From: Cycas panzhihuaensis
Taxonomy: Eukaryota; Plantae; Cycadophyta
NCBI GenBank assembly: GCA_023213395.1
Contig: CM041465.1
Span: forward strand, 195,059,741-195,123,740
Direction of reading: 5' to 3'
Length of the DNA: 64,000 bases
Shown here: piece by piece, positions 1-64,000 of the stretch
Layout: every line of letters begins with the position of its first letter
Numbering within the stretch: position 1 is the first letter of the stretch
The notes under the pieces: generated by a model
What the model saw: only the letters and a program-made list of their open reading frames with translations
The model's database searches: none
Told to the model about the DNA's origin: nothing
Program-made: the position numbers and the translations under genes

Positions 1-402
1 AATCAATTAAAGCATGTTCTTATTTCTACCCTTATTCTCTTTCCACCATGATTTGATGATCTCTTTATTATTTATACATCTTCCATTGAAGTTTTGTTAG
101 GGGGCATACTCACTCAATAATATTAGTGGCAACTGAGCTCAATAATTTATGGGTAAAGAAATAATGTCTTATCCTTGTCTTTTCTACAAGGAAACTTAGT
201 CATTATCTTTTTAAGAGACACTACACATGTCATTGTCTAAGCAAACATGATTTGGTATTTACTCTCTAGGTTAGATTTAACGAGATAATTAGCAAAATAG
301 GATTCGCTTCTATACAAACTTATTTTAGTTTTTATTAATTATAAATCTAAGAAAGGCATAGTCATAACTAAGTGTTTAGTCAAGATACTCCTGCCTGATC
401 CT

Positions 403-831
403 TGTGAGAAGAGAGGCACATGTACAATGTTAACAGCATATACATATGCAAGAAATAATAGGAAATAACACTGCACATGTACACATTAATTGACAGGTGG
501 AAAACCCCTTCTGGGGAAGAAAAACCACCTCCTAAAATCTAATTTATTAATAAGGAATAAATACCATGCTACAAAACCACCATTAACCAAAACATCCTTT
601 AAACAGACATTTGGACAGACCTTCTAGATTCCTGGAACCATCTCCATGAATCTAGGAGATGAATAAATACTAAGGAGGTTCGTTGGAATGCAGTTCCGCA
701 TTTCAATGACCTTCTACAAATTAATAAAATAAACCTAAGTTTAAACATTATAATCACTTAAATTACATATTAAATATGTGACTAAATAATGACATAAAAG
801 AAACATTAATTTTACATTATATCATCTAACA
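403..831 (-). repeat. Copia A 3' LTR
   Basis: Direct repeat of 7408-7836; adjacent to the PPT. Confidence 0.97.
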
Positions 832-879
832 TCCCCCTTTAATGTAAACTTTTATACTAGAGAGAAAATAAGAGCTTCA

Positions 880-3800
880 TCACAGTGATCCCCCTTTGAT
901 TGAGACTTCTTTTATCTTTAATAGATATCTGAGGTTCAATAATTTAACTTCAGTTAAAGACTTTGTAAATATGTCAGCAATCTATAAATCTGTTGGATAA
1001 TAAGATGAATAAATAATATTATTAGTAACTAAATTACAAATAAAATGTTGATGTAATTCTATATGTTTAGTTCTAGAATGTGTAATAGGATTAGTAGCAA
1101 TAGTAATAACACCTTGATTATCAACTTTAATTTCAATTAAAGAGTTTAGAGACAGACCAATTTCATTTAGTAAAGATTTTAGCCAAAGTGCTTCTTTACC
1201 AGCTTAACTAATACTCAATATTTGGTTTTAGTCGTTGATAACGCTAGTGCCTGCATTTTTTTGCTAGACCAAGTAATAGGTGAGGAATCTATAAAAAATA
1301 CATAACTTAAAGTAGATTTACGATCAGTTATATCACCTGCCTAATCAGAATTAGTATATCCAGTTAACGTTAGTGGTTTATTATAAAAATTATAAGTTAA
1401 ACAATAAAATACAGTATGCTTTAGATATCGTAAGATACGTTTGGCTGCTTTCCAATGAGATTCATATGGTTGTTATATATAATGGGAACATAAAGCAACA
1501 GCATAATAAATGTCAGGGCAGGTGTGAGTTAGATAAATAAGACTACCAATCAGTTGTCTATATAGAGTTGGATCACATAACGGAGTTAGACAATCAATAA
1601 ATAATTTAACTCCTGATTGTAATGGATTTGAAATAGGTTTAGCATTTTCCATGTTAAACCGCTGAATTAAGTCTAGAATATACTTAGGTTGAGATATTGT
1701 TATATTTGAATGATTTTGGTAAACTTGTAAACCAAGGAATTAATATAAGAGACCTAAATCGGTCATTTTAAATTTGTTCATTAAAGTAGATTTTAGATGA
1801 TGAATATTATGAGTTGACGATCCAGTAATGATAATGTCATCAACATAGAGGATTAGAATAGTAAGATTTTTATTTTCACATTTAAAATAAAGATTTAGAT
1901 CACTAATACATCTAGTGTATCCAATGTGAATTAAATAATCATTAACTTTGGTATACCAAGCTCGAGGAGCTTGTTTTAAACCGTACATGGATTTTTTAAG
2001 TTTACAAACTAAATTAGAATTTTCAATAAATCCAGGTGGTTGTGACATATATATCTCTTCTTTGAGATCACCATTCAAGAAAGCACTCTTAACATCCATT
2101 TGGTGGATTTCCCAACTAAACTTGGCTGCAAGAGCAATAATTATCTTGATTGTGTTCATCTTTACAATAGGGGCAAAGGTTTCATTATAATCAATGCCAT
2201 CTATTTGAGAAAATCCTTTTGTAACAAGTCGAGCTTTATATTTTTTAATTGTGCCTATTGAGTTATATTTAGTCCTATAGACCCATTTACAATCAATGAC
2301 ATTTTTCCAAGGTGGGAGAGGAACAAGATCCCAGGTTAAATTTTTAATTAAGGTATCAAATTTAGTTTGCATAGCATCCTACCATACAAGATTGTTGCTA
2401 GCTTTTTTAAATATTTTGGGATCATTATTGTCCATTATTTTTGCTATTAAGGTAAAATTAGCATGTAGTTTTTATGCACGTGTACGTCTGGTATCGGTAG
2501 AATTACCTACATCAGATCCAGCATCAGTAAGCATTTTTGTTACCCAAACAGGTTGCTTGTGAGTAACTGTATCTAAAGATGCAGGTTGATTTGATGAACT
2601 AACCTAAAGGGAAGAATCTATTTCAGTGGATTCTGATAGAGTCTAATTTTGGACTTGAGTTGATAAAGATTCTATAACTTCTGAATCAGCTTGTTTATCA
2701 GAAGGTTCAACCAAATAAGTGTTGGTTAACAAATTTTCAACAGGAAGTTTTACATAAGTAGATGTTGAAGAAGATCCTTCTTCATCAAATATTACATCAT
2801 GCAAAATAGAAATGTGATGCATGACTGGATCTAAGAGTCTATAAGCTTTACTCTCTTCGTTGTATCTAACGAAGATGTATTTTTGACTTTTTCTGTCTAA
2901 TTTTTTACATTTTTTGTGAGGGATGTGTCCCCATGCAATACTGCCAAAGATTCGTAAATGATTAACAGATGGTTTTCTTCCAGACCATTTTTGTTCTGGA
3001 GTAATGTTCTGTAGATATTTACAAGGGAAACGATTTAATACATAATTAGAACAGTTAATTGCTTCTACCTATAATTTTAAATCTAGATTTTTTGCATGTG
3101 ACATACAACAAGTCATTTCAACAAGAATACGGTTTTTGTGTTCAGCAACACCATTTTGTTGAGGTATGTATGCAATAGAATATTAGAACTGAATTCCGTG
3201 TGATTTACAGAAAGAAGTAAATTTTCCACTTAAATATTTTTTAGCATTATCAGATCGAAATATTTTGATTTATGAATTTGATTGATTTTCGACTAACGTT
3301 TTATATTCAACGAAAATATCAAACACTTGATTACATGTTTTGAGTATATAAACCCAACATTTTCTTGAATAATCATCTATAAATGTAACGAAATAACGAG
3401 AATTAGTGTATGACATTACATGAAAGGGTCCACATATGTCAGAGTGGACAAGTTCAAGTGGAGCATTTACTCTATATTAAGTTTTGTGTGGAAATGGATC
3501 CATGTGTTGTTTGCCTGTCACATAGGCTTCACAAACATCATAAACAGTGTTTAAGGGTGGTAAACCATGAACCATTTCATGCTTCTTTAAATATTGCAAT
3601 TTGCCATAACTTGTATGGCCAAATCTTGCATGCCAAAGTTTGCTGACTGAGTCAGATTTAGTAATAAAGGCACTAAAAGATTTTGTTTTGTTATTTTGAA
3701 GACTGGTTAGACTATAGAGATATGTGTTATGATCAACAGGTCCTAAGGCAATATGTCTAAATTTATTTGATAGTTCCTTTATGATAAATTTATTTTTCTA

Positions 3801-5108
3801 GAATTCAATGATAAGGTCTTTCTGGCAGATTTGATAGACAGAGAGTAGGTTTGGTAATAAACCAGGTACATAAAAGACGTCCTTGATTGAACCATCTTTT
3901 AGAATAACGTCACCTGATCCTTTGACTTTAAGTTGATTACCACTTTCGAAAGAAATCTCTTCTTTAGAGTTCAAATTAGATTGATAAGTGGTTAAATTTT
4001 TCTGGTGTCCAGTCATGTGATGGGATGCACCAAAGTCAAGGATCCGCTGTGGTGGTTGATTTAAAGGAGTAACAAACGTAGAAGTTGTTGCTGCTAAAGA
4101 ACGATTATGAGATTGACAATTTTGGGGTCATGATTGAGAATGGGATTGAGGTTTATTTTGCAATCCCTTGGAAGCTTTCCATGCTTCCGAAGCTATTCTA
4201 CTTCTACAGACATCAATAGTCTGGCCTCTTTTATGACAATAGGCACAACTAGTGTTCTGAGAAGAAGTTGCATTGTTCCTATTATGAAAGAATTGATTAG
4301 GAGTATTCTGGTGTTTAGTTGGACCAGAATATTTTATATTATTTTGTGAATTAGATGGTGAACCTCTGTGAGGTTTTTGAAACTTTGGATTACTATGAAA
4401 ATTGTTTTGTTGTTTATTTTTAAATTATGGCTTAGTTTTAGAAAATAAAGCTTGTGAAGGATCTTTTAATGCACCTATTTGAATTAACATTGTCTGATGT
4501 TCAATCAGTAGATTTATCAACTAATTTAATATTATAGGTGGATTGTCAACTTATTGTCTGGCCATTTTATAGAGATTAAAGTGTTTAGGTAGTTTGTTTA
4601 CTCTAAGACGTACGAGTGTGTCGTCATCTTTAACATGCATAGTTATTTTTTCAACATCATCTTCTTTGGTTTTAGATTTGATGTAGTTATCTAGATCTTT
4701 ATTAATTGATTGAATTTTAGTTAAAAAATCCTCAACATTAAAAAAATCATCAAAAGTAAGGTTATACAATTATTGTTCTAGGACAGCCACTTGATGTGTA
4801 TTAACCTTGTCATATTTTTCTTGCAAAGTTTTCCAGACAATGGCTAAGTCATCTTTTTCAAAAACCTGCCAACTGATTTTTGGTGAGAGTGAGTTTAATA
4901 TGGTGCCTAAGGCGGCATCTGAGCTCATCAGATATACCATAAGACTCTCAGTAGCATCTGGTTTTGGTTTTTGAAATTCACCTATCACATATCACCATAT
5001 CTTTTGTTGTTTAAGCTGATGGAATATGTGATTCCTCCAGTCGGCATAGCTTGAGCCTGTTAATACTGGAATTGGAACGCAGGTGATTGTCCCTGGCATT
5101 AATGCCAT
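880..5108 (-). pseudogene. Copia A gag-pol (gag, protease, GAG-pre-integrase, integrase, RT, RNase H) with stops and frameshifts
   Basis: ORF 1740..2372 has RVT_2 motifs (KARLV.KGFSQ, QMDVKSAFLNG, LYVDDII). Also ILDFGASHHMTG protease, PQQNGVAE integrase, ADIFTKSL RNase H end, and gag start MALMPGT. Confidence 0.95.
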
Positions 5109-7407
5109 ATTGGGAGTGTTGAGGTTTAATTGTAGATTGAAGAGTTATGAAGGTGATTGAAAAAATAATCACTTAGTAAAAAGTACTAATCATGTTAACA
5201 AATATAATTCAAGAAGGTATTCTAATATGCATTAATTGTATTTAAAGAAAAAATCATATGTTTATAAATAAATTGAATAAGCAAATGATCTCTTAAAACA
5301 TTGCCTTAAGCAGCCCCTTTTGATAAACTGTTCTTTTTGAGAAATAATCCTCTTTGATAATTAATCCCCCTTTGATAAACAAATTAGTTGCCCTTATTCT
5401 AAACAAATGAAAAGTCCCCCCTTGATTAAAACAGTTCTTAAAAAGAAATTACATGTTCTTAAGCAAATAGTCCCCCTTTGATAGATAATCCCTATTTAAT
5501 AAACAATCCCCTTTTTGATAGAAAGAAACTATCCCTTTTCAAATGAAAAGAATAGATATTCACTTGTTTTTAGCCAAAAAACTAAGAAAAAAATGAATTT
5601 TCTTTAGTTAATTTAAACTTTGTTTAAAGGTATACATATGTATATATATGTATCCTTTGAATGAGTATTAAAAAAATTAATATATATATCTTATATATGA
5701 CATATAGTAAGGTATTATATTAGGCAAGAGGGGGGAATATGATTAAAAAATAGATACTACATTTAATCTTAATCAAAGGACCAAGAAAGGTGATAAATGT
5801 TTCATGATTAAATAAGTTTTGTTAATAGTATATCTAGATTATTTTTAAATGGGTGTTTGAAGAATAAGATACACCTTATATTTGATAAAGAAAAAGCAAA
5901 GTTAATAGACAAGGGGAAGATCAAATTTTTAATATTTAAAAGTTAATTAAGAGGGGATGGGAAATTGATTTTAATCTTAGAATATAGTGGAGGAGGCAAG
6001 GTTTTGATTACATCAAAATGTAATAAATAGATACTTATGTTAACATTAAGGTATTGAAGAAGGGTTATTAATAATAAAGGATAAATATTCTAAGGTTTGA
6101 TTTAAAAGGATTTTTAAGTGTGATTAAGGGGGGGGTTTAATTAAATTAAAATAAAATAAATGAGGCGGGGGGGGCGTGTTATTGATTTTACGTACTAAGG
6201 ATTAACTAAAAAAGGGTTTTAATTTTAAAAATGTAAGGGGGGGTAGAAATAATAAATGTATTACATTGTATAGAAAAGGGGAGGTAATTAATTAATATAT
6301 TAATGTGATAAAGGGGAGTATATGATTGTATTAAAATATAATAAGGTAAAGGTGGGGGATACTATTTGATTTAAATTAAAATTAAAAAAGGAAAAGGAAA
6401 AAACCTAAACCTAAATGGACCCAATAAAAAATTAGTTTATTTTTAATTGATTTTGGGATCCGAGGGGGGGTAGGTTAATCGAAACCCTACCTGATTTTTC
6501 GATGGCGGTGCTCCTTTCGTTGCAGGTCTGTGAGGCATCCATGAGGATCCGAAGCAATGGCATCAAGAAGAAGGCTTTGTCTATGTTCCTATGTATATTT
6601 TCTAGCATGCCTATCTCGCCAAACTATTAGGTTCTCTTCCTCTTCCGATATTCTTCATGTAGTGGCGTTGCTAGGGTTTTCTTCTCATCGCCAACGTGCA
6701 AGGGGTTTCTCACCATTGATGGCACTACTGCTGTGAGTTCCTTTTACCAGGGATGTCCTCGTGGTTTTTCTTCACCGGAGATGCCTCTATAATAGGCTCT
6801 TCTCATCACTCTCTATCTCCCACACTGCCTGATGGTTTCTCTGGTTGTGATCTTATGCACTACTGCGATGGATCCAGGCATTTATTATCTGTAATTCCGT
6901 ATCCGTTCATTTTTTGTTTGTGCATGCATGTTTGCTTACTGTATGGCTCATCTGTATCATTCTCTATATTAGCCCTCCTCCTCTCCTACACTGCTGTGGT
7001 AGATCTTCATCCTCCATGAATGGGCCACCCAGGGCACTGTCTTTATGCCAAGGCCAGCCCTAACTCTATGATACTCATCTCTTACAAGTGTGGATCTTTG
7101 CCCTCAACCTAGCCATCATCCAAGGGTTGGCTACCATCTTCAAGTCATCAGTTATGTGGTTGCACAAAGGATGCTTGTTCTCTAACATAGCAGACAAGGG
7201 ACTAATATCCCACTAAGGACTGCAACAAGGTTCCACTAAGGGTTTTAACATCTCTGTGCCCTTAAATATGCTTCTTTGGCCATGAAAAGTAAGGTTTGTT
7301 GTATCAGAGCATTGTACTTCAAAGATGAAGCATTGATATCGATTGATTTAATCCCTTACTTGTAGCTTTTGACGAGCATGCCATTGTAGTTATAGGCTCT
7401 TTTACCA

Positions 7408-7836
7408 TGTGAGAAGAGAGGCACATGTACAACATTAACAAGATCTATATATGCAAGAAATAACAGGAAATAACATTGCACAGGTACACATTAATTGACA
7501 GGTGGAAAACCCCTTCTGGAGAAGAAAAACCACCTCCTAAAATCTAATTTATTAATAAGGAATAAATACCATGCTACAAAACTACCATTAACCAAAACAA
7601 CCTTTAAACAGGCATTTGGACAGACCTCCTAGATTCCTGGAACCATCTCCATGAATCTAGGAGATGAATAAATACTAAGAAGGCTCATTGGAATGCAGTT
7701 CTGCATTTCAACGACCTTCTATAAATTAATAAAATAAACCTAAGTTTAAATATTATAATCACTTAAATTATATATTAAACATGTGACTAAATAATAACAT
7801 AAAAGAAACATAAAGTTTACATTATATCATCTAACA
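7408..7836 (-). repeat. Copia A 5' LTR
   Basis: Direct repeat of 403-831; adjacent to the PBS. Confidence 0.97.
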
Positions 7837-9205
7837 ATCCCAAAAATTAGCTCATAGATGACTCCTTAATTGAAAAATATAATTTTCATCTTAATATCTC
7901 TCAAGTTCATGAATGGTAAAAGGATACTCCTTGCTATTTATAAATCCAAGATTTATTTAAAGACTTCTTGTTGGGTGTAATACTCAATTCCATTAGCCCT
8001 ATGTAAACTCTCTCTATCTTTTGTATATTGTATTAGAGTTGTGGGCCACCTTGATATATGTGCCACCTCTAAGTAGTCCAATGGGGTTCTTTCTCTAGTG
8101 GTGAGGTTGTACTATAAGTATGTACTCTTACTTGTTCATAATTGAGTTTTGGCCAATTCTCCAACATGGTGTCTATTCTGTGCATACTTCATCTTTTGTT
8201 GCTCACCATTAGGGTTTGATGTGCTTGTCAAATTACTAATCCTAACATGGTATCAGAGCCCAAGGTTCAACCCTTGGAGGCCTTTCTTGCAAATCCTAGT
8301 ACATGTCATTTCTGTTTTTTTGAGCTTTCAAGTCTTGTAAATTTTTTGATGTGCTTGTCAAATTACTAATCCTAACATGGACGAGTAGGACCGAAATCGT
8401 CGAAACGAAGGCTGTGAGATCGATAACGCTGTCAAGGGATAGCCCGTGCAAAAGGTAGAAGATGGCAGCCGATGGTGCAAAGTTAGAGCCGCCGACCTCG
8501 TGGACATGGACGATTTGCTTGAGCACAGGGCCATCATGGTCAAAGCCCCTAGCCTCAGGACTGTCGTGTGACCCAGTATCATCATCCTTCTTTCCTGTCA
8601 AACGAACAAATGCATTTGAGGCACCGCCACAGCCTCGCCTTTGAAGTAGCCCTCGAAGAGCCAATGCATTTACACGTGATTGGAGGCGAAAGGTGGATGC
8701 CCTCTCAATTTTGTTTCAGGATTTAATTAAGTGGGGATCGATCTGGTGTCATTCCCACAGATTCGGTGAGACCTGCACAAATATGGCGATGCGTCCCTCG
8801 CCATCGACGCCCTCTGCCCAAACCTGCAACCACTCATCACAAGACACTTGCAACATGGTAGACCTGGCTCATCCATGGCTGCCCTCGCAACGACAGGTCT
8901 GCAACAAATTCTATCAATGGCGGCGACATTCTTGCATAAACCCTAATAGGGTTACGAAACGCATTTGGGCGTTTTTTATTTTGGCGGACGTGGATTTTTT
9001 TTTCAAAAAGGGGTTATATTTTTTTGTGTTAAAATTTTGAATTTAATTATATTGGATATTGATTTCAAGTCCACCTAGCCCCTCATGACTTCAGCCCCAG
9101 TTTTATGGAGCCCTCATATGACCAACAGCCAGCTTATGAAGGGGGCTAACTCTTATTTCATCATTTTTCAACATTACTAAAGGGTACTTGTCACGTTTGT
9201 TTATT

Positions 9206-9323
9206 GTATCTTGAGATTGGAAGGCCCGATTTCAGTTCCGTCTGTTGCGTTGGATCCGTAACAGAGAGAGCTTTCATTTGACAGGTCATTTGACATATTT
9301 TGGAGCTGTTTTCATGGAGATTT
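9206..9323 (+). promoter_or_regulatory. Conserved spaced, dyad-like leader motif, copy 1 (function unknown)
   Basis: GTATCT-N12-GCCCGAT-N17-CGTTGGAT, then a mirror arm AGCTTTCATTTG..TTTGGAG..AGATTT. Same spacing as the four other copies. Confidence 0.6.
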
Positions 9324-9539
9324 TTAAGTTCAAAGTCACAAGTTCATATTTGTCTTCATTTTTTCTCAGTTTCTTCAGGCACATATTCAAGGTTTTCTTG
9401 ATGTAATGTACCCCGAATGGGGGGGATGACATGTACTATGGACTTCCTTTTAGCTCTTGAAGAACCCATTGTGATCTTATTGTACTTCATTTATGAGAGA
9501 GAGTCACATGTGCTACACAAGTCACATATCATTTTCAGT

Positions 9540-9673
9540 CATGTAAAAATTTCAAATGCTGGTTATTTTTGCCCATGGTGGCAAGTTGTTAGCCCAATGA
9601 GGCATCATGTAAAAATTTCAAATGCTGGTTATTTTTGCCCATGGTGGCAAGTTGATTAGCCCAATGAGGCATC
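9540..9673 (+). repeat. 66-bp tandem duplication inside the non-autonomous element
   Basis: catgtaaaaatttcaaatgctggttatttttgcccatggtggcaagttg at 9540 and 9606; tagcccaatgaggcatc also occurs twice. Confidence 0.9.
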
Positions 9674-9787
9674 TTGTTAGCCCATGTGGTATGTTTGAGG
9701 CCATAGTGCCATTGTATTTCCGGACATTAGATGCCGAAGAAGTGCTAGTCCTATTGAGAAGATGTAGGACACACTTTCAGAAGCTAC

Positions 9788-10237
9788 TCTTGTCTGCCAT
9801 GTGCTTTATACATATATATTTTCCTGCTTGCACTCCCATACGAGCAAGGGGTGGGACCTTATACAGCTACTCTTGCCAGCTCCTGACTGCTCCACGTATA
9901 CAAAGGGAGTTCCTACCCAACTGGCTGGCTACGGTGATAACCCATGCATTAGGTAGATGGACTCCTCTTCATATGGACTTCACGAATTTTTATCTTGGCA
10001 AAGTGTTTATGATCCAAAGACATTTATGATCCAGCAGACTTTTGGAGACTCTTGCCATGTGCCATGTGCCATGTGCTTATTATATATATTTTCCTGCTTG
10101 CACTCCCATATGAGCAAGGGTGGGACCTTATATACTCTTGCCACTCCCGATTGCTCCACGATACAGAGGAGTTCCTACCCAATCAAGCTGGTGATAACCC
10201 ATGCATTCCAGAGATGGACTCTACTTCATATGGACTT
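9788..10237 (+). repeat. Diverged ~190-bp direct repeat (9788-9980 and 10049-10237)
   Basis: Shared blocks atatattttcctgcttgcactcccata, gggtgggaccttata, ggagttcctacccaa, ggtgataacccatgcatt, cttcatatggactt. Confidence 0.9.
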
Positions 10238-11819
10238 GACTTTTCTATTATGTGCGGTTGCTCGATCCAAAGAATTTTTGGAGACTTGAGCTTATCATTG
10301 AAGTGACGATATTTATGTAATTGACTATTACAGGGGGGAATGTTGGGTGTAATACTCAATTCCATTAGCCCTATGTAAACTCTCTCTATCTTTTGTATAT
10401 TGTATTAGAGTTGTGGGCCACCTTGATATATGTGCCACCTCTAAGTAGTCCAATGGGGTTCTTTCTCTAGTGGTGAGGTTGTACTATAAGTATGTACTCT
10501 TACTTGTTCATAATTGAGTTTTGGCCAATTCTCCAACATGGTGTCTATTCTGTGCATACTTCATCTTTTGTTGCTCACCATTAGGGTTTGATGTGCTTGT
10601 CAAATTACTAATCCTAACACTTCTCTCATAAATGTCAATGTAGGATTAGAACTATTGCTTATGATTACATCCTCATTAACGACATTCTCTATAGGTTCTC
10701 TTTTAATGGTAGTCTTTTAAGGTATCTTGATCCATCAGAACCCAAGATAACTTTACACCAATTTCATGATAGTATTTATGGATGCCACATTAGAGGTCAT
10801 GCTACTACTTAATGAATACTTAGTATGGGTTATTTTTGGCCTACATTATTTAAAGTTACCCACTCACACATTTTAAAATATCACAAATGTTAAGAACATG
10901 CTAATATCGTTCACTCATTTTAGTTTCTATGAGAGCTATAACATCATCTTAGCCATCTTCATGATAGGGTATAGATCTCACTGGCATGATTACTCCTACA
11001 TTTGTAGGGGGTCATAGATTCATTCTTATAGTTATAGAATACTTTATGAAGTGGGTTGAAGTTATTGTGCTTTTATATATTACTAGAAAAATTATTAATA
11101 CCTTCATATTTTACCAAATTATTTATTGATTTGGGGTTTTAGATGTGATTGTTAATGATAATGATTCTTCCTTTTGTAATAAAGATATTTATGGACTTTA
11201 TTAAAAGTTCCATATCACTCACTATCCTCAAGTAAACAATTAGTCCAAAGCTTTTAATAAGATTTTGGTCGAAATATTTCCCAAGATGGTCTCATCTTCT
11301 TAACATCACTGGCACACTTTGTTTTATCTAGCTTTTTAGGCTTAAAGAACATTTATTCTCATTGCTAGTAGAATGGCTCATTTTTCACTTGTTTATGATA
11401 CTAAAGTAGCCATTTTATTAGAAGTTACAATCCCTTCTCTACATATTTTTTTGAAAGAAATTACCAATAAATAATGAAATTGATAATCTAGACTCTTAGA
11501 ATTGGAACAAATGGATGAAACTAGAATGTAAGCTTATAAGACAAATCTTCCATTTAAATAGGAAAATCATTCTACTTATGATAGCCACTTACACCTTAGA
11601 AATTTTTCTATTGGAGATAAAGTTCTTAAATTAGAATATTTATACAATAAACTTCACAAATTTGAACCTAAGTTGGTTGGACCATTTTTTATTCTTGAAG
11701 ATTTAAAAAATGAAGCCTATTGACTTAGCACTATTAAGGGACTTGATTTGCAAAACCTTATTAATTCATATTTCTTATGTAAATATTACATATAATTATG
11801 CATAGTCTCTATAATAAGA

Positions 11820-13977
11820 ATAAACTATGGATATGAAAATTAATGAGCTTTCTATATGAAAGTGTGATGCATCATGGGTTGGATTAGGAGCAATTCTATT
11901 ACAAAACAATAATCCCTTAACTTATAAAAGCCAAAAACTCAATTTAATACAATGAATTAAACACATTTATGATGAGGAAATGCTAACAATCATGTATGTC
12001 ATTCAACAGTGGTGACAATATCTATTGTAAAGCAAGTTTTAAAGCAAAGTTAATCATGATACCTGAAGTACTTTCTTAATCAACTAATACTATCAACAAG
12101 TAATAAAAAATGGGTAAGAAAATTAAAATCTTTTGATTTTAAAATTGTTTGTAAAAAATGCAAGGAGGATGTTGTGGTAAATGTGTTTTATAAGATGTAT
12201 GAACATTGCACCCTCCAAGCAATTTCTAGGGACATACCAAGTTGGATCCAAGATTTATAACAACAATATGCTAAAGACCCACCTCTTACTAAATCATTCA
12301 GAATATTCAAGATGGGATTCAAAAAAGTTATGAATTCCAAAATGGATTGATTTTATATCAAGACAAGATTTTTGTACCCTCTACTTCATCATGCAGAAAG
12401 ACTATGCTACAAGAAAATCGTTTTACAAAACTTAACATTAGATTTGAGATGTTTTTTTTTTAGAAATGTATGAAATTAGATATTTGTAAATTTATTTTAA
12501 AGTGTGATATTTGCCAAAGGGACATGAACAAATATATCTAAATATCAGGATTGTTGCAACCATTAAATATACCAATATAAAATTGAGAAGAAATTTCAAT
12601 GGACTTCATAACAAGTCTATTGAATTTGAATGGTAAAGACTCCATTTTTGTAGTGGTGACTCATCTAATAGAATATGCTCATTTTATGGGAATTCAATCA
12701 ACCTCTAAAGTCAACTAGGTAGTTGATTTTCATATTAAGAAAATACATAGGTTGAATGAATTTCCAAAGGTAATAGTTAGCAATCCCGACTCAAAATTTA
12801 CAAGCCATTTTGGAAGGAAATGTTTTGCCTAGTGGATACACAACTAACAATAAGAACATCATATCATCCTAGATAGATGGATAAATTGAAATTATTAATA
12901 AATGTTTAAAAGGATATCTCAAGAACTTTGCCTCTAATAAAAATGTCATTGGCACAAATCATTACACTTAGTAGAACAGTGGTACAATACCACATAGTCA
13001 TCTATGCATGTTGTTCAAGATCAAAAGCAACAAATAGCTCAAATATTCTAAAATTTTAAAAGATAATTTGAATATAACAAATAATATGATAAAAACAATA
13101 GGGTAATTTACATCATTCTAAATGATCCTTCAAAAAAGGAGATCAGGTATTTTTTAGACTTCAACCTTATAAACAAAGCAATAATGAAATAAATTGGCAA
13201 GTACAAGTTGTAATTATAATTCTATAGACCATATCAAATTCTTAGTAAGGTGGGAGAGGTAGCATATTGTTTAAGTATACCTTCAACTAAGGTTCACAAT
13301 GCTTTTTATATTTCTTATCTAGAGAGAAAATTAGATCAAGCAATAATCCCACAAACTAAATTGCCAACTTTAGATTAAGAAGGAAATATGACAATTGAAC
13401 TTAAATGCATGTAACAAATTAGAATCAACCAATTCTACTCAAAACAAATTTGGGAGTCTTTAGTCAATGGAGAGACTTGAATGTAGAAGATGTAACATGG
13501 GAGACAAAAGCATTGTATGAAAATTATTCACATTTAACATGCTTTGAGATCAAAGCATATTCTTGAAGGGAGGACTTATAATATCCTTTTACATTTTGAT
13601 TGACTTAGATCCAAGATGGAAAATTGAATTGTTAGGTATTCAAATTAACCTTAGGAGTTTAGCATTAAGGAGGGTATAAATAAGGCCCAAGGCCTCTTAA
13701 TTGGTGTCTTTTTAGTTGTTTTCCTACTCTCAATAGCTTGGCTACCCTGTTGGGGATTTGTGGAGGACTTCCTTATCTTAAAGAACATTGCTCGCTTGAA
13801 GGTAGACTTGGACTTAACTATATTTATAACTATAGTTATATTTTTACCATCATCAATTACTTTTTTACTATACCAATTATTCCTTTCTCAATTATCGAAA
13901 TACTTTCATAGTTCTAATTGTTTTATCTAAACATTTATTGCCATTATTTCATTAAGTTTTATAATCCTATTGCTACA
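11820..13977 (+). mobile_element. Truncated chromovirus-type Gypsy: RNase H, integrase, GPY/F, chromodomain, PPT and probable 3' LTR (~13577-13977)
   Basis: CDAS..GLGAILLQ, GLLQPL.IP..ISMDFI, GDQVFLRLQPYKQ, VGEVAY.L and ED.TWE (chromodomain) motifs. PPT gaagggagga. The LTR end at ..gctaca is tentative. Confidence 0.8.
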
Positions 13978-16900
13978 TTTATCTTTGATATTGTGTGTTT
14001 TATAAGAAAAAATTGTAGAAACCCCATATTACACCCCATTTTATTAGGAAATAATGAGTTGTTCTCTCTAATAACATTATTTTTTTAACAACAAAAAAAT
14101 GCTTATTTAATATAATCAATTTAGGCAATTCTTGTAAAATATCTTGGCATAAATCATTATGCAAATTAAATCTCAAATGGTAGTGACCTTTGATCTTCAG
14201 ATAGTCAAGGTTTCTCTCTTGATTACCATATGTTTTATCGTTGCCTTCTACCCATTAACTTGTAAGTGTATCAACATTCATTAATTAGTAAAAAGGGAAG
14301 CCATCAAGTCAAGTATATGAACTAGCATCCAAGGCGTAAGAAGCTAGGCAATTACTGAAAAAGATATCAACATGTCAATGGATTTTAAGCATGTGATTAA
14401 TATCCAAATTTAAAACTTAATAATAGAGGAAGTTACAGTTGATTTCAAGTCACAAGTCAATGTGATATTAGAGCAAACTTAAATATGACTAAAGGGCCTA
14501 GTTTATGGTAGCGGTCAATTATGATCAAAGTCACTAATAAATACTTTATCCCACCAAGTTAGATGACTAAAGAGATTCACATTACTTGCTACAACATTTT
14601 GGCCAAAGATAGTTTTGAAACTATAGCATCACTAACACAAAAAAATATTTATCCATTATTATTTGGGCAAACCATGGAAAGAGAGATGAGAGGGGCCTTA
14701 TGTTTGGATCAATAATGAATGATATTTAGATAGGGGAATAGAGTAGTAGAAATCCTACTAGACCATTAATTTGAGGAATTTGAACAAGATTATGCTTTGG
14801 TAACTAGTGAAAATAAATTAACTCCTAATCATTATGATTAACTCTAACATTGCCAAGCAACAACAAATGAATTTATAAATCTAACTATGGTAGATATTTG
14901 GAGTATAATATAATTTAATGACAATCTATTCAATTTGATGTTATTGTAAGCTTGGTAGGAGAAGCAATACGAGAAGCACTAACCCTATTTCAAGATATGC
15001 ATCATGGTAGTAGCATCATCTATAGTGACCACTTACAAGGTCAATAACCAAGTAAATATAATTATGGCATATGATGGATCAAATTATATCTTGAAATGTT
15101 TAAATACTCTACACACAGTTGTGAAAATGCCTTAAAAGGATTATGTATATATAATATTCTAATTTGAAAAGTCATTAAAAGGTATTACATTTAACTAGCA
15201 AGAGACAATGCAAAATAATTAGTTGATATACTCAAACACAATTTCATTTCTTTTAGAGAAGGCTCTAACTACAACAAAAGTATCAAAACATTTTATTTGA
15301 GGCCTACCCTACCTAATAAAACATGTTTATTATTGTAAAGTAACTTGATTAAAGGAAAAAGATATGCCTGTGAAGTTTTGGCCTCGTTCATTTGCAACTA
15401 CTATAGGAAAAAATCCTTACAACTGGGATCTTACATTAAAGTGGCAATGACAAAGTGCTAATTGGTTATATCATTAATGGATAATTGCAAAAGAACTATA
15501 TATTTATTGATAAGAGTGCCTCCATCTAAGAAGTGCTCACATAGATTAAGAAAGATCTTTCTGAGACAATCAAGAAGGCCACAAAGAAGATAATATCATG
15601 CTTTTCTATAAGAGAAAGTATCATGCTTTTAGACATTAACATTTGAAGACCCAAGACATAACTTACACATTTAATAATTTAATAAAATCTAAAGTTACAT
15701 GAAGTGAAATAGGATCTAATGCATATTGAATTAAGTAGTTATAGTAAAGGGGCTAACATGTGATAAATTACTTGAGTCAATTAAGGACCTAAAAAATTTT
15801 ACCCAAGAACAAAGCCTATTTCAAGAATTTTAGGATATATTTGCATGGCCTTAAAAGGATTTGAAAGAAATTCTAGAGGATATTGGAGTGATGAAGATAA
15901 GCTAGAAGAGGGTGTAAAACCTATGCATCAATGACCTTAGAAAATTAATCCCAAGTATTTAAAGATGATATAAGAAGAAAATGAGTTATTCAAAGTTGAT
16001 TGAATTTACTCATTTTGAGAATAGAGAGTTAGTAAGCTTGATTTCAATAACTAAGAATAAGAATAAGAAACTAAGAATTTATATTGATCTTTGAGCCTTT
16101 AATAAAGTGATGGAGGAAGATCCCTTTCCCACTCCTTTCACCTAATAAGGCTTAGAGAATGTAGTGAAACAACAAGTTTATTCCTTTACAAATAAATTCT
16201 TAAAGTATATAACCAAGTGAATATTACAAAGGAGGACTGACCAAAAATCATGTTTATCACTAAATAGGGATCATGTGTGCATAAAGTAATGCCTTTTAGG
16301 TTGACCAAATCCCTATTTATTTTCTCCATAATCATCACTTTAGTGTCTAAAGATTTTATTTATAAATATTTACAGGTACATTTGGGCAATTAGACATTAT
16401 TTGGTCTTAACAAAGATCATATAACAAGCATAAAATTAATGCTCAAGAAATGTTAGGAGATCCAGATCTCTTTAAGTCATAATAAATTTTATTTTTTAAC
16501 CATGTTTAGAACAAGCCATTTTATATGCAAAGATAGGTCACTAAAAGTCCATAGAATACAAATTCTCAAAATTTTATTTGTATTCTTAGCAAATGGGTTC
16601 ATTCATAACTTTGTAGATGTAGCAACATTGCTGGAGAAACTATTGTAGAAAGTCTCATCATTTATATGGATGATAGAGTACCAACATTCAAGTAAAACAC
16701 TTAAGAAAAAATTGATTAACACCCCAATTTTGAAGTTTTCTCACTAGTATAAGATTTTTCACATTCACATGGATGCTTCGAGAATGGTAATAAGTACAGT
16801 TCTAGGCCAACCAAGAGAAGGGCAAGTTGATCATTTGATAGCCTTTGTTAGTTGTCCATTGACCTTAGTGGAACATAATTACATAATACTAAAAGAGAAG

Positions 16901-19900
16901 TGCCTACAATGGTATATGCCTTGCAAAAATTTTGACATTATTTGTTTGCAAATATCTTTCATTTTATGTTAACCATAAGCACCCATATCTTGTGAACAAG
17001 GGAATTCTTCAAGAAAAAATTAATCATTGGATCTTATTATTCTAAGAATTTAATTTCTAACTATTTATAAAATAGGGAAAAGTAGATGCAATCATGGATC
17101 ATCTTTCACAAATCATGACTAGTGAAGAATCAATCAGAGTCAAGGGCAATTTTTGATATGCAAAATTGTATTAGATTGAGATGGTCTCTCATGAATTTTA
17201 GGTGATCACAGTCTTTTTAAATATAGGAATGGTACTTACAAACTAGTTCATGAGGGAGGAGAAAGTGTTGATGGCTAAGAACATGAAATATTAGTTGATT
17301 AGTGGCCAATTATATCAATTTGGACCTAAATTGATTATGAAAGTTTGCATGTTACAAAATGAAGTCCCAATAATATAGAAAGAAGCCCATAAGGGAGTTT
17401 TAGGAGATTGTGTTGCTAATTAGAATTTATAATGAAAGATTTGCAATCAAGCTTGAGGTAGTTGACTATTTTTAGAGACTCACATCATTGGTCTAAAAAA
17501 TGTGACATCTGTCAAATGGTGAATCAATAAAAAAGAGCATGTCATCTACCATTAAATCCTCTTATTTCTTAGAAAATTGAATAGGAGATGCATAATAAAA
17601 TCTTTTTTTTTTCTATATTATTCACATTCAAATATACATATATGTCTGTTCACACATGCATGTATGTATGTGTGTGTGTGTGTGTGAATCTTATAAAGGA
17701 CTAATGAGAAGCATAAGAACTGCATTGATGACCTATGATAGTACATAAAAATGTGAGCTATGAGTAAATAATATAACAATACTCATGTATTAAGGATATT
17801 CACATATGTTCACCTCTATACACAACACAAAATGCTTAATATTTAAGGAATAACAAACTAATGGTTTGCAATGATTATGGATTAAAAATTATTTTAAAAC
17901 TCCTCCATAATGCTTAATTCATTGTTTATGACATCAAACAATTTGAGATATTTCTCATCACCTTTGTTAGATTAACTATTTTTTAGTGTGATTTCATTTA
18001 TGTTTTCTTTTCTTTTTTTTAATTCTTGAGAAGAAATTTGTCTTGATTAGTCTATCAAGCACTAACTGCCTTTCTAAACTTCAAGCTTGATTTGCTAAAA
18101 TCCATATAAAGAAATAACTGTCTACTAGAACACATGGATAAACAACCATTGTAAATGCCATTTTACTAAGAAGTTCTTTGTGTATATAATTTATCAACAT
18201 TTATATTTATCTTTGTTCCATAATTGTAAAATCTTCATCTTGGGTTGTATATCATAAAACACCTCTTTATTTGATATCATGTGAATAAATCACAAATACT
18301 ACAACAAATTATTACTGACCTCAAGTAAGCTTGACCATCCATTCCATATTAGAACACCCTAAAAATGAACTTATTACATGAGGTCAATTATTCTAAAGCA
18401 CATAACAAGCTATTATCTCAGGCAAGTGTAACTTTTATTTATTACAAACCATAAATTAAACCATTAATTTTTAAGTATTGATGATTTGATAATTTACCAC
18501 ATGTACTTCTCAGTCCAAATATGGGTTCTAAAAAATAAGCACATATATCACTACTAGAAAAAATAAGTTGGCCATACTAATCTATAGAAATAACATTCAT
18601 TCTATTTCAACATTCTTTCTACTTTTGTACTATAGATGTTATTCCTTGCACTTTAGTATTTTCTTTAAATCATTTATTTGAACTATAGCCTTCATTCTTA
18701 GTAGGTCTTGCATGATGAATAAATGTCACTCATGCAAATAGACTCATCATGTATTCAAAATCAAGTAACCTCTATTATATAGCATTCAATACAAGTGGCA
18801 TTCATTTAATGTAGTGTGCTGACTTGTTGAATATTTGAATAGCTCTAATTTTCTACACTGTATCCAAATGTTAGGTTTGAAATCATCCTAAAGGGACCAA
18901 GGTCAGTGGAGGCTTCAAGAAGATTGGAGGGTTGTCAAGTTGCATCAAGTTTGAAGGCATTGGTCATTTCCTTATAAAGGCATCCTTATTTGTGGTCAAC
19001 CCTCTTGCCTAAAGTTCCTACATTTTTTTCACAATCACATTCAAATTTTTGAACAACTAAATAAATAGTTGAGACACTCACCTACGTTGATCATGGTCAT
19101 ATACCATGTTATCTAAATCTAATGTTGCTTACACACCCTTGACAATTGTAATTTGTTGACATCAATTACTATTTTCTTTCATGTGGAGTGAATGCCATAT
19201 AACACACCCTCAACAAGCATTATAACTATTGTACAATTATGCTCTCATCTTCTCTTAAAATTCCCCCCACACCAAACTTTTTTTCATTGAGCTTCAAATC
19301 TCTACTACTTAAAGGAAAATCTGAGGAAAGCATTACAGTTAAGATCATGCAATTATCACCATTTCAAGAAGTTAGTATTGCCATGTTACTTTTTGGTTGA
19401 ATAGAGAAACATTTGACGTGATCTATAACTATTAGTCTCACATTTGTCATGGCCCTATTCATATGCCCATTTAGACCTACGTGAAGAAGAGAATTTTTCT
19501 TAAGACTACATAGAGGAGCGAGTCAAATGAGACAATGTGGAGAAGTATGGCATCTCAAACTATGTTTGTAAGCATAATAAAGGGATTCAAATCCCATAGA
19601 TAGCCTCACAACTCTCAAAAATCACTTGCCTATTAGAGTGTTAAGTTATAATTACCTTTATCAAAGAGCTTTCCTAGTAAAATGCATTTTTTATAGGTGA
19701 CATTGGAAAGAAGCAACAATGATCAAGTGTGATAGGATTTGTCGAGTGGGATTTTTCAAACACATTAACCTTGATATCATGCCTTCAAGTGCTCCTATAA
19801 TTAGTGTAGAAATCTCTACCGAGTGATTTTATTCCTATAATCTTTCTCTATCCTAAAGTTGGACTCTTCTTAATAAGAAAAATCTATGGATCTCCTAGTT

Positions 19901-19966
19901 CTCATTCGCCTTAAAATCTTTGAGTAATCCTCATAAAAGGTGTCATTACAAAGATCTATGATATCT

Positions 19967-20027
19967 ATCTATCTATCTGTGTGTGTGTGTGTGTGCAGCA
20001 AGTATGTGTGTGTGTGTGTGTGTGTGT
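19967..20027. repeat. Compound microsatellite (ATCT)n/(TG)n
   Basis: Read directly from the sequence. Confidence 0.9.
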
Positions 20028-21314
20028 TGCTGAAGGGATCTAATTTCATTGGACTTCCAATAATTCTCTATTATTCTCTTAGTTTCTTTTGATATTGTTG
20101 TCATTTATGCTGTTTTGGAGTAGGGCAAGCTCAATGAAGAAAATTATAACACTTAGAATTCAAAATAAAAATGAGGAGCATATTGCTAGCTAAGAATACA
20201 AGAGAAATAGTGAATGACATTACTTAAACTCCAATTGACCCTGATGAGATAAAAAGTATATAAACAAAAGATAAAATTATAGTTGCAACAATTACTCTAT
20301 TAGTTGCAAACCACATTCTTACACATATCTCAAAGATAACAACTTCAAATAAAGTTTGGGTTATCTTAAGAAAGAGATACTTAGGTAACATCTTTGAAAA
20401 TGAAGAAAATAAAGAAAAACTACCCCCCCTCCCCCTAATTATGCTTTCTAATAAATTTGCTTCATTAGATAATTAATACATTGATTCATAAGCATCCAAG
20501 CATATAACATCTTAGAAAAACTAGTTCAAAAACATGGAAGATCATTATGGAGGCCATGTTGTTGAACTTGGAGAGAGAACTGCATACCTTGTTGGGTAGA
20601 GGAATTACTCCCATGATAATGACAAATGAAAAAATCAAGAAAGTGGGAGATATACATTTTGTTCCTAGTCTAAAGAACAATCAACTTTATCTCCCAATTA
20701 ACCAAGAAACAACTTAAAGTTGGGTTTGAAGATGACAAATGTATGGTTAGGGACAAAAGGAAAAACCTTAAAATTATCATTAAAGAAAAATAAGAAAATG
20801 ACCTTTATAGATTCATGGTAACTCCTACTCTACAAGCCTATACTACAAATAATAAAAATCCTATGAACGGAATCTGACATTTAAGGTATGGGAATTTATA
20901 TCATTAAAGTCTGATTCAATTCAAAAAAATGCAATATAATAAATGGTTTACCAAACAAAGAAAAAAGAAGAAGATATGTGAAGGATGAATGCTAGGGAAA
21001 CGACATAGGAATCAATTCCCAAAAACATCTTCAAGAGTCATGAATAAACTAAAAATTATTCATGGTGATATATATGGAGCCATAAAAACTACATCTCTTG
21101 GAAGGACAAAATACTTCATCAGCTTCATTGTTAATCTAACTAAAAGAACTAGGGTGTTCTCCCTTAATAACAAATATGAAACCTTCAATATCTTAAAAAA
21201 CTCTAGGGATTATATAGAAAATAAGAGTGGGAAGAAAGTTAAAACTCCAAGAATTAACAATAGAGGTGAGTTCACATCAAACACTTCTACAAATACCTGC
21301 ATAGTTAGAAATGT

Positions 21315-21815
21315 GTGAGTGAGAACTAAGATGGGGATAAGAGCATATACAAATATGGCAATTCCAAAAATTCTAAGGTATGAGGATACGAAAAAATTAG
21401 GGTTTTTAAAAAGTATATAGAAAATATGTGCATATAAAAATAAGTGTGTGACATACATCAAATCTAGAAAAAAAAATAACAAACAAACTTAGGACTATTT
21501 CTTATACATACTAATGTCTTTTTTTTTTTTTTTTTTTCCCTTTTCTTTAATCATTAAAGATTACATTTTGACTTCCTTACCTTTTTATGGGATTTTATCT
21601 TATTGAAATATTCTAGGATATGGTAAAATATTCTAGATACATTTGATGACAAATCCTAGATATGAATAAGATGCAATCCTTGTTATGGCCCAAATACAAG
21701 ATACGACCAAGATACATATCCATGGCATATCCATCAATTATCCAAGTATCTATGGTATATCTCATGTAAGTATGGCACTCTCTAGAGGAGTATCTGGTTA
21801 CATAAACAAATATTA
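21315..21815. mobile_element. ~500-bp non-coding insertion in the Copia B integrase; probable non-autonomous DNA element (Helitron/MITE-like)
   Basis: The integrase frame stops after NRGEFTS and resumes at IKR..TP..NGV.ERKNKTIIEMAR. The insert has gatac/gtatc subterminal motifs and a poly-T. Ends and TSD not resolved. Confidence 0.45.
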
Positions 21816-22287
21816 CAAACACCCATCATATTAAGAGATGATTGATAATGGTATGTACTCCTTAATCAAATGGAGTGGATGAAAGGAAAAACAAAACCAT
21901 CATAGAAATGGCAAGAAATACATTCAAAGAAAAAGGGATACTAAACAATTTATGAGTTGAAGCAATCAAGATTGAAATCTACTTTATCAACAAAGGTCCA
22001 ATAAAAGTTGTTAAAGGAAAAACTTTATAAGAGGCTTAGACCAATAGAAACCTAGATGTCAATCATTTGAGGATATTTAAAAGCATTGCCTTTGTGCATA
22101 TTCTTGAAAAAAAGGACCAAACTAGATGAAGAAACTTCAAAATACATCTTTGTAGGCTACAATGAAAAATCCAAAGCTTATAGATGTATCAACCTAGGAC
22201 AAACAAAGTCATCATAAGCAACAATATTATTTTTTATGAAAAATTCAACTTGATTGAAATTTTATTATCAAATAGAGAAGAAGACAT

Positions 22288-25200
22288 TGTTGAAAGTCCA
22301 AAACCTCAACGCCATTATTTCTTAATAAAATACTATGCAAATAGATAAACAAGATAATACTAATAGAAACAAATAATAATAAAGTTAAATATATAAGCTT
22401 AAAAGGATTAAAACTGAAACTAGAAACTGAATAGGCTAATTGTCCCTAAGCATTAAGTGCCAAATAATGGAATTAAACCAAAATCAAAACTTACATAATG
22501 AGTTGTTAAGACCTCTTTTAATATAGAGACAAAGTTAGGCCCCTCTTAAGAAAATTGACTTCATATTAAAATTAAAAAACCAACATCCTAAAAAATACCA
22601 ACTTCTAAAAGAAATTGGCTTTCCTATTTATTTAATAAATTTTAAAATCACTACAATCCATCCCTCCTTTAAAAGAATACTTTGCCCACTAAGTGTTTGA
22701 AATTATGTCACTTGGAAGTCTAGAGCATGTACCTCCTCATACATATATATTCAATCCTCTACCTATTAAGGTAAAAATATTGTAGGGTTTTCATTATCCT
22801 TTATTTTGTCTTCTCGAAGAAACCTAAATGTATCTTCTTCCTATTTGGGATAATGCCTTGTCTGGGGCTATATTTATAGGAGATTTTGTTCTTAGTTGAT
22901 CTTGAGACCTATGTGTTCTAAGGTCATACCTTTTGTTTGTATATTGTATCGATTTGCAATTGTTTTTAAGGGGAAATTAAGAAAATGTAGAGGAAAGATA
23001 TAGATTGTGGATGTTATATTTGGGGAAATAGGTATCAGTAATTTTTAGAAAGGATTAGGGATGTAAGGGTGGATTTACATGTGGGGAATATAGATCATAA
23101 AGGGTAGCTTGTATGAAGGGAGGTGTATGTGGATGCATAACAAGGAGAGAGAAGTGAAAAAAATATGGGGAATAGAGGATATAGATGAGTTATATTAGGA
23201 AGAAAACTAAGAAGAACCATATACAGGGATTTGGTTAGGGACTGTGATATATGAATGCTAGATTGGATAAAAGGTAGATAAAAATAATTTATCGTTAATG
23301 AAGATGATGTTATATAAAATGAAAAATAAATGAATTTGGATTTGTGAATGAGTTTTTTTAAGGGGGTTAAAGGGAACTAGTAGGAAATAAGGGCTAGGCA
23401 TTCTTTATAAGAAAAGGGTTTTAGAAACGGTTCATAAAAATGGTTTCCAAAGTATTACAAGGGCTTAATGAGAAAACAAGTAGGGAGGTAAGGAAGTTGG
23501 GGGTAAAGTGAGTTAGGTTGTAGAGGGAAAGAAGTCAACGTCTTATAGATGCATTGTATAATAATAGGATTAGGGTTTGAAACTTTTTAAAAGGAATAAA
23601 GGATATAGGAATGGTAATAAAGAGATTTCCTAGGGAATGGGGCATAAAGAGGTACGTTGAGAAGGATAAGAATTTTGCCCATGAAGGGTTGGCAATTTTG
23701 GGCTTTAGATTCTAATTTGGTTATAAGATCTTATTGTATAAAGGTTAGGGAATTTTCCAAGGTGATAGAGTTGGGACAATTGAGATGAATAAGGGAACTT
23801 TCAGAAGGAATGGACAAGGATGATGCAAGGTTGAAATTTAAAGTAACTACCTTTTCAAAGTCATCTTATGTCATATTCTTCTTCAAGTTGCTTATTAGCA
23901 GGCACTTCTCTAGTTGATTCATGTGAATTACTTATTGCTTCATCATATTGCTCTTTGAATGGCTCCTCATTGGATTATTTTTCAACCTAATCAGTTGGTT
24001 CTTTGATTGTCATTGTGCAATATTTTATTCTCTCTTAAAGAGCTTTTAGTCTGGCTAGAATTTTTGAAGCGTTTCTTGATGACATTTTTCATTGTCTTTT
24101 TTTCGGTATTATTCTTCAAATTTATGAAATCATCATTCATACAGTCTCTTTAGCGTTCTTTCCACAACTTTATAATCATTTCTTCAAACCTTAATGAAAT
24201 AGCATTTTGAAAAATATTCCCAAATGAGGCAGTAATCTAAAAGTTTCTTAATGGCCTACTCCTAAGCTTGTCCACCTAAATATTCCTAAATATATAAGCA
24301 AAATAGTCTTCTCTTTGTGTGGGACCAAATATTAAAGCCCTTTTCCATCTTGTTGAGCCATTCTATGGGACGCACTCCTTCCTTTTCAATAAAAATAAGA
24401 ATATCATTCTCCATAATTTCATTGTAGGGGCACATTATTAAGTATTAACTTTTAATAAAAATTACAATATCAAATTAGAACCAAATTACATCATTCAATA
24501 GCTCATTTTGAAGGCCTCTAAACCAAGATTCCAATGGTTTAAATAGAATTAAATTATGACATCTGTAGTAGAAGTTATGGTTGAAAATGCATAAAAGTGT
24601 CACGTTTTGAAAACTGAACTAAAAAAATAAAGGGATTCTATTAAGCCCATTAGGGACTTGGACCCTAGTTATCTAACGTCAACATGTGGCCAACCACTAG
24701 CCAAAGGTAGTTGGGTGTCAAAACTCAAATAATATACAATTTAATTGATTTTTTTTTTCTCTTTAGAAAAACATAATATGCCCCAAAATATATTTATGCC
24801 ACATGCCTTCGACATCTATCTTTTATGTTTTTGCATTTTTTTTTGTGTTTTCCACCCTTGCCTAAGATCTAGGGTATACAACTCAATTAATAAGATCCCA
24901 ATCTTGTGCTAACAAGCTCTAGGTTTATGTTGGTGCTCAATAAAAGAAGGTTGGGAGGGACAGGGTGGGGGGGGGGGGTGTGGACTGAACAAGCACCTTG
25001 ATAATCTATATATATATCCCCATTCTGGTATCTTTTCTCCTATGAAAGAACCACTAATTTTTGCCTCTAATCATAAGTCAAATTTGTTGGAAGTTGCAAT
25101 ATTCTTCTTTTTTACGCCTTGCTAATGATCACCCAGATAATGGTCTAGACTAAGCGCCCTTATGGACTAGGCTTTAGGCTCCCCTATCAATGATGGAAAA

Positions 25201-25970
25201 CTTAACTACATAGTTTCCTCCACATTACTTATGCATCTTTGTTATGATGCTCATGTTGTTACAATCTTCTATTTTCACGCACATTAACAAATTATGGCTC
25301 ATAGTTAGTGCCCCCTCCTATTCTTGTTATCACGCTCCTCATGGATTATGACTAAGATTAAATCACACTATTCAAGTAGTTGACCATCTTCTCAAATTAG
25401 CATCCAACAGATTAGATTTAGTGGTACAATAGTAATTCTTCCAATGTATAAACAAAATAAATATTCTACACCTGAATGGAGGCACATATATCTTGCTAGC
25501 ACTGAATACACATAAATAGCAAACCTTGATAGTAAATGGCAAGCTAGTGAATGACCAATATGAAAACCTAACATGAATTTGGCTACATATGGCTCTGATA
25601 CTAGTTATCAAAGGTCCAAAACCTTAATGTCACTATTTCCTAATAAAATATTATGTATATAAAGAAATAAGATAATAATAATAGTAACAAATAACAATAA
25701 AGCTAAACATATAAACTTAAAAGTATGAAAATTGAAATTGGAAGTTAAATGGGTCAACTATCCCTAATCATTAAGTGCTAAATAATGGAATTAAACCAAA
25801 TTAAAACTTGCATATTAAGTTTTTAAGGCCTCTTAATATAGGGACAAAATTAGGCTTCTCTTAAGAAACTAACTTCATATTAAAATTAAAATGCGAACAT
25901 CCAAAAAATATACCAACTTCTGATAAATATTGACATTCCTATTTATTTAATAAAATTTGGGATCACTATA
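22288..25970 (-). mobile_element. Gypsy-type gag-only non-autonomous LTR element (TR-GAG-like)
   Basis: LTRs at 22288-22655 and 25606-25970. PBS rc ggctctgatacta at 25591-25603. PPT rc at 22656-22670. Decayed retrotransposon gag at ~24430-23900 (PIEWLNKMEKGF..YLGGQA..WEYF). No pol. TSD degraded (gacat/agtat). Confidence 0.85.
24461..24578 (-). promoter_or_regulatory. Conserved spaced leader motif, copy 2
   Basis: Minus strand ATAACT-N12-GTCATAA-N17-CATTGGAA (24578 to 24529). Confidence 0.55.
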
Positions 25971-27943
25971 AGTATTAAAAACATTTTACCTTCAATTGTT
26001 AAAAAAGAGATTCAAACACAAGGAAGACCACAAAAAGAAAAATATTCACATATACACAATGACAAAACAAGTAACAATTTACCACTGGAAAATATACCAA
26101 AATGATATTTATCCACTCTTTACGACTGAGGAATGAATAAGGAAATATTGGAAAGTGGAAAACAAATGAGATCAAGAAGTTACCCAGGAAGTATTGCAAC
26201 ACTAAGTTATGCCTTGAACACAAACAAACCCATAACCTCTAAAGAAACTAAAGAAAACAAAGCTTGGGATAAGGCAATGGAAGAAGAAATCCTTATTATT
26301 CAAAGGAACAACACCTGGGAATTGACTGAGCTTCCAAATGGTAAGCAACTTGTTGGATGCAAGTGGTTATTTAAAACAAAATACAGATTAAATGGAATGA
26401 TAAAAAGACACAAAGCTAACCTGGTAGTCAAAGAGTTCAGTCAAAAATAAGGAATTGATTGTTAAGAAACATTTGCCTATAGCAAAACTAATCATCATAC
26501 AAACCATTATAGCATTAGTTGCCCAAATTAATTGGAGAATTTATTAGATGAATGTAAAAAATATATTCCTAAATGGAGATCTAGAGGAATAAATCCACAT
26601 GGAACAACCTCATGGGTTCATCAAAAGTGGAGAAGAGAATTTAGTCTACTAATTGAAAAAGGCTCTATAAGACTCAAAATAAGCGCCCACAATATGATAG
26701 GAGAAAATTGATCAATATTTGAAAGGGGAAAACTTCTATATAAGTGAATATGATATGGGTCCCTACATCAAAGCTAAGAATACATGGCTCATCATAGTTA
26801 TAGTAGTTTATGTTGATGATTTGCTTATCGTTGGCAATGATGAAGACAATAGTAAATAGGTAAAAGGGAATCTAATGAAGACCTTTGAAATGATAGATAT
26901 GGGACCACTACATTATTATCTAGGGGTTGAAATAACATAAGGAAAAGAAAGAATATTTCTAGCTTAAATAAAGAATGCCAAAGATCTACTACTTGAGTAC
27001 AACATAACCAACTACAATCTAGCCACCACCCTCATGGAAACTGGGTACAAACTTATAATAAAAGATCAAGGTCCAACAACCAATGATATATTATACAGGA
27101 AATTGATAGGAAAGATTGATTTACCTCACTTCCACTCATCTAAGTATAATATATGTTATGGGAATAGTCTATAGATTCATGAATGTACCACATAAGGCTC
27201 ATTGGAAAGCTACAAAAAGAATCCTAATATACATTAAAAAACCTTAGGTTTTGGACTTGAATACACCAAAAACCAAAATTTCAAGCTTACTAATTATAGT
27301 TAATCAAGTTGGGATATATAATGTAATGTCAAAAAGTCTACCTATAGTTACTAATTTAATCTTAGAACAATAATTGTCTTATGAAGTAATAAGAAACAAC
27401 CATCAATTACTCTCTCGTTAATAGAAGTAAAAACCAAGTAGTTATAGTAGCCATATGTGAATCAATATAGTTGAGAAGAATTCTATAAGATCTAAAGAAA
27501 CCTTAACATCTTCTCGTAGTGATCAACTACAATGATTAGCATATGATCAAGATAGAAAAGAATCCATTCTTCCATGTACACATTAAACATATTGAGGTTT
27601 ATCATCACTTTATTGATAAAAATGTTCATAACAAAGAAATAGAGTTGCTTTACTACCCAAGTAAATCACATAATGTAAACATCTTTACCAAAACCCTTAA
27701 TAAAGATAAGTTCAATTTCTTTAGAGATCAAATCAAAGTAAAAGACATAGAATAACCATTATTAGGGGTGGGGTGGTGTTAAAATAATGTTCATTCTATT
27801 TCTACATTTCTTTGTATTTTTGTACCATAGATTTTATTTCTTATACTTTAGTCCACTTTTCAATTCACTCATTTGAATTGTAGTCATCGTTCTTAGTAAG
27901 TTTTACATGATGAATAAATGTCACTCATACAAGTAGACTCATC

Positions 27944-28086
<143 letters not shown>

Positions 28087-28623
28087 CATATACCCTCTAT
28101 TGAAGGTTTCAATAGAGAGTATAGCAGAGCAGTAAATCAAAGTAACTCAATCTATATTGTGTAACATATAAAATATCATTTGTATTAACCCATATTTATT
28201 AAGAGTACATGAAAACATCCTTGAATAGGTGGTGTTAATGAACACCAAGGTATAGTACCCCATGATATTTATATTTTGAGGGAGGAGGGAAACCTCCTCA
28301 ACCTCTAATTCAAATTAATATTAAATAATGTACAACATTAAAGACAATCTTACCTAACTTACCATGAAGGCTTGTGCACTGCATACTCCAATGTGGGGTC
28401 ATGTGATGAGTATTAACCTAACATTCTCCCCCTTAATGGTCATCATGTATATCTTTATCTTCTCTTTGAACTTGTAATACTTGAACTTGAGGAAGACTTT
28501 AAATACTTGTCCTTTAGCTTTGTCATCATTCATGAAGTGGTCATCAACTCACCTTGTTATTCTTTCAGTAATATATGTCTCTTTAGTGTTATGTGGATCA
28601 AATAATCTCCAAGTAAGTGTGAC

Positions 28624-29135
28624 TTACTTCAAATGGGAATGAGTGACTGCATCTTTGATTTTATCTTCTAAAATATTTATTTTATGAGTAGATATCATGT
28701 CATAAGGTTTCTCCCCCTTAAATGAAATATCACCTTCATGTGCATCAATATGATCGTTCATTTGACTTGAACCTTCTTCATTAGTCTTTTCATCATAATA
28801 AAATTGCTTTGACATATGTTTCATATTTATAACATCATCATAGTTAAATACATTCATATTGAGGGTTTCTCCCACATAAATAGATGTTAAGGTATCCCAT
28901 ATGAATTTGGATGTGGTCATTTCACAAACATTAGAAAAAATATTATCATCCATGGTGTAAAATAATATGGCTAAGGTCACATTGTCCTTCTTTAGATCTT
29001 CTTTAATATTTTGTTCATATCCATCTTTGACATATTTCCAAAGATCATATGTAATAAAGTATGTTTACATTATTTTACTCCATCATTGAAAATCATGTCC
29101 GTCAAATATAAGGAATCTTATTTTTATTTAAATTC
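28624..29135 (-). pseudogene. Copia gag N-terminal region (DUF4219/UBN2-like)
   Basis: FDGHDFQ.WSKIM.TYFITYDLWKYVKDGY..KKDNVTLAILFYTMDDNIFSNV..SKFIWDTL. Confidence 0.85.
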
Positions 29136-30749
29136 ATTGTCATTGTAAAAGAAACTTTAATACATAATCGAACAAGTATGATTTTCAAATAAGAAGACAA
29201 ATCCTTAAATGAGCACTTATGATTTTTAATAGACTTATCATAAATGAAGTAAATGATAAAGATATTCCTTTAAAAAGAATGCAAGCCAATGTCTTTTTAA
29301 AAAATAATTAATTAATAATGAAAATAGATTATCAATGATGCAGTCTTGCTCAGGGTTTCAAAAGGTTCTTTTATACAAAAAAGAAATAACTTGAATGAAG
29401 AACAATATCCTCTAAGCAAGATTTAATAAATGATATAATAAACTTTTGAAGAAAATATTCAAGCAATAACTTCTTTGATAAACTAAAAAAGAAATGCAAT
29501 GCCTTTGAAATTGAAATTCTCTTTTGAAAGTAAAGTGCACAAACAACTATATGCAACCTTTATAAGTAAAATAATGAATCAATAAAGCTTTCAACAAGTG
29601 AACTTTTGATGCATATAATGGTCAAGAAATGGCTTGTAATTATCCTTGTGTTATGCACTTTCAAAAAATATGCATTTAGAACAAGTAAGGGAGCTAATGA
29701 ACCAATGAACTTAGGATGTATGATTGCAAATACTCTTTGAAATAAGATGATCAAATGAGAAGAAGTGATTGAAAGAAGATAACTTTCTTATTGAAAATAA
29801 ACAAGTAATAAACTTTTCTTCAAATAAATAATATTGATGAAATGCACCTTCCTTTTTCTATTAGATATAATGAAGAAATAACAAGGATGTATATGTCTCT
29901 TTTGAATACTTTTAGCAAATATAAATTTAAATTATGTTTAATACAAAGAAGTATTTGAATAAATCGTAAAGGTTTCAAATAGAGATAAGTGGCTCAAGTA
30001 AGTCAATTAAAAATGAAATGAATTCCTTTTCAAATATATGCAAGATAATTTACTATCCTTTTTAACCACAAGCAAAGATGTATAAGGCAAAAATTTTGAA
30101 ATATATATTTTTCCTTAAAAGAATGAAAAATATTAAGCAAAGCTTCCACTAAGAGAGTTCAAAAATAAATAAATATACCCATTTTTATATGTAAGCCTAC
30201 TTTACTTGTTGATTGCTTTAGGTATATGAAATCAATCTTCTACTACAAATCAACTTAGAAAAACTATATGAGAGCCAAATAAAATCTTTAAAAATATATA
30301 ATGAATAATTAATAAAGTAAATATAACCTAGTTGAAATAAAAACTCCTTAAAGAGTTAAGGAAATAAGCCTGTTAGTGTAAAACCAAATGCTTAAGTTTA
30401 CCAGCTCCAAAGTCTTGCTAAACAATAGTAGATTTAAATGAAACTATATCAGATTGATGAATATAAAAATATCTTTTCAATGGATTTGACTACTTGGAAA
30501 ACGGACTCATGTAACTCAAGATATTAATGATTAATCAAAATGACACTTTTTTAGGGCTTAACCAGAGCCAAGAGGCTCAAAAGGTCATGAAATACCAATA
30601 AAAACTTTATGAAATAATGTAAAGAAGATCATATATAAATTAGAAGCTTCTTAATATGCCTTAAGTCCATTAAACTTAAGAAATAATGTTTAAAAATATG
30701 AAATAATGAAGAATTATGAGCACTTGAGTACCTTAACTTTATCAGCTTT

Positions 30750-30866
30750 GAACATCTACAAAAAAGCTTCAAAATTTACAAATAAATATATCAGTACAAG
30801 AAGAAATGAGTTAGATTTCCAACGAAATTGATGGATTTGAAATCTGATGTCAAATAGAAGAGTTAT
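30750..30866 (-). promoter_or_regulatory. Conserved spaced leader motif, copy 3
   Basis: Minus strand ATAACT-N12-ATCAGAT-N17-CGTTGGAA (30866 to 30817). Confidence 0.6.
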
Positions 30867-32649
30867 ACTAAAAATAGTGAGAGGTTTTCTTTATATTAAT
30901 AAATTAAAGGCTAAAAAAAAGGTTGACTTTAAACCATTAAAAATAGGTCAAATCAGATCCAAAATTAGCAAGTAGCTAGTCTACACTATATCCCTTAAAA
31001 TTCTAGTAAAAAAGGGAGAAATTTCATCAGAAATTGATACTTTAGTGAGAAGATATGGCAAAAAAATGCCAATTACCCTATATATAAAAAATAAGAAATA
31101 AAATTAATAAAAGAAAAATTTTATAAGGTTGAAATAGCCCCTTTAAAACAAAGCTACCAAGTCACATGGGGTCATGGGACTAGGGGCTAAGGCCCTTAAG
31201 GGGGATAACCTTTTTATAAATGGACTTGAAAGTTTATAACGAATGGTTAAATTTATTTAAACCTTTGTAATTATATTAATCAAATTAAAAAGATGATGAA
31301 CTACGCCGAACAGCGACCTGTGCAACTAAACAGAAGCAAACCAAAGGAGATAATCGGTGACGATCAGGTCAATACCAGTTGAATCTCCACATTAGCATAG
31401 AGGTAGCAGGCCCTCTACGTAAATCAAGATGAAAGAGATTAAAAAATATGATTAAGAAATGTATATATTATGTAAAACAACATGGACGGTGGGCGCACAG
31501 TGAGAGCACGGTGAGCATAGGACAATGATGCTAAGTAGGGGATAAAGGGTTTCAATTAATCTCATATTAAGCTAAGATGAGTAGACAAGGGGCACTTGAG
31601 TGAAGTAAACAAGATTTTATAAAAAAATTTCAAAAAATTTTGAAAAAAATAATGAAAAACAGTGAAAAACCTTTAAACGGGAGCTTGAGATAACTCTGGA
31701 GGTTGGATCTCACCACAGGGGAGATAGTTTGTCACGAGATTTTAGGGGCAATGAGGTATCCTAGGCAGTAAGGGTCTCATAAATTTTCACAACAAACTGA
31801 TGCTTGTATACTGAGAATAAGCCTACAGACCAAAAGGAAGCTAAACGGAATGACTAGCAAACAAACTAAAAAAACTCACAACATAATCAGTGAAAACACA
31901 AATGGTTTCTTCCAATAGCTCACTAGTTTAATAAGGAACACAATGAGTAGTCATATGCATAGGTTTTGAGCACTAGATTTGATGCACAGGCCTACTGAAT
32001 CAAGGCTATATAATCACCTAAAAATAAATGTGAGATAAAAATCATGAATTGAAAAATATTAATAAAATAACTTTAAAATATATAAAGTTAAACTTTGATA
32101 TATTGAAACCAAACCAACATAGTCAAAGACAAGTCATGAGATAACCGAGCAATAACTTGGCATTTTGATACCAAATGAAGGTTTCGGCAGAGAGCAGATT
32201 AGAGCAATAAATTAAAGTAACTCAATCTATATTGTGTAACATATGAAATATTATTTGCATTAACCCATATTAGTTGAGTACATAAAAACTTCCTTAAACA
32301 AGTGGTATTAATGAACACCAAGGTATAGTACCCCATGATATTTATATTTTGAGGGAGGAGGAAAACCTCCTCAACCTCCAATTTAAATTAATATTAAATA
32401 ATGTGCAACATTAAAGACAACTTTACCTAACTTACTATTAAGGCTTGTGCGATGTGTACTCCAATGTGGGGTCATGTGATGAGCAGTAACCCAACATCTA
32501 TTGCATAGTATTCAATACAAGTGACACTCATTCAATGTAGTGTGTTGAGTCATTGAATGTTTGAATATCTATGATTTTCTACATAATCATGCAAAACAAA
32601 ACACATGCCTAAAATATTACTAAAATATGTTAGAAAGAAGTGGTCACTA

Positions 32650-33845
32650 GACAAAAAAGGGTTTAACACCCTTTTATCAATTTAGCACTTTAATCCATGT
32701 AACCATGAGCCAAAGATAAAGGGGAAGACCTAAATTGATTGTAACATTCAATTTAAGTAGAAAATTTTAATACTTGATCAAATTCCATCTTAAAAGGTAG
32801 ATTCTAAATGTTTATCAACTTTAGATTGATTCACAAACCTTGAAAACAATTAAGTTTTTTTTTTTAAATATTCGTTATTTAAATTTTCATCAATGTTGCA
32901 TTTTATTTTTCTTATGCATGCTCCATTGCATTTAGACTTCTATTGCCATTTGATCCCAAACATTTGGCGCTAGAGCAAAGGACTTGTCTCTTAACCTCAC
33001 AGGTCACAAGCACTTTCTTAGGCTCAATGTTTCACTATATCGTAACACACTTGAGCTTCTTATGTGTTGGCTTGGACTTTACATCAGTTACACCTAAGAT
33101 TCAAGTGATCTAACTTTGTAAAAAATAGGGCTCTCTAACCCTTGAAACTACTATGAAAATCAATATGTAAATTTGACAATACCAAAATGCATCTCAAACA
33201 ACAGATATTTGCTTATGCTTGCCTCTTTGGCATATTGCATCATAAGATTTCTAAAAGTTCACCTAACAAGAATCAACAATTAAGGTCAAATCCATTAAAA
33301 CACTCTCTTATATTATCTACTTCTTATTTGTTAAATTTTCATATGCTTGTACTCTGGGATTCTAGCCACATTGTAAGCTTGCAATTGTCTTTTTTTTAAA
33401 TCCATGGCTAGAAATATATTAAACAACCTTGCAAACATGGACAAGGTTACCTCATTCCAAATTGAGTTATAGTGAGAGATCCTCCAAAACCACATGTCTT
33501 TTGCATACCATATACCAATAAAGTTGATCTCACTATCTTATTAATAAACCCACAAGATTAAAATGGTTTAACATAATAGAATTGGGCTAGTAGAAATCAA
33601 ATCCACAACAAAATTTATTAAGAACAATGTCAAAAGCATGCCAACAAATTTATCCAAGTCATCATGACCTAAGAAATAAGTATTTTTTGCAAAATATCTT
33701 GCCATGGATCATTATCCAAATCAAATCTCAAATGGTAGTGACTTTTGACCTCTAGATAATTGGGATTTGTCCTTTGATTATCATGTGCTTCACCATTGGT
33801 TTCTGCCCATTAGCTTGTAAACATATCAACATACATTAATTTTTG
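32650..33845 (+). mobile_element. Truncated 5' fragment of an Athila/Tat-like Gypsy (LTR end, PBS, gag remnant)
   Basis: ..cccaaaca then tttggcgctagagc (PBS-like, ~32963). 33690-33842 is homologous to 14130-14286. Confidence 0.55.
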
Positions 33846-36549
33846 CAATCTAATGGAGTTGCACCAATAAATTTAAAGTTGCCCAACAAGAATGATATTG
33901 ACACCATACATAACACAATAAAAAAGACACCTCTCTTGGCATAAATTGGCCATAACAAATCAAACATGACCACATGAAATCTACTTGAGACAATTGGACA
34001 TTTGGTTCCCAACTGTTAATATTATTGTAAATAAATTTTTTAGGTGCCACATACATATATATCTATGGGCCCACTAAATCAATATTCTCAAAAATTTTAA
34101 GAACAATCTCATTGTAAATTTGAGATCTTAACATTAAACCACATCTCAAGTCTAGATGTGCAACCTCCAAAAGTAGATATCCACTATATCAAACATGAAG
34201 CAACATCATCTATAAATTGGTTATATTCATGAAAGACAAGCATTCTATACAAACTTTATAATAGCTTATTAATATAGCAAAAATTATTTAGGAGTCATGC
34301 TCCACATAAATGATAATCAATTACCCACCCTCCATAATTGAACAAACCTGCAATATTTGCATGAGCGAGTTTAGGGTTGTTTCGACTTTAATACCATGTT
34401 GGAAAATTGAATAAGATATACATAATAAAATATTTATTTTTCTAAATTATTTATATTCAAATATATATAAATATATGTATATATAGAAATGTGTACCTCA
34501 TAGGAAACTAACGAGAAGTACATGAACTACTTAGATAACCTCTACGAGTAGATGAAGATATAAGCTATAATTACACAATTTAACAATGCTCATGTATTAA
34601 GAATGTTTACATATTTAGACCTCTTTTCACAATAATTTATAGTGTTCAATATCTGAGAGATAACAAACTAATGGTTTATAATGACTATGAATTAAACATT
34701 ATTAAAGCCATCAATTTTTCTGAATGAGATATTAGCTTTGTTGGCCCCATTAATGCAATAATTGCTAAAACCAATGTTCACCACATAATCCTTGAAATAA
34801 ATATATAACAAGTTATGTCAAAGCTTATGCAACAAGGAATTGCACAATGCAAATGACAATAAATTTTTTTATGCAAGGCATTGAACCCTCAATTTTTTTG
34901 TTTGTTGGAAGTAGTAAGTAAACAGAGCATACACCTTGTCAATAAAATAATGGAAAAACTAACCACTAGTTTGATGATCTAGAATTACAAGAGTATGCCT
35001 TACTATCCATGATGCAATGGATTGATGAAAATTTCCAACCAAACTTCATGTCGAGCATTGATAAAAGTCTACAAGGTTAGCCATTCTTATTAGAATAATA
35101 AGCTTTAAGAAATTATGTGGGTTTTTAGGACCATATTTAAGGAATCAAGGCATACATCATTTCAGTTGGTATATGGAGTTAAAACCACCAAGCGTATTAA
35201 AGTTTTGGCACCACCATTGTAGGTGGCCCTATACATGAAATGGGTCAATTGATCCAACTAGATAGAATACAAATACATGCAACCAAGTAGCACCAAGTAA
35301 CTAAGGCTTAACAAAAAGCTTGACACAATAAGCATATGAAGATGAGACAATTCAAAGGAGGTGATTTTATTTTTGTTATATAACAATAAGTTTAAGGCAA
35401 AACCAAACAAGCTAAAATCCCATTAGAATTGATCATCTATCCTAGTTAATATGTCAAAAAATGTTGTTACTCAAGTTAAAATAAAAAATAGAGAGATGAT
35501 GCCTCCAAAGGTGGATGGGAGCCAACTAAAACCATATTAACCATAAGCAGGGATGATGCTTTATGCATAGTTTATTTGAAAACACAAACAAAAATAAATA
35601 AATAAAGAGAAAGAGCCAAGAAAATTAACCATCCATTCTAAACATGCTAGCAAAGGAGGACTTTTCATTTAAATCCAAAACAATACTTTATCACTATTGA
35701 AAACACACATCCTTGATGGAAAAGTTTGTGATATACAGAGAATTAAGTCCCTTGCAATTCAATTCCCATGACATGTCAATGGCATGGCTAATTGATCAAT
35801 GAGTGCAATTTTATGGAAATTGAGATTAAAGACACACTAATTAAGGATCACATAGAGGAAACTTGGCATTAGCTTGAAGAGTGAAGAGATTTCTAAAATG
35901 CAACAACTCATTAGTTATGGTCTCATGGATATGGAGGTGTCCATTACTTTAATACTCTCATTAATTATCTAAGATGGCTAACATATGAAAAGATTAAGTC
36001 ATATGAAATAGAACAATGTAATGTAAACAATTTCTTGGTCAAAGATCACTAATCAATTAACATCAGTTATAAGATAATGACTAAGTGACAAATAGTTGAC
36101 TTGGTTGCAAAGAATAAATTCAATCTTAGAAATCAAATTTGATTGCAAGGAATAGACTAGTCACAAATAGCGAACACAACCATGGACAATTATGACACAT
36201 GATAGCATGATGGTTGGACAACTTGCTTAAGGTATCAAACAAGCACATCATAATAAAAGAAAGTTCCTAATGCACAATTAAGGAGAAATAGAATTTAATG
36301 AACCTTACTTGGGATTAGAAAAGTAGGAACTACACAATTAAAATGCATTATCCCATGAAAGGTGGTGATATAGTATTTGAATACCATTATGCATTTGTTC
36401 AATATTGGATGATTAGAAAATTTTTCATGGTCAAGAGTACTAGTCATCTACAATAGTATCATCTAGTGTACTTTGAGTAACCAAAACAAACACAACCATA
36501 AGATGTGAGAAAAAGTAAGTGAAGGTCAAGGGGACTACGTATAAGACTA

Positions 36550-39500
36550 GTGCATTTGATAAATCCAAAATCCATGATAAGGAGTTGTCAAACTACTAAT
36601 ATAATGGAAATCAATCCCATTCTATAATGTTTAGAAAATTATCAACACATCAACCTACTATAGGCTAGCCATAGTTAAAGAAAGAACATTAAAGACAAAT
36701 TTCTTAAGGATAGCAAGCATTATGCAAATGATAGATATGCCTAGATCGTACTGACATAAGGGGATTGTTGAAGCAATGGTAAGGTATATTGATGGAAATT
36801 TCTATTTTTCTCCCAATTCTTTTTTGATCACCTGAAAATTGATCAATGAATTTACCAACATTTCACTAGACGGTGAAGTAGTCAAACTAGTGGACATAAG
36901 GAAGAAAGAGGAAAGAGAACTTGGCAAAGGAAATCAATTATAACCATAATGAGTACAATATAAAATGCATCTTCATTAATAAAATAGTTTTGCCTCTTCA
37001 ACAATAGGTAATGCATATCCTTTATGATATGATGATTGTCAAAGTAATGATCATGTATAGGCCAGTCAAGTGGTGGCTAATAATAAAGTAAGCTATATAA
37101 TGCTAGTGATTCAAATGGGCAATGTATTTAAGTGGGGAGATAAATCATAACTAATTTGGTCGATCATTTCATTAAACTTTTTCTTACTAGTAATGTTTGT
37201 TATAAGATTCCAAAGTAAATTTACCCATATATTTTTCACCCAGGAGAATTCTATATAATTTTGTTTAGTCCACATAGTTGAGATGGTCCCATAAAAGTGG
37301 GAAAGATATCCAAAGCTCTTTGGGAGGTTCTCTTAGCAAAAAATAAGCCACCCAACTAAGTAGTTATGTTGATATCCTATCTCATTTCATATAAGCTTTA
37401 ACAAGGGTTACTTTTACTTAAAAAGAAGACTACATGTTGGTCATTGCACAAGAAGTGAATATGGCATCATTGTAAAACTAAGAGTTCAACAAGTCTATTC
37501 AATTAAGTGGCAATTGGTGCTAAAGGAAAATATCAAACTAGTTTATTTGCCTTCATCAAATGTGACACTAACCTTAGATCTAGTTACGCTAATTTGTGTT
37601 ATGAAATCCTTATAGATGCCTAAGATCTGCTCATATTTTGGTCCCCTAACTAAGGAAAAGAAAAAAGGTTCAAGATATCAAAATCATAAATTAAAGACAA
37701 GAAAGAGGCAAGGGTAATGAAAGAGATAAACACAACTCAACTAGAGGTAGAGGTACTATAAGTAATAGAGAAATACTCAAAGACTAAAAGGAATTCCACT
37801 TCCCTAAACAAGTCACGAATAAAGAGACTAAAACCATTAGCTACACAATAAATGACAAAAATAAATGATGCATTACCTTCACTTCAGAAAAATACTCTTC
37901 CTCCTCTACTTAATAAAACTCTACCTCGAGGCAACCCATCAAGAACACCAATTGACATGCAAATTGGTAATCAACCTCTTGGTAATGAAAGTTTAGCAAT
38001 AAAAGTTTCAAACCCAATGACTATACATGCAATGAGTGGACTTGAACCTCCATTGGAAGTTGAAGGTACTTCAATAATAATAAATGACATGACAAAACTT
38101 TAGTCAAACAAACTTGGATAATAATAGTTCAAGATTTATTGGTAGAATAGAATGATGCAACTTTGATTGAAGAACACCATAAGTGGGGAAGACCCATAAT
38201 TCTTTTAGGGAGGTTGAATCCTCTTAAAACATGCAATAAATTTTCTTTTTACTTTATTTTTTGAAGTTGAGGAAAACCTTTATGAAGCATAAGGCATTGG
38301 ATTTAAAACTAGGCACAACCCTTGGAGAGAATCCTAAACAAGTTTTGCAATCAGAGGAAATTTTTTACAAAGTAAGAGGCTTCCACTTTAACTAAAGGAA
38401 CAATCCTTGAGGACCTTGATGTGGTAATCATTGCATTGAGACAAGTCTCTCAAAATGTAAGTTCACTATGAATTATCTCTTTCATTGTTGATGGTGCATC
38501 TATATGTGTAATTGTTGAGAGTCAAGGTTGGTAGGAGGTGAGAAGTTACCAATTGAATATTCAACAAGAGAATTCTTAGCCAATTTTGATAAAAGGCCAA
38601 GCAATGAGGCCAATTCTATAACAATTTTACCTTTAATGAACCTTGTTATAAAACCTAGCCAATCAATGAACGTGTCAATAATGGTGCTAACTCGTGTAGT
38701 GTAGATATATCCCTTTTTGAAGACAATGGACTTAGCTCAACCCTTACAAGACATCATTGTATAGTGTCCACAATTGCTTATATCAAATATTTTACAAGTC
38801 TCCATAATTTTGCTAGAATAACTTAGGAAATCATTTGGCTTGGTAGTAGGTCCAACTGAACAATTTGCAATGACAAGTAATGGTGAGACATTAGTTAAAG
38901 ACTAAAGTAAAAGAAGTCAATCTAGGAATCATTACCTACACCTATAGAAATCAATTCAAAACTTACAAGTTAAGGGAAGCTCGAGTCATATAGATGCATG
39001 CTTGAAACTATTCAAAGCTTAAGAAAGTTGGGATTACTATGAACACAACATTGAAGTCATTAACAGTTGAATAAGATCACATCAAGGGTGATGTTCTACA
39101 AATAAAGGTAGATTGGTGACAACCCCTATAGGAATCAATCACTAAATTTATGCAAGTAGAGTTGGACGTGCTCAAGCAATTTAAGAGGTATTAGAGCCTT
39201 TAAAATCATAAATGCTCTATAGGACCAATTCTAAGCACAATACACTTACATTTATTTGACTAATCTAATGCACAAGAAATATGAGGAATTAACCAACTAT
39301 GGTCATGCAAAAGTAAATAGAGTTATCTCATGAAATTTTTAAACTCAAGAATGCCACTAAGTTAGCTAAATAGAAAAAGGATGGCAAAGCATAAGCAACC
39401 TTCGAGACTCAACTCTTGCAAACTTGTTCTTAAGCATAAATATATTCAAAGACTATGGAATCAGCTCTTGCATTTGTACTAAGTCTAAATCCAAAGTTGG

Positions 39501-39700
39501 ATTCACATCCTGTAATAGCAAAGTGGTTAAGAGTGCAATTGCAATTGGACATTGACTCTAAACTAGACTTGTTACATCAAGTCAATTCTGATTATGCTAT
39601 ATTTCAACTTGCAACTCACTTGTTAAATGGATATCATCTTCAAATGACTTATTTATTATCCAAAGTCAAAGTTATTCGAATAATCAAAAAATCAACTTAG
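36550..39700 (+). pseudogene. Decayed extra ORF downstream of the Gypsy integrase
   Basis: Codon-like purine-rich stretch with ORF relics 37852..38103 and 39455..39700, and the peptide VRYIDGNFYFSPNSFLIT*KLINEFTNISLDGE at ~36780-36880. Resemblance to non-chromovirus 3' ORFs is from memory only. Confidence 0.5.
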
Positions 39701-40304
39701 GAGAATTGGTGCCCCAATGCTCGGTGTCTATTTCTATGTATTCTTTCTCGATTCAATATTCATTGTAAATTGTCACCAAATTTTTTGAATAAATAATTTG
39801 TTTTTACTTGTAAACATTTTAGGAGAGACATTAGTGATACATATTTTTGTAGTACTTTATGATAAGACCCACAATAACTCTAAGAGAGGTGTTGGTTAAT
39901 TTAGTTGGTTCTTCTCTCTCTTGGGGATTTCCTATAAGACAACGACACTTACTTTATAGGCATTCTCTATTTTGGGGTCTTGTCCATGAAAGTGACAAAC
40001 TCCTAACACAAAAGGAGTAGATGCAATTAGTATAGATTAACAATATAATTTATCTATATCTTATGCATTTATCTATTAAATGCATCCTTATGTATTCCTA
40101 TAGGAATGTGCAAACCTCACAGTACCCAATTATTGCAATAAAATTACACAAGCTTGTGCCTTTTGGAGGGCTATTACAATCACCTTAATGTTAACTATTA
40201 GCAAAGTTGTGACCATGAGCTCATCTACATGATACAAATGAATAACTCAAGGTTCCAATAATGACTAACTTTTATCACACGAGCAGGATTCAAGAACCAC
40301 TAAT

Positions 40305-40740
40305 TGCCAAAAAGGAAAAATATATATATGATTTAGAAAAGGTGGTTAGAATACACCTAATACAACAAATGCAACATGTATATATTTAATTGCTTCATGT
40401 TAATTGATTTTATCTAAACAAGTAGAAAATAATAAATATCATCTCCAACATTTCCCACCTTATGATCATCTACTAATAAATAATAATTCATGTGTAGCTT
40501 AAGGCTCCAACAACAATCAACCTTTGTGATATGAATATGATCCAAGAACTGGCAACATTGATTAAAAAAGGATGTGATTTGGAAAACATGATCAAAATGT
40601 ATGTAGTATAATAAATGCAACATCTCTTTATTCAACCACTTCGCAAAAACTGACTTTATCCAAATAAATATAAAATAGTAAATGCCAACCTCAACATATC
40701 CAACATTACAATCATCCACTAAGAGCATAATTAGGTCATA
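40305..40740. repeat. Diverged ~245-bp tandem duplication
   Basis: tgattt.gaaaa..aaatgcaacat at ~40330 and ~40575; atc.aaa.aa.ta.aaaata.taaat..caacat.tcc..atcatc.actaa at ~40412 and ~40658. Confidence 0.65.
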
Positions 40741-40868
40741 TCAAAAATATGCATCCATAAAATTATAGATTATATGTCCTTTTATTTATTTATATACAAA
40801 TAAAATTTTATTAAAATAGCAAAACTTTAAAAGAAACAACTAATGCAAAATTAAAAGTTGGATGATTA

Positions 40869-43800
40869 TGTTAGAACACTAAATTAATCTGTGAAAATAA
40901 TGCTTTAATGCATTAATGAGGAGAGAGAAACTCCCATATAAATACATCATGTGTACATAAAAAGACAAGTGCATGTAGCCTAAGTGTCAATAACACATTT
41001 AATAGGGGTTACACACTCTCTCTTAATGTTTTATTTTTTATCTTCAACACTAAGAAGATGCCTAAGATACTGAAATTTATCTTTTGGAAGTGTTTTTATG
41101 AGAGTATCAATAAGTTGTTCTTCATTGATATAGTATAATAGATCTATCTCTTTGGTTTATACTTTCTCTTTGATGAGATTATGGTAAACTTCAATGCGTT
41201 TTATTCTAGCATGTAACACTTGATTCTTTCTTAGTTTAATAACACTTTAGTTATCACAAAGAATTGAAGTAGACTAGTCTTATTCTTATTTTATATCTTT
41301 AAGCAATCATTTAATCCATGATGCTTTGCATGTGGCATTGACAACTACCTTGTATTTTACTTTGGTGGATAACAAGGCCACTGTGGATTGTTTCTTGCTA
41401 CTCCAAGAAATAATTACAAATCCAAGAGAAGTAGTATCTTGTGGTAAACTTTCTTTCTTGTGTATATCCCACCTAATCTAAGTCACTATAGCTGACTAAC
41501 TGAATATTTAAAATTTAAGTATAGTTAAAACCCATTGTTTGGTTCCTTTAATATATCTAAGAATTCTTTAAGCAACATTCCAATAAGATAATTTTGGAAG
41601 TTACATATATTTAGAAACAACTCCAACTGAGTATGAAATATCTGGCTTTGTAGTCATGATATAGATAAGATTACCTATTAACTATATGTATAGTGTTCCA
41701 TCCACTAGTTGTCCATCATCATCAACATTCAGAATGCATCTAATTTCTATTAGAATAACACAACTATTACAATCCTCTATTCTAAATTTTTGAAGGAGTT
41801 TTTTGATATATTTGGCCTAGAATATGAAAATAGAATTCTTTTATTAACTAAATTTAATGCCTAGATAATAATGAAGCAATCCCATATCTGTCATTTCAAA
41901 TTAATTTTTCATCTAGAGCTTGACTTTGCAAATTGTATTATTATCATTTTTTGTAACTATCATGGCATCTACATAAACTACTATGATAGTTATTAAATTG
42001 TATTTACTTATTTTAATATAAAGTCTAAGGTTTGAATCACATCTCTAAAAATATGTTTGTCATAGATGCTGATCTAACTTTGCATACAATGTTATAAGTG
42101 TTTATTTTAATCCATATAAGACCTTTCTTAATTTTCAAACAAGATGTTCTTCATCCTTTTTCATGGACCCTGTTGGTTATTGCATGTATACTTATTTAGT
42201 TAAATCACCATTCAAGAAGGCACTTTTGACATTAAATTTTATGATATTCCATTTGAATTAGGCTACCATGACTGTGACTGTTCACATAGTAATTAATTTG
42301 GCTACTAGTGAAAACGTTTCCTCATAATCAATACCTTTTATTTGAGTATAATCATTTGCAACCAATCTTACCTTGTATCTTTTAACTATACTATCAAAAC
42401 TTTATTTTATTTTGTATACCCACTTACAACCAACAATGGATTTATCTGCAAGAACATCCACTAATTTCTAAGTCTTATTCTTTTTTATAGCATTGATTTC
42501 TACACCCATGGATTTTGGATAATCATATACTTCTAAATAATTTTGTGGTTTAATAGGGCACATTAAACTTTGGTGTCTCTATGACCTAATTCTTTGTTCA
42601 AGTATATTACCTTTTGATTCTTCAAGAGTTTTGATGTACCACTTGGGTAACCCTTTTTAAGGTTTATGACTACTTATTTAAGAGGAGTTTTGTTCTTCTT
42701 TAGAAAGGTTTTATTCTTTTTCAGACAATTGATGTTATTTTTTGATGTTTTATTCATTTTCTTCCTCAAACCCACTAACATATCCTTTTCTATAATAGTG
42801 ACTTCAAACACTTCTTCAACTAGTACATGTACTTGTGTATCTCATTTAATATGTCTGTGTACTATCTTTTCCTTTTGATTTAACTGTTCATCAAAAGTCA
42901 CATCTCTACTAACATAAATCCTATTTGTTTTTAAATCTATGCATCTATATGCTTTAAATTTTTTATTATATTCAAATATAATGTATTCAATACTTTTATC
43001 ATCTAGCTTAGTTCTCTTCTTATCAGAAATGTGAGCATAATCTTTACTACCAAAGATTTTAAGGTGACTTACATCTGGCTTTCTCTTAGTCTAGGCTTCT
43101 TCAGAAGTTACCTTATTTAGAGTTGATGTAAGACTCTTGTTGATGAGATATACTATTGTGTTGACTACTTCATCCTAATATGTTTTTATTATTGCCTTTT
43201 CACTTATCATACTTTGTGTAATTTCTATTATTATCATATTCATACATTTGGTTACTCCATTTGATTATGGTATATATGGAGTGATTACCTCTTTTTATAT
43301 TCCATTTATTTTATAAAAATGACAGAAGTTGTTGGAGATTTATTCTTCTCCTCTATCAAATTGGAGAATTTTGATTTTACATTCACTTTCCAACTCAACC
43401 TATGTCTTAAACTCTTTGAAGTAATCTAAAACTTTTGATTTACTGAAAAGAAAACAGACCCATGTTATTTTTTAGAGAAATCATTAATGAAGGTGAGAAA
43501 GTACATTGCTCTATTTACTAAGTTTGATGCTATTGGCCCATATAAATCAATATGAATTAATTCTAATTTTTTATGTGCTTTTCTAGAAAGGAATTCGATG
43601 TTGCTTACCCATCATACAACTTTTGCATATAAAGGATACAAAAGACATTTCAAGAAGACCATTTATCATATTAGAATTATTTAATAATTCTATCTATCTA
43701 TTTGCAATATGTTCATATTAAGAATGCCATATTTCATTTATGAGGCTATTAATAGTAAGAAGCTTTATAGAATGAACAGGTAGAATATGAGTGAAAATTA

Positions 43801-46015
43801 GTTTATAGAGATTATTAATTTCCACTCCTTTTACAATTACAATCCCATCAAATTTCATGTCACAAATGTGACAACTTCCATCTTTGTTAAAAATGACCTT
43901 GAATCCTTTTTTTCTTAACTAAGATATAGATAAAAGATTTTTTTTTAGGCCAGGTACATAAAGAACTCCATTTTTTTTAATTTTACCATCAATTGAAATA
44001 ATAATAGTGTGTTTCCTTTTAATTTGTAGAGGAAAGTTATTACTGAGATCCACAATTTTTTTGATGAAATATGACCTCAGTATTTTAAACCATTCTCCTC
44101 TCCTAATCATATGATTTAATGCTTATGAGTTTATGTACCAGTCTTCATTTTTGTCAATGAGCATAGACAAAGTTATGATAAAGACAGCTTTTTCTTCTTC
44201 TTCTTCTACATGTTTGTGACTATAATTTCCTTCCACTCTCTTCTTTCTCTATATGTCAGCCTACTTTTATGGATAACAATTTAAAGAGTGTCTTGTTCGT
44301 CTATAATAATAATAGCAGTTTAGTAAGTTTTCTACTCTATAATCACTACCTAAATGCCCATACCTTCTACAATGAAAATATACTCTGGATTATCTAAGTG
44401 TAGACCTGTGTCTTCCTTCTAACATCCATGGAGCTCTCCCTTATCCTTCAAGAGACCAGGATTATCTGACTAAAATCCTGGGCCTCCCTCTAGTAGATCT
44501 GTTACATCCTCTCATCATATTTCTGGACCATCCCCTTCTTTCTAAACTTAACTTTGAGAGAAATGCTTCCTTGATGTCTATTTCTTCTTTATATATTTTA
44601 TTCATTTATTCTTGTTGTAGCAGGTACCCTATCAAAGTGTCAAAGGGCATATTTTTTGTATGCTCACCTATAATAAGTGTATTTACCATAGTGTCAAACG
44701 ATTTTGGCAATTTATTAATAGTTAAACAAACAAGCTCAGAGTCAGTTATAGTTTCACTTGTAGAGACTAGACCATTCTTGATCTCAATTATCTTAGTTAA
44801 AAAGTTTGACACATGTTCTTCTTCTTTGAGATTAACTTTGTATAGTTGTTTTTTGAGAGATTTATCTGTGCTTCATTCTTTTGGCTATATAGTAAGACTA
44901 AATTTCTCCAAGCCTCTAGAAAGGTGGAAGTTAAACCTATGTGGCTCAACAAAAAATGTTCTACAAACAACATAATTCTAGCTATAACAATCCTCTGTCT
45001 CTCTCTCTTCTGAACTAATCACATTCACTATATCAATGGGTTTGACCTCCTTTCCTATGACTATGTCCCATGCATTTTTTTCCATTAAAAGACCTTATAT
45101 TTTTAGTTTCCAAATGCTATAGTTTTTCCCTATGAGTTTATTAGACTCTGAGGGAAAAAATTGAGGCCATTTTGATTTAAAGTTCTATATTTGAAGGGAA
45201 AATGAAAGATAAAAGTAAAAGACTATGATGAGGGCATATGATCATACAACTGTATAAATTTGTACCAAAAAGTATAATTATATGAAATGGATAAAAGGGG
45301 TCTCAAAATGAAGCTGAGGTTCTGCTCTCTTTAGATCTATACAATTTTTAAAACAAATCTTTCTAGATTTTTCAAAAAATAGCCAAAAACATACAATCAT
45401 GTAGGTTTTTTTACCAAAAAATATTTGTATCTTTTCAAAACTCTAGTGAAATCTAACAAACTTACAAGAAAAAGAAAGATCTTGAAAAAATGAAAAGTTT
45501 AAGACCAATTTAACCTAGAAAGACTAAGAGGTTTGACAGAAATTTGTGAATAAAATTTTGAATAGGTACCCACTATAAAACTATGTTTTATCACTTAATG
45601 ATGAAGAATCTGGGTTTGAGCCTTTGGAACAAATTAATCTCCTCAAAAAGACAAATCTACCCACTAAAATTTATCTAATTGTAATCACTTCAAAAAGACA
45701 TGTCTATGTAGATCTATATGGTTTCATACTATCATTAATGAGGTTGTATTATGTCATTTTCTCTTTAAAATAAACTAAAGATACTTTCTTTAAATTGAAT
45801 CTCTTAAATTATCTCTTGCTAAGCTTAGATTCCAAACGAGCTTAGATTTGTAAACTTACTATGATACCATGTTGAACACTCAATGAATCTATGAAGATAA
45901 TGCTTTAATTCATTAATAAAGAAAGAGAAATTCCCATATAAATATATCATGTGTACATGAAAAGGCCAATGCATGTAAGTCATGTTAATAATATATTAAA
46001 GAGGGGTTGGGCACA
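40869..46015 (-). mobile_element. Full-length compact Copia D (short ~147-bp LTRs), decayed
   Basis: LTRs at 40869-41015 and 45870-~46015. PBS rc atgatacca at 45861-45869. PPT rc ctctctctt. gag-pol remnant 41040-45170 (ORFs 44606..44812 and 43919..44110 VLYVPGLKKNLLSIS). No clear TSD. Confidence 0.9.
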
Positions 46016-46714
46016 TAACACTCAACTTTATGCTAGAGAATTTTAAAATACAAAAGATAGAACATTATTTCTCTAACACATTAGGTTTATGTTTGTAGGG
46101 TAAATTCAAGTTGATTCTCCATGCTTATGGCTATTTTCTAGCATTTATTTCAACTTCTTGTGTAATAATTTCATTAAATGTTAAATTATTACCATACAAT
46201 GAATGCTCATTGATCATTGATAGTGCCCCTATAGGGGATGTTAACTAATATGGCTATCAATGGTGTTAGGCAAGCATAATTTATGTTGAAATCACATTGT
46301 ATATTGAAAACTCAATCTTTGCTTTCATGTTTACACTGATAGAGAAAATTTGACTCTTTGACCTAAGACTTGTAATCACATTCAACTTTGATAAGAACAA
46401 AGGTGCTCCAAAAGGTGAGCCATAAGCATTACCTAAAGGCATTCTTGATGCTAAAATTTTTGAATTCACAGCATGTGAAATAATCTCTAAATCTTTGATT
46501 AAATACTCTCTTGATCATTGCTTCCCATCCTGAATCACAACTTTGAGATGTCATTGAGGAATTATGATATTTCATTCTATTAGAAACAATAATTCATCTA
46601 TTTTCAATCAATTATTTTATAAAGGACTCTTTGTTTAACAAGGACTCTTCCTTAAGAAACTCTTACTTTACACTGAAGGACCTAATCAACATTATGAGTG
46701 TATTTCAATGATAA

Positions 46715-49700
46715 TGTTATAGCCAAAAGACAGAAATCCATTGTGGCTAGGAGCACTTTTGAATCCATAACCCTTAAGTATTACAAATAATGTTACTCTT
46801 AGTTGTAATATTATTATTAAAACTTAGAATGTTAGAAATTAGAAAGTTGGTATAAGGGTCCTACAAGTTTGACATTTATCATTCGCGCTTATGTTGTATT
46901 CTTTTTAAATACATTTACTATACCATACAAGTACTATCAAAAAATACAAATCATTTCTTTTTTTAAGCTATAAACTCTTTTGTGGTATTAGAGAAATACT
47001 TGATCCAAGGCATCTTTTTGAATAAAATGCTTGACAAAGGCTTCCAAATTGATGGGAAGAGTTGGAGAGACCAATATAGAAGACTTCAAGGTTTCAAGCT
47101 CTATAAGGATTTCTCAAGATCATACCAGACCATATATTGCAAACTAGTATGATAATTTTTTAGAGATTCATGATTATATGGGTTTTCTCTTCTTAAATCT
47201 ATTTATGTATATATTTTAAAACTCATTTTGAGCCCCAATACAAAAAAGGGTTTTTTACTATCATTTTCTTCAATCACAATTTTTTAAAAATCTAAGTTAT
47301 TTCAGGAGGTATATCTAGTATCAAACTATTCATCTCAAAAATAGTATTCTAAAAAGCCAAGGTTTGAATAGAATCAACCTTTTCCCAAGAGAAGACAAGC
47401 AAGAAAGTAAAAAAAATCCCAATCATTATCATACCTTCAAAGGTTGATTTCCCTCACTTATAAACTTTATTGCAAAATCAACTCCAATGCTAAAATGATA
47501 CTACTTCAAGCTTTAATTTTGGTATTTTTTTATATTTTTTGAAAACACTAGTTTGTATTGTCCATACAGTCTGTACAGATCAACCCTAGTCCTTATTTCC
47601 TAAATTTTTTCACATGTTTTTCAATGACATCTATATATTCTTTTTCAAAGCAATATAAATTAATAGATGTCAACTATAACGCCTAGAAGAGAAAAATGAA
47701 GGGTATTATGTTTACAAAAGGAGCTTAGGAGCAAACAAAAAAAAGTTATTAAGAAGGCCATTGATGCTACAAAGGCCAGAATTTATAAAGACAAAGATAA
47801 GTATGCCTTAGTTACAATCATTCTCTTCATTTCTGATCACATTCTTCCCCATGTAACTTCTACTAGTATTGCTCATGAAGCATGGGAAACCTTGGCTTGT
47901 TTATATGCTAAAAGAATGTTGTTAAAATTTTAGCTCTGAAAAGCAAACTGTATCATGGAGAAATGAAGAAAAGTGAAAGTTTGTCCAAGTTCATCACCAA
48001 GATCAAGGATCCAAGAGAGAAACTTGCAACAATATGAAAAGTAATATTTTAAAAAGAATTAGTTTAACTAACTCTAAATAATTTGCCTAGATCTTATGAG
48101 CACTTTGTGATTACCTTGACCTTTTACAATGATCTTTAAAAAACAAAATTTGAAACTTTGTATGGGCATCCTTTGCATCAAGAACAACCAAAAAAGGGAC
48201 TTGAAGAAGAAACTTGAGTTGGAAGATGCATTTGCATCCAAAGTTAAAATGTCAAAAAAGACTAACCTATAAGAAGAAAGAGGCATTTAAAATAAAATCC
48301 AAGGCAAAGGTGGCACTCCAAAGTACACTCCTCATAGAATCATTTGCTTTTACTGTGGGAAACCATGACACTATGCCAAGGATTGCAAGTTTTGGAAGGC
48401 AAACATTTTTCATGGGTAAAGAGTAGTTAGCAAAGGTAGCAATGAGAAAGGGGAAGATGAACTTGAAGAAACTACCTTTGTTACAACCTTATCTTCTCAA
48501 GTTACTTTCAAATAGAGCTAGTTCATTAACTCTAGAGCATCTTGTCACATGATTGCCAAACATGACTAGTTTGAAAAACTTGAGGAATAGGAGATAGATG
48601 TTACAATCAAACTTAGAGATAATGCTACTCACTCCACATAAGAAACAAGAGCCATACTTGCAAAAATGAAAGATGGTGATATAAAGAAATAAGGAAATGT
48701 CTAGTATATACAAAGACTTAAAACGAATCTCCTATATATTTCGTAAATGATAAAGAAAAATCTCAAGGTAGTATTTAAGAATGGTAAATGCCTTATTTTA
48801 GACAAAAATCAAGATTACAAAGTCATAAGAGAAGGGGTGGAAGAAGAAGATCTCTATAAGTTTTTAACTACTATAGCCACACAAGCTCTCTTTGTAAATC
48901 ATGGAGTTGATGATAATGAAATTTAGCACTTGAGATATGAGAATTTATCTTATGAGAATTTAATTCTACTTAAAAACTCAAATATGGTGAATGGCTTGCT
49001 CAAAAGTTTAGCAAATGCGAAGGATATATGCTAGGGAAGCAACAAAGAACAAATTCCATAAGAATTCTTAAAGATCATAAGTCAAGCTAGAATTAATTCA
49101 CGATAACATTTATGAACCAATAATAACTCTCTTAGTTACAGGAACCCATCATCTAACCTTCATAGATGATTATTTGAAAATGATCTAGGCCTATTTTTTT
49201 TTTTTTTTTAAAGAAAAAAACTAAGGCTCTTAATATCTTTAAAGCCTTTAGAGCTCAAGTGAAAAAGGAAAGTGGAAACAAGATAAACATTTTAAGAACT
49301 GATAATGGAGGAGAGTTCACCTCCAATGACTTTTAAAACTATTACAAAGTATACGAGATAAAGAGGAAACTGACTATAACCTACACTCCCCAATTCAATG
49401 GAGTTATGAAACACAAGAATAGGACCATCATTGAAATGGCCAAAAACATGTTGGAAGGCATAAATATACCTAGTATCTACTAGGAAGAAGTTATGAACAC
49501 ATATGTATATCTTTTAAATAGGTGTTCAATGAAAGTAGTACAAGGAGTAACACCTAAAGAAGCTTGGTTAAGTGAAAAACAAGATATAAGGCATTTAAAA
49601 AGTTTTAGAAGCATAATATATGTTCATATACCAAAAGAAAAATAAAAGAAATTAGATGATAAAAACAGAAAATACATTTTTGTGGGATATACTGAGAAAT

Positions 49701-51435
49701 CAAAGGGTTATAGATGCATGGATCCCAAGACTAACAAAATAATTGCATACAGGGATGTATCCTCTGATGACATACTTCCAAGAATATTGGTGGAAACACC
49801 CTTCACTAAAGGAAGAGTTTTAAAAGGTTAAAATTGTCAAAGTCTAGATTTAGAATCCTTTGAATTTCCAAGAGTCGCAGAGAGTCCTCATAAGAAAATA
49901 TAATATATAAAAGAAAAAAAACATATAGAAAGATCTCACAAAGGAGGGATACCAAAACAAACAATACCTACCAAGAGGGTACCAAAATGGTGCCTAAAAA
50001 TAATGCAAGATTTTGATATACAAAACAATGAAGAAATTGAAAGTAGAAGAAGACAAAAAGATGAGTCCCAATGAGGGCTTCTTTACAATCTAGAGTCCCA
50101 AACTTATGAAAAGGCAAAAACATATAGAAAATGCTCAAAATCCATGAAAGAAGAGTTGTAATTCATTAATAAAAATAATACTTGGAAACTAGTTCAAGCT
50201 CCAAAAAGTAAGCCAACTATAGGTTGCAAATAAATGTTTAAGATCAAGGAGATATTAGATGGATCCATGGAACAGTATAAAGCTTGATTGGTAGCTAAAG
50301 GCTTCACCCATACCAAAGGAATAGATTATGAAGAATCCTTTGACCTAATTGCAAAGAAGATCACCATCAATATAGTCTTGGTATTAATAGTTGAATAATG
50401 ATTAAAGGTGCATCAGATGGATGTGAAAAGAGTCTTTTTTAAATGGAGAACCCACAAAAGAAGAATGCATGGAACAATCTCTAGGTAATGCTAATAGGTA
50501 ATGTTAAAGAAGGATAAGAGCATCTTGTTTATAAACTTAAGAAGGCATAGTATTTATTGAAATAGGCATGTCAATCATGGAATGAGGAAATTGATCTTCC
50601 TCTCAAACATGAGGGATTTATTAAAAGCAACTCAAACCCTAGCCTATACATCAAATAAGGTAAGGGTGATGAAATTATCATACTTGTGTTGTATGTAGAT
50701 GACCTTATTCTCATAGGAAGTGATGAGGAAAGCATCCAATCTACCAAAAGGATGCCTTTGAAATGGTAGACATGGGACTCCTACACTACTACTTTGGAGT
50801 GGAAGTCGATCAAAGGGCAACAAGCATATTCTTATCTTAAACAAAGTATACAAAAAGAATTCTACAAGAATTCAACAAGTCTAAATGCAAACCAGCAACC
50901 ACTCCAATGGAAACCAAGAATAAAATTACTACTAATGGAAGAGGAAAACTAGTGGATGCAACTTTATATAGGAAAATAATGGGTAGTTTAATATACATGA
51001 CTACCACTAGTTAAGATCTTGTCTTTGTAGTAAGATTAATTTCCTTATTCAGGGGAATACCTAAGGAATCTCATTGGCAGGCTATAAAAAGAATTATGAG
51101 ATATAGTAAAGGAACAATCAACCTTGGTCTAGAATGCTTAAGAAGTCATGACCTTAAACTAATAGGCTTCACAGACTCAGATTGAGAAGGAGAAGTAAAT
51201 AATAGGAAGTCTACTTCTAGATATTACTTTAGCCTAGGTTCAAGTATAATGTCTTGGAGCAACAAAAAATAATAAACAATGGTGCTCTCATCTACTAAAG
51301 CCAAATATAAAGTAGTAATTACAAACACCTATTAAGAAATCTGGCTTAAGAAGCTACTAGAAGAACTCAAGCACTCTAAACAACATCCCATACTAATCTT
51401 ATGTGACAATAAGAATGTAATCAAATTGAGTAAGT
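46715..51435 (+). mobile_element. Copia E, decayed, interrupted in RNase H by Gypsy F
   Basis: PBS tggtattagag at 46983-46993; gag from ~47625. Motifs LRTDNGGEFTS, HQMDVK, VLYVDDLILIG; breaks at LCDNKNVIKLSK (51435). The 5' LTR start is uncertain. Confidence 0.88.
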
Positions 51436-54400
51436 GACCCCTCTCAAAGTGGTTTTATAAATTCAAGGAAACTTCATAAAAACCCAATGAGAAAATGATG
51501 TCAACCCAAGGGTACATAAGCTTACGAACCGATAAACTAAGAAGTCACCAAACTAAGGCTATGCAATAATAATTAGATTTCTACTAAACTATCTTGCCTA
51601 TTGGATCTCAATTCACATAGTCATGTCACAAACCTTATGTAGAAGTAATGGCCCAACAATCAAAATCAATAGGAAATTAACTAATATTCATGGGCACTAT
51701 CTCATAGTGTTGCACCTACAATTGGAAGCACTTATCTCACACCCTCAATAGTGATGCAAAGGTTTGTACAAGATGGGCCAAGGGGCACATAGACACAAAA
51801 GGAAAAGCAATCGATAACTTATGAAAAATCTCTTTATATGTTTCATTAGCAATGAGGAAAATATTTATACATAGTTCAGTAAGTTATGACAACCACATGT
51901 AATTCTTGGCAAGTTGTCATTGCTCAAAAATAATGTCTTAATCCAATTGCATGCTTGTGACTAGCAGTCAATAGTTTATTGGAAACTATTGAATTACTAC
52001 ATCATAGATGTAGATAACTCATGAGTTACAAAACTATAAAAAATATATATCAAAATCTTGCCATAATAAGCATTTTTCACATGACAAAAAGAATAACATT
52101 TTAAGACTAAGACTCACAACTTAGAATTCCCTTAGGCTTACAAAATTATCATGAAGACAAGAAAAGATAGTCAATTCGGAGGATGATGAGGACCAAAATG
52201 GGCCTCATCATTTCCCCCTACTTATCTTCCCTTCATCTCGAAGGGTTTCTACTAATCTTCCTCTTATTACTATCCTCTTGACCCTACTCTAGTTGGGGAA
52301 GAATCTGCACTTTGAACTCAAATGTTGAAGTTGGTACTAATCATCACAATCAAGCTTATTTCTACCTTAGGTTTAGAACATCAACATTCCTTAATGTCCA
52401 CTTGAGGATAGATTCCACAAACCACTCAAATGGAAGGAAAAGTCGAAATGTCTACCCTACCATCATCACTTCTAAAATGACATGAAGAGAAGATGTCCCT
52501 AAAACATGGTACCAATCCAATAGACTTGTACCACCTAGAGTTTGTATATTAACTAATCAAAAACTTAAACCAAACAAAAAACATGCCTTGGTAGCATGTT
52601 AGCTAATAATCCCCATGGTTCAATGATAAAATTCATCAACACTCCCCTGGGATATTTCTGTGCTCAAGGTTCTTTAGTTATGATTTTTTTTTTAACTCTT
52701 GAAATTCCTCCTCTTTAATTTATGACTGTGAGGCAACCCCTTCCTAAAATCCTCCTAATGCCTTTGTAAATAGATTTATAGTGATTCAAATTTCATGCTC
52801 TCGAACCACTATCTTTTCATCCCTATAATTTCTAATAAATTATTATGAATCTCCCTTAATAAAACATGGAAATTGAAGATAACAAAGATCACATAGATAA
52901 TACCTTCTTAAATTATCTTAAAGTTGGAGATTTTCATTGATTATATATCTTGAATTTGGTTTTTCCCTTATTGTAATCTTCAGTAGGTCACTTTCCTTAT
53001 CTTCTACATTCACCCCTTTGCCAACAACCCATTAAATTCTTCTCTTTATAGTTTGGTGTTGGACCTCTAAATTTTCCTTTTTGCTGGGAGTAACTTCTTA
53101 TTTATGTCTCTCTTTCATTACTTCCTTAGAACATCTCCTCTTTTAGCATGGGTGGATATCTCTCCCAGGTGAACTCCACATCTATCCAGCTTCATCCATT
53201 CTAGGGCCACAACTACAATCTCTCCTGCAAATGATTCTCACCACATCTTATCTATATATGTTTCCTTCTTGGCCTAATTTATATATGTTTTGACCTTAGC
53301 TACATTCCCACCTTTCTCTCTACTCACCAATTTGTAAAATCAATTACCTTTATGCTCACAAAGTTAATCATAAAATTATACAATTCATTCCTTTTTTATT
53401 GTTGATTTCCTCATATAATCATGCAATATATCACCTCTATGCTTATTGAGTTGCTTACAATTCATCACCTCTATGGTTACTCTTCTTAATAAGAAATATA
53501 CAACTCTGGTTTGAGTTTTCCTCCTTGCAACAAGTCTCCTTCGAGCCTAATACCTTTTTCTATCTTTAACATGCTTTGATTTGATGGGGCCTTTCTATTA
53601 GTATCATGATGCCTCACCCCCCAACCCCCCCTCACCTCAACAACATCAAATTGCTTACCTTCTATAACCACACATGTAATAATACAATGGCAAATAACCT
53701 AGATAGGGTTATTTATAACATCCTTAAATGATATATTTTTCTCCCTTCTACTTAAACCAATGACTACTTTAATTAGGGGTATAATAAAAAATTAAATATT
53801 TCCCTTATACAACATGATTTTAATATGGTCATCTTCATAAGGTAGCATAAATTAGTAATAGATTAATTTGAATATTTGTTGACTTCTTACTTATGTAGAA
53901 ACAATGAATTATCTTGAATGATCATAATTAACATATAGTCTAAATAGCACAAATTCGTTGGATTGTGTTGAAATCTTCTCTTATAGATATATGTCATTCT
54001 GATGTGGAAAGATTAAATAGGAGCCCATGTGCTTTGTAATGTTTTGGCCTCATGTTGAAGATTAACAGGGCCTTTTCTTTTATGTTGAGGATGAAGGAGA
54101 GGACACTTGCATACCATGTTGCATGAATATTTTGTGCTTTGATTTTTTTCTTATTTTTCCTTCTTGTTATTATATTTTTTATACATACAAATTAGTCCTT
54201 CCTAGGTGAACTTCAGGAGGTAGTTAATCAAATAAAATTAAAAGTAGAAAAACTCCTACATCTAAGGGCATTAAGTAAACAACTACAAAGTATTTTGAGC
54301 TTTTCTCATTTTCACAAGTACAAAAGAAAACTAAGTATCCTATTAGTTGGCTGCAATGACTAGCCATATCCATGATAGAAAAGATTTTTCCTATACCAAC

Positions 54401-56280
54401 TAGAGACTAACTTATTTTTACATTTTTTGGATAAACTCTTCTTGAGTGAATGGTCAATGATATAACTTGAGTATATATCTATTTATAAGAATATGTTGCT
54501 TAGGAGTGTCTATCATTTAAATCTTGACAACATCATTGTTGTAAGCCTATAACACTATAAAATCCTAGCCAATAGTCTTGTAATTTACCAAGAGAAACTT
54601 CATAGTAAGCTCCAAACAATAATGCCAATCACTCAGTGCAAACTTCCTTTCTTTTATAAAGTTGTCATGCCATTGCTTTCATCACTACTAGACCACTCTT
54701 ATTTGTTGAATTACTTGTTTTTTAATCTCATCGAGCTCATGAATGTCCATGATTTATTGCTACTACCCCTTCATCATATACATGTCCAATTTTGCTACCA
54801 TATGTCGAGTTTTGATTTTTGGCTCAATCAACATGACTACATACTTTCCATACACCAATTTGAATATGGTGCAACCAATTATTATCTTCCACATCACACA
54901 ATATTCCCATAATATTTCAGGCAATCGCTCCCCCCAATCTCTCTAATGTAATCAGATAGTTTTTATTATGATTTTTTCTAATTCTTATTTTGCTACCTAT
55001 GCCTATCCATTGGCTTCTGAGTAGTATGGTATCCATTTGACATGTCTGACTTGGTACTCCTCTAATAATCCAACAATTACCTAGGTTAAAACAAGTTTGC
55101 CTCTATTGCTAACCAATTCACGAGGGGTTCTATATCTCATAAAAATTTCTTCATACAAAAGGATTACAACATTTTTGAATCATCATTTCAAAAGGATCTC
55201 ACCTTATCCCACTTAGTTACATAATCAATATATACAAGAATATGGTGGCGTCCTTTGTTTTTCAACCAAGGTTTTGAAGTCAACAAAATATTCAAAGGCA
55301 TTTGATTTAAACTTGATAAAATAGAGCGAAGTCTTTTTAGTGAAGTCATTAATGAAAGTCATGAATTACCTTATAACACCTAATGAAGGTACATCCATAA
55401 GTCTACATAAATCAATTGAAGAGGTCCTTGAGCCATATAGTTATTATTTAGAAAACTTTCTCTTTATTATTTCCCAAGTATGCATCATTCACAGATTTCT
55501 TTACCTGCTTCTATAGTGAGTAATCTAATAGCCATATCTATCCTTTTCATCAATGCTAAAATGTTATAGTTTACATGGCTAAACCTCTTATGCCATATTT
55601 CACTATCAACATTGGTTGAGGCTTTCAAAGCATAAGTATATAATGGAGGAATAACTAGTTTGAATAATCTATCATTAGTCATTTATCCATTTGCTACAAC
55701 TATTTTATTCTTTAACTATCTTTGATTGTATATTCACCATTATCAAAGATGACCTTATAATGTTGCTACATCATCTGACCCACCAAGAGTAGGTTCTTCT
55801 TTAGAGTTGAAACATGTAACACATCATTAATACTTATTGTTTCTCCTAATTCAGTAATTATGGACACATTGCCCTTTTTAATAAATGCATAGATAGTATT
55901 ATCCCCAACATGATCTTTTCTTTCTTAGACTTACCAATTTCTTTGAAAATTTCTTCTTTGTGAGTTATGTGAGTTGAACATCTTGAGTCAATGTACCAAC
56001 TACCTTATTCCTCATTAGTTATAAGACTTGAAAGAAATAGTCTATTATTGTCTTTATCTTTAATTATTGTGTTGGCAGTCTGCCTTTGAATACTATCATT
56101 TTTTACGAAGTAATTTTCTTCTAAGTGTCCTATTTTATGGCAAAATGAACATTGGATAGTTCTTCTTTCTCTTTGGCTTTGACTTCTACCTCTAGAGGTT
56201 CCTCTTCCTCTAGAAGTTGCTCTACCTCTTTCAAAGTATTGGCCTTGACCTTGGCCTTAGAAATTCTTTTGTTCTTGTCC

Positions 56281-56405
56281 TTGATAGTTTTAGTTTGATC
56301 CTCGAAAACTTCCTTGACCTTAGAAGTTGCTTTATTCTTGATAGCTTTAGTTTGGTCCTCAAAATCTTCTTTGACCTTGGAAGATTCTTTGTGCTTGATA
56401 GATTT
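56281..56405 (-). repeat. 57-bp in-frame tandem repeat in Copia G gag
   Basis: ttgatag at 56281, 56338 and 56395; encodes Q/G/N/F-rich 19-aa units. Confidence 0.8.
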
Positions 56406-58012
56406 GTAAGCCTTGCCCTTAGTTTCTTCCTCTTCCTCTAGAGGATTGGTCCCTTCTCCTAGAACTTTATCTTTAAAAATTTTGTCTTATTCATGCCTTA
56501 GTGGCAAAGGCATGCTCAAGTGACTCATTGTCCCCTATTCTTTTCTTCAACAGCTAGGAGCATATCACTTAGTTGATTAATTCAAAGAGTATTAAAGTAT
56601 TTAGATACCTCAATACTAGTTTCCACCATTTCAAATCTCTTAATTTCTCTAACACATTTGAAAATCATTTCCATAATTCTTTGTTAACTTAACACTTCAC
56701 CTAAGGATCTCATTTGATTCACCAAGTCTTTCACCTTGGTGATGAACTCATTTACTCCTTCCCTAGGTGTCATCCTTAGATTTTTAAATTTACTTCTAAG
56801 TGTTTGTAACTTAGAGGATGTTTCTCCTTCATAAATCATCTTAAAGGTATCTCAAGCTTCCTTAGATGTTGTAGCTTCACTTACTTTAGGAAAAATATGA
56901 TCCTCTAAAGCATAGAATATAAGTGTTAATACCTCATTGTCCCTTTTGGCATTCTCCTTATAATTTTTTTTTCTATCATCGGTAGAAGTATTGTTGATTT
57001 CTTTATATCTCTTATTAACAAGCTCCCACATGTCTTTTGTAATGAAAATAGGCCTCATACGCCTACTCTAATTAAGAAAATTCGATCCATCGAACTTAGG
57101 TATAATAATATTCCCAAGATTTGTTACCATTATGAAAAGAGAAATGCCTTGAAAAATGTAACCCAAAAAATATAAATATACTTGTGTCCTATCTACTTAA
57201 GGGGCTACTATTCTAGAATTCTAAGTTTTAGGATCTTCAAAGAAGTTTTTGGTTACTATCCTATCTAGTGGTGACTACCCACAAGTGATAAACCAAGGAC
57301 CCTATATACCGGTACATGAGTTTAACACTATATATACCTTAGTATGTGAGCTACTAAGAAGGTCAAAAACCCTTCTTATTTATAGATCCACCTACGTTAG
57401 ACTTATGCCTAACGACAGATCTAGCGGTGAGAACTTAAACAACCAAGGCATTCACCCCCTTTGGGTCTAGCCTAGTCTTTAATCATCAAAGAAAAATTTT
57501 CCACCTCAACTTGCCACCTAATACACCTTATAGCTAATGGTTTTCTCAATAAATTAGAGAAATATCAAAGGTGTGTATAGAGTGGCAACTTTAGGGGTCC
57601 TAATTGTTCCCCTTACAAGGCTGGTATAGATGTTGTAAGTTGGGGATTATCTTAATTAATGTTCCAAGTTAAAGGTGATTTTTAAGTGATCTCAATTACA
57701 AGTAATGTTCCTTTTAAAGAAAGAAAGCTAAAAATTGAAAGAAAATGAAAGGAAATAAAATGAAAAAGAAGGTTTAGAAAACTCTTTTGGAATACTTAAT
57801 CCAAGAAGAATCACCTCAACCTTTAAGGAGTACACCTACAAAAAAAATCAACCACAAGTACTTATAAGTCAAAAAAATAGATTACGATAGCTAACAAATG
57901 TTCAACAGCATGATGTAGCATCAATAAATCTTGAAAGAAACTAAAATCAGGTCTTCAAATTATAAGAAAAGGTTTAAAAAATGTCAAATAAATAGTCTAA
58001 GTTTAGTAGCTT

Positions 58013-58119
58013 ATAACTCCTACAAAACATGCTCAAATTGGCTCTAAACTATATCCCTTTAAGTTAGCTTTCCAACGGTTCAAACGACACCTGATTTTGA
58101 CTCTTTATTGAAAAGTTAT
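58013..58119 (-). promoter_or_regulatory. Conserved spaced, dyad-like leader motif, copy 4
   Basis: Minus strand ATAACT-N12-GTCAAAA-N17-CGTTGGAAAGCT. Bounded by inverted ATAACT (58013) and AGTTAT (58114). Confidence 0.6.
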
Positions 58120-59404
58120 ATAGGAAACAGTTATAGGTATTCTTGTAGGCTAGAAAAACATGAGGATTAGGCTTAAGCCCCCTTGAATCTTGGCCCCTAG
58201 TCACAAATCTGACATATGTGACCACCTGTTGTGACGACTAAGGGGCTGCAGACTTCAAATCATAATCAAATATAGCCTAATCCTTTTACAAATGCAAGAA
58301 TAATAAAAAACAACATATCAAATTTGAATTCCGCCCCTTTATGCTAAAAGTGAGGTCGTATGTGACCAAAACAAAGGGCTAATAGACCAAATTTTAACCA
58401 AAGATCAAATTCAACTTAATTTCACTAAATTTTATCAAAAATAATGTTAATAAAGGTAAAAAAATCAAATGGTAAAGTTACCATGAATCTTCACAGCCTG
58501 CACATGGACTTCGTGTGACTTTGGGCAGCCCATTAAATGGAACGAAGCTTAGATCTCTTCAGATATCAATTGTGCTTGTTGGGAATCACATATGTAGCCT
58601 ATGTCACCCTCTTCTGATGAGATTTAGAGCTCCAATGAAGAGAAATAATGTCAAACAAAATTATTAAAGCTCGTGGAGGTCAAACGGATATCTAGGGCTG
58701 CAAATAGGCAAATAAACTCAAAAGACTTCATGAAGATGCCTGCAATAGGATCTTGGCGCCACTAGAGAACTATTGCAACTAATAGAACTTTGTTTAGATG
58801 AGAGATATAGCTGCCACAAATAAACTAAGGTTGAAAAAAAGGCCAAATTGGAGCTTTTGAACCAAAAACAAAATCGTGAGTTGCATGGTCTACAACAGGC
58901 TTGAAACTTAACAAATATACATTAATACAAACTCACAAACACCAAAAGTAGAGTTAGATTGATTGAGTGCTATCAGATATTAAGAAAAATATAAACATGA
59001 GAATGGGGTGCCGTCATGAACAAATGGGCCTTCATTTCTCACTTGTTTCTCAAAAAAGAAAAACCAAACAAAGATATATATGTAATATAAATCAAATATT
59101 TATCACTACGTGCTTCGTAACGTGCTTTAATAGCAAATGATAGATAAACGGGAGTCAGAGGAAGTGAAATATTATAGCAAAGGATAATATTAAATAAAAT
59201 TCTAGCATAATGACCATGTTAAAGAACACAGGGTCTTACGGACCCTTGTATAAATAGGTAGGAATTGAATGGGAGTTGAACGTCTACCACTGACTAGTGT
59301 TTAAAAACATTATTAATAAAACCTATCACATGGTTAGGTCAGCTTTACAAAGTCTTATGCCATCGCACCCACCATATACCATTATCAAGCCAAATGGGAA
59401 TTAT

Positions 59405-59721
59405 CCAATAATAATGAGAGTGAAAAGGCCAAGGCTTGAAGTAAAATATTCAATGAAGACACCCAGAGATAGTCCATTCATGTGCTGACAACTTGGCAGC
59501 TTAATGAGCACATGTATGGAGAATTTCAAGGACTTAACAAACAAGACATGAGTGATGAACTTGGAAAGGAGAAGGTGTATCAATGGCATCATAGTTATGA
59601 TATTCCTCCTCTAAATAGTAAGAGCCTTGAAATATGTGCAAAACATGTTGTTGCCTACTTTAAAGAATAAATTGAGCCTCAACTTCTTTGTGGGAAAAAT
59701 GTGTTGATTATTACTCATAGC
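59405..59721 (+). pseudogene. gpmA: Intronless fragment of a 2,3-bisphosphoglycerate-dependent phosphoglycerate mutase (histidine phosphatase family)
   Basis: NESEKAKA*SKIFNEDTQR*SIHVLTTWQLNEHMYGEFQGLNKQDMSDELGKEKVYQWHHSYDIPPLNSKSLEICAKHVVAYFKE*IEPQLLCGKNVLIITHS. Matches the dPGM pattern WQLNERMYGELQGLNK..WRRSYDIPPP.GESLE..GKNV.I.AHGN; three in-frame stops. Confidence 0.93.
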
Positions 59722-59946
59722 ATTTACAATTGACAGTGAAATTGTTGGGTGAAAATTTTAGCTTTTACAAAGTTTAATTTGAATTAAATAAAATTGAATT
59801 GTGGTTTGAAATCTTCTCTACCCCCAAGTGAGATGGTAATTGGTTACATGGACCCTAGCACATGACCAGTGGCTAAATGAATAAAGTGTTAATGATGTTT
59901 TTAATATGATTTTAATTTTTTATGAGGCACTATCACTTTTTTGAAT

Positions 59947-60064
59947 ATAAGTTTGTCATTTGGAGTCAGATTTAAGTGTCGTCAATTATGTTGGAAAGAG
60001 GATTCAGAGACGAATGCACCGACTAGTCATATGACATATTTAGGAGATTGCTTTATGGAGAACC
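59947..60064 (+). promoter_or_regulatory. Conserved spaced, dyad-like leader motif, copy 5
   Basis: ATAAGT-N12-GTCAGAT-N17-TGTTGGAAAG; right arm gtcatatgacatatttaggag..atggaga aligns without gaps to copy 1. Confidence 0.6.
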
Positions 60065-63000
60065 ATTGAGTTAAAAGTGAAAATTATTTTATGAGAGAGT
60101 TATTTAATAAATTTCATAAGTCACATCTTATGTTTTTTTTGCCAATTATTGGTACTTGTAAGCTGCATGGCAATTGCATGATTGTTTTAGGATAGTAGGT
60201 TGTGTGGCATCTTGAAGGGATCATTTAAGAGGCTTCAAGGATCATTGGAGATCTTGGAGATCTCAAAGTTTAAAACTCCAAACTATGATAGTGAAAGGCT
60301 TAAAGAGAGTAGTGTTTGAGGCTTCAAGTAGAATTGTCTGTTGATGAACTTGGAAAAAGGATTTAGGTAGAGAAGTTATTGTTGAATCCCATTTACAAGA
60401 AGTGGGATCCACTTTATACACTTACACTCAACTCATTTGGCTGGCCAAGTAGTTCAACCTATTCCCAAGATAGTATTGATAAATACTAACAGAATTATAT
60501 ATCCAAAGTAGTTTCTTATAGAATTGGCAGTTACAGCAGTTGGTTACCTATGCAATCTGATAGATGAAGCTTGCTTTATATAAATGTATGCAAGAATTAG
60601 TTAGTGCATCTTTGAGATATAGCTTATACAAAGGGGAGATTCCAGCATAGTTGGAGAAAGTAGATGGTGCTTATCTTATTTATAGAAAATTAATTATTCT
60701 TGACTTAGTGAAAGGGTATTACTCCTAATGTGTGTTGATGTGACATTAGTAATTAAACATTATGGGGAGGTGTTAGAAGTAATGTTTAATGTGGTGTGTT
60801 GAGGAATATTAGGAGACTCATTTAACTTATTTATTTAATATTCAATTAGTGTCATTAAGGTGTGTGCACGTACACACTTATCCATGTATCACCTTAGTGG
60901 TAGTTATAGCAATTCTCATGTATGATTGAACAATCGTGAGGTGACTATAAGTATGTATCCGTACCTATTACAATAATTCAAGATCATCATTTCCCATAAG
61001 CTTTATTATCTTTATGTGTTTATTCATACCTCATTCTTTCATTTATTTATTGTTTACAACTTTTATCACCTCATGCATTTGTGTTTTTCAACAAGGTGGA
61101 TATGACTAACAAAGTTAATCCCCCACTTATCAAATGGCTCAACAACAATTAGATTTAGGGGCATCTACGAGGTCTTAGAAGGTTTCTTAGTCTTTTAACA
61201 TGAATCACACCTACAAATATATGACTTCACATCTTTATGTAATGAAAGCCAAACAATGGCCCATGTTCAAGATTTTATATATTATATATTTTGCTAAAAA
61301 ACGGCTTCTACAGGACTCATTATGTGCTGCTCTCAAGATATTGAAACATTCATCCTCTCGCACACACCTATGAAGAATGTTATTGAATCCAACCTTATAC
61401 AAATTCTCCTCAAGCCAAGTGTATGATGAACTAATTCTTTCTAATCTTTGCCATTAGTTCTTCAAAAATTAAGGTGGAATTACCCCAACATCCATGTAAT
61501 TTACAATATCAACAAACCATGATGTGTGTAGAGATTATGAACAAATGCTCATCTAGAAAAGAATCTTCCATTGGAGCACTGCCATCTAAGCTTCATACAA
61601 ACCTAGATAAGTGATCAATAATGATGTTTGCTTTTCCTAGCTTATCCACTATCAGAACATAAAAATCTTGTAATAATAATGATCAATAAACAAGTAATGA
61701 ATTGTTAGTGGCTTTATTCATGAAATACATAAAAATAGCATGATCATTGTAGACTACAAACTAAAAGCTACAAACATAATGCCAAAATTTATTCAATGCA
61801 AAAATGGCAACCAAACCTTCCTTATTTGTTACTGTGTAGTTGATCTCTACTCCATGAAATAACTTACTACTAAAATAGATGGGATGTTCCTTCCCAACAT
61901 TAAATTGTTACAACACTACTCCTAAAGTTGTATCTAAGGTGTCTATATATATATATGAAATGCCTTGCTCTAATCAAGCCCTCAAACTATAAGAGCTTGC
62001 ATCAATAGTCATTTCAAATTCTTAAACTCTCTCATGCATGCATCGTTCCACTCAAAAGGAACATCTTTTTAAAGCCAACTATGTAAAGGAGAAACTATTT
62101 TGCTAGAATCTTTAATAAAAAATTTATAATAGCCTACATGCCCTAGAAATCCTCTTAATTCATTAAGTATTTTAGGTAAAGGAAGTTGTTAAATTGCCTT
62201 GATTTTTCTTGGATCAATTCTAGTTCCCATTTCTAAAATGATATGCTCTAATACAAGGCCTTTTTATACCATCAGCTTGCTTTTGTCACTACTTAAACAA
62301 AGATTTGTTTGCTTGCACCTTTGGAATATTTGAACTAATCTTTCAATTTCCTCCTCTAATGTGTCAACATAGATTGAAAATTCATCCATGGAAACTTCAA
62401 GAAACTCATGGATAAAGTTAAAGAATATACCAATTACTGGCCATTAAAAAATTGATGGTATATTACAAATTCCAAAAGGTAGCAGTTTGTATGTAAAGGT
62501 CACCCATGAGCATGTAAAATTGGTTTTATCTTGGTCCTATGGGGCGATTAGTATCTAGTTATAACAAAAATACCCTTCAAGGAAAGAAAATTATTTTTTT
62601 CTTACAAGTTTATCCAACAGCTGATTGATAAAAGGAATAGGAAAATTATTTTTCCTCATTGCCTTATTCAATTATCTATAGTGATAATAAATTCTCAGCT
62701 TTCCTCCTTTTTGGGGGACCACCACCAAAGGAGAAACCTATTTATTATTAAAAATGAGATAAATAAATTAGGTATCCAACAACTTCTTCAACTCTTCTTT
62801 GATGAATTATAGCTTGTTTAGATTAAGTCACCTTTATTGTTGTCTCACTAGAAAATTGCCATCTTCCATAAAGATATAATGCTAACACAATGAAGGATTA
62901 TTTCCCTTCAAATCCTCATACAACCAAGTAAACACATCCAAAAATGGGGTGAGTGCATTTCATATCCTTGTTCTTCCTTTATGCACCCAATTCCAATGTG

Positions 63001-64000
63001 TAATGTTTTATTTTCTATGGAAACCATTAGGCATGTCTTTATCTCCTCATTATCATTCTTAATCATAACCTCTATTTCTGTTTCAATGGTGCACAGAGAT
63101 ACAACTTCTTTGCTAACTCTAATTGCTTGGCTATTAATGTCTAGTACATCAAATGCTTCCTACCCTACTTCTACATCTATCTAAGCCAACAATGTTTCTA
63201 TCTACTCACCCATGCTCGAGTGTTGCACATCGTATCTACGTCATTATATTTTATTATTAGAAACTTGTATCCATCAAGGTCTTCATCTTCATCATCAAAA
63301 TCAACCCATTCCAATTCCTTATGATCTTGTGTTACCTCTAATATTACTGGAGGTGCTACTGCAAAAAGAGACAATTCATGTATGTTCACCATTGCTTATT
63401 ATCATTTTTCCTAATCAAGATGCAATCATTGCATTAGTTATTGTAGACTAAAGTCAACCCAAAATGATTAGGTAAACCTTCAACATCCTCCTTAGGTTGG
63501 ACTACCATAAAGTACATTAGAAAATTCTAGTTGCAAACTTGGACAAAAATGTTCATTAAAAACCATTACCATGCAAAGCACTGTATGGGTTGGTCACATA
63601 CCTTTGAGGTTGAGATATTGCATTGTTCCCAATGTCATCAAATGCATTCCCACTCCTAAATCAACTAGTGTTTGTTTTAATTTGATCCCTTCAATTATGA
63701 TGTCGACCTCTCGGCTACCTAAATCACCATATTTCACTGATGACTTCTTACCTTGAATTACATTAGCTATCATCCCAACCAAAGTAATTGACTTTAGTTC
63801 CTACTTCTTTTTGTTCTTCAAGCCCAAGCATAGATCCTTCACATACTTTGCATAGATTGGGGTATCTGAAATGGCCTAAAGAAATTGCATACAAATTTAT
63901 ACATTCTCAAGTCCTTACTTAAAATCATAGGAATTAAGGTTCCTACTAGATTTCTTGATTCAATTGGGCAAGATATGGCACATGCTTATCTATCATGGTC

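Follow-up and report, generated by a model that had tools for sequence, protein, structure and literature searches.

A fixed-spacing three-block motif is the best-kept core of a leader module in related Copia retrotransposons of Cycas panzhihuaensis

The untranslated-leader enhancer of Drosophila copia and the Su(Hw) array in the gypsy leader are leader enhancers or insulators of LTR retrotransposons, and the Drosophila LINEs jockey, I and Doc have 5'UTR internal promoters in which an Inr and downstream elements stand at fixed spacing. Non-autonomous LTR elements retain packaging (PSI) and dimerisation signals, examples being the BARE-2/BARE-1 pair, the LARDs and the Ty1 5' cis region. To our knowledge, hardly any cis-acting signals have been mapped in the leaders of plant retrotransposons. 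Descriptions of plant elements that bear on the locus reported here concern TR-GAG and other non-autonomous LTR retrotransposons (PMC4350172) and the Angio-domain, a conserved core domain of plant SINEs (Seibt et al. 2020, as cited in PMC13570524). Leader cis-signals decide which non-autonomous elements ride on which partners and so bear on the recent retroelement bursts of gymnosperm giga-genomes, including the burst described, with low GC, in Welwitschia (PMC8275611).

The window analysed here, meaning the whole stretch of 64,000 nucleotides (68.6% A+T), had been described in a first-pass annotation as containing a three-block motif shared by five retrotransposons. No description of this motif was found in the literature, and a conserved leader module was not described for TR-GAG or other non-autonomous LTR elements in the papers searched. 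Our analysis indicated that the three-block motif is real and is the best-kept core of a non-coding leader module in related long-leader Copia retrotransposons.

The three-block core in the window

A scan of the window with the pattern ATAACT-N12-GTCMGAT-N17-CGTTGGAA detected three sites at up to two mismatches and four at up to three mismatches (24578, 30866 and 58119 on the minus strand and 59947 on the plus strand). Together with the copy at 9206 on the plus strand, these were the five copies of the first-pass annotation, and identical N12 and N17 gaps were found in all of them. The blocks proved less exact than had been claimed, since every copy departs from the pattern at 1 to 4 of 21 positions. 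The copy at 9206 was validated despite its four mismatches by a blastn alignment of 9036-9400 with 59778-60141 (60% identity over 371 bp, E=2e-16). Two degenerate copies with the same gaps were detected in tandem with the copy at 30866. One (c3a) was supported by a blastn match between carrier elements E3 and E4 (66% over 77 bp), in register with c4, and the other (c3b) by an nhmmer match at 30524-30469 (E=0.015). Searches of the 64 kb with two nhmmer profiles gave the known copies and one degenerate copy, and none outside retroelement leaders. The copies in the window were as follows.

Core copy c1: 9206 to 9255, plus strand; 4 mismatches, reading GTATCT-N12-GCCCGAT-N17-CGTTGGAT
Core copy c2: 24529 to 24578, minus strand; 3 mismatches; the most divergent copy by module similarity
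Degenerate tandem copy c3b: 30489 to 30538, minus strand; ATATCT-N12-GTCCGTT-N17-CATTGAAA; 328 bp downstream of c3
Core copy c3: 30817 to 30866, minus strand; 1 mismatch
Degenerate tandem copy c3a: 31007 to 31056, minus strand; ATATCT-N12-ATCAATT-N17-CTTTTTTA; 190 bp upstream of c3
Core copy c4: 58070 to 58119, minus strand; 2 mismatches
Core copy c5: 59947 to 59996, plus strand; 2 mismatches

The orientation and position attributed to the motif were both borne out. All five full copies run in the sense of their element, as do all seven when the degenerate copies are counted. In the four carriers with a primer-binding site (PBS), the core lies approximately 958, 1025, 1309 and 1016 bp from it, matching the earlier figures of approximately 960, 1025, 1310 and 1015 bp, and it lies between PBS and gag, upstream of gag wherever the carrier has one. 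The window provided five full and two degenerate copies, and a handful came from outside it; the consensus common to window and outside copies extends the blocks to CCATAACTT, GAGTCAGATTT and CGTTGGAAAGCT at fixed gaps, a core of approximately 50 nt. In a gapless alignment of 15 copies, the block columns were invariant and the spacers were free.

The departures from the pattern, the weak similarity of c2 to the other copies and the chance-level scores of several metagenome matches outside the pattern positions (see below) are what would be seen if the copies resembled one another by chance or through the composition of AT-rich leader DNA, an effect inflated by how the motif was picked. This explanation is countered by the gaps, identical in every copy, by the c1-c5 alignment, which belongs to a network of significant pairs, and by a shuffle control in which 100 dinucleotide-preserving shuffles gave no match at up to two or up to three mismatches. 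Chance resemblance was largely refuted, and we consider it very improbable; the motif is non-random and strand-consistent.

One feature of the earlier description was lost on analysis. A mirror arm, giving imperfect dyad symmetry, had been reported, but the inverted-arm score was no better than that of shuffles in any of the five copies. As dyad symmetry was not above chance, a dimeric factor or a recombinase acting on a palindrome was not indicated.

Substitutions within block 3 were also recorded. The CG of CGTTGG is replaced by TG or CA in c5, c2 and c3b and in two copies from outside the window (L005 and L007). The TG of c5 and the CA of c2 look like methylation decay, being the expected products of deamination of a methylated C. 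The PBS-like site of element E4 has transitions of the same kind.

Carrier elements and the leader module

The five full copies lie in five LTR elements or remnants, as follows.

E1 (carries c1): 7969 to 10619, plus strand; non-autonomous LTR element of 2651 bp; LTRs of 279 bp, 100% identical; TSD CTTCT; initiator-Met PBS TGGTATCAGAGC at 8248; polypurine tract (PPT) before 10341; no gag and no pol
E2 (carries c2): 22293 to 25971, minus strand; LTR element; LTRs 82% identical; Met-type PBS-like site TAGTATCAGAGC at 25603; no pol
E3 (carries c3, c3a and c3b): 28101 to 32497, minus strand; gag-only (TR-GAG-like) Copia; LTRs 89% identical; PBS TTTGGTATCAAAATG; PPT
E4 (carries c4): 55470 to 59760, outer limits approximate, minus strand; Copia; PBS-like site TTGCTATTAAAGC at 59135
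E5 (carries c5): head to head with E4, whose 5' end it adjoins; neither a PBS nor gag or pol recognisable

The annotation had correctly noted that four of the five carriers are without pol. It had also treated them as five unrelated elements, Copia and Gypsy, which could not be upheld in that form. E3 has a Copia gag (PF14223) at 28627-29064, approximately 3 kb after its PBS; E4 has a gag (PF14223) at 57067-56687, a zinc knuckle and a pre-integrase remnant at 55682-55488; both are assigned to Ty1/Copia by these domains, and their gag sequences are 40% identical. A PPT and LTR start are common to E1 and E3 (blastn), and E5 is tied to the other carriers through module similarity alone (c1-c5, 371 bp). 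The gag of E3 and E4, the PPT-LTR terminus of E1 and E3 and the module of c1 and c5 link E1, E3, E4 and E5 into one long-leader Copia group. E2 has no Gypsy domain match. Its ATG at 24414, 164 nt after the start of the motif, opens a decayed gag-like frame, which at 24414-24289 resembles by eye the F.G..P..WL..mE..F start of Retrotrans_gag (Gypsy-type gag); the superfamily of E2 was not indicated by Pfam searches on pieces (no match), by the Atlas (no lead), by homologues (none) or by tblastx against the L007 Gypsy (blank). No evidence for sharing between Copia and Gypsy was found within the window, and exchange across superfamilies is not indicated there, four carriers belonging to one Copia group. 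Sharing of the module in the window is read as descent, most simply as vertical inheritance within that group.

Three further Copia elements of the window, at 400-7841, at approximately 40868-46008 and from 46983, have short leaders without the module. The Copia reverse transcriptase of the window is closest, among named proteins, to those of Pinus, Ginkgo, Cryptomeria and Taxus, and a search for relatives via gag gave 10 weak matches among representatives.

Several further features of the carriers and their surroundings were observed. With its identical 279-bp LTRs and TSD CTTCT, E1 was probably inserted very recently. Its interior is a patchwork of a G+C-rich captured piece, the module and tandem repeats: 8345-8380 is a duplicate of the last 33 bp of the LTR together with the opening 3 bp of the PBS, the G+C-rich segment at approximately 8380-8960 has a stop-free frame of 139 aa on the minus strand, without a Pfam match, and tandem duplications occupy 9539-9677 and 9795-10240. 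E2 is nested in the pol of a plus-strand Copia, where it splits the integrase (20989-22193) from the RT (26130-27117). A long (TA)n microsatellite at 27950-28100 directly adjoins the 3' LTR of E3. A stop-free piece of 59 aa at 54766-54942 on the minus strand, without a Pfam match, recalls the C-terminal portion of a Gypsy-type integrase (W..LP..LWEY..). Its position, downstream of the integrase remnant of E4, suggests that E4 has probably been truncated by another element or is nested with one.

Spacers and flanks had been said to differ among the copies. This was true of the outer leader, which is unalignable, but homology extends over 300-400 bp around the motif. An alignment of approximately 400 bp, a profile search and pairwise local alignments against shuffles placed the motif at the core of a 300- to 400-bp island of approximately 60% identity. 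Module pairs mostly had z values of 6-26, while z was approximately 0 both for the leader between PBS and module and for the 600 bp after the module. The c2 module was an outlier, significant against c4 alone (z=5.7; E=0.006). The layout begins with an AT-rich lead-in. Part A, hairpin-prone and G+C-richer, precedes the core by approximately 100 nt, and the core is followed by a block comprising TTTGACATATTTTGGAGCT and then, in c1 and c5, ATGGAGA. The extents of the modules were as follows.

Module of c1: 9036 to 9400, plus strand; part A at 9066-9150, core, TTTGACATATTTTGGAGCT, ATGGAGA; nhmmer extent 9020-9418
Module of c2: 24364 to 24771, minus strand; from profile search
Module of c3: 30651 to 31225, minus strand; part A at 31220-31120
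Module of c4: 57913 to 58302, minus strand; part A hairpin at 58255-58170
Module of c5: 59761 to 60157, plus strand; from profile search

An origin of the copies as fragments of a single MITE that inserted independently, with TSDs of its own, was not supported, since the edges of the module showed neither TIRs nor TSDs nor a tail. The presence of a conservation island within leaders that otherwise cannot be aligned suggests constraint.

Similar cores outside the window

Metagenome contigs were scanned with a single pattern, ATAACT-N13-TCAGATTT-N16-GTTGGAA, and 10 loci were returned (L001 to L010). In order to score these loci on positions other than the 21 fixed by the pattern, we used a PWM built from the five window copies and a plainer consensus count, with the following results.

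L008: no random site of 20000 as high by PWM; consensus count p=0.008
L010a: no random site of 20000 as high by PWM; consensus count p=4e-4
L002/L006: PWM p=7e-4; consensus count p=0.004
L007/L009: PWM p=0.005; consensus count p=0.03
L004: PWM p=0.04; consensus count p=0.09
L001, L003 and L005: PWM p=0.01 to 0.57; consensus count p=0.15 (L003 left out of the count)

These scores suggested that L008, L010 and the L002/L007 family are probably homologues of the window core, and that L004 and the L001/L003/L005 family are at or near chance level. Similarity across the loci was limited to 50-85 nt, and our confidence in the homology between species, as judged from sequence, is moderate. A scan of viral contigs gave a single match, on a phage contig, which was attributed to chance.

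L008 is an intact L1-type LINE, with an ORF1 containing a zinc knuckle and an ORF2 containing endonuclease, RVT_1 and zf-RVT domains, and its nearest named relatives are fern proteins; the core is in the sense orientation in the 5'UTR, 183 nt before the ORF1 ATG. L007 contains a minus-strand Gypsy (RVT_1, integrase SH3 domain), and its core is on the plus strand between the end of the integrase and the 3' LTR, hence antisense to the Gypsy. In L007 the core belongs to a discrete unit of approximately 340 bp, which is present at 77% identity in L007 (6162-6496) and L006 (6933-7276), in otherwise unrelated contexts. Between L002 and L007, the blocks are intact save for one CG-to-TG change and the spacers are changed. 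L010 has two tandem units 184 bp apart, the second of which was not selected by the pattern. An ATG follows the core by 77-185 nt in L008, E2 and L010. In the literature, the exact 12-mer was found solely in a 380-bp Triticeae satellite consensus, which has CTCCGAT-N17-CGTTGGAAAGCT at the same spacing (PMC7349979), and in its primer (PMC12737168).

Other structures were observed at these loci. L001 (approximately 380-660), L003 and L005 belong to a MITE family of approximately 230 bp with terminal inverted repeats beginning TACCGTAATATCCCTAATAAGGGCGCC, in which the pattern match is mid-element; the rest of this MITE is dissimilar to the window module, so its pattern match is probably due to chance. 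At 592-5239, L006 has long inverted repeats with arms of approximately 1 kb, 84-92% complementary and 2.6-3.9 kb apart, together with a 55-bp tandem array at 1708-2105, and could be a foldback or long-TIR DNA transposon. B-box-like strings were noted in L007 (GGTTCAAATCC at 5900-5990, approximately 330 bp upstream of the core), in L010 (GGTTCAATTCC, approximately 45 nt upstream) and at c2 (GGGTCCAAGTCC), with no tRNA detected by ARAGORN or Rfam.

Overall, a similar core is probably present in retroelements of other plants. The earlier claim that the motif crosses element classes was not upheld within the window, but from outside it there was moderate support in metagenome contigs, namely the copy in the LINE 5'UTR and the one inside a Gypsy.

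Possible roles of the core and comparison with known systems

The module was compared with coding sequences, structured RNAs and known repeat families. A coding exon (gag N-terminus or upstream ORF) was rejected, as a six-frame comparison showed no preferred frame and stops in most copies; all six frames were similarly weak, and conservation was in contiguous blocks of 7-12 nt, third positions included. RNAalifold gave zero consensus pairs on the gapless alignment of 15 copies, a test of low power with 5-15 copies. A hairpin proposed by hand between blocks 1 and 2 was discarded, as the share of paired cells was 57%, and 58% in shuffles, and the part A hairpin upstream was no more stable than shuffles (z of -0.5 to -2). 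Rfam gave no match at the gathering score in the window, and those at E up to 10 (c1, c4, c5 and L007) were at chance level; no IRES family was matched. No tRNA-like gene was detected by ARAGORN, nor any Rfam tRNA match up to E=10. Resemblances by eye to 5S-rRNA-derived (Cassandra-like) sequences, tRNA-like genes, snoRNAs, ribozymes and U12 introns had no support from Rfam or ARAGORN. For a tRNA-derived SINE, the tRNA-like head with A and B boxes was absent by ARAGORN and Rfam, with loose B-box-like strings seen by eye; the module edges showed neither a SINE-type A- or T-rich tail nor a TSD, and stand-alone copies are absent from the window, yet the 340-bp unit occurs in both L006 and L007. 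For a MITE, TIRs were absent, the inverted-arm scores being at shuffle level as noted above, and no TSDs flanked the module. The position, in the leader between PBS and gag and in the sense orientation, is that of a packaging or dimerisation signal, but no conserved secondary structure or covarying helix was detected with the 5-15 copies available, at low power. Fixed-spacing blocks conserved without structure are the pattern of a DNA site for a host factor.

The conservation island, the intact blocks with changing spacers (also between L002 and L007) and the CG losses in block 3 argue for purifying selection on a primary-sequence signal, and the module is likely to be a functional one. Our tentative preference is for a selected cis-signal upstream of gag or ORF1, read as a DNA site for a host factor and acting as a leader enhancer or internal promoter. 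The core would be kept by selection within a 300- to 400-bp non-coding module of the long 5' leader, placed before gag at approximately 1 kb from the PBS, and this module would belong to one Ty1/Copia group and its gag-only and non-coding derivatives. The 50-nt core itself is probably older than this Copia lineage, given its recurrence in other plant retroelements. It would be read as primary sequence at fixed spacing rather than as a conserved RNA helix. On the DNA it would be bound by a host factor or a complex of factors, and its effect may be that of a leader enhancer or internal promoter placed shortly before the start of gag or ORF1. The lack of a covarying helix, the rigid gaps, the tandem multiplication and the one antisense occurrence favour such a DNA site; the antisense core in the L007 Gypsy, indicating orientation independence, and the tandem copies in E3 and L010 fit a site of the enhancer type. 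The annotation had left open a site read by a protein on DNA, possibly as a dimer, or a packaging or dimerisation signal in the leader RNA. The blocks, rigid spacing and lack of a covarying helix fit the protein site better than a structured RNA, although not its dimeric or palindromic form. Two observations run against the DNA-site reading. The core is most degenerate in E1, which is the youngest carrier and presumably was active recently, so that exact blocks are not needed for transposition itself; and the distance from module to gag in E3 and E4, 0.9-1.6 kb, is large for a promoter. We also know of no plant binding protein with a 50-bp rigid tripartite site.

A signal acting in the RNA, as a single-stranded protein-binding platform for packaging or dimerisation by Gag or ORF1p, or for translation or export (IRES-like or translational enhancer), is possible, if doubtful. 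The sense orientation, the place before gag or ORF1 and the retention in non-autonomous elements put it close behind the DNA site. The sense orientation extends from the seven window copies to the LINE 5'UTR, the site is where packaging and dimerisation signals lie, the module is kept in E1, a very young non-coding element dependent on packaging in trans, and the ATG of E2 opens its gag-like frame soon after the motif. The cores are best preserved where the element has retained gag (c3 and c4) and worst (c1) where it has no ORF, which fits a link with gag expression; the decay of the E1 core likewise fits a role in gag expression better than one in packaging (n = 5). Against an RNA signal are the lack of a conserved helix, covariation or unusual stability and of any Rfam match, the L007 copy antisense to its Gypsy host, and the expectation that a packaging signal evolves in step with its own Gag, rather than turning up in a LINE as well. 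An unlikely third explanation is that the module is the relic of a once independent repeat of approximately 190-400 bp (SINE-, MITE- or minisatellite-like), which entered an ancestral Copia leader and was then inherited, the core being conserved for the small element's own needs, or apparently conserved, with no role for the carriers. Such a relic would account for the fairly discrete homology limits inside patchwork internal regions (E1), for the 340-bp unit of L006 and L007 and its antisense position in the 3' region of the L007 Gypsy, for the tandem units of 184-190 bp in E3 and L010, for the Triticeae satellite (PMC7349979) and for the B-box-like strings upstream in c2, L007 and L010. However, a tRNA-like head was not detected by ARAGORN or Rfam, the module edges have no TIRs, TSDs or A/T tail, the 64 kb contain no copy outside a retroelement leader, and a neutral relic should show the same decay as the leader around it, whereas between L002 and L007 the blocks stayed intact while the spacers changed.

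A broader proposal, to which we give a low probability, is that the tripartite core of approximately 50 nt is an ancient, portable 5'UTR element of several retroelement classes across land plants, all of which would enlist a single conserved host factor to transcribe or translate gag or ORF1. It would span the gymnosperm-type Copia leader, the fern-like L1 LINE 5'UTR, the Gypsy-borne repeat and the grass satellite, and, if true, would make the core a common "entry ticket" of plant retroelements. A rigidly spaced signal survives here in a scrambled leader and may recur in the LINE 5'UTR of a distant plant; it could be used as a host-factor probe, as a marker for coding-free LTR elements and as a candidate internal promoter or translation signal. 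If it is merely a lineage-specific leader remnant, it would still be a useful family marker, and otherwise ordinary.

In relation to described systems, the likeness to TR-GAG and other non-autonomous elements concerns the carriers and not the motif: E1, E2 and E3 are short elements that have a PBS and a PPT and lack pol, and in E3 gag alone is kept. The Angio-domain, compared by its description in the citing paper, is similarly a short domain conserved across distant taxa in divergent repeats, with units of a few hundred bp; unlike SINEs, the module has no tRNA-type head, tail or TSD, and its window copies are exclusively in LTR-element leaders. As with PSI signals, the module is in the leader and is kept by derivatives dependent on a partner (the non-coding E1 and the gag-only E3), but PSI signals are lineage-specific and structure-based, whereas the core has no conserved helix or covariation and is probably not confined to one lineage. 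With the internal promoters of LINEs it has in common rigidly spaced blocks, free spacers, the sense orientation and a 5'UTR position near ORF1 (183 nt in L008); its blocks do not match Inr, MTE or DPE, and the Copia site is 1 kb inside the transcript. With the leader sites of Drosophila copia and gypsy it has in common a short sequence-specific site between PBS and gag, sometimes in tandem, with no RNA structure needed, read as DNA by a host factor, which for this core is putative. It differs from them in being usually single, approximately 50 bp long, tripartite and rigidly gapped, in belonging to plant Copia elements, and in having a similar core in a LINE. By these comparisons the module, while a member of no tested family, would work most like leader enhancers or LINE internal promoters.
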